Assembly (NCBI GenBank): GCA_010909165.1
Contig: MU008161.1
Span: 744,001-808,000, forward strand
DNA: 64,000 bases
DNA from: Anthoceros angustus
Lineage: Eukaryota > Plantae > Anthocerotophyta
Direction of reading: 5' to 3'
Both the position numbers and the translations under genes were made by a program. Below are positions 1 to 64,000 of this stretch, piece after piece. Positions within the stretch are counted from its first letter, which is position 1, and every line of letters begins with the position of its first letter. The notes beneath the pieces are model-generated. The model did no database searches. It saw nothing but the letters and a program-made list of their open reading frames with translations, and was not told where the DNA came from.

Positions 1-1
1 T

Positions 2-178
2 ATGAGGAATGTGAAATTCATCAATACGGTTTTGTCGGGCTCAACGTTTGATGGAGCGAATCTGGAAGGAGCAGATTTCGAAGATGCTCTCATCGGATAT
101 GTGGATATCCAAAAGCTCTGTAGGAACCCAACACTGCCTGAGGACAGCAGGGACCTGTTAGGGTGCAAACGGCGTTGA
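2..178 (+). CDS. TL17: 3' end of thylakoid lumenal 17.4 kDa pentapeptide-repeat protein (partial, runs off the left edge)
   Basis: Frame from base 2 reads MRNVKFINTVLSGSTFDGANLEGADFEDALIGYVDIQKLCRNPTLPEDSRDLLGCKRR*, with TGA at 176-178. It has pentapeptide repeats and the C-terminal two-Cys pattern I recall from Arabidopsis At5g53490. Confidence 0.85.
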   Translation: MRNVKFINTVLSGSTFDGANLEGADFEDALIGYVDIQKLCRNPTLPEDSRDLLGCKRR

Positions 179-688
179 TTGTGCGTCTGGCACGTCCGCT
201 GTCGTCATTTATGCATTTGTAGAGTTCCACGTCGTAAACGCCACTAGTCACATGAATTGCATAAAGCTCCCGGCTTTATTAGGTCTCACGCAGATTCATC
301 AGGTCAGCGTCAAGTGTACAATGGTACCAACAAGCTGGTACTCCTGAAACTCGTATGACCCCAATCAATAAGGCCATAGGCATTGAATCATTGACTAAAT
401 AACCAGTACTGACTTGCATCTCTCGCTATGGGACTTGACCAAAGGCTAACGATTAGACATGACAGTTCAAAATTTCGATTCAGCCCCACAAGAAAACAGA
501 GAGATGACGGTAAGTTAGCATTCTGTGTTTCAAAAAATGAAACGAGCTACAGCAATCAGACTTGTCTTTCCAAGTACCCCCTAACTACATTATATGACAA
601 AGCCTTCCTGGTTTTGATGAGTCCTAAAACCTTGAAAGCAGCCAAAGGCAATTTTTTACATCAGCCATGCCGTTTGTTAGGACTGCCA

Positions 689-3120
689 TTAATTTCTGCC
701 ATATGGATGATATCGTCCATTGCTGTTACTGGTGCCATAGCCCCGACTGCTGCCATATCCACCACTATAGCCCCCACTGGAGCCGTAACCACCACCATAT
801 CCACTGCCACTGTAGCTCCCATAACCACCCATGCTTCCATATCCTTCAGTACCATCGTAACCACCCATCATGCCACTGGCGTAACCACCACTTAGGCCCC
901 CCCCATAGCCTAAGCTGCCTCCATATCCTCCACCAAGGGAACCACTGCCGTAGCTTCCGACACCAATCCCACTGCCTCCATAGGCTCCTCCATATCCTCC
1001 ACTTCCATAGCCCCCACCGTAACCGCCGCTGCCATAGCCACCGCCGTAGCCACCTCCTCGTCCCCCATAAGCTCCACCGGACCTGTAGGAACCACTGCTG
1101 TACCCACCACTGATAGCGCCATAGCCCCCCTCTGCAGCATAACCACCATAGCTGCCACTGCTAGGACCATAACCGCCACCCCTGCTACCAGGTCCATAGC
1201 CAGGACTTTCTTGCATCGTCCGTTTGGGTTCTGCTTTCTTTATCTCAACCTAAATGACCAATAATGGAGTTCAGGGAATCCAGGCATAAGCCGTGCGCAA
1301 TATGATATCACAGCAGAGCCAACATTCTCAGCACAGGGAACGAACAAAAGCAGTCAAAGAAAGTCAATTACCTGCTTTCCACCCAGCTCATGCATCTTGC
1401 CATGAGCAAGGATCTCTTCTACGGTCTGCTCATTATCGAAGGTTACAAAACCAAAACCTCTCGACCTGCCAGTGCTGTGATCCTGCATGATCTGATGCTC
1501 CACAACATTGCCGAACCGCGTGAAGTAACTTTTAAATTCATCTGCATACGAAATGCCCACACAACAAAATCATTTCAGGGTCACAACACGAACATCATGA
1601 CAGGTATCTTCCCACAAAAGTGTAACAGAAACACTATCAAGCAGAAATTCACCATACGCCCAACATGTTGCCACCCATGCACATGGGGATACCTTGGGCA
1701 ACACACAAGAGTACAACATGGGCAACCACACAGCATGTCAAAGCTACAAAACAAAGATGAAGTATGCAGAATAAAGCAGTAATCACAGCATCTCCAAAGT
1801 AGGGCCCCTGCGCTGCTCGTACACCTGAAGCGTGAGGAGGGAGCCTCACATGAACTTTGGGCCATAGCATCTAAATCCATGGCTTGAGCAGAGGGTGAAG
1901 TTTTCACTATGGCGTGTATGACCACTACCACCCCACTAAAGTAGTACTAGAGTACCAAAGATCCAAAGAGAACTACTTCTAACATAGATCATAAGCATAC
2001 CATCTGTAATAGAGGGTGGTATGCCACCAACAAATATCTTCTTAGTCTTCGGTCCTTTAGTTGCTGCCATATTTTCACGAGGAACTGACTTTTTGGCCTC
2101 CACCTGCAGCTAGCTCTAGTAAGATCACCTTTCACCACTAAAATCCCACACATCTTCCCAAACCGGGAGATGAAAGCACCACAAATAGACATATTGTCAG
2201 TGAGTAGACCTAAACAGGAGAGGACCCAGACTGTGCAGAGGGCAGTAGGAGGTGGGTTTGTCACACCAATGGGGGTTCAGTGTCAATCTTTGGTCATGCT
2301 CACCGTTCTTCCGTCTATTACATGCTTGTCTTGCACGACAGCATCACACACAGAAGGCTCGGCGAAGGTAACAAATCCAAACCCTCGCGGATGGCCTGTG
2401 TTACGGTCCTTCATGATAACAGCATCGGTGATCTCTCCATACTTCTTGAAATGGCTGGTCAGGTTGTCTGTAGGTTACAATCACGCACAGAAAAGAAAAG
2501 GAAAGATGAGAAACGAAGGGCAATCGCGGAGGAGAATGCAAGTGGCAAATCGTGACAAAGAAAGAACTTCGTAGTACCTGTTGTGGTGTCCCATGATAGA
2601 CCTCCGATGAAGATCTTGCCACTATCATACGACGGGTAGTTGAAGTTAGGTACCGGAGCGGTTAGCTAGCCATGGGAAGAGGATGAGGGGGAAGGACAGC
2701 ATAGCATACCGCAAGCGAAGATGCATGCCATGCACGACCTGCCATTCCACGCCACAAGCACACAGACGCAGAGGGGAAGGTCTACAACTAAAACCTACAG
2801 CTACAACTACGAGAGCTACATCTAAAGCTAGAGCCAAGGAAGGCCAAACTGTCAACTAACCCTGAACTGGACGTCTTTCCTGCGGAGCCGTCCGGTGAAT
2901 CCTTTGCTTCACTCTCTACCTTATCCTCCTTGTCTGAACCTCCATTCTGCATACTGTCCTGCTCCTGATCCTGAGGACTCTGCGGCGGCTGCTGCTGCTG
3001 CTGCTCGGGGGAAGGCTGCTCCTGTGCAGGCTGCCCATGGTCAGCATCCGCGTCTAAATGCACGGCAGCCTCTGGCATGCCGGAATCTTGTTCAGTCATC
3101 TGCTGCTCGTCCATGGGCAT
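689..3120 (-). CDS. hnRNP A/B / Musashi-like RNA-binding protein: two RRMs, Gly/Tyr-rich tail, PY-NLS (about 6 exons)
   Basis: Spliced translation: acidic N-terminus (ATG 3120), GKIFIGGLSWDTTT / RGFGFVTF (RRM1), KKIFVGGIPP / RGFGFVTF (RRM2), GYG-rich tail ending RYHPYGRN* at 689. GT-AG introns flank exons at about 2859-3120, 2577-2620, 2310-2470, 1999-2101, 1371-1543 and 689-1252. Confidence 0.93.
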
Positions 3121-3789
3121 GTCTACAGCAGCAGCCGCGCACCAGACACAACCTAGAGCTTAGGACCAATCTCAAAGCAACAAGAACGGAGATGCTACCC
3201 TGCTAGACGCGCTGAGCCGCGCTGCGCCTACCCTGTATGTGGACGCGCAGGCTGGTCTGAGTGGTCAGTTCGGAGCATGTGAGGCCCGGTGGCGTGCGTG
3301 ATGCTTGTGGGATGAGCAGATTGCCTGCGTGGGGTGCGCTACCGAACGGAGGGTGGCTACCGAACAGTTCCTGTGTGACCCCTGCGGCCGCGGCGCCCTC
3401 CCCTACCTCCCTCTCTACCCGCCTCGGCCTCTGCCTCTTCCTCTGCCGGCCTCTTCGCCCAAGCCAAGACGGCACAGGCAAGAAAATAAGACGCGCACCA
3501 CAAGCCACAGCCGAGCCAAAGGCAAGCCTGAATGGGGATGCGATGGGCGACAAGATGCACCACCAACTCTGCCTTCCACCGCCGTCTTGCCTCGATCGGC
3601 ACCCTCTGCTTTCAGATGGGCAGTTATTGAGCTGCGAGTTTCTACTCGCTCTTGCGGTCCACTTCCACTTCCAATCCTTCTTACCTACGACTCATATATA
3701 TAGCCTGTGAAAACCAGTAACTTCTTTTTTCCTCGCGACGAATTAAAAACCTCGCTATATTACTTCTGTATCTTGTAGAAGACGAAGAA

Positions 3790-4729
3790 GTATATTAAAG
3801 TCCACTAAGGACGGAATTTCCGTCATGGGACTGAAAAGACAGATATATAGAGAAAAGTATTGAAGTTTGACCGCTATTCTGAATTTCCTAAGTATAAGTA
3901 GTGTGAAGTAAACCAAATATCTAGCAGGTTGAAAGACGGGATATATTCTGCCCTATAATCCCATATTTGTTTTAAGCAAACATCTGTATGAACAGGGTCA
4001 GGAAAAGAGAAGAAACTTCGGAGCCAAGATCAAGCTGCTGTGAATAAGTTGACAAAAGCATTCTTGATATCCTCGTAGATGGGGCATACGAAAACAAAAT
4101 GTTCCTCAGTCTCAACTTCCCTGTTGCATAACCTGCATATTCTGGTCTCCTTATGTGGCTTGGGATGCAGCCATCTATCAATCTCAATCTTGAGACGGTG
4201 AGAGCCCACACGAAAATGACCTATAATCATCCAAAGGTTGATATACACATGGTTGCGGAGAAAGAGTGGAAGCAAGGTTCTCCAAGACTTGGAGAGAATA
4301 CGGAAAAATTGTTTGTAAGTCTGGAGTTTAGTGGGTAAGGATCCGGAGACAGGGAACTAGGTGTAGGAGAGATAGGTGGATTGCAATTCATTGCCAATGG
4401 ACCTATTGGAAGGAGGAGGCAAAAATTGGAAGAGGGGGTGTCCTGGGAGACTTTCCGGACAGAAGCCAAGCTTCCGTAGCCAAGTAGAAGATTGAGCATA
4501 CCAGCAAGTCTTGCTACCTATACAAGCTAACTTCTGAGAGTATTGGAAGACAAGGAGGAGGTACGAGGGAGTGGAGGTGGGGTGATTGGACTGAGCTTCC
4601 TCTACAGAATAGAGATGGTACGGGAAACTGGTTGGACGAAACAGACCCTCAAGCTCAAGCGGGAAAGTGGCAAACTCTGCACAAAAGATAGCTAGGGGGA
4701 TAGACTTAAAGGAATTAATGGACATTAGT
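3790..4729 (-). mobile_element. 5'-truncated, decayed non-LTR retrotransposon (LINE; RT C-terminal/CCHC region plus 3' UTR)
   Basis: Broken minus-strand ORFs include SHRLKIEIDRW...RICRLCNREVETEEHFVFVCPIY, the CCHC motif that follows RT in L2/CR1-like LINEs. Upstream there is CWYAQSSTWL. A small hairpin GACGGA-AAT-TCCGTC lies at 3810-3824. Confidence 0.75.
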
Positions 4730-4904
4730 CGTTAGGTTAATTACATGACTACTAGTTTTATAATCAGTTACAACGAACAAAACAACTTCTGAATATGTGT
4801 ACCATTGCTGCTGAATTTATATAACCGTTTTTACTTTTCTCCTGCACACTGCAGTGGCCGCTCGTGCCTCTCCGCGTGTCCGCATCGCATCATGGTATCA
4901 GAGC
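4730..4904 (+). mobile_element. Putative short 5' LTR (ends CA at 4891-4892) and tRNA-iMet primer-binding site
   Basis: TGGTATCAGAGC at 4893-4904 directly follows a CA dinucleotide. The LTR start is uncertain (cGTTAGG near 4730 resembles TGTTAG). Confidence 0.7.
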
Positions 4905-7900
4905 CACCTGCTCATCGATCCATGCACGAGCGCAGATAATTGACACATCAAGATGCCGAAGCGCGGGACTGCCCCTCGTGCGCCTCGAAGGAACGTCCGG
5001 ATAGGATCCGATATCGCTTCCTCACAAAGGAGAGGATTTATTTGCTCGGGCTGTCTTGAGGACGATCGGCAATCTCGCTTGTTCATACCCACCGATCGCC
5101 CTCTCACGGTGCAGGAGGCGATCCGTCATCCGCTCTCATCGCAATTATCCGGTAAGACTTTCACCACCGACAATGCCACAAAGAAGGCGCCCCGACAGGC
5201 AAGCGAAGCATGATGAACTCCTTGTTGCAAACGCACATATTCGCGACCTTGAAGATTTGGTGCAAAGTCTGATTACCGGCATTAAGCAGTTGTATCTGAT
5301 TTGCGAATCCCGTGATAGTGCACAGCATGCTCACATGGCTGCCTTGATCGTAGCTGGGCATCAACGCGCTGCCCAATACTGACTCAACTGTGTAGATGAC
5401 ATACAACCAGGGCGTTTTCCCAGGGACGGATCTGAAGAAGAATTTGACCTGGACTTGAGCGGCATCGTTGACTCGGCAGGAGATCCCGACTCGGAGCCCT
5501 TTGAAGGAGATCAAGCACAACAGCCCACATCTCCAGAATCAAGGGCACCACAGTTCAACTTTGGCTTTGGCCCTACTGGTGGCCCTTTCAATTTTGCTCC
5601 GGGTTTCCTCCCACAAGGAATAGCAGGAACAGCTCGAGGAGGCACAACACCGACTGGAGGTGCTTATGGAGCATATGGAGGCTTTGTGCCACAAGCACCT
5701 CAGAAACACACCTACACTAGTGAATCCTGCATCAACTACTCCACCTATTGTTCCTGCCACAGCTTTCAGCTCAACGGGGGCTACTACATCAATCATAGCA
5801 GCTCTTCCTCCAACTACCCTGAAGATCGAATTCAGGGATAAGGATTGTTTCAATGGAAACGACTACAACATTTGGTCAATGCGATTGACTCAAATACTGG
5901 AGGAGAATGAGCTCATGACCATTGTTGATGGGAGCGAGCCCATCCCTACTGTACAGCCTGCTAATGCAACGGCTGCTACAGCAACCAACGCAGCTAACAT
6001 TCTACAATGGCAAAGAAAGGATGGACAAGCCCGTTCTATTCTTATTGCTTCCCTTGACAAAAACATTATGCCTCACACCCTGGGTGCTGACACCTCTGCT
6101 GCTGTGTGGCATAACTTCAGCCTTATTTACAAGGATAGGAGCAGTGCATCTCAACTGCATGCTCACAGGGAATTTTACAGCAAGAGGATGAAGGATAATG
6201 AGACTGTGGAATCATACATTAATAAGTTTGAGACAGGTGCAACTTAGGGCCATCAGGAACGACCCTAACGGGAGCGCAGTCATGTCCTTCCGCCTCCTTG
6301 CCAAAAACTACTGATCACTTTGTTAGCTCACAAAGTGCCAGGTCCTCGGTAACAACGTTTGGTGGGGCTCCGTCCTTAAGCTTGGAGGAGTTGCTGGGAG
6401 CACTCCTAGCTAAGGGACGTACCAAGGGTTTTCACAAAGGTAAGCAAGGCTCTCAGCAGAACTCGAGAATTCTCTCCTCTGGCAGGGGCAGAGGCAATTT
6501 CCGAGGCCGAGGGCGTGGAAGACAAGGACGTGGGGGTTTTTCTGCTCCAAGACAACCTAACCTTCAAAGGAAGACTTTCACATGTAATTGCTGTAAGATA
6601 CTAGGACATTATGAAAAAGATTGAAGGATGAACCGTGTTGGTGAACCTAGAAGGGAAGTCTCTACACGTGAATCTAACATAGCTACGAGCAAGCCTTCCT
6701 CTTCTAAGTCTCCATCTATTTTGGCAGTTTGCTTATCTTCCATACAAATTCAACCAGACATGTGGCTTTTAGATTCTGGAGCAACTAGCCACATCTGCTA
6801 TGATAGGTGCGCTTTCATTAACTTTGTCCCATCTGCTGACGATCACCAGTTTGTCCTGTTGGGTGACGACGGTGATCTAGCTATCAAGGGATCAGGATCT
6901 GTCATCATAGAGTTGCCAAGTTCAGACATACTAGTCCTATCAGGTGTGCTCTTTGTACCTTCTATGACCAAAAACTTGATGTCAGTTATGAAACTTGCTG
7001 AGGAATATACCTGTAGGGTCTGTTTTGATCACATTGGTTGCTCAATTTCAAGCATACCTGATTGGGACGAGATCTTTCCCGGTACGCCTTTCAATGACCT
7101 TTACTTGTTGAATGTAAGGACTATTACCCAATAACCCTCTATCCATCTTAGCCAGTCACCTTCCTTGTCGCCAACCCAACTGTGGCATTGTAGGTTAGGT
7201 CATGTTAACTTTCAGTGTCTCTCTACCTTAGTGAACAACCCTATCTACCGAGACCAGTTATCATTCACTCTGGATAACCCTTGCTTGCTACACATAGTCC
7301 ATAGTGACATTTATGGCCCCATGTCCACTTCATCCTTTGGTGGTGCCTCCTACTTCATTACCTTCCTTGATGAGTGGAGTCGATACTGCACTGTTTATGT
7401 CTTGCACTACAAGAGTGAGGCCCTTTCTTGTTTCCAAGATTACTTAGCAATAGCCCAGCGACAGACTAGCAGCAAACTCAAAATTATACGGACTGACAAT
7501 GGTGGTAAATACACTAGCCATGCCTTTTCGACTTTCTGTGCTACAGAGGAAGTGATTCATCAACTCACTGTCCCATTACACTCCGGCACAAAATGCTTTT
7601 GCCGAGAGTAAGAACAGGACACTCCAAGAAGCGACACTCTCGAGCTTATCATTTGCTGGTCTCACAAGGGCATATTGGGCTGAAGTTCTCGTAGCTGCTA
7701 ATTATGTGCAGAACAGATTGCCCACCAAGGAGCTGGGTCTCACAACACCATATGAACGCTGGACAGGCAAGAAGCCTCGCATCACACATCTGCGGATATT
7801 TGGCAGTCCAGCATATGCTTTTGTACCTTCCAGTTTACGCAGTAAGCTAGATCCTAAAGCTGTTCGACGTTTATTCGTTGGCTATTTTGAAGACGTTAAA

Positions 7901-8964
7901 GGTTACAAGCTTTTCGACCCCGGCACATGACAACTGTCATATTCCCGCAGTGTTATCTTCCACGAAAATGCATTATTGCGTCGACATGATGCTACCCTCT
8001 CTCCAGCTTCTGAGCCTTCCCCCGTATCCATACATGGTGATGATGATGAGATTGACTTTTTTCTGACCCTCCTACACTTCGTACCTCCTCCCGTCACAGA
8101 CCTCCCAAACACGAATGGTCAGAACCACCCTTTATTGCTGGCGTAGCTTCTCACAGTCCACCAGTAAGCTTTGACACTTCAGAACCAGCCACTTACCATG
8201 AAGCCATCACTGGCTCCGAGGCTGAACATTGGAAGAAAGCCATAGATTCATAATACAACTCCCTCATGGCCAATAACACTTGGAAGCTTGTAAATTTACC
8301 CAAAGGCCGTAAGCCAGTTTCCTGTAAGTGGGTATTTAAGAAGAAGCTTAATACAGATGGAAGTGTGGGGCGCTATAAGGCTAGACTAGTTGCCAAAGGT
8401 TACAGCCAGGTTGTTGGTCTAGATTATAATGAGTCCTTTGCCCCAGTTGTCAAGTCCACCTCCATTAGGATATTGCTTTAATTGGCAGCACACTATGGCC
8501 TCCTCATCCATCAACTTGATGTCAAAATAGCTTTCCTGATTGGATCATTTGAAGAAGAAATATACATGTGTCAGCCAGAAGGTTTTAAAGTGGATATAAA
8601 GAAAGTATGTTTGCTGTTGAAGACTTCATACGGACTTAAGCAGTCCAGCAGGGCTTGGAACGAGACCTTCCATGTCTTGCTTATTGAGTTGGGATTCATA
8701 TGCCTTGACGAAGATAGTAGTGTCTACATTTTATGGGAAGGAGACGATTTTCTCATCTTGACAATCTATGTAGAGGACAACTTCCTCTTTTGCACTTCAG
8801 CACCTTTGATGGCTAGAATTAAGAGTATACTGCTGTCCCGTTTTGACATGACCGATTTGGGCCAATTAAGTTTTTCCCTTGGTGTACAGTTTCACTTTTC
8901 AGATGAGAGACACACTATTCAAGGAGAAGCTTGCTCCATGTTTGCTAATGTACATGGTGAGTAG
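4730..8964 (+). mobile_element. Decayed Ty1/copia LTR retrotransposon (gag-PR-INT-RT), truncated before RNase H and 3' LTR
   Basis: Gag FNGNDYNIW...W..KD.QA (about 5845-6240), degenerate zinc knuckle CNCCKILGHYEKD*, protease WLLDSGATSHIC, LWHCRLGH, integrase IIRTDNGGKY, RT KARLVAKGYSQ / YGLKQSSRAW / LTIYVED. Copia domain order, with many stops and frameshifts. Confidence 0.93.
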
Positions 8965-9135
8965 GCTTTAGCCGAAGCCTTAATTTAACTTATTGTAGTC
9001 TTTTCCATAAATTAAATTATTAATGTTGTATTTTTTTCATAAATCAAATCATTAGTGCCATGGGACAACGAGGTGACCCCTTGTACATATACTCCCTTCC
9101 ATACCGCTGGCACTCCGACATCGGACAGACTTTCG

Positions 9136-9350
9136 GAGCCAATATGTAGGTGGGAACGGAATCGCCAGCAATTGCTTTTGTTTTTGAGGCTGAAATACAT
9201 GGGTGGCAACGGAAATTCCAGCAGTTGTTTTAGTTTATGGTCAGAGCCAATATGTAGGTGGAAACGGAATCTCCAGCAATTGCTTTTGTTTTTGAGGCTG
9301 AAATACGTGGGTGGCAACGGAAACTCCAGCAATTGCTTAAGTTTATCGTC
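9136..9350. repeat. Two-copy 108-bp tandem repeat built from about 54-bp sub-repeats
   Basis: GAGCCAATATGTAGGTGG at 9136 and 9244. Each unit carries two related GG(C/A)AACGGAA..CCAGCA(A/G)TTG halves. Confidence 0.85.
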
Positions 9351-9390
9351 TTGACAGCAATGGAGGAGAAAATAATTAAGTCCGTCCGAT

Positions 9391-9464
9391 CGACCACAGG
9401 GATATTCGAACCCACGACCTTCGGATCCGAAGTTCAACGCGCTAATCTACTGCGTTAGGGGGGA
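9391..9464 (-). pseudogene. tRNA-Arg(UCG)-derived sequence with unpaired acceptor stem (tRNA pseudogene or SINE head)
   Basis: Minus strand TCCCCCCTAACGCAGTAGATTAGCGCGTTGAACTTCGGATCCGAAGGTCGTGGGTTCGAATATCCCTGTGGTCG resembles plant tRNA-Arg(TCG), with A and B boxes and a CT-TCG-GA loop. The 5' acceptor strand TCCCCCC cannot pair with TGTGGTC. Confidence 0.8.
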
Positions 9465-9721
9465 GTTGTTTTTCTACTAATTAATACTTAACGCCATAAA
9501 TTATTGTATCTCTCTTCCTCTCATAGGGGACCTCGTACCCTGAGGGAAGCAAAAGAAGGACGGCCCTCCAGACAGATCAGAAGGTGAAACAGGTCTCCTA
9601 TACACCAGAAACAATGGGAAGCGTGAATTCGAAGTCGGCTGCGGAGAAGCCGCAGGATCTGAAGACCACAAACAGCAAGCTCAAACAATGTCATCGGGGG
9701 GCCTCATTTCTGCCGACCACG

Positions 9722-10385
9722 TTATTTGTGCTTGCCTCCAAAGGCCTGTGCAAGAACTGGTGCCTTACACAAGGGCAGCCAGCTGAACTCACTGATTGTT
9801 TGAAGAGGACGGTGGTGGGCAGCTACCATGCCTGACGATACGTACATATGTCTGAGCCAACTGCGATTGCTGCAGCAGTCGCCCTGAAACCCATCAGGGC
9901 TCACCGGCGGTGTCGTCGTCGAGGCGGAGCCCAAAGCAGAGACCGTATCCGCACTCCCCAGGCGTGCAGAGGATGCTGCTGTTTGCCGGCTCCAGGCACA
10001 CTCTGATCCCGATAAAGTCTACTTGCCCGCAGGCGCAGCAGGTCGAGCAGTCATCCGGGGTGGACGGCTCCTGCACGAGCTTGGGAGGCAACTCGGCGTC
10101 GCCGTTGGCATCCGAGATTAAGACGCAGATTTGGACGCCACAGAGGTCAAAGCACACCGCGTTCGGGAGCGGGCTGGTGGCGTTGAGGCAGACTGGGAGG
10201 CCGCCGGCGCCGTCCGCGTAGCAGCAGCTTCCGTCGTCCAGAATCACCACTTGCGCCGTCTCGGCTGGGGCTGCCGGAGCTGCCACGCCCGGTGGCTGTA
10301 CGGACGCATGAGTCTCTGCAGGAAGCGCGTATGCCGATGCCAAGCAGCAGAGGACGAGGGTGATCTTCAGGGCCAGGGCCGCCAT
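9722..10385 (-). CDS. Secreted cysteine-rich protein of unknown family (probably 2 exons)
   Basis: ATG 10385 gives signal peptide MAALALKITLVLCCLASAYA, a Pro/Ala linker and 14 further Cys. A GTGAGC donor at 9904 and a CAG acceptor at 9832 add an in-frame exon ending at TAA 9722. Confidence 0.7.
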
Positions 10386-12260
10386 GTCTGAAGGCTGAGC
10401 GAAGTGCGAGGAGCAACGTAGTGTTTTGATCTGAAACTGCAAACAGAATTCATTGACACTTGAGCTGTGCTGTCCGGCACTTGTAGCTGATTCGGCTGCT
10501 GCGGATACAAGGACCAATGCTTGTTTGTTTGAGACAGCATCGATCACAGCCGATCCAGGGAAGAGTCCGATTCTTCACAGCTGGGAAAGAGAGTGAATCG
10601 TCACTGCTTGGATTTTTTGGATAGCTATCCATGGCGTCCGTTACCTACAAAGGGGGGAGACACTTGCCAAATTCTGGTTTTTTCTCCAAACACATGATAA
10701 CCGCCATGTGGCACGGCGGGGCCTCCCAGGCCGACAATGTCACAGCATGGACTAGTCTTTGGTGACACCTCTCACAGTGGCTATGATGTGACTCCTGCAC
10801 GCATTTGTGCAAGTGTGAGCATCTCAGCTTTGGAGGCAGGAAGCTGGCAGCTCTGCATTGACATGACAATCCCACTCCACAACATCTTGGATAATCCCTA
10901 TCACCTACTTCAACTTTAGCTTAGATATGGTTAAAATTTGTCCGGGACACTGCAAGCGACACCGGGCGGGGAAGTAGCTCAAATGGTAAGGCGCCCGTTT
11001 CGCATACGGGAGGTAACGGGAGCAATCCCCGCCTTCTCCATCCATGTTCACAGATGGCAACAGCGGTTTCCCTCCTCCTGGAAGACGGGGGCTCTTTCCT
11101 CAAGACGAGGAGCTCTTTCACGTTTGAAAGATTCATCCTAGTTTGCAAACTGCGAAGTAGCGACAAAACGTTAATTCTCCGGCCTCCTGGACACGTAACC
11201 ACATGCGGGGAAGGCGGATCAAAAGCATTCGTCGATGGCCGAAGAGCTCGGTACATACTGTATCTACCTAGTTCTGGATGCTATTTTAAAATACCAAAAA
11301 CAAAATGAAAACCTGAGCGGGTGAGCTTTCCGTGGGGGTTTCATGTGCATTCTCTTCCCGTCTTCCAAGTTTGTGGGAGCAGGATCTGCCTCTGGAGTTA
11401 CGCCCACCTGTTCCCCTGCCTGCCCGCTTGCCCGAATCGATTCAAATTTGTTGGTATGTGGTTAGGTTCGTGCCCGCATCCAAGTTTCCAGAAGTTGGAG
11501 TTCAGCTGTACGCCCCGGGAGCTTCTAGTTGGAGGCTCCGCTTCCTGGAGTTGGTCTTCCACCAAATCTGGCGCTGCACGCAGCACAGCTCATGCGGCTG
11601 TCGACCCTTGGGCTTCTTTGTGGGAGTATTCTAGTCGCCGGTAGCAGTTACGGGGACAGCGGCTCTTTGAAGAGGACGTAGCTTAGCAGAAGGTTCGAGG
11701 GCCCGTGTGGCATAGGGTTGCCTCTGCTCTCACATTGTGATCAGCCGGGGGCAGTCGACTAGGGAGCTGCAGATCATGGCCGGGCCGCCTGCCAGAGGCC
11801 GAGGGAGTAGCTGCGTCTGTGTGTGGAGCCAGATACTTCCCCCTTGTTTCTTAAGGCTCACTCCTCAGCCTCAGAGCGGAGTTCCTGGAGTGCGGAGGCA
11901 GTCTGCGGGCTTGGTGCGAGTCAGCTCTTGTTCCATACTTGTCCGAGACCTGTAGATGCGGGGAGTAAACAGGATGCTGGTCGGAGATGGTGTAGTGAGG
12001 TGGTGGCAGGTTGTTGGGGTCTGAGGGGTAAGAGAATTTTGTTGGTGGAAGTTCGGATGTGCTGGAACGGGGGTGGTCATGGCAGGGTGGGCTGATGGTT
12101 CGGGTCATTTGTACAGGGTTGGTTGGTTGATTGTGTGAAGAGGTTCTGGATCTGTCTGCTGCCTAGATGACCAGCTCCAATTGGTGACGGAAGCTCCAGG
12201 GCAGTATGACGGATGGGAGGATGGTGAAAGTACTTTGGTAGTGTAAGATAAGGATTCAAG

Positions 12261-14044
12261 ATGAAGGAAGAGGCAGCTAGCATTGTGGTGAGAGACTGTT
12301 GGCTGTTGGGGCATCGGAGCATAGAACTTCGACAGGACGGACGGACGACTATTTTCTATTGCACGCTTTGTGGTACCCGGTGCTATTCGGATGCTGCTCT
12401 TGCAGACCACCTTAAGGGCAGTGTGCATGCACGGCATGTGGCTGGTCTGTCGGAGCAGAAGGGCAACTTGCCTGACACGTCTATACTGCCCTCACGCCTT
12501 CACATTGCGAAAGGTGATTGTCAAGTTGGTGGGGACAAGCAGGTTGCAGGTCACTACCTCGAGGTAGCTGGCGCTGGAGATTCAGCGGGTCTCAGTTCCG
12601 ATGTTTCACGGCTGGCTGCTGTGCCTGTGGAATCAGATAGTGGGAAGAACCGCAGGTTTTTGACGTCGGTGCGTATTCCTCTTGAGTGGGGTGGTTGCGG
12701 CCAGCTTTTTTTCCAATCGATCTCAGGTGCTGGGAGACCTGTCGGAGCCGCTTGGTTTTGTTGGCAGGGGAAACCTCAACCTGTAGGAGTGGGCCCAGCG
12801 GGCGAAGCTGTGCAGGAACTAGGTTATTCCATGATGGTGTTCCCTTACAGTGACGGCATTGGAAGAGCGGGTTTTTGGGAGCCCATAATTGGAAAAGATG
12901 GGAACGGCAAGTCAGTCCCTTCAGGCATGCAGATGCGCTCTGACTTGAATGACGAGCCCTTTTTAGCGGCGGTCTGCAAAAGTTCTGAGATGGCATTGGA
13001 ATTTCCAGAAAATGCACCGGGCAGCAAATACTCCTCAAGGGATCCAGAGCACTGCGACAAGGGTTGCAGCAGCAAAGATCAAAGTGGGCAGTCCCCATCG
13101 CAGAATAAGAAGCTCTCACAGAAACATTTCCGCCGAGACTGGAAGCGGAGACAGGGAAAGTCAGTTGAGCGAATGTGCCTCATCTGCTACCAGACGATGG
13201 TTCCAGGCAAGAATGTTGCTGCTCTGATAAACTCAAAGTCGGGGAAGATGTTGTGTGCGAGCCGCAATAGACGGGGGGTATGAATTGTACTCTTAGGCCT
13301 CTTCACAGTTCTTAGAGCATCTGACTTCTTTCTTAAGTGACCTACAACGAGGGTCTCACTGGCAGACTAAGCTGACGCCGTCTGAAAACGGTTGATATGC
13401 AGGTATTTCATGTCTTCCACCGTGAGTGTTTAGTTGACTGGATTGCTGTCTGTGAAGCAAAAGCTTGGATGGCATGTTCGCAAAGTCGGAGAAAGAAGGC
13501 CCGCAAGAGCAAGAAGAAGAAGTCGGCAGCGGATGTGATTGCTTCAAACTGTTCGCAGTTATCACCTGATGTCATTAACCCCGACATGTTCACGCTGTTC
13601 TGTCCGGAGTGTCAAGGGACTGGTCAGCTCCCTGTGGGTTCAGCGCTTGAACAACCCCGGTACCGCCTGGCTCAGGTGCCTGCGGGTTCGATACTTTAAT
13701 GCCCATGCCGTGCAATATTATTGTTACTGCTTAAAACACACTCTCTTTGGTGTGGTGCATGAAGATCTACGAATGGGTCCTGGAGGTGGTTCAAGCACGG
13801 AAAGCGTGGTTAAGTCATCAGAAGCTGGGCGAGGAGAGTGTGACGGGTTTGCTATTTCGCCCAGATGGATCTCCTGAGGTTTGTTCTCTATGCAAGCATG
13901 CCATACTTTCTGCTCAGATTCGCACGTTTGTTGGAACCATAACTTCACGGTTTCCTGCAGGGTGCCCCGCACTCTCGGGGTATGTTGCACTGCTTTTTAA
14001 CCAAAGGCGCAGAGTCTTTGCTGGCTGATGATCCAGACAGGTAA
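12261..14044 (+). CDS. Conserved plant protein with N-terminal C2H2-like zinc finger and C-terminal RING-like/CxxCxGxG region (At1g78810-like), about 4 exons
   Basis: GHRSIELRQDGRTTIFYCTLCGTRCYSD..L.DHLKGSVH; CLICYQTMVPGKNVA...CASRNRRG|VFHVFHRECLVDWI; FCPECQGTG; ARKAW. Exons at about 12261-13278, 13403-13675, 13767-13878 and 13961-14044. The last exon is less certain. Confidence 0.8.
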
Positions 14045-14627
14045 TGTGCATCTAAACTGTGCAATATGCATTGTCCCTGGCTGTCTGTTGAATAAGTTGT
14101 CTGACACCCTAGTCTGAGCCACCCGCTGCAGGATCACATCGGACATTGCTGAGTAACTCTTTGTCGGGCCCTCCTGATGATGCACCAGCGTCCAGTCAAG
14201 GAGCCGAGGTCCTGTTGTTTTACTCTTGTACAGTAGTAGACTCTGAAGAGTGTGTATTTTGTCCCAACAGGAACTTTAACTGTTATGTAGCCTAACAGGA
14301 CTTTAATTGTCTGTTGTGTACTTCCAGTCTTGTTGTACTTGTACGTGTGCGCTGTTTGAGGACTCATGGCGCGTTGATTGCCACTTCAGTCGTCCCGTTC
14401 CGAAGACTCGTCTCGAATTCTTGTAGAAGTTTGTTTGTTCACGTTGTCAGGCCGGGGGACAAAACATGTCCTTGGCTTGTGACTCACATTCAGACCGAGA
14501 CAAAAGACATGGAGTGGCCAGGTTCAGGCTTCCGAGCAGTCGGGTGAGGGCACCAAAAAAGCGCCGCATCAAGAAAAAGCAAAAATGTTTCCAGCACAGC
14601 ACACTTGCTAGACGAATCTTAACCAGA

Positions 14628-15636
14628 TCACGTGGCGAGGTGTCGAACCAGAGTGTTGCCAACAGCTTCTTTCGCTTGCTTGTCGAAAGGCTCTTCCCCG
14701 AGGTAGAGGTCGAAGAGGGAGCGGCACAGCAGTTGGCTCTTGAAACTGCCAATCTCCTTCCCATTCACTGCACAATGAGGCCGGGAGTGAGAACAGCCCA
14801 GCGCCTGCCGTTCCAAAAGGTTAGTATGCGTTTGCGCGCGCCTCACCCACCTTTAGCTTGCAGAACGTGACCGGGGAGCCTGGTCAGATCGATGGTGGTG
14901 CCTTTAGGCAGCTTGATGTCGTCCCTGAAGAGACCTGTGAATCTGCATGCAAGCAAGCCACATCCATCCGACGTTCGGTACACCAGCCAGCGGAAAAGAG
15001 AAAAACACTGAAAGAGAGGAGAGTGTTTGCATCTAACTTGGTCAGTAGGGGCTTGTTGCTTTCGCCCGAAAAGCGCTGGATACGGGAGCCCAGAGACTCC
15101 TCGAAGGAAGAGCGGACGCTGCCGATCTTGAGCCTGCCGTAAACGATCACCAGCCTGACTGTGAGGCCCACATCTGAGGCGATGACGTCCGCATACAAGT
15201 CCCGGCTGGAGACCGGGAGCGACCCGTACTTGGGGCCCAGCTGCTCCTTGACGCTGCCTGGATCCGCGTACACCCCGAATGCATACACGTTGATGTTCTT
15301 CAGGCCCAGTATGGCTTTCTTGCGGATCCCTTTTCCAGCTAGCTCCTTGCCGTCGTCCAGCGTCACCGGAAATTGGACCCCAGAGCTCTTCTCCACCTGC
15401 AGCGATGCCTCATCCCCCGCTGCTTGCTGGCTCAAAGAAAGGGACGCCGCAAGGTGCCACGGCTCATGCTGCTGCTTCCTCTCCTGCTGCTGACAGATTT
15501 GCGGAGCCACCACAGCCAGCCCCAGAAGCGCTGCTCCTGCTCCTACTGCAGCGCTCAAGCGGGCATTCGAGATCCGCGGCCATCGCAGGCCCAGGCCGTG
15601 GCCCAGGCCCGGCGGAGTCGGCAAAGCTCCCGCCAT
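14628..15636 (-). CDS. FAP1: Chalcone-isomerase-fold fatty-acid-binding protein (3 exons)
   Basis: GKGIRKKAILGLKNINVYAFGVYAD, VRLVIVYGRLKIGSVRSSFEESLG.R, LPKGTTIDLTRLPGHVLQAK, SQLLCRSLFDLYLGEEPFDKQAKE. Transit-peptide-like N-terminus and GT-AG introns. Confidence 0.9.
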
Positions 15637-16023
15637 GCAACCTTCGCTTCCTCCTACCAGCTTGCGGTTGAGGCTTCCACCAGCTGTTTGGAAAGTACTA
15701 CGGCTGTGCGTTTACGGATGATTGGACATTGTGCACATCGCCTGAAACAAACCTGAGAGGCAATGGGTTGGCAATGCTAAAATCCTTTAGAGGACTGCAT
15801 GAAATATGGTTACATTTGTGCCACAACATAAAAAACAGAAGATGCGACTCCATCTACCTTGAAACAAGAGAGGTCAGGCCTGAAATCCGTGAAGTGGGAA
15901 TCATACGGGCTGCGGCAGGCCACTTCCTCAACAAATGTGGCTAGAGGATCATCTACTCCGGCGCTGCTTACGCAAACCGATGAGCCCGTGGAAAACATGG
16001 AGATTGCATGAATTGGAATATCG

Positions 16024-17303
16024 TCAACCCCTACCAAACAATACGTCCGGTGCCCTGACCTCCTTCTGGAAGGGAAGCTCAAACCGCTCCCTCACCACGC
16101 ATTTGTGCACACCATTTTGATACAACCTCACCTTGCCTGGCGGACATTGCTCCTCTGGCACTACTCTAGGAGGAGGAGGAGGAGGAGGAGCAGGTGCTGG
16201 GGCAGCAGGCTGCCGACTTGCTATATACTTGGATCTCCGTCGAGACGATTTCCTCTTCTGAGCCTCGGAGTAGCCGATGACGGCTATGACCGTAACCACT
16301 CCGATCGCCTTAGCCGAAATGCCGAAGAATTGGGCCAGCATACTCACAATGTGCCTGGGGATAGACAGCCCTCCGCCATGCCTCGGTTTCCCTACATCCT
16401 GGTGCGAGGCTGTGCCTTCCTCCTGGCTGTGTTCTCTGCTGTCTTCCACAACAGAGAAGTCGATCTCCGCACTGTCTCCATCCGCCAGATCCAGCTTCTT
16501 CACCGCACCAATCCCCCTAACAGCGATGGGCCCGACATGGAACTGCGGGGAGCGTGGCTCCAACGCGTAGGGCGAAGGGACAGGCCTCGGATAAGGCGGG
16601 AGCGGCAGGTCGTCAGGCCTTTCCGGCACCGGTTCTCCAGCAAACGCAAGAGCTTCATGCACAATCTCCCACTCCCTCCCGCGATGATCCTTGAGCCTCC
16701 TGAGCAAAATCCGCCTACTCTCCTCCAGATCCACCAGCGCAGCATCCTTCTCATTTCGCTGCTGTTGTTGTAAACACTGCTACAGCCACCACAAGCGCTT
16801 CATCAGAAACCACATCCGCAAACTCCAGCCTATGCTCATCCGCCTTCAGATTCCATCAATCCATCCTCCACAACAACGACAGAACCGGGGTTTGCAAAGC
16901 ATCGAGCCACGACATCCATCCGCATTACCCTAAATATCTCAGTCCAGAAACCACTTTGCACCGTGTCGACTCACACCTGCAAAGACTCGAGTTGCTCCTC
17001 GAGCACTTCCAGCGCATCCCGGATGGCTCCCAAGCTGCGAGCCTCCGCAGTGCCGTCTCCCCCGGCAGCTCCTCCCGCTCGCCCGGCGTCGTAGAGGTCA
17101 GTCTGGTAATCCCTGCCAAACCCGACCACGGCACCTTGCGGCACCGCGGCGTCGGCTGAGCTCTGGATACTGCCATAGCTCCCCTTCCCCCCGGCCCCGC
17201 TGCTCTGAAACTCCAGCTTCATGGATCTCTCAATGGCATCACTGATCTTCGCATGCAGCTCCGCGGCCCTTGCCAGAACCACTCCGATTTCATCCGCTTC
17301 CAT
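16024..17303 (-). CDS. PDV2: Plastid division protein PDV2-like (2 exons)
   Basis: MEADEIGVVLARAAELHAKISDAI; IRDALEVLEEQLESLQ|..QQQ..EKDAALVDLEESRRILL; LPLPPYP; a TM segment; CPPGKV...KCVVRERFELPF; terminal Gly (FGRG*). Intron at 16777-16973. Confidence 0.92.
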
Positions 17304-18899
17304 CGCAGCGCCGCACAGATCGAGGGTGGAGCGCGGCGAGGCGCGGCCCGCTCAGGCCAGGCGCGCGCGGACGCATGGCCAGGACGCCATGGCCACGGCT
17401 CTGCGAGGGTTACCTGCCCTCCTTCCTCCTCCTTTCAAAGAAAAGGCAGCAATTGGCGGCAAACAGTCTCTCTGCCGGCCCGCCCAGGGAAGAGGAGGCG
17501 TCTCTGCAGGCCGCAGCAGGAGCATAGCCAATGACGACCATTTCAGTTAACTTCTAATTCCCGTCGTCAATTCGCGTCTTGGAGGTCAAACAGGCGTTTC
17601 GTTTTTTTACCGCGCATGAGTTGGTGCAAATTCCTGGCGGACATATCTGTGGATACGGAGGACGCTCGCGGTGGATCCGATTGCTTTGGTTTTCTCCAAG
17701 GCATTAGGGTTTGTGATTCTTGTTTGGGGGAGAAGGGAGGTGCATGCAAGCCGGCAGATGACGATTCGAGAAGGCGCATATATGTATTGGCATGGATATG
17801 TGTGATGTTTGTCACATTTGCAAGGACGCGGCAGCCGGTAACATGCAACATGCGGGACATGCAGGAGGATGGGAGGTGCAGCATCCGGATGAGTTGGTGA
17901 AGCAGGTTTATTGCTCTACCCCAGTGTATTCTATGCACCATCGGAACATGATTTCAGGGTTTGATTTGATACGTGCGAGTGTGCGCGCATAAACGGTTGG
18001 GTGCTGTGTGTCAAGTTCCTCCTTCGAGATGCAGCAGGCGAGGTCCTTTCCCTTGCCGTGTATAAGGAGAGGCGGAGGCGGGTGCGTTTGAAACCCTAAC
18101 AATGGAGGGCCCGGAGGCATGCAGAGCCGACATGGCATAGTCATGCGAAAGTCCAGCATGCATGGTGTGGGGGGCAAGTGCAGGTCAGTAGCTGGTTGAA
18201 CAGGGAGAAAGAAGCCCTAGGGCGGTCCTGGACGGCGTGCCAAGGAGGGCCCAGCATATGGTGGTGATGGTAACAAGCATATGCGCGACACCGGAGCATA
18301 GGCATGAGTGTGAGGGTACATGGGAAGGTGGAAGCGATCCCGGGCCCAGACTCCCCGGCTGAGGAGATAGATATGGAACATGGATTCAAACTCGGGAACG
18401 ATGCCAACAAGTTGAAGATGTCTTGCTTCGATAAGAGGTGAGAAGTTGAAGGCGCAGAGGGTGGAGCGGCGAGAGGCGGAAAGCAAGATTTTGGATGCAT
18501 TCGGGGCCCGGGCGCTTTGATTCTGGGCCACACAGGCGGATGAGCGCGCGCGCGCCCGGTGAGCAACGCCAAAGGCACGGCCCTGGCAGTGGCATTAAAT
18601 TAATGTGGGTACATGGTATTTGCTTTGATTTGTTTTAGGCGCACAGTGGGGTATGTACATATGGAGTAATGGATGGGTGTGAGACTGAAAATGGTGGGGA
18701 CATGGGAGTTGCATGAGCGCGTTGGTGTACGAGGCTCCGGCCGGGGGGTGAGTTAACAGAGCCCCTTGACGTAAAAGTTGGAGAAGTAAAGGGCAATGAT
18801 GGAGTGCGGAATCGGGCAGGAATCACGATCCATGGTGCCCTGACAGTGACAACTACACGCATCTGTGCCGTCCGTCTTCGCTCTTGAGATTCGCTCCGT

Positions 18900-18985
18900 G
18901 ATCGCGGCCCCTGCCGTCCGATGCTCGTCTGCTCGCCTCCGCAGTCCGGAGCGGGAGATTGTGGGTTCGAATCCCACCGTGATAG
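18900..18985 (+). pseudogene. tRNA-Arg(CCG)-like sequence with destroyed D-arm and 7-nt insertion in the anticodon loop
   Basis: GCTCGCCTCCG-cagtccg-GAGCGGGAGATTGTGGGTTCGAATCCCACCGTGATAG gives anticodon stem, variable loop, T-arm with intact B box and acceptor 3' strand. GATCGCG at 18900 could pair with CGTGATA. A T7 run follows at 18998-19004. Confidence 0.65.
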
Positions 18986-21900
18986 AATGAGGTACCATTT
19001 TTTTACGGTGACATGAATCTCTCACAACGAGAGAGGGGTTTTTTTGTGATTCGTCTTCCTGAGGTGGGCAACCCATGGCCCCATTTCGCCGATGTGATTC
19101 GCTTCCATATCCACCTGGAGGCTCGGACTGCTCAAGAGGAAGAAGGAGAGGCGCGTGGCCTCTCGTCGGATTGGATTGCAAGCCCAGTCCCTACCGGTTT
19201 CCAGCGCCAAGGGCGCCAGAAAACACTGGCACTCGCACTTGGTGTTCGCCTTCCAAAAGCTGAAGCGCGTCCAGGCTTAGAAACGGCGCAACCGGGGGAG
19301 CAACACGGAGGTATTTACCGCTCGTACGACAAACGGGTGCATATAATACAATCATGGATTGCACGCTGCTTATCTAGGTCACGTGTGAAATGAGCGGTGG
19401 CATGGCCCAGTGCAGCGGTTTGCTTTGGGTTTTGGGGAGTCGAGTTCGAGTATGGCATATCAAAGAGGACATAGGGGACGAGGCACAATTTTTTCCACAC
19501 CGACCTTTTCTTCACACCACATTTTTGCCCGCCTGCTTGCTTGTGTCCGTTTTGTCAGCCGAACGCGCTGAGGGTGCCCAAAGTGGACGCACCAAAGCGG
19601 CTACAACCAAGCATACTCACAAACTCAACCTGTTTTTTTTCCGTACATATACCTTCCTTATGCGCGGTCGGTTTAGGTTTTCTTTGCGGACCAGAGTTGC
19701 AGCATGAGCGGGCTGAATTTCGGAGAAATTCCTGTAGTTGGGGCAAGGCGGGCAGTCCGGGCTGCGGATTGGGGCAGCCAGTTGGGGGTAACCTCTCGAA
19801 GCGTGCAGTGATGGCGGCAGGTTGGAGGTTGGCCAGTGTTCGGATCCTGTGGGCCGCATGGGCAGGATGGGAGGCATCGCGCCTCCCTCTCCTCTTCAGA
19901 GTGCACAGGCCTTGAGCCTGCAGCCACAACATGTGCGGGCCACGAATGGAGGAGGGTTCCACGGTCTCCGCCATGCTAACATGTGGTCTGAGCTCTTTTA
20001 CAAGTCATCTGACTTCAAGAAGCCCATGCATCCTCACTATTCATGCACACTCACTTCGATGGCTAGCTCTTTGGTCCTAACAATTGTTGCGAGCCTACGG
20101 GGTGGAAGCGCCTAGAAAGCCTTGAGGACTTTAAGTTGATGCAGATGGGTTGACTCACAATTTAGACGGCTGACCCAAACATTTTCGCTCGCTCTTGGAT
20201 TTCATCTTAAACTCTGTTAAGAATTGGACTCATGCCAACTATATTCTGTGGAAGGAGATGAACGTATATACAATATCACCGAGGAAACTGAGCATGGGTC
20301 ATCCGAAAAGACGCTGCCACAAGGGTCTAAATATTTCATCTCTAAGTTTCCACAATTTTGATATGCTTGTGAGGCCTCAACTTTCACATCATGGTTCAGA
20401 CTTGCCCCCATGAGGTAGCTTTCAGTTTCGCTAGAGACTCCTTTCAGTTGAAGGTCAGAAACTCCTTTTTGTGAATTTAGGGTTCATTCCAGCTTCCCAT
20501 GTTTCATATCAGGCTTGCGTCTTCAGGTTGCAAAAATTTGTGGCTTGCATAATCTTTCGGCTCGCATCTCTAGGCTTGCAGTTTGTGTCACCTCTTTCAT
20601 ATATAACAAGTTTCCAGTTCATGTTTAACTTGTCAGCCTGTACCCAACACATATCAAAACTCTTCCGCAAGCCTACGCTAAGCACGCTCCGCAATCCAGC
20701 TAGCTCTGCAAAAGAAGTCGCAACCACCCTTGGATACCATTATCTGGCACCTCACACAAACAGGGTTTTGAAGAGGTTCAAGGCCCGCTACGTCCACACT
20801 GTGCACTGCTCTTCAATCCATTCTCACACCATCTTCTCTAATGGGAGCCCCCGTCACCTGCAATAAAGGCACACGCTTTCGCCGTTCGATAAAGGCAATA
20901 CATATTTGGTAAGTAATTTGTGCACTGCAACTCTCCCTCATCCGCCATGTCCCTCGTCATTTCCATGTTCTGCACACAACTTGTATTGTCAGCAAAAAGG
21001 GATGATATGCACAAATATGATAAGTATAGCGTACCATAGCCTTATGAGCTTCTTAGAAAACAGAGTGACTTTTTGAAAATAGAAGACACTCTTGCTTTCA
21101 GACAGACTTTTGAAAGAGAGTGTCTGTACATGACCGCTTTGACATATGGCCGCTCTTGGTAAGGGCGCAAAAGCGAACACCTGAGTATGTGTGTTGAGGT
21201 AAGATGCCCATACAAGATGAGCTAGTATATTCTTATAGATAACTCGGTGTTTAGGCCTATTGTATGAGGAACTTGTGAAAACAAAGTGTTCGTCTTCTTT
21301 GTTCACTTTGGTATTCCATATTCGAGTCTGAGTCTGGCATGGGCTTGCATTGCCATATCCATGTGCCATGCTGTGACTGGAGGATTCGAGTTGGTGAACG
21401 GCTCGTCAGCCTGTTCGAAAACAGAGGAAAGTAAAGGTACGCAAACTCATGTGCTTGTGGCTGTGCTGTGTCAAAAGCGTAGACGAAACTGCTCTCGGGT
21501 CCAAGCGCCTTGCCAGGCCTGGTCCCAAATCAGCACCCCAGACCTAGCATCCCGCACTAGCTCAACTAGGGCGTCACAATTATCTTAGTCAAAGCGCAGC
21601 ACACGTGTGTGAAAGCGGCTACAAACAACTCACTGGGCTTGCCACATTCGTGACGCAACGCATGCGCTCCCGGCCGTCTGATAGCCTGTCGGGTCTAGGG
21701 CAGCACTAATGAGGCAAGGTGAGGTGTTTTGCTGGCTGCTTGCGCCACGTCCATAACTACATTTCCTAGAAACCAAATCTTCACCACAGCCAATTACTTG
21801 CATCTTTTCCTTGCAAGTTCCCACCTCTCAACAAAGCCAGCGAAACAGAACGGGATGGAAGAGAAGCTCAAAAGTAGCAGCAGTGGCGGCGGCAACAAGG

Positions 21901-22954
21901 CCAAGGTGGACTTGGCAATCCATAGAATAATGCGAATCGCAATGGTAATTGAAATGCAGATCGGACGTGAAAGCCCCTGCCCTGCCCTGCCTTGCCCCGC
22001 CCCGTAGAGGAATTGGCGCAAAGCAAAGCAAAGTAGGAGGGGACACAAGGACCGTGTAGTGGAGCACCTTTTGCCTCCTCACATTGTGCACTGCTAGTCT
22101 CTCTTTCTCTCTTTTGTGCTCCTCTCTCCCTTCGACTCATGTGCTTATGCGTATGTTGGTATAGTAACAGGCTCAATTGATTATGCACTCATTCAACTAG
22201 GTGACAAAATTCCTTACTATCTACCTAAACCTCTTGTCCCACTCGAAGAAAAATATCCCAGAGTTACCATCCAGCTTATAGGACTTGGCGCTAGACTTAA
22301 GCATCTCCTTCAATTTTATATGTGTAAATATTATACTACAGTAAAAATATTTAATAATATTTTTACAGGTAAAATATTTTTAAGAAGAATCTTAGATAGA
22401 AATATATCTCGAGATTGAGATTTTATACTCGAGGATTATATGACCGGACAAATCCACAACAAGATGATATGTTCATCATATGCATATGCACATTTCCGAG
22501 TGGTGGCAAAATCATAGGTTTTGGAATATGAGAAGACCTTGTACCATGACTTGGTGGAGTATGTTTCCCATCTTGGGCAATCCAATAAATGATTAATAAC
22601 TTTAAGATAGAATAATTTTAACAATATTAGTAGGTGAACAATATAGCATAATAGGAGAAGATGTAACCTGAAACGTTGTACAACAAGTGATAAATTCAGA
22701 TGTGCAAACCTAGCAGCAAGGGCAAGGTTTAGGTTTGCAGAAGTCGAGGGTAGGGCTTGGAGCACATTGCATGAAGGAGAGCAGCAGGCGTAGGCGGGGG
22801 GCATATCTCGGGAGGGAGGAAGTGCAGTTGCGTGAGGAGAAGGCGGAAGGGAGGGCGCGTGAGAGGGTGTTAAAGAGAGAGAAAGGTAGAGATAGAGAGA
22901 GGGGAGAGAAGGAGGGGGTAACGGCGTACTGTACATTTTGTCCAGTGTAGTGGG

Positions 22955-25900
22955 CAGTCTAGTCCAGTCCAGTCCAGTCCAGTGTCTTGAACCAGCAGGC
23001 AGGCGGGCAGGGCCAGGCCAGGCCAGGCCAGCCAGGCCAGCATGCGCACGGAGCGTTGCAATAGTGACCTGCAAAAGCCCTAAAGCCTATACATAGGCTA
23101 TCGGCCCACGGGGCTAAAGCGCTCAGGCCCGGGCCGGGCCTGCTGCCGGGCCAAAATGGGGGTGGAGCTGGGGCTAGGGCTGGGGCCGTGGGGCGGGACG
23201 GGAGTTGGCAGGTCAAAGCGCATGATGGAATATTGGGCTGGCCATCTTGGAATATATTTTGGCACGGCACTTGTGGCATGGGAAAAACGGCAGGGAGGAA
23301 GGGGAAAAATAAAAATCCAGGAGAGACGGTTGGGATGGTAGGGAATGGAAATGGAAGGTAGCGGGGTGGAAGTAGATAGAAGAGGAAAGCGAGGGGAGGC
23401 ATGCTATCGGCCACTGGGCACCGGCACCGGGAACCGGGAACTGGGAACCGGGAACCGGCAGCGAGCGCGTTGCTGCCAATCATTGTTTTGCTTTTGGCTT
23501 TTGGCTTTTGGCTTTGGGGCATGGGCCTGCCCCGCTGCAGGCCCAGGCCAGAGGCCGGGCACACCAAGCTTCGTGCATTTGGCTGGTATTGCCAAAATGG
23601 CACAACGATAAGCCATGGGGTCACATGACGGGGACTGGGACGGGGACTGGGACTGGGGCTGGGCTGTGCACTTTTCACGAAACTCGTTGCTGGTAACTGG
23701 TTTGCGCGAGCAGCAAAGCCCACGCCCACGCCCTGGAGTGGAGTAAAGGGCTGTATATATATGTACCATGTACCCACATGAGCCTGCCAGTGCCCACCTA
23801 CTTACCTACCGACGTGCCGAGCGGCTGGCGGTCCCGGCGCGGCCCGACCAGCGTGGCCCCTGAATCGCTGCGCCCCACGTCAGCCCGAGCCAGCCTCGGC
23901 TCCGGACCCATTTCCACTCGGTTCGGCCCCTGGCTCGGCTGGTTTGGTTGCCGCCCCGGCTCCGGCCCGGTCGGATCGGGTCGGGTCGGGTCGGGTCGGG
24001 GTCTGTGAGGTCATGTGTGTGGATATCCCATTGCCTTGAATGTGGAAGTGGAAAGAGCCTGGGAGAGAGCAGATGGCGAGCTCCATTTGGTTTGTCAGAT
24101 ATTTAACTGTCGGGCAGGCAGGGCAGGGCAGGGCAGGGCAGGGCCCCTTCGCATTGATAGGTACCTAACAATGCCCACTTGATTGTGATTTGCGTATACG
24201 CCCGTATACCAAGGTAAATAATTTATATATGGGCTGGAAATTGCGATGGGCAAATGGGCATGTTCCCGAGAAGATGCCTCATGGGCTGAGGGTCAGGGGT
24301 GCGGCAGCCATGAGCCTTCTCCTCCTCCTTCGTTACGGACACGCAGACAAAAAGGGGGGCGTCATGTCACAAGGAGACCGGGTGGGTGGGCAGTGGCACT
24401 ACGTAGATGCAGGTGGGTGGTATATTTATACCTCTATCGAAGTGTGGACGCAGCGCAGCGCGGGGTGGGATTGTTTTACATACACCCAGGCCTACAGCGG
24501 TAAAAATGTGTGTGTGACGGAGGCGGAGGCGAAGGCGAAGGCGAGGTGTAGAGATTTGGAGTTGCGTTAGGGCGTGGAGTCCGGGGGCCCGATTTAGGAG
24601 AGCACCCACTTCTTGCCGGTAGATTCGGTCCACATGGCTCTCAAAATATCGCGGGCCCGGCCCGGCCCGGCCGTGGCGGTATGGTCCATGGCATGGCAAC
24701 GAAGGAATTGTTGGGCGTTGTTTGGGTTGCCTCGGCTGCGCTTCGCCTCGCCTCGCCTCGCCTCGCTCGGCTTGCGGGTTCCCACATTCACGGTGCCTGC
24801 GTGTGCAAAGTGTGTGCGGGCCCCACCAAGGGGCGAAACACAACATCAAATACTGGCGGATGGCGGATGGCGGATGGGCTCAAACTGGTTGTGCCGCTCC
24901 GGGTTGACCTCCACCCCCGACTTCCATCCCCATTTCCACCGCGACAAGTGCGAGCCCGAGCTACCCCTCCCTGCGGAAGTCCGGCCCCGGACGCCTTCGA
25001 TCCGTTGTTTTCCGAATTTACACTTATCTACAACGGGTTGATATGTGATTACCCCTGCAGGCCTTTGATTGCAGGGCGCCCATGCCACATGCCCGAACGC
25101 GAATTGCCAATGTCCCCATGCCCGGCGCCGGACCTTCCCCTCTCTCTCTCTCTTTCTCTCTTCCTCTCTCTTGCCTGGCCTGGAGTGCGCCGGGGTCACA
25201 GGCTCGGGCCGGGCCATCCGGCTTCCTCGTGGGTCTCCCTCTCTCCCCTCCCCTTGCCTTGCCTTGCCTTGCCTTGCGTGGCCTGGCCTGGCCTGGCCTG
25301 GCCTGGCTTGGCCTGCCTTTTCTTCACTTCACTTGGCTTGTGTCGCTGCCGTGCCTTTGCTCGCTGCTCTCCTCCCTTCGCCTTCCTTCTGCGTCAGTCT
25401 CGCCTGGACCCTCTTCCTCGCTGCCGCGCTCCGCCTTGCGCCTTGCGCCTTGCGCTTTGCGCCTGCGCCTGCGTAACACCCTTTTGCTTTGCTTCTGCTC
25501 TGCCCGGCAGGAGGAGCGGCAGCGGCAGCAGCGGCGGCGCCAGTCTTGCCTCGTCCGGCCTGGTCTTCGAGCAGGGAGTGGTCTTCTTCTTCTTCCTCTT
25601 CTTGTGTCTTATGCTCTCTTCTGGGTCTCTTTGCTGCCGCCGCGCAGCAGGGGCCTCCCAGCAGAGGTCAGATCGAGGCAGGGTAAGGCAAGCGGAGCAG
25701 CCTCCTCCCAGCCGCGATTGCCCCCGCCGCTGCCCTTTTCTGGATCTGGGCCTGCTTTCCGCCGCTGATTGCCTCCAGTGGAGGAGGAAGGGGAAGGGGA
25801 AGGGCAGTCCCCGCTCAGCCCCAGCCCCAGCCCCAGCCGCAGGGTGAGAGAGCAGGAGTGGGAGCCGCAGTCGGTGTGGGCCTTGGAGCAACTCCTCTCC

Positions 25901-26030
25901 AGCCGCGGCGCAGCACGGTAACGAGGGAACCACAGCTTGCTGCTCCGGAGGAGGAGAGGAGACTGCTGTCCTGTCCTGTGCTGTGAAGAGCAGAGCAGGT
26001 TGCAGTGGAGTGGAGTGGAGTGGAGTGGGT
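22955..26030. repeat. Cluster of short GC-rich microsatellites (mostly pentamers) upstream of and within the TIC leader
   Basis: (CCAGT)n about 22962, (GGCCA)n about 23010, (GGGACT)n about 23631, (CGGGT)n about 23977, (GGGCA)n about 24112, (CGCCT)n about 24745, (CCTTG)n about 25252, (GGCCT)n about 25280, (GGAGT)n about 26007. Confidence 0.85.
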
Positions 26031-26609
26031 CGCGTGGGGTCTGGCCTTGCCTTCGGCGAGCCCTTTGCCCTGGCAAGAAGCGGCAGCTTCTTCTTGCGCC
26101 GCTCTTCCCCGCCCCCCTGCCTCATGCTCCATCCCGGCCCCCGCCTCTCCGCGGGGAATGCCTCTCCGGCCTAGTCAAATCTTGGTTTCCCGGCTTTCTT
26201 TGCGCTCCCATCTCTGCTCTTCTGCATGCCTCTGTTCCTGCCGCCGCCGCCGTAATGCTTCTCCATTCTGATATCCAATGTGCCTCCATCTACGCCTCCC
26301 GCCCGCCGCTCAGCTGCTTCCTGCAAATTTGCCCTTCTTCTTCCGCCTCCGCCTCTTGATTGCGGGCACCGGCACCAGCACGGCTGCCCCGCCTTGCCTC
26401 CGTCCTGGCCACGGCCGCTACCTCCCGTCCTTGCCTCTGTCCCACACTGTAGGAGACGGAGGAGGAGGAGGAGGAGGAGGAGGAGGCGCAACAGCAGGAG
26501 CAACAGCTTCAGGAGTAGCAGGGGCGGGGCATGGTGGTGCTGCTGCCGTATAGTCTCTTGTATTCTGCGGGAGTTTGGCCGGCGCCTCCCTAGCACCAGC
26601 GCCAGCGCC

Positions 26610-29600
26610 ATGGACAGGAGCCGCGAGGGACGACGAGTAGGAGGGGGTGGTGTGCCTGTCTCCGCACCTCGTCGCCCGCGCACCAGTGGTTTGAAAGACG
26701 TCTCAGGTTGCCTCTCCTGCTACACATCTTTGGGAACCAATGCTTGATACCAAGTCGCTACATTTCTCTCTGCTCTTGCTCTTTCATGGACTCCCCCTGC
26801 TGCCTGCTGCTTGTGCACCGCTGGCCTCGCCTCCACTTGCTGCCTCGGGATCTTTCTACAATTGCCCTCCCATCACCTCTTCCCCACCCCTTCCTTCTTT
26901 GCGCTCTCTCGGATGCACGGCCGGATGCAGCCCCGTGATGGCCTCGCAACCGCCTCTCACCCCTTGCCGTCTTCTTGCTCCCTCCCCTGCGCCTTCTCTT
27001 CCTCCACAATGCGGCCGCCGCTCTTGTGCCCTTTCCTTGATCCCCGCCGGCGCCTGCCTGTCTCAGATCGGCCGCCATGCTTGCTTTCATCTCTTCACCC
27101 TTCCCCGGGAGCCCCTCCACGCTCGGATGGCTGTCGCTGTCCCGCGGCTGCCGCTCGGTCCGCACTTACCGCAACGGGCCTCGGAGGCCCTTCTCCTTCC
27201 TCTCTCTCGCTGCATGCACCGCACTGTCTTGACTGAATGCGACCTGCCGCGCGTTAGCGGAATTACAGTGGATTGGACTCACGTGCTGTGGGTGCGCCCG
27301 TGGTGTGCCTGTCTCCGCACCTCGTCGCCCGCGCACCAGTGGTTTGAAAGACGTCTCAGGTTGCCTCTCCTGCTACACATCTTTGGGAACCAATGCTTGA
27401 TACCAAGTCGCTACATTTCTCTCTGCTCTTGCTCTTTCATGGACTCCCCCTGCTGCCTGCTGCTTGTGCACCGCTGGCCTCGCCTCCACTTGCTGCCTCG
27501 GGATCTTTCTACAATTGCCCTCCCATCACCTCTTCCCCACTCCTTCTTTGCGCTCTCTCGGATGCACGGCCGGATGCAGCCCCGTGATGGCCTCGCAACC
27601 GCCTCTCCTTGCCGTCTTCTTGCTCCCTCCCCTGCGCCTTCTTCCTCCACAATGCGGCCGCCGCTCTTGTGCCCTTTCCTTGATCCCGCCGGCGCCTGCC
27701 TGTCTCAGATCGGCCGCCATGCTTGCTTTCATCTCTTCACCCCCTTCCCCGGGAGCCCCCCTCCACGCTCGGATGGCTGTCGCTGTCCCGGCGGCTGCCG
27801 CTCGGTCCGCAATTCTTACCGCAACGGGCCTCGGAGGCCCTTCTCCTTCCCTCTCTCTCGCTGCATGCACCGCACTGTCTTGACTGAATGCGACCTGCCG
27901 CGCGTTAGCGGAATTACAGTGGATTGGACTCACGTGCTGTGGGTGCGCCCGTGGTGTGTGCAGCCGAGGATGGCGACGACATCATGGACGAATCGCAAAA
28001 CTCCAGGCTGCGGGAGAGGACTAAGAAAGACAGCGCTGCCCCTGCGGCAGCGCATGGAGCGGCGCCCAACAGTATGGGATCTGGTTCGCGGAATAAGAGG
28101 AAGAGGCAACAGGAAGTACACTTTCAGAGCCGCACTGCTCCTGCCGCCGAGGATGTTGAGGAGACCACGGAAGATACGGAGATGGGGGTATCTGAGGATG
28201 ACGACGATCCCCCGCCTCCACCCATCCATCGACGCCAGGGAAAGCCCAAGCCGCAAGGGAAGGTCAGTCCATCTCGCCCTCGGGCCAGCGAGCCAGCCTG
28301 CCAGCCACTTGGACTGCCATCTCCCGCTCGCTACTCTCGTCACTCACGGCGCGCACCTTTGTCCTGTGATTTTGTGCAGTATGTGGAAGACACTCTATCG
28401 ACAGATCTTCCAACTGTACCCAGGAAGGCCCGCACAGGTGTGTGCAATGGCCGCCGTCTCGCTTATTGCTCTGGGCCGCCACTTCCTCCTTTTCCCTGCT
28501 CCGCCTGCACCAATCTTGGTGCGCTCTTCGATACTGCACTAAATTGCGTCTCTCTTTTTGGCTGTGAGCAGCTCTCATCAAGCGGTCTCAGGAGTCTCCT
28601 CCCCAACCGCTTGCTGATCCTCCAGCACATCAGGCTCCTGCAGCTGTCCCATCCACTCCTGGTCCTACCAGTGCACCATCATCCTCTTCAGTCGCCTCAG
28701 TCAAGCCGGGAAGGAGATCGGTGTGTGGCCTCCTTCCGAATTTTACTTCCAAGTTTCCGTCCCACCTCCTCCTGCTCCTCGTCTGAATTGTTCTTGTGCT
28801 GTTGGTTGGTTGGTATTTGTGCAGAGGCCTAGTGGGTCCAAGCCCAAAGCCAAATTACCCAAGGTACAGGTGTAGCTCAAATTTGCACTGAATTTTCTGC
28901 CCAGCTCCTGGGAGAGCTGTCACCTTCCCAGAGCTGACGCTTCTGCTGCCGGATGCAGGTGTCAACGCAGGCAGCCATTTCTGAGCAGGAGGTTGAAGTT
29001 GCAGAGGCGCTGTTTGACCTAGCACGGAGGTGTACGAATCCTCCCCCTGCTCCTGAACCCAAGCTGGAGCCGAAAGTGGAGATTAAAATGGAGGTGAAGC
29101 CTGAATTGAAGGCAACAGTTTCCTCTGCCGTCTCTTCTCCCCCAACCCAGACTGTTGCCTCTTCCTCTGCCGTGGGTCCTGCTCTTGCTGCTCCGTCAAC
29201 AGCATCAGCTGCTTCTCCTGCTGTGGCTCCATCACCGTCAGTTGCAGCTGCTGCTGCCTCCGAGTCACCGTCCCAACCTGCAACCAATCCACCCCCTGCT
29301 GAAGGTAATCCTACTGCCTAGTGTTCAGTCAGCAGGAGCTACATTCGTTTAGCTTCTGTGCAGTCCTAACTCTTGTTGGTTGTCTTCAGCTCCCAAGCGC
29401 AAACGCCCTCGTGTCAGAACACGCACAGAGGATGGAAGAGGGGTGGCGCAGCCCAGCGCCCCAGCTGGTAGTACACCAAGCCTCTTGCCAACTACTACTG
29501 CAGGTGTGCCACTCGTGGTCAAAGCAGAAGAGCAAGGTGGGAGTCGAGCTGCCCTGTCGGAAAGGCCTGTGCTCAAAGTGGAGAACAGCATGCCTGGTCC

Positions 29601-32600
29601 AGCAACTTCAGGGGGCCCCTCCGGCTCTGCGCCTGTGATAAGTCCACCCAATGTGGTGCAGTCAGGAACGGTGTCCTCACCACATGTTCCAGTGGTGAGG
29701 AACAACTCTCTGGAAAAGAAAACAACAGTTCCAGAGAAAAAAATTGCCAAGCCAGAAGGTAGCATTGCTTCATCTGTTGAAAAGAGGACTGGGCCTGCGC
29801 TGCTTTCTGGTGATCGAAAGCAGTTTCCAGCCAATGCTTCTCCTGCTACTCCGCCTAATAGGGATGTTGATATCACTGTCAACAACCCTACCAATGACTC
29901 TAATTCACTCACAAAGCTGGAGCTTGGTCAAAGGTATTACATCTTCCTGGACTGACCACCTGCTAGTGATCCAACTCTATTGTGATTGCAGCTGACCCGT
30001 GTTACTATCGTTTGCAGACCCCAGCTGGCTGCTTCCAGTGAGACTGGCAGATCAGGAAAGCTTGACATTGACCTGATGGTTTGTACCTTCTTCCCTCAAA
30101 GGCCAGTGTTTAGTGCAGATGACAGCTGTGCCAGTTTCTGAAATTGTTCATATTCTGCAGGCTCTTCCACCCAAAACAAGTGATCTCCCGACTGCAGGAG
30201 ATGCGCAGGAAAAGCCCTTGGTATTGTCGATGTCCTCGCTCGAATGAGCATTGATGTGCATCTGTCCTTCATCCTTCCTTCTTTGAGACGCTCATCTGAC
30301 TTAACCTTCTCATTGCAGGTTGATTTGTCAAATCCCCCAGCTGCAGATAGTAGCTGGATGGAGAGAGAAAGGGAAAGGGAAGCGGAGAGGGAGAGGGAGA
30401 GGGAGAGGGATTGCGAAAGAGAGAAAGAACGAGAGCAGGAACGAGAAAGAGAGAGGGAGAAGGACAGGGAAAGGGAAAGGGAGAAGGAGAGGGAGAAGGA
30501 GAAGGAGAAGGAGAGGGAGAGGGAGAGGGAAAGGGAGAGGGATAGGGAGAGGAGAGGAGAGGGAGAGAGAGAGAGAGAGAGAGCAAAAAGAGAAAGAACA
30601 GGAAAGGGAACAGGAGAGAGAAAGGCAGAGTGAAAGGGACAAAGAGCGAGAAAAAGAACGCGAGAGAGCTGACATGAGCAAACAAGCTGCCCAGAAGCAG
30701 AGCAAAGGAGCAAAGGTTCCTGATTTCAGGGTTAAGCCAGCAGAACGTGCAGGTTTGCTTGTGTACTGGTCTGTCTTTCCCCCGTATTTGACTTCTTGCC
30801 CTGACAAGCCTCTATGTGAGGAAGAAGAACTTTTTTGTCTCACAGTTAACATCCGTGATTTTTCTGAATTCTCAGCTTCTTCAACTCCTGCCTCCGCTGC
30901 CTCCTCATTCTTGGCTTCTGGTCCTCCAGCTGGAAGCAGCGGCTCTAGTAGCGTGACCACCAGTGTGGGTGCACTTCCCATTTCTATGGGCATGTCTGGC
31001 TGGCCCTATGGGTAATTTGACCAGACCATATCCTTGTGTTAATCTTGCTGTCCACTTGATGGCCCTCCTTGACTGACGAAATTGTTTTTTTTTTCAGGTA
31101 CTATGGATCTGCAGCTGCTGCTGTAGCAGCTGCTGCTTGCTCTTTAAATGCAGCTATCCCAGCAGAAGAAAACAACAACCCTCCTGCTGTCCAGGTCTCC
31201 TCCCTCAACCATGTGATCGTACCTAGTGTAATTATATGCCTTCCCTTTTTATGCTGATTTTGTCAATATTGTTGATTACATTTGTCATGGTGACTTCTGC
31301 ATGCTCTTATTTCCATGTGGGTTAGTGAAAAGATTGTGTGGTGTTCGTTATCTTAAGCAGGTTGCACCTTATCCGGTAGCAAGAAACACCTGGAAGCGCT
31401 GTGCTTCACATGTATATATTGCTCATTTCATTGATTACCAACAACAGATCAGTCGTCATCCTTATTTTGGATCAGCCTATCAAAACGCAGCAGCTGGTGT
31501 GTTTGGGGGAAAGCCTTACAACCTTAACGTGCCTCTAGTCCCTCAAGAGACCATGTTTGGCAGTGCATCAGGGGCAACTGGTGCTGCAGTTTCAGGTGCA
31601 CCTGCAGCAGGTGCAGGACCTCCCAGCACTGGGCTGGGTGCTGGAGGCATGAATGAACGAAGTCTTGGAGCTGCTGCACTTGCAGCAGCTGCAAATGCAC
31701 AGGCAGCCAAAGAACGAGCAGCTGCCCCTTATATCGATGTCCTTTCTAGGAAGCAAGCCTCACAGCAGCAGCATGCTGCCCATCAGCCGCAAGGTTTAAC
31801 GCTGCAGGTGACTTGTCTCTCCTCCCTGATCCAGTTGCGTGGTTCATGTAATTTGCTTCACAGAAGGCTTGTAGTTGACCATATTGAGCTCTTTATCACA
31901 GGCTGGCGCAGCGTATGGGTTCCCAGTCACTCAGGCTGGGTCTGCAGCTGTGGGAAATGGTGGGGCAAGCAGTCTATCTGCTAATGGGGGGGCAGGTGGC
32001 ACAGGTCCTGGAGTTCCCATCATTAGTGGCTCCTCCGCAGGTACAAACACCTCTGTTGGCGGTGCAGGAGCTGGAGCTGGAGCCAACAATGGCTCATTGG
32101 CCAATGCTGCAGCTGCACAGGCCCAAATGCTGCAGCAGATGATGCAGCAGACTGGCTTTCCTTTTACATTCCCTACTCATTTTCCGCCCACTTTTAATGG
32201 TGCAGCCAGTCATCTTACTCCCCAGCAGGTACTGTCTGCTGTTCTTGAATTTCGGAAGCTTATGTTTCAAGTCAAAGTTTGATGACCGGCATTGTTCTTT
32301 TTCGTCAGTCATTGCAACAAAAATAGGCTGTCCTCTCATGAGCCACCGCCGTTTGCCACCCTCTGTGATTGCAGGCTCAGTATTTCAGTCCCTTCTACCC
32401 CCATCTGGTTCCCGCACATCTGGCGCAGAACCAGCAGTCAGGAAATGCTTCTGCAGCCTCGCAGAAGCAGCAGCAGCAGCAACACTCTTCACAGCAGCAG
32501 CCTCAACACTCACAGCAGCAGCAACATGCTCAACAGCTGCAGCATGGAGTGCGGAATTTCTCTTCTACATCTCCACAACAGCCACCACAGTCGCCATCCC

Positions 32601-35038
32601 AATCTCAGCAAGCTCAATCTGGATCTGCTTCACTGCAGGCGCAGCGACAGCATGACAGGGAGACTTCTGTTACAGGGGAGGGCTCCACAGCTGACAGCAA
32701 GTTCCCGATGAGGATGTACAGTCAACCTTCATCAAACGGCTTGGTTTCTACTGCCATGGCTGCCCAGTCTGCAGTGCTTGCTGCAGGGATGCAGCTGCAT
32801 GGTCCAGAATATCTTATGGCTGGTTTGGGTGGGAAGCAAATGAGCAAGCAACTCCAGCAACAAGTGATGCAGCATCCACATCAACAGTCACAGCACCAGC
32901 AGGCCCTATCAGCTGGGCCCATGCAAGTGCCCCCATCTCAGTCTTTATCTTCTCAGTTGCAACAACAAGGTCCAGCTTTGCAGATGAGTTTGAAGGGCCT
33001 TGACTCACAACAGGCATCACAAGCTTTCTCTGCTATGTCAATGGCCGCTATGAATCGAGGAGCAGTGGGCCCTGGGCCCCTGGGACTTGCAAGTGTAGCT
33101 GCTGTGATGGCTCCGCAAGGTCATGCCATGTTGCAAGGTGTGGTGGACCCTAGCCGGGCTCACTCTCAGCTTCAACAAAGTTCGCATCATTCGGCTGTCA
33201 GTGTTCAAGCCCACCAGCAGCCAATTCAGCAGGGAACTCCTCAGCATCAACAGCGTTCGCTGCAGATGCCACGTGAAGAAAACAGATCGATGGTGGATGG
33301 GAGTAGCTACACAGGCAGTAGCCGGGCAAGAGATGGTACCGACGAGCGGAAGGTCTCTGGGAAGCGAAATTCTGGCTCTGGGTCGCCCATGTCCCGCGTA
33401 GATCTTGAGAGTCTCCCAGGCATGCCTGGACCATCATCATCTGGAATCCCAGCCGCTCGGCTTGTGAACAGTGTGGGCCCAACACTGAACTTGATGACCC
33501 CAGCAAGTGGGGTGCTGTCCACCCGATCCTCTGGTGTGGCCTCTGGAGGAGGGCCTCCAGTCAATCAGAAGCAGGTGATGAATCGCAACAAAGCTGTTGC
33601 CTCTTCAAATGTTGCACCAGCATCAGGGCCAGCTGTATCGACCCTTTCTTCTTTTCAGGACAGATCTGCCTTACAAGCTGGCCTGTCGACTAAGTCGTCT
33701 GGACCTGGTTTGGCTTTGCCGCTGGGACAAAATGCTGTGGGTACCAGCCAAGGTCAAGGTATGAGGCAGCAAGTGCCTCCAGTGAAGCAGCAGCAGCTTC
33801 CTACAAGAACCTTGGGCGGCCCTCTGCCAACTGCCTCTGGCTCAAACCCTCAGGCTGTTCTGGCAGGAGCTATCAAAAGCTCCCAGAGTCAGCAAAGTCC
33901 GCGGCACAGTCAGCAACCTGTGCAGAGCGGGAGTCCTGCTGCAAGGATGTCGTCTGGTCCTGCTGGTTCACCATCCTCTGGCTCACTGCCCTTGCCTCCC
34001 CTTCCACCCACCTCAAAATCTACAGGGACTGTTGTTGCCAAGGCTACAGCAGCAGCTAACAAGGTCACATTCTCGGCAACTCAGAAGTCATCTGCATCAG
34101 TTTCAAGCAAGAGGTCCTCAAGCGCCCTGGCTACCCATAGTTCTTCTATCTTGGGGCCAACACCTCAGACTGGGACAGCCAAGCTTTCCCAGCAGATGCC
34201 TCAGCAAAATCAGCATCATGGGAGTCATCAGCCACAGGTTTCCTCACAGGTGCAACAGCAGCAGCTGCCAACGTCACCCCTTTCATCAACTTCTCTTGGA
34301 CCGCCACAGCAGTATCATGCAGTGCATGCTGGCCAAGCACAGGCTCATCAAAACAACAAGCAGACAATGCCACAGCTTCAGCAGGCATCACAGCAGCCGC
34401 AACACCAGCAGCAACACCAGCATCAGCAGCAACAACACCAGCAGCAGCAACACCATCAACACCAGCAGCAGCAGCAGCCGCACCATCAACACCAGCAGCA
34501 GCAGCAACATCAACAGCAGCAGCTACAACAACAGCATCAGCAGCACCAGCAGCCGCAACACCAACAGCAGCACCAGCAACAGCAGCACCAGCAACAGCAG
34601 CACCAGCAACAGCAGCACCAGCAACAGCAGCACCAGCAGCCGCAGCAACACCTGCAATCGCAGCAGCAGCAGCCACAGCAGCCCTCATCACCATTGCCGC
34701 CAGCTACTGTTGGACCTTCACAGCAGCAGTCTGTTCAGCAGTACCATCCACAAGCACACAGTGGGCTGCAGAAACAGAGTTTAACACAGCAGCAGGTGCA
34801 ACAGCAGGCCCAGCAGCCACCGCCTCAGCAGCAGCAGCAGCAGCAGCAAATGCAAGTAACCAGGCAAATGTTTCAGAGTCAGCAGCAGTTTCTGCAGCAG
34901 CAGCAGCAGCAGCAGTCACCAACACAGGTGGATTCTCGGGCTCAGCAGCAGCAGCAGCAGCAGTTGATGCAACAGCAGTTACAGCCCCCATCCTCGCAGC
35001 AGCTGCAACAGCAACCTAGCGTTGTTAATCAGTCCTGA
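26610..35038 (+). CDS. TIC: TIME FOR COFFEE homolog (multi-exon; one apparent frameshift in the Glu/Arg repeat)
   Basis: MDRSREGRR..., PTVPRKART, EQEVEVAEALFDLAR, APKRKRPR, KLDIDLM, ER-repeat, MGMSGWP, WKRCASHVYIAHFI..QQ and QAQYFSPFYP match TIC motifs in order. The terminal exon of about 890 codons is Q/S-rich and ends at TGA 35038. Confidence 0.9.
26648..27957. repeat. Tandem duplication of about 655 bp covering the 3' part of TIC exon 1 and intron 1
   Basis: GTGTGCCTGTCTCCGCACC recurs about 653 bp later. The copies differ almost only by small indels. Junction microhomology is GTGGTGTG. Confidence 0.92.
34370..35015 (+). repeat. Coding poly-Gln/His tract (CAG/CAA/CAC)
   Basis: Long QQQHQQQ runs in the last TIC exon, including a 15-nt CAGCAACAGCAGCAC unit repeated several times at about 34569-34635. 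Confidence 0.95.
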
Positions 35039-35213
35039 GGGTTTGTGCCAGCGACTTTGCAAAGCAGTTCCAACGTAATTTGTGGGCACTGATATTTTAG
35101 AGTGCGCAGCTTGTACCAAAGTAGATAATTGTAGATTACTTCCCTGGCACATTTTTGCGTGTTGGCTCTCTTGGTTGCATGCCCTGCAATCGTTGGCTAG
35201 TGTTGGTTTGCGG

Positions 35214-36197
35214 TGACCAGTCTCTTGCAGCGCGAGTCTCCTCGACCCAAGGCAGTGAGGATCACGGAAACCGTGCGCAGATATCCGCAACCTCTGCTTG
35301 CAAAGTAAAGGCTTCATTTACTTATTTTAGCATGTTTAAGCTTGGCCTGTTTCGCCGTTCACGTGGGAAGTTTCGCTGCGTGGGGCCTGCCTCCCAGGGC
35401 TGAAGGCCGCGGGATGTGGTGTGGCCTGGAGGAGCACAGCAGCTGGCTAGCCCTCATTCCATTCTAGCAGTTCGCGTAGCACAGCATAGCAGAGCAGAGC
35501 ATGGCGGAAGAGCATGAGGCGGAGGATTGGCGCGCGCTGCCGGTTAAGCTGCAGCAGCTGCTGGTAGATCTGGGCCGGAATGCCGTGTCCCATACCCGAT
35601 CTGCATAATGAAGAAGAGTATGGCGGCTACTTCACTGGGCGAATCCGTGGTGATGAGGGAAGGCACTGGCGAGTGCGCAAGCGGTGTTGACAGCCATTGC
35701 CAACTGCCGCAGTCTCTTGCAGCGCGAGTCTCCTCGACCCAAGGCAGTGAGGATCACGGAAACCGTGCGCAGATATCCGCAACCTCTGCTTGCAAAGTAA
35801 AGGCTTCATTTATTTTAGCATGTTTAAGTTTGGCCTGTTTCGCCGTTCATGTGGGAAGTTTCGCTGCGTGGGGCCTGCCTGCCAGGGCTGAAGGCCGCGG
35901 GATGTGGTGTGGCCTGGAGGAGCACAGCACCTGCCTGGCCCTCATTCCATTCTAGCAGTCGCATAGCACAGCATAGCAGAGCAGAGCATGGCGGAAGAGC
36001 ATGAGGCGGAGGATTGGCGCGCGCTGCCGGTTCAGCTGCAGCAGCTGCTGCTAGATCTGGGCCGGAATGCCGTGTCCCATACCCAGCCTGCATATTGAAG
36101 AAGTATGGCGGCTACTTGATCGAATCCGTGGTGATGAGGGAAGGCACTGGCGAGTGCGCAAGCGGGTGTTGACAGCCATTGCCAACTGCCGCAGTCT
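35214..36197. repeat. Tandem duplication of about 490 bp covering the promoter and first about 70 codons of the TRN1-like gene
   Basis: TCTCTTGCAGCGCGAGTCTCC at 35221 and 35712; ATGGCGGAAGAGCATGAG at 35501 and 35988; junction microhomology CAGTCTC. Confidence 0.92.
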
Positions 36198-39100
36198 CAG
36201 TTCATAACCATTGGGGAGTGGGCCATCGGCTTGGATCGGGAGGATGAAGTGTCGGTTCTGTTGGGGGCCTGGCGTCCAACCCTTCCCTGGAATATCTGGA
36301 TGTTCCTGTGAAGGTTTTGGAAGGCAGGCGGCTTGCGAGGCTCTGGGCCAGCTTGTTGCATCCAGTCGCAGCCTAGAAGCGCTTTCAGCAGAGGCGGTTG
36401 GGCTTGATGCCGCGGGACTGGGTGCCTTGGCCAAGCTTCAACAAGGATTCTGTCCTGGAGAACTTGAACTTACGATGGAACAAGGTGGGAGGTGCTGAAG
36501 GGGCACAACACCTGCGGCTCCCCGTCTCAAGGATCTGTCACTGAAAGACATCGGCATGGATGTGGCGGGAGCCCAGTGTGCTCCAGGCACTGGAGTTGGA
36601 TCATGGCGTTGCACAGTGGGATCCCATTCCCGGCGGCCTCGGGCCCATGGGCACTGTGCTCAAACATGCTTTCACCCGCGCGGGTGAGAATGCCTCCATC
36701 TCTGGCGTCACAGACCTTACGTTGCTTATCTCGAAGGATGGGGAGGCAGGCCTGGCAGACGCCCTGGCCGGAATGCTGCGCACCAACGATCGTATCGAGA
36801 GGCTTGCCACCACTCCATATGCTCTCATCCACGGCCTGGACGGGTTACGCCACAACTCCACCATATCTCAACTTCTCTTCACGACCATCAGCTGCGACGG
36901 ATGTGGATGCGCCTTGTCCAGTTGCTCCCGGAATGCAAAGCACTGCGTGTCCTGGACTTGCATCGCTCAGGGCCACGCCTCGTTCAAGAAAGAGTTGCTG
37001 AGATCCTTGGAGGGCAACGCATCTCTGAAAAGCTCGACATTTCTCTGGGACGCCCTGGATCATGACATGTTTAGAGACTTGATGAACTGTATTCAAGTCA
37101 ACAAGACGTTACGGAGATCAACATCGGGGACAACATGGGAAGCGGAAGGAAAGGACGCAATCATCAATGCAGCCTTGGCAGGCAATGCCACTCAAGAGGC
37201 TTACTGGCCTTTGCTCGTGGGCAGGCAAGGGCCTGTGATGCCCAAGGCTGGGCGCTCTTCCTGTGCGGTGCCCTTTGGCAGGAAGACCACTCTCCGCACC
37301 ACCATGATTCGCGCATGGAGACGACACAGCCGCATCACCCGAGTTCCAGCTCAGCCAAGTTCCAGCTCGACTGAAGGGAAAAATATTTCGGGCTTGGCGA
37401 CGGATGGCTTCCGTCACCGGTACCAGAACGGAAGGCATAGAAATCGAGGTGTTGCGCAACGACCATGATATGCAAGTTACTATGTGGGATCTGGCTGGAC
37501 AAGCTCACTACCGAGCTCTGCAAGACTACCTCTTTCCGACCTTCAACCAAGCATGTGTCTTCCTGTTTGCGTTCAGCGCATCTGATGATCGGAAACGGAA
37601 ACCTCCCCAACTGCATCCGCCTAATATGCGTGATATCCTGCAGGACAGGTTCAGAAGGAGCTTGGCGTTCTGGCTTAGGTTCATCAACTCAAGTTGTCGC
37701 AACGTGGGCTCTACTTTGCCTCAAATATTTGTGGTGGCTACTCATGTGGATAAGATGAAGCGTTCTGATGCTGAAGCATTACCCAATCTCCTTCAACCCG
37801 TTCTGACAGAGTTGGCCACCGAGTTTGAACAGGTTGTTCACGTGGAAACAAAACACTCTTCTCCATGGACGCTCGATCTGCCAAGAGTGTGAAGCCCTTG
37901 CGGGACGCACTCATGGAATCGTTTCGAGCTCTATTTGCAACCAAACTGTTTCGGGTACCCGAGGTATGCAACCAATTGAGTGCTAATTTGACTGCCTGGG
38001 TATCCCAACATCCAGCTCAACCGATGGTGAGGAAACAGCAACTTCAAACTTTGTTCCAAAACGAGCTAGAGAGTCTCCACAAAGGTGGGGTTGAAGATGA
38101 GGGGGAACGATTGGGAGCCATTCTTGCCTATTTGCATGATGTGGGTGGTATCATCTGTTTTCAAGATACAGATGTTGTGGTGATAAACCCACACTGGATC
38201 AGTCACAATTTTTTAGGGCGACTCATTCAGCTTCTATCAACTTTTTGTGCGATGGTATGGTTTGTGTTTTTGGAAAGAGGACACCGGAGACATCGGTGAC
38301 CATATTGATATTCTGGTGAGGTCATCCAAGAGCATAGATGAAACTATCGAGTTTCTCAAGGAACATGTGGTTGCAAAGCTGAAATCTTTTTGTGCTTCCC
38401 CTGAAGGCAGTCCGGGAGTCGAGCTTGTGGAAGGAATTATCAGGACCGAGTGTGTCGAAAACCTCACACTCTGTATCTACCGGCATAACCAGTCAGTGCT
38501 AACGCAGGATTTGCTCAAGTGTGTTTTGCAGTCGAACAAGACTGTACAGGGGAGATTTTCTCCTCATTGGATCTGGCCGACTTCAGCTGGTCGTGGCCAG
38601 CATGTCCTGAAGCCTCTTTGGAGAGTGCCTTTGAGGGAGCTGATGAGCTTTTAAGTACTGGTGAAGTCTTGGATGTCTCGCAAAAGCGACGAACAGGTCT
38701 CCTTCAAACCATATCCAACATAGATGCAGCTGCAGAGGAAGTCCTGCCTACAGAGAAAGTGGTGCTCGAACAACAAGACGCACCAGTTCAAACGTCTCGG
38801 TTTGTCAGCATCCAACGTACTACATCCCTCCCTGGAACAACTCACTCGGAGATGGGGGAGCAACTGTTGCAAACCATCAATCAAGGGATAAGACATTTGA
38901 AGCACGAGGTGAAAGTGTTGAAGACAGAGGTGAAAAGGGAGAAGACCTTGCGGGAACATGCTCTACAATCCTTGCTTTCTAAGATGGACGAGATTATGAA
39001 TTTCTCTGCAGAATTAGAAAGCAGTCAGATACCCAGACGTCCCTACATCACCACTGCAGACGTGGGTTTAGCACAGAGATTGATTGCAGGGGTGCGTGTG

Positions 39101-39553
39101 GGCAAAGCGGCTAAGCTGCACTCCATGTGCGAAAACATCTTTGGGAATCACATCGTGCAGGGCCAAACTGGATTTGACTTGACATTGGAGGATGCGAAGT
39201 GGAGGTGGATCAGGCCCCTAGCACTCAACGGTGCAAAGCTATTGCTCTTCCTGGCCAAGGCTGGACTACATGCGACTGCCGGCATTGGGGGTTTGGTTCC
39301 CCACCCTGCCACCAGCTTGGACGGACCGGTTTCTGTGGCTGCGGCCTCTGGGGAATCAGCCCTGTCCCATTTCAATCTGGACCTGACCGGACCAGCTGCG
39401 AGCCAGAACACTCCCGTGCAAGAGGCATGGATTTCTCTGAAGAATCTTTTGCAGCCGTTGCGGAAAAGGCCTGAGGGAGGACGAGGAGTGGCATGGGTTT
39501 GCGAACGGTGTATGCGGAGGGGAATTGAGAAAAAAGTCTATCAGCCGCTGTGA
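35988..39553 (+). pseudogene. TORNADO1-like LRR-Roc-COR (Roco) gene broken by many 1-nt indels (pseudogene or uncorrected consensus)
   Basis: RI-type LRR fragments (LEALSAEAVGLDAAGLGALA; LADALAGMLRTNDRIERL), reconstructable P-loop LFLCGAPLAGKTT, G3 WDLAGQ, G4 VATHVD, COR ILAYLHDVG.I...VVINPHW, and a TRN1-type C-terminus PRRPY...LHSMCE..HIVQGQ.G...AWVCERC ending at TGA 39553. Confidence 0.85.
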
Positions 39554-41304
39554 CGGGAGCAACTAAAACGTCGTGTGTTGCAGCCTAACTTCGGCATTTG
39601 CAGGATTTGGAGAGGGCACAGGGGACGTCGGTGATCGTGTTGACATTTTGATGAGGTCTCGCAAGGGTCATCGAGTAGGACCAAACAATCGCGCTTCACC
39701 CTCGGCACTCGCGCTTTGTGCCCTTCCCTGCGTCCGGAGCTAGGATGGCGTGTGGTTGGTTAGACTGGCCGCCAGGCATTTTGGGGATGCTGGGTATGAG
39801 CTGCTGCGCTGTTTTGCAACACACCTAGGTGTGCTCGTCTTTCCTGCTCGTACAACTTGCAATTGCTAGCAAGCTTCAAGGGGTGTAGGACATAGTGTCG
39901 TGCTTTTAAGACGTGTGCTTGAACACGCTGAAGAAGGGCAGCTGTACGTAGCTCTAGTTTGCTGGGTGCAACCCCTGAATCTGATCCCTGATGTATCCTC
40001 TTCTGCCTGGATAGGATAGATTTGTGGTTGGTGAATGTTCCAGAGATGTAGAGAGCTTCCTCTTGACTGCAGCATTAGGGTTATCAGCCGTATTTGTCAA
40101 GAGATGCAGGGTTCGAGCTGCCGCACATCGAGACAGCGATCTCGAAATAAATGATGACAAACACCTTTGTCGAATTCGTCCCTTTTGGTTGTTCAAGCCT
40201 CTGACTCTTCCAGAACTGTGGAGGGCCCCTGGTTGGTGAAGGAGGGATCCTCCAGAGTGAGCATGCATCAGTGGCCAGGAATGACATCGTGCAGGGCCAA
40301 ACTGGATTTGACTTGACATTGGAGGATGCGAAGTGGAGGTGGATCAGGCCCCTAGCACTCAACGGTGCAAAGCTATTGCTCTTCCTGGCCAAGGCTGGAC
40401 TACATGCGACTGCCGGCATTGGGGTTTGGTTCCCCACCCTGCCACCAGCTTGACGGACCGGTTTCTGTGGCTGCGGCCTCTGGGGAATCAGCCCTGTCCC
40501 ATTTCAATCTGGACCTGACTGACCAGCTGCGAGCCAGAACACTCCCGTGCAAGAGGCATGGATTTCTCTGAAGAATCTTTTGCAGCCGTTGCGGAAAAGG
40601 CCTGAGGGAGGACGAGGAGTGGCATGGGTTTGCGAACGGTGTATGCGGAGGGGAATTGAGAAAAAAGTCTATCAGCCGCTGTGACGGGAGCAACTAAAAC
40701 GTCGTGTGTTGCAGCCTAACTTCGGCATTTGCAGGATTTGGAGAGGGCACAGGGGACGTCGGTGATCGTGTTGACATTTTGATGAGGTCTCGCAAGGGTC
40801 ATCGAGTAGGACCAAACAATCGCGCTTCACCCTCGGCACTCGCGCTTTGTGCCCTTCCCTGCGTCCGGAGCTAGGATGGCGTGTGGTTGGTTAGACTGGC
40901 CGCCAGGCATTTTGGGGATGCATGAGCTGCTGCGTTGTTTTGCAACACACCTAGGTGTGCTCGTCTTTCCTGCTCGTACAACTTGCAATTGCTAGCAAGC
41001 TTCAAGGGGTGTAGGACATAGTGTCGTGCTTTTGAGACGTGTGCTTGAACATGCTGAACAAGGGCAGCTGTACGTAGCTCAAGTTTGCAGGGTGCAGCCC
41101 CTGAATCTGATCCCTGATGTATCCTCTAGACTTCTGCCTGGATAGGATACATTTGTGGTTGGTGAATGTTCCAGAGATGTAGAGAGCTTCCTCTTGACTG
41201 CAGCATTAGGGTTATCAGCCGTACTTGTCAAGAGATGCAGGGTTCGAGCTGCCGCACATCGAGACAGCGATCTCGAAATAAATGATGACAAACACCTTTG
41301 TCGA
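39150..41304. repeat. Direct duplication of about 1.02 kb (39150-40174 and 40284-41304) with about 110-bp spacer
   Basis: ACATCGTGCAGGGCCAAACTGG...AATGATGACAAACACCTTTGTCGAA occurs twice. It duplicates the TRN1-like 3' end, a COR fragment (GDVGDRVDILMRS) and the start of the caspase-like sequence. Confidence 0.92.
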
Positions 41305-41728
41305 AAGCAATGATGACAAACACCTTTGGCTTGTTTGCCAGAGATGTACATAACTGTTTCCACTGATGGGTCTATCACTGGACACAGTTTTGCGGCAGAC
41401 AAGCCAAAGGTGTTTTGTTTTATCATTAATGCTTGTCGAGGCACCGACAACTGCCAAGGGTTAAGACGTCGAAGAGACGATGTCTTAGAGAAGCAATCTC
41501 GTCAGCAAGAGAGCTGGGAAGGTTTGACCCCTGCTTTCTGTGAGTGACTGTCTCGTCGTTTTCTCAACCAGTCATGGGAGAAGCATGTTTCAGAGATGCC
41601 GAGAGAGGGACAAAATCTATCCTCGCTTTGGTGGAAGCCATCGTTGAGGCCTCTCTAGTTAGCAGATTGTAGGACAGCGGCTCCAAGCTGATGTGTTTGT
41701 AGCTGGCAGTTTGACTCAGCGTCTAGTA
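41150..41728 (+). pseudogene. Frameshifted caspase-like (peptidase C14) p20/p10 sequence
   Basis: RDVESF..ALG, STDG, KPKVFCFIINACRGTDNCQGL (Cys at 41434). With single-base corrections it continues TPASVSDCLVVFSTSHGEACFRDAERGTKSILALVEAI and later Q....GSLTQRLV. The catalytic His region is not recognisable. Confidence 0.6.
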
Positions 41729-42339
41729 CAGTCCTCCGCTCGGCCAACTGAGCTAAAGTCGGAGCCTGCGGACGTGCGAGTCCTTTGCAGTTATTCAAGT
41801 CGCATTCAAACATCCTGCGTCATTGCAACACCGAGAATGTTGCAGCAATGGATTCACGAGTTCTTGCCAAACGTCTCATATCCAGGCATAGATAGTCCCA
41901 TGTGCTAGAAATCCTGGAAAAGAACGGTAGTAGAGTGTCGGTTGCTGGATCAGCAACGTCCCAATTTTGCTGGATTATGCAGCCCGCCGGAGAGATTGGC
42001 CATGGACATGGATAGAGTCATCAAGTCAAGTCTTCTACCGCTCAGCTACAGTCCTCAACCTGGTTTCAGCTTCGAGCTTTGTAGGCTGCCGCACTTAGCA
42101 CAATGGATGTAAAGCTTCGAGAGTCTGAGTGAGGGCCCCAGGAGCAAGCAGCAATTTCGGATGTTGACTTGCCTGACAAGCAGAGTGAACTTCGGTGTAA
42201 AGCGGCGGACTCAGATGACACCGAGCCTTCGTTGCACAAAAACTCTGCACCCGAAGGGCGTGAACTCCGAGACTCTTATTCACAGCTCACAAGTCACTGA
42301 ATGACGAAGAGGTATGATTCCCAGCTGGCGCAGCTCTGC

Positions 42340-42623
42340 TGGGCGGGATCTTCCAGTCTCATCAGCATGCATGAATGGCCAGTAACGACATCATGCCCTG
42401 CTCCCTGCATTGTTGCCTGCTTGCAAGCTGCAGAGAATGGTGGATCCTGCATGAGATGGTGAGGCATATGCCAGTGTGGATTAGGGTGTTGCAGGTGGTT
42501 GCAGCCAGGTTGTCAAGGTTCCGATTCGGATTAGCATATGCCACCTTGTTGTGCAAGTCTTGTGAGCAACTGCACCGCATCGGCTTGCTCCTCAGCTGGC
42601 TGCAACAGGCGGGTTCAGGATGA
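42340..42623 (+). pseudogene. Degenerate fragment of another TRN1-like C-terminal region
   Basis: 42345-42395 resembles 40244-40290 at DNA level. NDIM...VWIRVLQVVAARLSRFRFGL loosely parallels NDIV...RWIRPLALNGAKLLLFLAKAGL. Confidence 0.4.
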
Positions 42624-43020
42624 TGACGTCTACCATTGCGTAGATGCGAAGCGAACGATGATCCTTGAGTCCCCAGCTTCTCCGAATTGGAAACCGAGCT
42701 TGTTAGGGTAAAGCATGTACTTCAGTAGATTGTTCAGGGCACGGCATCACCTAGCACCTAGCTTGCTGGAGCTGGGCCCAGGATCTTGTCAAGCAGAGGT
42801 TGCGCATATCTGCGCACGGTTTCCGTGATCCTTACTGCGAACAAGATCCGCATATGCGCCACGTTTCCTTGAAACACCACGGGAACGAATCTAGTTGCAA
42901 ACTGCAATGAACAGAAATCTCAAACTCGTCTACAAACAGATTCGTGGAGCCAACTGATCCAGTTAATGGCCATCGGAGTGTACAGCGCCTCTCGTTATAA
43001 TGAAAAATCACGTTTTCAGA

Positions 43021-46000
43021 TTACACATGGCCGACCAAATTTTGTACCAAATCCTCTACAAAATTTTGACTGTCTACGTGCGCCATCTGAAGCCGGACAC
43101 AGCAGAAGCGGGCGTACACACTTTCCAGCTGTGGCAAGTTGAACCCCTCCGTCTGCAAGACAAGCCTCTCCACTAAATGTTGACTCTGATGTTTGTCCAA
43201 TTGACCACGTCCGTCTCCATCATCACCATCGCCATTTTCTAACGCATGCTCTCCACCGACCTCCATTGTCTCTGCTGCGTCTTCCAACACACTCGAAGCA
43301 AAGGTTTCTGACGTCTGCGTCTTGCAGCTGTCAGGCTTGTTTTGGGAGTTCTCGAACTCAGCAGCGCCAGCTGTGGGGGACTCCTGCCCTACTTGTTCGG
43401 GGACCAGCTCTTCAATATTGTGCTTCAGAGACTCTGGCTCCACTGCCGTTTCATCCACTGCAAAAGTAGGCATAGGCGGGCTTTCAACAGCCATCTCACA
43501 TGCAAACTCCCCTGCCACCTCACCTGCATCCATCGTTGCTGCCCAGTGTTAGAAAATGATCAAGACAGCTATTGTAGATAGAAAACTCAATCTGCACGTG
43601 CCTTGTTGCAGACCTTGATTGCTCGCGGTTGGACCCTTGATTGGACCCTTGATTGGGATGCCGGAACTTCCAAGCGGATTGGGGAGACGAGAGGCGGAAT
43701 TGGGCCTTTCGGTTGGTCCACCCTGGGCGGCAATGGCATCACATTGTGCCACTAAGGCAGGTTCCAACTGTGAAAGCATTCCGTGCACCTATTGCAGGAC
43801 GGATTTGGTTCATTCATAGTCAACCGAAGCTGTAGCGGCTTTAAACATGGGAAAACAGGCAATAAAATCATACCAAATCACGAAGTGCACATGCTTTACT
43901 GTAGATTCGACTAGTTGTGTAGTCACTACCATTGTAGGCCTGTCACATATCGGAATGTCCTGTTAGAGTTGGCATCTTAATGTCGAAATCCTCCACCGGC
44001 AGAAAGCACTCTCACATACCTTAGCATTGGCAGGAATTAGCTCCACATCTTCCACAAATCCTGCACGAGTCACATAGTAACCAGAGTCGACTCGTTGCAA
44101 TAACGTGGCTACATCCATCGGAGTTTTTACAAACTTGCAGTAATCTGGTGCGTCTTGATCTGTCACTGGATAGTGGAATATGCCGAAGTGCTTTTCATGA
44201 AGCAGACTACAACCAGGAGGAAGAGCAGTCAGTTCTACTCAATACACAAACTCGAAAGGGACACAAACAAACAGACATCTATTCAGGCAACATTACCTAT
44301 TGCAGACATCCCTCAGACACATGCGAAGACGACGAACAGCATGTTCCTCAAGGTCTGCCCGCGCAAGCAGTTCAGCCTCACTAGGACACTTGTCTACAAT
44401 AGGCGCCTTTGGAAGGGTGGGAAGTGGGGCCTTCTGCTTCAACTTCTTCCTTGACTTGCGATTTGAGAGTGCTGCTGCTGATTCTACCATTTGAGAAAAC
44501 AGCGTCCTTCTATCTCCTTCTGATGGAAGCTTCAACTCATGCCTGTGAGACATGCAATCATGAACATCAGATTCTAACTCTTTCCCTCTAAGAAGATGGA
44601 TTGGTATCAACTACTCTCAAATAAAGTAGATAGCGAGCCAACTTACACAACGTGACCAAACATGCCGAAGGCTTCCTGATCTAATTCCTTGGGAGAAACT
44701 GATGCAGTGCCTAATAGCAGCACCGGAAGGTCAGGTGGAACCTCAGACAGAAGCATTAAAAGGACTGCACGTAGCTGGTCATGTGCCTGCATGACATCAC
44801 TCCACCTCGTCAACATTCTCTCTTGGTTTCTGAGATTTACATCACCCAAGGCATAGTCCAACACAACCAAGTTCAAACTTCTCTCCACTGCCTTGCATAG
44901 CATTTCAGGAATGGATATACTTTCAGAAACAGGTATGCAGCTTCTTACTGTTTCCCACCAAAGCTGTAGCTGAGGGAGATACAGAACTGATGGAGTACAA
45001 CGGCGAGCCTCTTGAAAAACGTGGACCAGTGCCTCTTCAGGACTCTTCGCACTAGCATCCGAAAGCAATGCAGGAAGGCTAAGAGAGTGAACGGGATATT
45101 TTTCCAGCTCATGAAGAATTGCTGGTCCGACATAGTCCTGTCAGTTCCACCAAACAGGAATTGTAGCTCAGGCATTGCAAAAACAATGAAGCGGAAAGGG
45201 AATTGATTCATAACTCACCAAACCAGTTCCCTCCACACCGCACACCAAAAACCTTGGTCTGTACACACGAGACACTGATGAGCTCCGAAATGGAAACAGT
45301 CTAGCAAGCTGTTCACCAGTTTCTTCCTCGTCAGAAGAAATGCCACCATCGTTACCCTCCAGTGAGAATATTTCATTAATGCCACTCATGATAGCCTTAA
45401 CTTGCTCTTGCAGACATAAAGCGACCTGCATAGGCAAAGGCCGTGCATGGACCAGGGCTCCTCTGTGCGCAGCTGGTGTAATTGAAGACATAGCTTCAAG
45501 GAAGTGTCGCTTTCCAACCTCAATGGAATCCAAGTCCAAAACATACTGATCATCATTGTTGTAGACCTGAGGATACTTCTTTCGGAATGCTCTGATTGCT
45601 GCTTCTGTGCATAATGCCTTCAAGTCTGCACCACAGTAGCCCACACAGGAGGCTGCAAGTTCTGCCTTCAATTCCTCTGTTGGCGGTACTACCCACTTCC
45701 TGGTATGAATGTCCAGAATTTCTGCTCGAGCTTTCAAATCAGGTAAAGGAAACACAAATTCTCTATCAAACCGACCAGGCCTCCTCAGTGCACTATCAAT
45801 GGCATCAACCCTATTGGTTGCACCAATGACCACAACCTGCCCCCGGGAATCAAGGCCATCCATCAAAGCCAGTAGCGTTGAGACAATGGAGTTATGAATC
45901 TGTTCCTGTTTGCTTGAGCGCACCGGCGCCAGGCCATCTATCTCGTCAAAGAATATAATGGAGGGCTGACAGCGTTGGGCTTCCTCAAATAAAGCTTTGA

Positions 46001-47851
46001 GCTGTCTCTCAGCCTCTCCTACCCACTTGCTCAGCACATCAGCACCTTTGCGCATGAAAAAACTAACTTTTTTCCCTGCCTTCGATGCTTGAGCAGCTAG
46101 AGCCCTAGCCACCAAAGTTTTGCCAGTGCCAGGTGGCCCACAAAGCAGGACCCCTCTTGGTGGAGTGATATGATAGTTGGCAAAAAAATTAGGATACATC
46201 AAGGGGAAAAATACCATCTCCTTTAAAGAATTGATGTAGCTGGACAGACCCCCAATCTGGTCAAAACTCACCGATTCATCCACAACTACTGGCTGAATGT
46301 CAGCCCCGCCTTTGGAAGTCGGTCCTGCAGTTTGAGCCCCCGTTCCGCTTCCGATGGAGCCCCAGTGATCATTCTGATTTGGAGCTCCCCATCCTGTACC
46401 AGTAGCATTCAGGTTCCAACTTGCAAAGGCATTGACGTCCCCAAAACTCCCAGGAGGAAGGAAGGGAAGGCCAGAAGAACGGCATGATCGGGCCCATGTA
46501 CCACCAGGTGCCTGATCCATCTCGTCCACAAGGAGAGAGTCATCAGAATCCCCAGCTCGCTGCCTCTTAAAACCACGCGAGCTACTTGTTCTACCTTCCC
46601 GGCCTCGCTTCGTACCAGTCCCTGCATGATACAGTTTGCGAGGAGATCGTGCACGAGAGGCCTGCTCTTCTCTACGTGGCGAGAAACGCTGCACCTCAGT
46701 TCGGCTCCGTAGAGCATAACGACGCCTGCCATCCCCTTCGTCGCCTTCATCGCCTTCATCCTCCTCTTCTCCCTCCTCCTCCTCTCCATTATCAGCGACC
46801 TCTCGATCATTCCGGTCCTGCTTCAGTTTCCCTTCTTGCTCCTTCTGCCGAGCCTTCTTCCGCTCCTCTTCCTGCTCATCCTCCTCCTCCTCCTCCTCTG
46901 CACCTCCAACCTCCATTTCATCGTCCTCCTCCGAGGAGGTCTCTTCCTGATCATCCGAATCCTCATCCTCCGAATACTCCTCCTCGGACAGATATTCCTT
47001 CCTCTTGGTCCTGCTTTTCTTGCGAGGCCGCAGCCCTGCCCTCCTTGGAGGCTCTTTCCTGCGCAATTTCTTTATCGACCGAAACCCATGTCTCCTGGAC
47101 ACCTGCACAGCTCCCACTAATCAGCCCCGCCATACCCGGCCACGTATAAAATCCGTCTCCCAAAACCACCGCTTAGCATACCCACCCTTACAGGTCGGGC
47201 ATCGTCCGCCTCACTGTCGGAATCCAGCCCCATGTACGTCGAGCGTCTCTTTCTGGTGGAGCGACGAAGGCTCGTCCCGTTCGGCTGCAGCAAAAGCACT
47301 CAACTCCTCAATCCGCAACCTGACAACCTCGCGCACCTGGTCCTCGTAGCTCACAAGACACAGTCATGTCACAAAACACGTCACCGTACCTGCAACGGCT
47401 CCGCAGCAGCATCCTCGGGCTGGCCCCGATCAGGGTGCGCCGGTTGCCGAGTCATGTTGTCCTGGCAGCACACAGAGGAAGAAATCAGCAAACAAGAATC
47501 GTGTCCCTGCTCTTGTGCTCCGTTGCAGGAAGGCTCCAGCCGACTAGCCGACATGGCAAGCTAACAATGCCGTGGCAGGAGCACGCAGACCAGGCCTGCT
47601 GGCTTGTCCTCCATGCACTTCCGTCGGGCTGGCTCGAACCTCTTAGCGATCTCGGAGGCAGGGGGCCGGCCCTTGCCCTTGCCCGTCACCTTGCCAGCAG
47701 AGTAGCCAGGCTTGTGGAAGTGGCCGAGGCCAAGAGCGCGGGTGCGCAGGCGTGTGATGTGCACTTCGCTGCCTGGCGGAAGCGGGAGCGGGAGGGGGAG
47801 GCCCCGCTGCTCAGCCAAGCCCTGGGGATCCCCACGTCCCGAATCTTCCAT
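43021..47851 (-). CDS. BRAT1: ATAD2/Yta7-like AAA+ ATPase with bromodomain (multi-exon)
   Basis: N-terminal exons (ASEIAK.., LRRSTRKRR), acidic tract, GVLLCGPPGTGKT, FFMRKGADVLSKWVGEAERQL, IIFFDEIDGLAPVRS, second AAA PSVLYLPQ, bromodomain DAPDY..FVKTPMD, and C-terminal LVLQTEGFNLPQLESVY. ATG 47851, stop 43021. Confidence 0.93.
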
Positions 47852-49437
47852 AGCTTCCTTGCTCCCTGCTTGCTACCTCGTAGCCCGCAGGTGATACTCG
47901 TACCAAATATAAATTTGTCAAGCCCAATTCCAATTCCTGCTGCCTGCGTTATGTCTGTACATTCTAGACTAGGTACCAATATGCACATGCATTGCCAAAG
48001 CCAGCCTTACTAAGTACAACAACCCACTAGGTACCTTCGTTATGTGCCCGCCACGCGAGTCGCAGCATGTAGGTACGTATGTATGTGCTTTTCTTACTGC
48101 TCACCATTCACTCCACCCATATTAATTTTTAATTACTCCCTTTGTACATATATAGACTTTTCTTCCTTGTTTCTCGAAGTTTTATGGGGTAAGTTTGGTT
48201 TATTCACAATATAAAATAAATACATATGAACATTCAATAACATTTTATGATATACAAATAATATAATATATCAACTAGATATAAGATATCATATTTCTAA
48301 ACATAAAATTGTATATGAAAGAGAGACGTTTTTATAATCTGCCATCACCTATGCACCACACCCCAAACGTCATCACATGTGTTCATATCTGTCACCATTT
48401 CGGGTTGCCATCACTTGTTTCGGGTTGCAAACGTCATTACATGTGCTGCACACCTAGTTTGCCTAGTCGTAAGCCTTTGAGCGTGTCATGTCACTTGAAG
48501 TGCTTGTATATAGGTATATGGGTAGACTAGGCATATTTAAAAACTCATATTTCATTGAATACCGAAAATTGGCACTTAACTACTAAGGTTTCGTCTCTAC
48601 AACTATTATGAGTCAATGAAAACAGTTCTACCCAAGGCAAGAGTTACAAACAAGATGAGGGTTACTCATTGTAATCTCTACCATTGATAAGGGTCTTCAA
48701 AATATCAGCATCTAGAACACTTGAAACATTAATATTAGTTATACGTAAGTATCTGAAAGATGCCGTGGCATATTTCCGTAGCGTACACCCAAAAAAAAGA
48801 AAGTCACACACACACTCCCGTGTGACCAGATCGATATTCCATACGGATTTCCATCATGAGAGTTGGTACTTAACAACTTGTACCATGGTGTGCCTAAGCT
48901 ACTTGCACCAAGGGCATCCACTCCCTTTAAGCACCCCATCTAAGTACCGATCTAAAAATATGTGTCCATTTAGCCTAAGCCATTTGGCACTCTATAATTT
49001 GTGTGGAGATTTAGCCCAAGCTTTACACACCTGGTCAAAGCAAAGTCACGTACGAAAAGACATACATTTTTCCATATGGCGAGCCTCTCAAAATGCAACT
49101 GCAGAGCACATCACCTGCGCTGGTGGCAACCGCGACTAGCGATGCAGAGAATGGCAGAGCCACGCATCAGAGAATATTAGTGGTGACATCGGCGGCTCCC
49201 GCAGAAGGATGGCAGCCTCAATTTCAGACCTCATCGAAGACAACAAGTTCATCATGTTCAGAGGGCAGAGCATGGAGTCTGTGATGGCAACCGTGGGGCA
49301 CAAGAATCTCACAGGAGGAGTAACACTGATCTGTTCCAGCAACTTCACCAGGCATCAGGGCCCTTGACCTGGGCCACAATGCAGGCAGCTAGGAGGGCAG
49401 TTTTGAGCACCAGAAGAAATGGGTCGCTACTTCTGAG

Positions 49438-49498
49438 AGGGACACCAGGGTTGAACTGACTCCAGGGTTTTTGTTGCCAGTTCAACCCTGGTGTCCCT
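49438..49498. repeat. Perfect 21-bp inverted repeat with 19-nt loop
   Basis: AGGGACACCAGGGTTGAACTG (49438-49458) is the exact reverse complement of 49478-49498. Confidence 0.9.
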
Positions 49499-50047
49499 AA
49501 CCATGACATTGATGAAGGTGGAGATACGGGTCGCTACTTCTGCAACCTATTTCTTCTGGTGCCCAAAGCTGTCAAGAAAATAACCATCCTGGCTGTTCCG
49601 GAGCAGGATTTGTTTCAGATCTGTACAGATTTGGACCAGAGGCCGTTCTCGAGACAGTTTCGATGCAGTTTCGTGCAGATTTAGACCACTGCCGTTCTGG
49701 ATACATGTCTTGTGCGTACAATTTTGATGGGAAAGCTTTCCTGTCACAAGTAAGCCGTGCGAGATACCATAGAAGCTTGCTTGCAGCGCCAGCCACCTGG
49801 ACGCATATCGGATTCAGGGTCTGCGGGGGGGAAGTTTGTGCCTCATGATGCATGGGTGCTAGTGTACCATCCCTCGCTCCCCCGCGCTGCCCCCCTCTGC
49901 CCCAAGAAAAATAAGTTCACGCATGATGCTTGCCCTGTGTTTTCTTTCCCCCTTCCAGACAGCAAGTTGGTTGACTTGGTGCAAGTTGAACATTTGAAAG
50001 TGTTTTTTTCCTTTGGAAACAGGAAACTGCCCTTCGTTCTCTGTAAC

Positions 50048-51355
50048 TCACGATCCCGAGAGCTCGCGGTCGGGCAGCTTCCACTTGCTATACCAGTGAA
50101 TGCTAACTCTTGACCATAACGGAAAAATGAAATCGCTCAAAGGTTCATCAACTGGCCCATCCAGCGTGAGAGGAAGCCAAACATAACGTGAATCTCGAAG
50201 GTCAGAAGGCTTCCATCTATCCGCCATAAATATATAATAATCAGGGATTCCAGGCACTGGCAGCACAAAAGTACCTTGTGCATAGAATGTTTTGGAGGTG
50301 AAATCCGAGCTTCCTCCCACACAAGGATTCCCTAAAGTTTCCCATAATCCCATCATGGACTCGGAAGCATGAACGAGGGCTCCATTGGGTGCCCATCCTG
50401 TGCATCCTGAAGTTATCATATAGTAGTTGCCTCTGTTTTTGAATACTGCAGGTGCTTCTCGTTTCTGTTTGATAAACAACCTCGTCATATTGCTCTCCAG
50501 AGCCAAATAATTGTCCGTCATAACCCCAATGTGCAACTCGGTGTTGTCCAGGGCCGAGTAGATTACATATGCCTTCCTATCATCGTCCTTGAAAATGGTC
50601 ATATCTCGGCTGTCATAACCATGAGGCCTCCTGCTTCCGAGGTACAGAAACGGCCCCTGAGGTCTGGCACTGACGGCAATCCCGACGGAGGCCTTGGAGT
50701 AGTTAGCACTGTCTACATGCATCCACATGACATAGGTGTCGGTGAGTTCGTTGTAGATCACCTTTGGCCGCTCCACCACCTTGCTAACATGCAGGTCACT
50801 CTCCTCATCCGTGTTGTCTGGTTTGAGCACTGTGCCCTCGAAATTCCAGTTCCACAAATCCTTGGAGGAATAGCAGTTGATCCCCAGCACATCCACCCGC
50901 GCCAAGGCGCCTTTGCGAATATGGTAGGTGCGGCCGTCCTTGTTCTCTCCATACCAGAAGAAGGTCTGGCTCTTGTCATCAAACATGACTCCACCCCCAT
51001 GTGCCTGAATCGGTCGCCCCTGCGTATCCCGCCACTCCCGCCCCGGATAATAGTACATTCTCTCGCTGCTGTTGGCCCTGAGGGGGTTCACAGCCAAGCT
51101 CTTGTCCGGGAACAAATGCGTCCCACCAGCCCGCTGCTCGCCCCACGCCACCGTGCCTGCCAAGGGCACGTCCTCCAGATTGGACAGGGTCCGCCATTGC
51201 TGCCGGTTCCTTCCCGAGGGTGTGAAGTCGAGCGGCGCAAACAACGTGTAGATCTGCACAAGCAGGATCCAGGCTGCCAGGAAGCAGACAAGGTTGGTCA
51301 CACTGCACCTGCGTCGCACAGCCTGCACTGCCGTAGGTGGCAGATGCCGCACCAT
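50048..51355 (-). CDS. Glycoside hydrolase family 43 (GH43_24-type exo-beta-1,3-galactanase-like), type II membrane protein, intronless
   Basis: 435-aa ORF with N-terminal TM, IQAHGGG, WYGENKDG, YSSKDL.NW, VERPKVIYN, SRDMTIFKDDD, REAPAVFK and ITSGCTGWAPN. Confidence 0.93.
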   Translation of the reverse strand: MVRHLPPTAVQAVRRRCSVTNLVCFLAAWILLVQIYTLFAPLDFTPSGRNRQQWRTLSNLEDVPLAGTVAWGEQRAGGTHLFPDKSLAVNPLRANSSERMYYYPGREWRDTQGRPIQAHGGGVMFDDKSQTFFWYGENKDGRTYHIRKGALARVDVLGINCYSSKDLWNWNFEGTVLKPDNTDEESDLHVSKVVERPKVIYNELTDTYVMWMHVDSANYSKASVGIAVSARPQGPFLYLGSRRPHGYDSRDMTIFKDDDRKAYVIYSALDNTELHIGVMTDNYLALESNMTRLFIKQKREAPAVFKNRGNYYMITSGCTGWAPNGALVHASESMMGLWETLGNPCVGGSSDFTSKTFYAQGTFVLPVPGIPDYYIFMADRWKPSDLRDSRYVWLPLTLDGPVDEPLSDFIFPLWSRVSIHWYSKWKLPDRELSGS

Positions 51356-54009
51356 GGCTCACTTCCACACCTCTACGCTTTTACTGCGGCCTTCATGCGT
51401 CTCTCAACCACGATATGGATGTGGGCGACAATCGCACAACCCTGGAAGTAATAGCTGAGCCTCCTGGGTGATCCTTGGGCCACTGAAACTGTGGCTTGTC
51501 AGTCTGAGAAGACCCCAGCCCCAATTTCGCAGGAAACAGGGCTTCCAGCTGGGCATGAAAACGAAGCAACATGCCGAGGCTGTGGATAGCATTGGTGGAG
51601 CTGGCAGTTCAAGGCCAGAGTGTCGTAGAGATGCAGAAGAAGCCAAGCGGAGACTGAGAAAGACACTCTCGCGGTTGGAAATGGAAGTGAAGGTCTTCGA
51701 CGTACAGTTTGCTCTGCAAAAGATGGGGCCAGGATGAGTTCTATGGCTGTTGCGGGGCTCGGAGAACCAGGTGCTGTATGGCATCGCACCGAGCTCAGAG
51801 AGGCTTGAGAACACGTGGTCAAGCACTCGTTGAGCCAAGTAGCATTTGGTTGTTGAACCCCAAAGTGGCTACCCGGGGTGTGTCCCGATCCATGATCCAT
51901 GATCCAACCTTCTCCCCCGCACAACCTGAGCTCCTCCGCCCATTGTGCAGCAAAATCGGTGTGCCCCGACTGATGGTCTACAAATCCTGCAACTCGCATC
52001 CCCTGACCTTCTCGATGCCATGCACGACCTAAGCTCCTCCCCTCTCCATTCCGCTCACAGTGCAGCTCACCGGTGTCCCCGTTTCTTTCAAGACATGTTT
52101 GCGGGCTATGGTGGTTTGGTAAAGGGGTAATCGTTTATCTTGGCTATCTGGCAAGTTTCTTTAGGTCTGAGAGCGGAGATGGGCAGGTTCGTGCATACCA
52201 GAAGGAAACGTTCAACGAGTGAATCAAAAGGTAGCATCAAAGAGGAGCTTTGGTAAGAAAAGCTTCCCACTTGGTACATTTCCAATTGGCACGTCTTCTA
52301 CCAATCAGCTAAGGGCGGAGCAACGAAGTCACCTATGGTTTGGTATGAGGCCAGATGCTCAATTCCTTGCTCCTGCTGAAGAGGAGAGCATCATGCTCTT
52401 GATTCTTTGACGAAAGACCAAATAGAAGATGTAGAGAACGCAACACGACCTGATACGGAGACGTTGGCCCAAGAGTCTCATACGACTCATTTAGAGTAAC
52501 CACGGCCTCGACCCCAACGTCCTAATAGGAAGTGCTGACACCAAACCGCGCCAACATACGTAAATGAGTAAGCCTAACTCATCCCCCGGTGTCACGCCCT
52601 CGGTGCCCAGGACATAAGCCTGTCCCGTCTAAGAGCTCCAGTCTGGGTTCATATGGCAGCCACCTGCTGGAGTTTTCAAGGCCTTGTCTGCACGACGGAT
52701 TTTACTGGGCAGCGTGCTACCGCTGCCGTATCTCTAAGCTAGCAAGTTACAACCAGCATGCGGTGTATTGCAGCTGCCTGCCTAGTGAAGGCCGAGGCGG
52801 GTTGTCGGCCAAGGAAGCGGCCACCGGGGCTTGGGTTGTCCACCCACTCCTCACAAGTCACATGTGACCCGACAGGATGCGCATGCCGGTGAAAACTTTT
52901 CTGCCACCAGCTCTGAACACCCGCCCGGCGAGTGATGCGAGTGAATCATTCGGAAACTCTCTGGTACTCTGGGGCAGGGAGAACAAGCTGAAGAGTACCT
53001 AACAGAGACCAGACCCGAAAAGTAGAAGAATCAGCCACATCACCTACTATTTCAATCTCAGTTAAAGAGAAGAGACAGCGAACTTGAGAATTGAGCCGCC
53101 ATTCTGCCGCCTGCGTCATCCGAATCTTCAAGAGCAAATTAAGAATTCTTAAGGAAGGTGGCCTCGACATTGGCGATGCGTCGTCTCTCTGCTGGGGCAT
53201 GACACAATGGTACAGTAGTTATTTACAGCTGGTAGTACATTCCAGCCCTCCTTAGACAACTGATGCTACATGTGATGCATTTTCTACAGCAAACATGCAC
53301 ATGAATCCTGTGAGATACAGCTACGATATACCACATCCTAGAGCCTGAAACCAAACCCTGAGAATGTTTCCAAACCAGGAAAGTTGATATACAACTCAGA
53401 GCGTATGGAGCTTGAAGACCAATATCTCGTCGTCCGGCTTTGCACTTCCTGACCACTTGAGCAAAGACACTCATCGCTATACCACCTGATGTTACACGAT
53501 CTGCATGATGCAGTACCCAGGGCACCGCGTTGCCGCTCATTCCCCCCATAAACTAGGGTTGGTTCCCAGTCGAAAGCTTGCGAGAGTGGAGCGCTACTTG
53601 GCTCAGCATGTCTCCCATATGTTCTTCCTGCGAGCAACCCACAGAATCCTCAGAAACCCATCACATCTGATCATCTGTTCTCGCTATGGTCAGCCAAGTG
53701 CATTGCGGCGAAAAGAAGTTTATAATCGACCTCGCTGTCTCACTCCAGAACTTCTAGTGCCTGAATCATGACCCCAGAAAACTGGCTGCAAACCAAGAAG
53801 GTAGCAATCCCAAGGTCCAACATTTCAGAGCTATCTCTGCCAAATTTCTGGCAAGTAACACTTGCGAGCCTATGGTATGACCACTAACTGCCTCCATCCT
53901 GTGCATACAACCTATCATTGTAGAGCAGGAAACAACCCAGTGAACTGAAAGTGTAGAAAGGCCTATGCCTAGATGATCCCTTTGGTGCAAAAACGTTCGC
54001 TGGTACCAT

Positions 54010-56831
54010 TCAAGGAGCACTATTTGCCCGAAAGACATGTATCCGATGCTGACAAGACAATAGATACAATCGTTCTAATGCTGTCGATACTATGCCACTA
54101 CAAGTTCATGAAATGGTTGACAGATTACCTGTTACGATCACACCTGCTGCCCACTTGGTCCACTGGCAAAAGCAGGGGTACGAACAGGCATTGCAGCTGC
54201 TGGACTGAAGGCACCAGCTGCAAATGCTTGACCACCTGTAGACAAGCCTTTCAGCTTGCTAGGATGCCATACGGCACCTGATTCTCCATGCCCGGCAACA
54301 GCCACAGAACTCATTCTGGCCCCATGTTCTGCAGAAAAAACTTTGGATTCAACTTCAGTTCTGTTTTCAACGGGGAGGGTGTCTTTCTCGGGCTCAGCTT
54401 GGCTTTCTCCTGCATCTGTATGAAAAATTGGCCTTGAACTGCCAGCTCCGCCAATACCATCCTCGGCCTCGGCCTTGACATGTTGCTCTCCTTCATGTGC
54501 AGCTGGAAGCCCTGTTTCCAGCCCAGTTGGCTGGGGCCTCACAGACTGACAAGCCTCTGTTTCAGTGGCTACAGGATCACCCGGAGGCTCAGCCATTCCT
54601 TGCAGGGCTGTGCCATTGCCGTCCACATCCATATCCTGAGCAACCACCTCAAGCTCGTTCTTAACCGCCTCAGGCAAATCAATATTTTGTCCGTCAGGAC
54701 TTACACTGCTGCTAACATGAGCAATCTCCTCCGCTGTCAAATGGGCTTCCATTTCTTGGTCTGTACCTCTGTACTCATCCTCTTCTTCCGCTATCAAGGT
54801 GGCCATAAGCGAGAGCGCTTCGTTCTGCTGCTCCCATCCGCTGGCATCCCTAAAATCAGCTTCCAAGACAATATCCGACCCTGCAACTCCCTCCCCCGTC
54901 ATATCCGGGTTTGCAAGGCAGGTCTCTCCGGTACCTATTCGCATGAGGGAAGGCATACATGCCTCACCAGGAGCTGCGCTGTCTGGAATCAGTCCCACAG
55001 GACCCTCCGTCGTACTATACACATCAGGCTCAGGTTTGATGGGTGGAACAGCACCGGATGATGTGTCCTGTGCAAAGAACTCCTCCTTCAAAATGCCCGG
55101 GGCATCCACACGTTCGGCCTTCACGTCCGCCGGCTGCCCATCTGCATGTAAATGCAAAGAATTAAAGGCCCTTTCCTCAAAATCGGGCGGAAGGGCACCA
55201 AGGTCAGTTGCATTGTCGTCAGCTTTCTTGTGTTCCTGCCTATGAATCCTGTTATCAGAACGCCTCCCGTCCTTGCAGGTGAAGGAGCGTGGCCTGCTAG
55301 TCTGCTGGTGCCTGTGCTGCTGCTGCTGCTGCTCCGACCGCGGCTCCGTGGGAGTACCTCCACCACCACCCCCACTGCTCCCACCCCGCTCCGCGGCCAT
55401 GCCCTAGCTGCACTCTCCCAGGCTCAGCAACCGGTGCAGCCAAACGGCCCGTGGACTTCCTTCTCATGGGAGTGTGGCTGCGGGAAATCCTGGGCGAGCT
55501 GTTGATCTCCCGGTGCAGCTGCCGGGCCAACTCCCCGTCGTCGATGGACGACTGCAACCCCTTACCATCCTCCCTCTCCACCTTCACGTCCAACCTGTCA
55601 GGCCTGTCTCCCCTGTCTCCCCTGTCCCCCCTGCTCCTATCGGAATTCCCCGAACTCTCCCTTGTCAGTTGCTTGGATGCCACGGACGTCCGCGCATCCG
55701 AGCGGTACGGGTTCCTCCGCAGCTCCGCCCTGGTCTGCGCCTCCGCCCGGGCCGCAAGCGCCGCAGCCTCAAGGCCGCCTTGGCGGCAGCCGCTGCCTTC
55801 ACTGCCACCGACGCCTTGGCCGCAGCAGTGGCCTTGGCAGCCGCCGCCGCCTTGGCGGCCGCCGCCGCCGCCTTCGCAGCAGCTGCAGCCTCCTCGGCGG
55901 AGATGGGCGACGGGTGGTGCAGCGCTGCCTTCCGAGACTGCCCACTCATACCGCACTTGGACGCAGAACCAGAAGCCGAGGCCGAGGCCGAGGCCGAGGC
56001 CGAGGCCGAGGCGGCGGCGCCCGTGTCCAATCTCGCCCGCTCCGAATGCCCCACAGGATCCTGCAACCTAGCGCGGGGCTCGCGGCCCATTCTGGGCCTC
56101 TTGTGCGAGGGGCTGGAGCACTCGGCTGCCGCAGACGACACGCATTGCCCTTGCCCTGGCCCAACCTCCCCCGAGGAATTAGGCGCCAGCCTGAAGGAGA
56201 ACCCCTTACCCTTGAGGCCGTTGGGCGGGTCCCTGAGCCTCCTAGGTTGCGCGCAGTCGGGGCAGACGTAGGACGCGGGATCCGGGGACGCGCCACCGCT
56301 CCTCCCCGGCTGCTTCAGCTCGCACTCCACATGCACCGATCGCCGGCACTTGGCGCAGGGCAGCCAGACGGCGGGATCTCCCAGCCGGGAGAGCTCGTGG
56401 TATCCCCCGAGGCAGAAAGGGCAGCACATGTTCTTGCTGAAGAGCTGCGCGCAGGGATTGCAGAGGCGGTGGAAGACGCCATTGCGGCGGATCCTCCTCC
56501 ACCCGCCGCTGTCCTGGCCCCCGCAGCTCATGCACCCGTCCTCCTGCTTCACCGCCGCAGCGGCAGCGGCTGCTGCTGCGCCCGCGGGCGCAGCACCCGT
56601 CCAGCGCGCCCTCCAGACCTACCCGGACGGGCCTGACTGCAGCACCGACGCGGGGGACGAGACCGCGAACGCCGGCGCCGGGGACGAGGCCGCCAGCCAG
56701 CCCCCGTTCTGCTGCTTCAGCCCAGCCAGCAGCCGCTTTCTTGGAGGAAGCGAGCCGCCGGACATGGCCCGGGACGCCGCGTCGCCCGCTCCCCCATCCC
56801 ACCCTCCGCCCCCCGACTCCGAGTCTCCCAT
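54010..56831 (-). CDS. Nuclear protein with LPPRKRLLAGLK motif, C4 zinc finger plus PHD finger, Ala/Lys helix and ELARQLHREINSSPRIS motif (three apparent reading-frame lesions)
   Basis: ATG 56831; CMSC..GGW..LCNPC; CPFCL..WLPCAKCRRSVHVEC..YVCPDC; AAAKAAAAAKA; DDGELARQLHREINSSPRISR; acidic tail. In-frame TAG at 56619-56621 and shifts near 55770 and 55403. Likely last exon 54010-54048. Confidence 0.75.
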
Positions 56832-58357
56832 GCCGCTGCTATCCCTTCACCCTCTCCCTGCACCCTCATTCAACGCCACCTTCAATGTCCGGTGCCACGG
56901 CCTCCGCATCCGCCCTGCCGGCGTGTTCTCGGATCCTGCTCCTCCGCCCTGCCCCCATCCACATGCCGTGCGCCATGGCGCACCAGTGAGCCCCTCCAGA
57001 TCCACCGCCCTGCTCCTCTCCCTCCTCCTGCTCCTCCTCCTCCCGCTCCCCTGGCTCCCCTCCCAGGCAGCAAGAACCGCATACCCTAACCGGCCATAGC
57101 CAAATTCCTTACCCTAATCCACTCCCTTGCACTCGCTCCGGGCCAGGCTCCTGGGCAAGATCTCTCCTCGCCATCCCTACCACCACCCTCTCCGCTCCGC
57201 AGCTCCCCCTCCCCTTCCTGCCAAAATGCCTCTCCTCCTTCCCCGCCCTCCTCTCCGTCCTCCCACCCCGCTCCCGCAAAAAGAAGCCACCAAACCCGAA
57301 AGAAAGCTCGCAATTGCGCCACACTCCAGCACCAACACCCACACTCTCCTTCTTCACCTCCACCACCTCCAGCCGTGAACTTGCACTTGGATTCCCGATG
57401 CCAGCACAAGCAACCATCCGCCTTCCAGGGCCTGGCAGGCAAGAGGAGGGCCCAGGGCAAGCCAAGGCCAGGCGGAGGCGAAGCTAAAGGCAAATCCCAA
57501 GACAAGCAAGCCGCAAAGAAGCAAAGCAAGAGTGAGAGAGAAGGGCAGTGCCGGGCCGGGCAGGGCAGGAGAGCTTCACCTACCTGACCTTGGAGCCAGG
57601 CTCGGGGGCTAGGGTCGGGCCCAGCCTCGGCTAATTCTAGGCTACTCACTAGGTACTCACACTCTCCAATTTAGACATACCGGATGTTCATGTGGAAGCG
57701 ATCTGATATTTTGGGGGCAGTGGCCAACCCCCGTCGTGTCGGAGTCCGCGGCAGAGGCAAGGCAAAGGCAGGCCTTGGCTGCCAGCGCCTATGGGGAAGG
57801 GCCTTATCCGGCCAAGGCCCAGGCCAAGGTAGGATATGCCGCGCAGCCTGCGTTTTATGCCGGCCCGGCGCCCGACAGCCGAGTTTAACTCCATGTTAAC
57901 CCGGGGTCGGACTGGGGGCATTATTGTGGAGCCTGGATGTGAATGAAAATGAAGGGGGTTGGTACGCAAGTAGGTGTGTCCAACCTAACCTTTCTTCTCC
58001 TCCGTCTCCCCTCTATTCGTGCTAAAAAGTGCACCTCCCCCTCGGATGGGATCCACTTTAGGTATGTCATATCTACGTTTTAAATTTTCTTATATATTCT
58101 ATGCATCTTTGTATGTTCCAAGCTGTGTAAAGTCTAGATTTCCGCTCACACCCACCACCAGGGATTCAAACCAGAAGAGCTTGTTGTTCTTTTCCATCTT
58201 TGTTCCTTGGCGCTAGTGGATAACAAGTGATACTTTCCCTTCTTCTACCCAAAGCGTACCGGCAACGCTCACTGATCTTTGCAAAGGTAAGCAGACAATT
58301 CATGAGATTGTAAATGCATCACTAACACTACAAGGAAAGTTCCTGCTAGATCTTATC

Positions 58358-58530
58358 AAGCACATGAGGAGGGACAAGGATTGAGTCAGAAAGTTGCTTG
58401 TAGATGCCAGCAAGCACATAGGCAAGGACAACTAAGTTTTTGTAGATGCCAACAAGTATATAGAGAGGGACAACTAAATTTCCTGGTAGATGCCAACAAG
58501 CACATGAGGAGGGACAACAGTTGAGTCGGA
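58358..58530. repeat. Degenerate about 43-bp tandem repeat (3 units plus partial)
   Basis: GTAGATGCCA(A/G)CAAG at 58400, 58442 and 58486; AAGCACATGAGGAGGGACAA at about 58358 and about 58498. Confidence 0.8.
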
Positions 58531-59432
58531 CCACAGTAACATGCTCAACAAACTCGTATCAGAGATACGAGTATGGCACATCTCCAAACCAGGTTTGGAC
58601 CCATGGAGCACCAGCTTGAAGCAACGTTACTAATTATCTATCGGCTATTATATGGTCTTACCATCTTTATATCAAACTTATTGAGCTCAATTGTTATCCG
58701 CAATACAATATGACTTTAATTTTATGCAAGGAAAAACATCTTCGCAAAACCAGCTGATTCGACATTGAGGCATTTTTGTGCTCAATCACCACAAGGCCAT
58801 GCCTTCTCTAAGTAGGTGAAGAAAATCATGTGCCCTCCACACCCTGACAGCACCACCTGCCGAGGTGCAAGTATGGTAGGAGTATTACCGGAAATCATCA
58901 TGGGCAAGATTTCACGCAGAACATATAGCTTTCGCAATCCGGATCTTGAAGAACTTCAGGAAACAAAATGATCCAGTTTACTTGCATACAATGGTAGATG
59001 ACAGAGCCATGTGTCAGGATGCCTTCTCTCTTGTTGTCGAGAGACGCACAAAGGAAAGCATCAATCAATGGATGCAGTAGACATTTTGTCTTGTGCATGT
59101 GTATCAAAAGAGACTTCTTGTGAAATTGTACAACACCTGTGATCCCAACCCACGATACATTTCTGACCCAAAAATGGAACTCGAGGGCTTTTTCAGCATC
59201 AATATTTTGAAATACAACACAAACATTGACCTTAAAGGAATTGTTTATCTCGTTCTTTATTTTGGAAGATCTTTCATCTAAGTGACCGCAAAGCGAAAAA
59301 AAATTACGAACATTTCTGAAGTTGTCCAAGGATTGAGGAACATCGAATTTTTTAGAGAGTGGACAATGTAGAATATTCCAAGCTTTATTGGAAGTTCGCT
59401 TCATTCATGGTCATATTGGCTTGGAAGTTCAT

Positions 59433-60681
59433 TTCATTTCTATTTTTATTTCTAGTGGCACCCGTCTTACCAAGCCCATTGCTCCGTAGGATTTTGCTCA
59501 ATATTTTTTTGAAAGTTCTCAATTTGCTCATTGCACAACGACGTGCTTGTACACATTTAAAACACCTTTTCTACTTTCTAAAGATACATGAGTTTCTAGA
59601 AGGTATATAAGTTATTTATTTTTTGGGCACTCTTCATAACCTATTTTGATATGTTGCACTAAATCACTTCCAACAATAAGCGTAGTTAGTGAGCAATGTC
59701 CGATGGAATAAGTTTTCGTAAACCTTCTGTGGCGAGCATTCTGCAAGACCGCGCCAGCAAAGATATTGATTATCAAACTGGATCACAGCTAGTTGATGAA
59801 TACCAAATCGTTTCGCAGGGTAAGCAAGATGCAAGTTGTGTGCCTTCCTCCACTTTGAACTCGCCTAGAATGATAATGAATTAAGAAGCAAAGTAGAAGT
59901 TATAAACAATCGTAATTGTTATATGAAAAGAGTGGTTGTAACTAACAACCAACTCCTACTAACTCGAGCCCTATCAAATGATTAATTAATTTAATGGCAT
60001 TTAACATAATGCTAAGTGCTAATATTTTGAATGGTGCCCTAGGCTAATTTAATCTCATTCATTTCTATTTTTATTTCTAGTGGCACCCGTCTTACCAAGC
60101 CCATTGCTCCGTAGGATTTTGCTCAATATTTTTTTGAAAGTTCTCAATTTGCTCATTGCACAACGACGTGCTTGTACACATTTAAAACACCTTTTCTACT
60201 TTCTAAAGATACATGAGTTTCTAGAAGGTATATAAGTTATTTATTTTTGGGCACTCTTCATAACCTATTTTGATATGTTGCACTAAATCACTTCCAACAA
60301 TAAGCGTAGTTAGTGAGCAATGTCCGATGGAATAAGTTTTCGTAAACCTTCTGTGGCGAGCATTCTGCAAGACCGCGCCAGCAAAGATATTGATTATCAA
60401 ACTGGATCACAGCTAGTTGATGAATACCAAATCGTTTCGCAGGGTAAGCAAGATGCAAGTTGTGTGCCTTCCTCCACTTTGAACTCGCCTAGAATGATAA
60501 TGAATTAAGAAGCAAAGTAGAAGTTATAAACAATCGTAATTGTTATATGAAAAGAGTGGTTGTAACTAACAACCAACTCCTACTAACTCGAGCCCTATCA
60601 AATGATTAATTAATTTAATGGCATTTAACATAATGCTAAGTGCTAATATTTTGAATGGTGCCCTAGGCTAATTTAATCTCA
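59433..60681. repeat. Near-perfect 624/625-bp tandem duplication
   Basis: Identical 62-aa ORFs at 59696 and 60320. I noticed only one T-run length difference between copies. Junction microhomology is TCATT. Confidence 0.95.
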
Positions 60682-61436
60682 TTGCTGTAACTCTGCATGA
60701 AATGCATGAGACTTTAATTAGATAAACTAATTTAACTTAGAAATGAGAATTGTCCCTTAGTTAGAAAAGTTAGTTGAGTTAATTAATAATAAATAAGTGT
60801 ATCCCGATATTGATAGGTGGTGGACTTTTTTGTCACGTCTACATTGCGCAGGGCATGGCACTATCCTTAAAAACCTTCAGTCTTGATTCCCCTTTGTACC
60901 GTTCTCAAAAGGTCGCCTTAAGATTGTAGGTATCTATTGCTCATCATCATGCTGCAATCCAAGCAAGGGGTGCGCTAGGCAGATTTGCACAAGGCATAGT
61001 TCTTGCAAAGACATGTGATATGGGAGAAGACTTCAGTATCTTGCTATCAAGGGAGTAGGAAAAGAGCAAGGACCTTAAATAACTAGATTGCTAGAATGAT
61101 TGCTAATTACCATCATTGCGAGCATGAATCTCACCGTGCCCTGATCAGTAGGGATGGTCTCCTCTTCGCAAGTTCTAAGTGCTGTTGCCTCCTTGGGGGA
61201 ACTTGTCTCTTACCAGGAAGCCATTTTAAGGTCAGAAGCACATCGGTGTCGGAAGAAAGCTATAGATTTTCTCATTATTAATCAGACCCTTGTTGATTAA
61301 CCTCACTCCCTATACTACTAGTTAAGCTTGTAATTCATCTATGTAGACGGGCTCCTGATTTTTTTCGCCTTTTGCTTTGCCATATATTCGTGATGATGGT
61401 AACTCTATGCCTACGAGAGTCATCAAAGAACAACAA

Positions 61437-61753
61437 GAAAATAGTGAGAGATTCAGGGACTAATTTGCTACAAGTTAATAACAATGGTTTACGATGAGGG
61501 AGTAAAACATGGACGAACCGTAGACTAGAGAAAAATAGTGAGAGATTCAGGGACTAATTTGCTACAAGTTAATAACCATGGTTTATGAGGAGGGAGTAAA
61601 ACATGGACGAACCGTAGAATAGAGAGCTCATTGTTCCATTGAGAAAAATAGTGAGAGATTCAAGGACTAATTTGCTACAAGTTCATAACCATGGTTTATG
61701 AGGAGGGAGTAAAACATGGACGAACCATAGAATAGAGAGCTCATTGTTCCATT
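61437..61753. repeat. Three-copy about 93-113-bp tandem repeat
   Basis: AAATAGTGAGAGATTCA(G/A)GGACTAATTTGCTACAAGTT...AGTAAAACATGGACGAACC at about 61437, 61530 and 61643. Confidence 0.9.
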
Positions 61754-63650
61754 ACTTGTCGTCAAAGAAATTTCGAGTTGTTCTTGTCAAGACTATAACT
61801 TCAAATGAACATTGGTCAAGTTTACTGATGAGAATCATAGCTTGCTCTAAGATGCGCTTAGCATTGATTATGTTTCGAAACGAGATATTTCGCGTGTGTG
61901 GCTGTGATTTTCCTGACTCGTCAGTTGGTGCAGGTGCTGCAGGTGGCGATGGCGATGGCGATGGTGTCGAGATCGTCATCAGCCAAGATCTGGCGCGCTC
62001 GGAGATGCTCGTCGTCGCCGCTGCCGCCGCACTGCGTGTGCCAAATTGCGAGACGCGAAGCGCTGCTGGTCGCGCGCCTCCCTAATCCCGTCGCGGCCTT
62101 CGGCCTCGCTCCGTTCCACCGCTCACCATCGTACCGGCAATGTCACTGGTACGGGCGTCGGGCTCATGATCCCGCCGTGACCCGTCACCACGCTGCGGCT
62201 GTTGGATATGGCCATCACGCTCCTGCTGCCAATGAGGTTAGTAATCATGGTGCTCCTTCTATTGCTGCAGATGCTGAGGGCCATTGTTGTCTTCACGTCA
62301 TTCCCGCTGAAGTGTGATCATGTGATCAGTCAATGCAGGGTCATTGGAGAATTCCGCTGCCGATGAAAACTCGGTGGTGTCGAATGCAGGGATCGCCTTC
62401 CAAGCTCTTGATGCCTACACATGATGTCAATGCCCAGAAAATTTCTAAAGAACCCTTGTCACCAGTTACTGAAAATGTGAAAGATAGGCTAGCATCCTAT
62501 GTCAATTCAGGCAAGAGTCACAGTGGCCGTGTTCGAAATGTGCCCCTCAACGTTATCACACTACCTTCAACAAATGAAACCAGTAGTTGAGTGCATTTGA
62601 GGAGCCCTCTCCTAAGTCAGCAAAAAGAAACCTCACAGTGTCAAGCCTTTATGACTCCTGAATCTGCTCTTCACATAACTGACCAGCAAGTTGTATATAT
62701 CACAGATCTTCCTCATGATGAAGGGCTGTCCGCTGCGCCAAACACATCTGATGCCATTGCCAAAAGTCCTGCTCCAGACATTTGTGAGGGTAGTCCCAGC
62801 TAGCGTTGTAAAACGCTGAGGAATGACCATGTCACTGTACACAATTCTAATGAGGAAGGGACTGAAAAGAAAGGTACTTGATGAACAGCTGCTTGATGAG
62901 ATAGGCAACAGTGTAGTGTGATTTCTCTAACTTATCCTTTGGGCAATGCAGATGAGCCAATGAGGACCACGGGAGAATTAGCAGTGGATAGGAAAGGAAA
63001 AGGGAAGCTTTATCCAGAAACTGGTGGTTCAAGTAAGCCTTCATTTTTCTTCTAATATTATATTTACCATTTTCTCAACTAATGAGTTTTTTCATTTCGT
63101 AACTGGTAGCTAAAATGATGACGGGTGCATTGGGACTCCATCTATAAATATATGAGCTCCCACTAAACCCATTATCAGCTTCCACTAAACCCATTTTCCT
63201 ACATAGGTTACAACATCCCTAAAAGGTCCATGCCAACTGGAAGTTTATGTAATTAACGTAGCTAGTTTGCCCTGGTGAGGAGGATGATGTTAATATTCCC
63301 CAAACCTATGTGTGTTCAAAAACTGGGTTGCACATGCTGTGGATAGGATGTGAACCCTTTAAGGAGTATGAGGGTCACACAAAACACTCTTATAGTAAGT
63401 GCCCTAAGTGTTAGATTAATTATTTAACCTAAATTCTTAGCTTAATATTATATTATTTAATATGTATTAATTGACAATCAAACTTTTTGTATGAATTCAG
63501 GTTCAATATGGGCTCTTGAGCAGGATGAGAAAGCTTGTTATGACGAGCAGTTAAAGATTGAGGAGGAACTTGAATTCATGAACCAAACCTGGGGCAAGGA
63601 TAAGAGGTTATCTTGCGTCTGCCCCTAAATACCTATATTAGGATTTTGTC

Positions 63651-64000
63651 TTAAGGTGGTTTAAACTTAATATCTAAAATGCCCAAACTTTTCATATGTT
63701 TATTATGTAACTCCCGACCAAGGGATTTTGTTAATAAATCAGCTGGGTTTTCATGAGTTGGGATATAATGAATATCGACTATTTTATTTTCTAATACCTC
63801 CCTAATGTAATGGTACTCTACTGCTATATGCTTAGTCCTAGAATGAAAAATAGGGTTACGAGCTAAGGCTATAGCTCCCTGACTATCACTCGACAAAATT
63901 GTGGGATTATTTTGCGGATGGTTTAATTCACGTAAAACTAACCTACTCCATACTATGTCCTTAGTGAAGTCAAGACTCTGTATTCTGACTCAGTACTTGA
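63651..64000 (-). mobile_element. Ty1/copia RNase H C-terminus (frameshifted; runs off the right edge)
   Basis: SSTESEYR, then after a frameshift SDSQGAIALARNPIFHSRTKHIAVEYHYIRE...ENPADLLTKSL, the canonical copia RNase H end. Confidence 0.92.

What the first reader, a model, noticed from the sequence alone, without database searches (positions are those of the whole stretch)
41150..41728. Hidden animal-caspase-like p20/p10 sequence in a land-plant locus
Seen: the + strand reads STDG...KPKVFCFIINACRGTDNCQGL, then a linker of about 30 aa. Removing one T from TTT near 41536 and one G from GGG near 41577 extends it to TPASVSDCLVVFSTSHGEACFRDAERGTKSILALVEAI, and after one more shift to QADVFVAGSLTQRLV. 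Known: caspases (C14A) carry KPKLFIIQACRG, then EADFLYAYSTxPGYxSWRxxxxGSWFIQxL, then QxPxxxSxLTKxLY in this order. Land plants are generally described as having metacaspases (DSCHS-type motif) rather than caspases. Inference: this is a copy of a caspase-architecture gene family in this plant. The His-containing strand looks deleted or garbled near the small duplication at 41281-41328, so this copy is dead or mis-assembled. Intact paralogs may exist elsewhere.
Basis: partly seen in the sequence, partly recalled or inferred. Interest (0 to 1): 0.88.

Follow-up and report, generated by a model that had tools for sequence, protein, structure and literature searches.

The report
Dead caspase-type relic in plant
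A land-plant locus holds a broken, half-length remnant of a protease domain of the animal caspase type, folded back on itself and copied many times in the genome; this copy is dead, but it shows that caspase-type genes, said to be absent from plants, have lived in this plant.

Summary
The core observation holds. On the + strand, 41395-41445 encodes a caspase active-site cysteine strand (ADKPKVFCFIINACRGT). After a linker of about 30 residues and two +1 frame shifts, 41531-41669 encodes the caspase small-subunit strand, loop (with the pocket arginine) and helix.

I built a profile from 53 real caspases fetched from metagenomes. The piece read with X at the breaks scores 37 bits against it (profile positions 140-219; shuffles reach 12.6 at most). 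The small-subunit part, which had no role in choosing the profile sequences, is the best hit of the whole window: 34.9 bits against 17.1 for the next.

Not confirmed:
- the third motif (QADVFVAGSLTQRLV);
- 'STDG' as the histidine site;
- any N-terminal half of the domain.

Everything left of about 41370 is an inverted copy of the cysteine strand, forming a strong foldback.

Short-read contigs show about 13 to 65 copies of these stretches in the genome. A paralogous copy spanning the second frame break has no indels there. So this is a dead fragment that was amplified, not an assembly error.

It lies 2.9 kb downstream of a decayed Roc-COR (Roco) gene. The neighbouring gene is clearly of land-plant type.

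The scan has already noted Roco-caspase genes, said to include intact ones, on other DNA of this genome. I could not test that here.

The parts
41395..41445 (+). Caspase active-site cysteine strand, frame A: ADKPKVFCFIINACRGT. The Cys codon is 41434-41436. There is a 2-residue insertion, and N stands where caspases mostly have Q.
   Evidence: Caspase profile positions 140-158; E=5e-5 against all six-frame pieces of the window. Natural caspases with INACRG occur among the metagenomic set.
41446..41530 (+). Inter-subunit linker (about 30 residues, Arg/Asp/Gln-rich). It holds the first +1 frame break at a place that cannot be located.
   Evidence: The linker length matches the caspase consensus (about 34 versus about 32 residues). 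A paralogous contig over 41416-41530 has 0 gaps.
41531..41569 (+). Small-subunit (p10) beta strand, frame B: LLSVSDCLVVFST.
   Evidence: Rank 1 of about 128,000 window positions for profile positions 181-193, at 14.4 bits.
41571..41669 (+). p10 loop and helix, frame C: VMGEACFRDAERGTKSILALVEAIVE..., ending at stop 41670-41672. The Arg codon 41592-41594 aligns with the pocket arginine of caspases.
   Evidence: Rank 1 for profile positions 194-219, 20.5 bits against 12.6 for the next. Joined to the strand by a +1 shift it scores 34.9 bits against 17.1. Full alignment.
41301..41381 (-). Left arm of the foldback: an inverted, truncated second copy of the cysteine strand. The minus strand reads LCTSLANKPKVFVIIA, with canonical caspase spacing, and then breaks.
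   Evidence: 63 of 73 aligned bases are identical to the right arm 41360-41439. Caspase profile positions 134-150, E=0.008 window-wide. RNA fold of 41290-41450: -67 kcal/mol, z about -8 on both strands.
41273..41328 (.). 28-nt unit in two tandem copies, made of the outer part of the left arm.
39144..41305 (.). Tandem duplication of a unit of about 1131 bp (39144-40277 and 40278-41305, 97.7% identical). It ends inside the left arm, and each unit carries a short COR-B-like fragment (39612-39665, 40743-40796).
37308..37889 (+). Roc GTPase domain of a decayed Roco gene.
   Evidence: Pfam Roc E=3.9e-5, 24.3 bits, below the 27-bit cut-off. PDB Rab-23 E=0.004.
37865..38651 (+). COR-A (37865-38296) and probable COR-B (38247-38651), in different frames.
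   Evidence: Pfam COR-A E=4.4e-5, below cut-off. PDB Chlorobium tepidum Roc-COR 3DPT/3DPU E=0.004-0.008. COR-B is assigned by position and by its repeated fragment only.
35400..37465 (+). Leucine-rich-repeat-like ORFs upstream of Roc, with a 492-bp tandem duplication at 35218-36198.
   Evidence: Read by eye. Pfam is blank for the two long ORFs scanned (36492-36998, 36560-37465) at E 0.01. Duplication. Low confidence.

Best explanation
This is a pseudogene fragment: the C-terminal third of a caspase-type (C14A-like) protease domain. It runs from the active-site cysteine strand, through the inter-subunit linker, to the first strand, loop and helix of the small subunit.

What was lost or broken:
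- The N-terminal half, with the catalytic histidine, is gone. At about 41370 it was replaced by an inverted copy of the cysteine strand (a foldback).
- Two +1 frame shifts and a stop break what remains.
- A 28-nt and a 1131-bp tandem duplication abut the foldback.

It cannot make a protease.

The fragment sits 2.9 kb downstream, on the same strand, of a decayed LRR-like/Roc/COR gene. It most likely descends from a Roco-caspase fusion gene of a family that multiplied in this genome. That step is inferred from position and from unchecked notes of this scan.

The dead unit, foldback included, was itself copied later: about 9 identical copies of the foldback, and 13 to 65 copies at 90% identity or more of its neighbouring stretches.
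For: Shown:
- A profile built from 53 full caspase domains finds the cysteine piece first in the window, E=5e-5, and its inverted copy second, E=0.008.
- The p10 segment was not used to pick the profile sequences. It is the window's top hit at 34.9 bits against 17.1 for the next. Its two halves are each rank 1 and abut with a 1-base offset.
- The X-joined read gives one domain hit of 37.1 bits over profile positions 140-219; shuffles reach 12.6 at most.
- Identity to animal caspases is 29-36% over 79 columns. Animal caspases among themselves have a median of 39%.
- Foldback: 63 of 73 bases match between the arms, z about -8.
- Depth is 130-670 across the relic against 10 in the single-copy flank.
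- A 129-nt contig with no difference lies over 41313-41441 at depth 88.
- Paralogous contigs over 41416-41530 and 41529-41639 have substitutions but 0 gaps.
- Roc and COR lie upstream.
- The neighbouring ATAD2-like gene has land-plant best hits at 56-68% identity.
Against: - Standard libraries barely see it: Pfam C14 E=0.13; PDB E about 0.4; nothing for the p10 pieces alone or for the p10 part read with an X at the break against PDB.
- An exhaustive phmmer of the 73-aa ORF against 1.84 billion proteins gave nothing.
- The cysteine motif alone is not proof. A Trichodesmium ORF that I read as dehydrogenase-like carries KPKSFLINACRG and scores 18.9 bits on the same profile positions.
- My profile sequences were chosen with a pattern inspired by this motif, so the cysteine-strand E-value is partly circular.
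- The same p10 stretch also resembles the histidine strand (DCLVVFSTSHG), though less well: 20.8 bits, rank 3.
- The link to the Roco gene is by position only. No single ORF or transcript joins them here.
- Depth from summed contigs is a rough copy count.
Confidence: 0.82

Rival explanations
1. The dead fragment was picked up and multiplied by a mobile element or by segmental duplication. It would then have no ancestry in the Roco gene next to it; the adjacency is an accident of a repeat-rich, rearranged region.
For: - The depth is uneven, between 4 and 65 copies along 40150-42780.
- Eight contigs leave the window sequence at 41714.
- The foldback is identical in about 9 copies although its arms differ by 14%.
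- The Roco gene and the relic are separated by an unexplained 344-aa ORF and by duplications.
Against: - No terminal repeats or other mobile-element hallmarks lie in 41650-42900.
- No transposase or reverse-transcriptase ORF is in 39500-42900.
- COR-B-like fragments sit between the Roco gene and the relic, as expected of a broken Roco-caspase copy.
- Other notes of the scan place the same domain at the tail of Roco genes (unchecked).
Confidence: 0.2
2. The foldback has been put to use. It is transcribed as a hairpin RNA and yields small RNAs against the most conserved coding stretch of the caspase-type family, in the way young plant microRNA genes arise from inverted duplications of their targets.
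For: - The hairpin is strong on both strands: -67 kcal/mol, z about -8.
- Its arms are the active-site coding stretch.
- A contig identical over the whole hairpin stands at about 9 copies.
- Contigs of an RNA library cover it.
Against: - No small-RNA data were examined.
- The RNA library may contain DNA, and its depth sums all copies.
- Rfam gives only far sub-threshold generic hairpin matches.
- Foldbacks are a common by-product of rearrangement.
Confidence: 0.08
3. It is a working gene spoilt by assembly errors: the two breaks are homopolymer miscalls and the histidine strand lies in an upstream exon.
For: - Candidate sites for both breaks fall in or near short base runs (TTT at 41535-41537, GGG at 41576-41578).
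- A follow-up note on another locus of this genome says RNA reads the domain intact there (unchecked).
Against: - Contigs of a short-read run cross 41416-41530 and 41529-41639 with substitutions but no gaps.
- The foldback centre is covered by an identical short-read contig.
- No N-terminal half or histidine strand is found anywhere upstream in any frame.
- The frame ends in a stop 18 residues after the helix begins, and the C-terminal strand is missing.
Confidence: 0.03
4. It is a chance resemblance, or a relic of an unrelated family that shares the KPK..INACRG motif, such as a D-2-hydroxyacid dehydrogenase.
For: - A Trichodesmium dehydrogenase-like ORF has KPKSFLINACRG and scores like the window piece on the cysteine strand.
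- NCBIfam gives the 73-aa ORF an unrelated chance hit at E=0.002.
- The protein atlas does not recognise it.
Against: - The p10 strand, loop and helix follow at the caspase spacing and are the window's best matches by 8-18 bits.
- The bacterial mimic does not align beyond profile position 160.
- Pfam lists Peptidase_C14, not a dehydrogenase family, for the piece.
- The inverted copy adds the caspase-specific C..LA.KPK context.
- In 120 metagenomic matches to the motif pattern, only two are obvious chance hits. 53 carry a full caspase domain, and most of the rest show caspase features by eye though cut by contig ends or introns.
Confidence: 0.02

Closest known systems
Animal caspases (MEROPS C14A, e.g. 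caspase-3; PROSITE caspase cysteine signature)
   Same: - KPK-hydrophobic-ACRG cysteine strand.
- Linker of about the same length.
- p10 strand with D.L...ST, a loop with Gly and the pocket Arg, then G...I.AL helix, in the same order.
- Identity of 29-36% to metagenomic animal caspases, at the low edge of what animal caspases show among themselves.
- INACRG occurs in real caspases.
   Different: - No histidine strand, N-terminal half or C-terminal strand.
- A 2-residue insertion in the cysteine strand.
- Two frame breaks and a stop.
- Lies in a land-plant genome.
- Multi-copy and folded back on itself.
Plant metacaspases (C14B)
   Same: Same protease clan and overall fold family; the only C14 members generally described in plants (PMC5756287; 10.1101/2023.04.28.538660).
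   Different: From established knowledge, metacaspases carry a D-S/A-C-H-S-G-type cysteine site, cut after Arg/Lys and lack the KPK..ACRG and ST..G..R motifs. The general Pfam C14 model gives this piece only 12.4 bits, whereas a caspase-only profile gives 37 bits for the read-through. I had no metacaspase sequences to score directly.
TORNADO1-type plant Roco proteins (LRR-Roc-COR)
   Same: Roc and COR, preceded by leucine-rich-repeat-like ORFs, lie upstream on the same strand. The review PMC4104024 describes plant Roco proteins as N-terminal ribonuclease-inhibitor-like LRRs plus a C-terminal Roc-COR.
   Different: - As described there, Tornado1 ends with Roc-COR; here a caspase-type relic follows 2.9 kb downstream.
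- The Roco gene here is split over frames, and its domains score below the Pfam cut-offs.
Young plant hairpin-RNA/microRNA loci born from inverted duplication of a target gene
   Same: A foldback of about 70-80 nt per arm, made of coding sequence from a multi-copy gene family, with very stable predicted folding.
   Different: No small-RNA evidence; no Rfam family. This is a resemblance of form only.
Bacterial conflict systems with caspase-like effector domains fused to NTPase switches (PMC7159879)
   Same: The logic suggested by the locus: a nucleotide-dependent switch with repeats next to a caspase-superfamily peptidase. Many of those peptidase domains are inactive.
   Different: Those are prokaryotic, with STAND or other NTPases. 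The domain here is of the animal caspase type, in a plant, and is a dead fragment.

Membership tests
Caspase (C14A) | Active-site cysteine in a KPK-hydrophobic-Q-A-C-R/Q-G strand | tested here: met
   KPKVFCFIINACRG at 41401-41442. It has a 2-residue insertion and N for Q. Profile positions 140-158, E=5e-5 window-wide. Caveat: a bacterial dehydrogenase-like ORF mimics this motif.
Caspase (C14A) | Catalytic histidine strand (hydrophobic run then S-H-G), about 40 residues before the cysteine | tested here: not met
   No hit to profile positions 1-139 on either strand near the locus. Upstream of about 41370 the DNA is the mirror copy of the cysteine strand. The only SHG (41571-41579, frame B) lies downstream and fits the p10 position better.
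Caspase (C14A) | Small-subunit strand, loop with the pocket arginine, and G-S-W-F-type helix, after a linker | tested here: met
   41531-41669 through one +1 shift scores 34.9 bits against 17.1 for the next best. Both halves are rank 1 in the window, and the Arg is kept at 41592-41594. GSWF is replaced by GTKS.
Caspase (C14A) | C-terminal strand (Q.P...S.LTK.LYF) | tested here: not met
The best local match in +40950-41800 ranks 253rd in the window and lies at 41301.
Caspase (C14A) | One open reading frame through the domain | tested here: not met
   Three frames are needed; stops at 41545-41547 and 41670-41672.
Caspase (C14A) | Cleavage after aspartate | not testable with these tools
   Needs an intact paralog and an enzyme assay.
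Metacaspase (C14B) | D-S/A-C-H-S-G-type cysteine site, without the caspase p10 motifs | tested here: not met
   The site reads NACRG and is followed by the caspase-type p10 motifs. The comparison with the metacaspase motif rests on established knowledge, not on sequences scored here.
Roco protein (LRR-Roc-COR) fused to the protease domain | Roc GTPase followed by COR on one chain | tested here: inconclusive
   Roc scores 24.3 bits and COR-A 23.8 bits, both below the Pfam cut-offs, but they are adjacent and in order. PDB gives Rab-23 and C. tepidum Roc-COR at E about 0.004. The two domains are in different frames.
Roco protein (LRR-Roc-COR) fused to the protease domain | Protease domain on the same reading frame or transcript as Roc-COR | tested here: not met
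   2.9 kb of an unknown ORF, duplications and a foldback lie between them. No joining contig was seen, and the stretch I laid reads on began at 40150.
Hairpin-RNA / microRNA gene | Stable foldback precursor | tested here: met
   -67.4 and -66.7 kcal/mol, z -8.0 and -8.2.
Hairpin-RNA / microRNA gene | Small RNAs processed from the stem | not tested
   Also, no small-RNA library was examined.

The most novel reading that the evidence does not exclude
The relic is debris from a living, recently expanding family of caspase-type proteases tied to Roco GTPase receptors in a land plant. Its foldback is built from the family's most conserved coding stretch and is kept identical in about nine copies. 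On this reading the foldback is a hairpin-RNA gene that holds the family in check, as miR482/2118 does for plant NLR receptors.
Probability: 0.07. Interest if true: 0.85.

Novelty: new variant of a known kind. Interest (0 to 1): 0.6.

Why it matters
Reviews state that caspases are confined to animals and that plants have only metacaspases (PMC5756287; 10.1101/2023.04.28.538660). This locus gives statistical proof, independent of any annotation, that sequence of the animal caspase type exists in many copies in a genome whose neighbouring gene is plainly of land-plant type. That sequence includes the arginine that in caspases helps form the aspartate pocket.

The copy itself is dead, so it says nothing about function. 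It does three other things:
- It supports the scan's notes of a Roco-caspase family on other DNA of this genome.
- It shows the family turns over quickly, through duplications, a foldback and amplification of dead units, as immune-receptor families do.
- It supplies a ready test set (profile and coordinates) for counting intact and dead members.

I found no paper describing caspase-type domains or Roco-caspase fusions in plants.

Tried and rejected
- Public-database searches with the decayed pieces were all blank. These were phmmer of the 73-aa ORF against 1.84 billion representatives and word-indexed searches with the 344-aa ORF and the 73-aa ORF. The protein atlas, PADLOC and an exact 23-nt search of metagenomes also gave nothing. 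A look-up of the 302-aa ORF found it not on record.
- NCBIfam gave only a chance hit, BufA2 at E=0.002. This is a warning about short Cys-rich pieces.
- My idea that 41155-41313 (VVGECSRDVESFLL...) is the N-terminal part of the large subunit is rejected. It has no profile support, rank above 500, and its end is the mirror copy of the cysteine strand.
- The reading of DCLVVFSTSHG as the histidine strand in a permuted order scores 20.8 bits, rank 3. The p10 reading scores 34.9 bits. Rejected as the less likely reading.
- A 'histidine-strand' top hit at +22451 is an AT-rich chance match without SHG.
- The motif pattern found no viral hits.
- The contig of a related species (L121) ends at the 3' end of the neighbouring gene, so it gives no synteny information.
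- The scan's findings index returned nothing for a search by sequence.
It was scored only inside scripts.
Full report
WHAT IS THERE

The + strand ORF 41326-41544 (73 aa) contains ADKPKVFCFIINACRGT. The next two frames read LLSVSDCLVVFST (41531-41569) and VMGEACFRDAERGTKSILALVEAIVEASLVSRL-stop (41571-41672).

STANDARD LIBRARIES ARE NEARLY BLIND TO IT

- Pfam Peptidase_C14 gives E=0.13 for the ORF and nothing for the other pieces.
- PDB's best hits are all caspase-3 around QACRG, but at E about 0.4.
- The p10 pieces alone give nothing against Pfam or PDB. The p10 part read with an X at the break gives nothing against PDB.
- An exhaustive phmmer against 1.84 billion proteins finds nothing.
- NCBIfam even gives an unrelated chance hit at E=0.002.

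On these results alone the finding would be undecided.

AN INDEPENDENT TEST

I scanned public metagenome contigs with a degenerate DNA pattern for K-P-K-x-F-x-I-x-A-C-R-G. This gave 120 loci. Two are obvious chance hits. Most of the others read as real caspases, with S-H-G upstream and the small-subunit motifs downstream; some are cut by contig ends or introns. Several carry INACRG, as the window does. From the 53 loci with a full domain I built a profile of 269 positions.

Results against that profile:

- Against all 2260 six-frame pieces of the window, the cysteine piece ranks first (E=5e-5, profile positions 140-171). A minus-strand piece, 41371-41231, ranks second (E=0.008, positions 134-150). 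Nothing matches positions 1-139.
- The profile sequences were chosen by the cysteine motif, so that E-value is partly circular.
- The small-subunit part is not circular. An ungapped scan of both strands allowing one frame shift puts positions 181-219 at +41531 with 34.9 bits. The next best of about 128,000 positions has 17.1 bits.
- Without any shift, the strand (positions 181-193) and the loop plus helix (positions 194-219) are each rank 1 in the window, at 14.4 bits and 20.5 bits (next best 12.6). They abut with a 1-base offset.
- The piece read through with X at the two breaks gives one domain hit of 37.1 bits over positions 140-219. The best of the scored shuffles reaches 12.6.

A control shows why the p10 part matters. 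The same pattern in 185,579 bacterial and archaeal genomes hits twice. One hit is a Trichodesmium ORF that I read as a 2-hydroxyacid dehydrogenase. It has KPKSFLINACRG and scores 18.9 bits on the cysteine strand, as much as the window piece, but does not align further.

WHAT IS NOT THERE

- The third motif (QADVFVAGSLTQRLV, 41683-41728) has no profile support. Most other copies leave the window sequence at 41714.
- No histidine strand or N-terminal half is detectable.
- DCLVVFSTSHG resembles the histidine strand, but that reading scores 20.8 bits (rank 3) against 34.9 for the p10 reading.

THE FOLDBACK

The RNA fold of 41290-41450 is -67 kcal/mol with z about -8 on either strand. The arms are 41301-41381 and 41360-41439. 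They are inverted copies with 63 of 73 bases identical and several small indels, centred near 41370.

The left arm, read on the minus strand, gives LCTSLANKPKVFVIIA. This fits the caspase consensus (C.tLa.KPK.F.I.A) with canonical spacing. It is therefore a second, truncated cysteine strand in head-to-head orientation.

The outer part of the left arm is repeated as a 28-nt tandem pair (41273-41328). It also marks the end of a 1131-bp tandem duplication (39144-40277 and 40278-41305, 97.7% identical).

COPIES IN THE GENOME

I laid contigs of a DNA run and an RNA run of the same organism on 40150-44500. Summed word depth is 10 in the unique flank from about 42800. It is 38-670 across 40150-42780: about 130-140 over the cysteine strand and linker, and 671 over 41610-41755.

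- A 129-nt contig identical to 41313-41441, that is the whole foldback, has depth 88.
- Paralogous contigs over 41416-41530 and 41529-41639 carry five substitutions each and no gaps.

So the second frame break, most of the linker that holds the first, and the foldback are features of many copies. They are not errors of this assembly, and a dead unit has been multiplied. Contigs of an RNA library cover the region, but that does not prove transcription of this copy.

CONTEXT

Upstream on the same strand lie a Roc GTPase piece (37308-37889) and COR (37865-38651). Both score below the Pfam cut-offs, but they are adjacent and in order, and are backed by PDB hits to Rab-23 and to the Chlorobium tepidum Roc-COR structure. 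Leucine-rich-repeat-like ORFs precede them.

Between COR and the relic lie:
- a 344-aa ORF without relatives;
- short COR-B-like fragments at 39612-39665 and 40743-40796;
- the duplications described above.

Plant Roco proteins are described as LRR-Roc-COR only (Tornado1; PMC4104024).

Notes of this scan on other DNA of the same genome report LRR-Roc-COR-caspase genes. They also report decayed copies at the tails of broken Roco genes, and say intact expressed relatives exist. I could not test those claims. They fit what is seen here: position, strand and multi-copy depth.

IS IT A PLANT?

The neighbouring minus-strand gene (42758-47117) is an ATAD2-like AAA/bromodomain gene. Its named best hits are almost all land plants (angiosperms, gymnosperms, a fern), as 'At1g05910'-type proteins at 56-68% identity. 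An RNA contig shows GT-AG introns of 80-90 nt in it. The relic lies 1.1 kb from that gene's 3' end. It is present in the organism's own DNA reads in many copies, and is only about 30-36% identical to animal caspases. Contamination is therefore excluded.

VERDICT

This is a real but dead relic of a caspase-type domain. It has the cysteine strand, linker and first part of the small subunit. It lacks the catalytic histidine half, is broken by two frame shifts, and is fused to its own inverted copy. It is embedded in a rearranged, multi-copy region next to a decayed Roco gene.

It does nothing as a protease. The only open functional possibility is the hairpin, which I rate as unlikely. Its value is as evidence for a caspase-type family in a land plant, contrary to the usual statement that caspases are confined to animals (PMC5756287; 10.1101/2023.04.28.538660). 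I found no paper on such plant domains or on Roco-caspase fusions.

Noticed in passing
window 42758-47117 (-): ATAD2-like AAA plus bromodomain gene of the plant 'At1g05910' type. It has a 648-aa AAA ORF at 45168-47117 and spliced exons with 80-90-nt GT-AG introns down to about 42940. The best named relatives are land plants at 56-68% identity.
   Followed up: partly
window 35252-35303 and 35744-35795 versus 42838-42786: A 52-nt stretch of the last exon of the ATAD2-like gene (reads VRITETVRRYAQPLL) recurs inverted, twice, at the left edge of the Roco region. The whole 7.6-kb Roco/caspase debris is therefore bracketed by inverted copies of a neighbour-gene fragment.
   Followed up: partly
window 35218-36198: Tandem duplication of a unit of about 492 bp (94.6% identical) at the start of the Roco region.
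   Followed up: no
window 38519-39553 (+): 344-aa ORF between COR and the relic. It has a coiled-coil-like stretch, no Pfam family and no relative of 189-602 aa in the protein collection. Its last 155 residues are repeated at 40220-40681 at 70% protein identity.
   Followed up: partly
window 5660-8961 (+): Ty1/copia-type retrotransposon pieces: gag, Pol beta-barrel domain and RVT_2 reverse transcriptase.
   Followed up: no
window 32369-35038 (+): 889-aa glutamine-rich ORF with long poly-Q/H runs and no Pfam family, directly upstream of the Roco region.
   Followed up: no
window 50048-51355 (-): ORF with a glycosyl hydrolase family 43 domain (E=1e-14).
   Followed up: no
window 24000-28800 and 55400-57600: Blocks of 61-66% G+C with long overlapping ORFs on both strands (up to 600 aa). 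No Pfam family was found in those tested.
   Followed up: no
window 10968-11040 (+): Rfam calls a tRNA here (43.7 bits), but ARAGORN finds none.
   Followed up: no
window 59470-60606: Pairs of six-frame pieces about 624 bp apart (e.g. 59869-59982 and 60493-60606) give identical profile scores, which suggests a tandem repeat in the A+T-rich end of the window.
   Followed up: no
L122 (Trichodesmium erythraeum IMS101) 7366-7400: An ORF that I read as a 2-hydroxyacid dehydrogenase (not scanned against Pfam) carries KPKSFLINACRG, a near-perfect mimic of the caspase cysteine signature. It is a useful false-positive control for motif-based caspase calls.
   Followed up: yes
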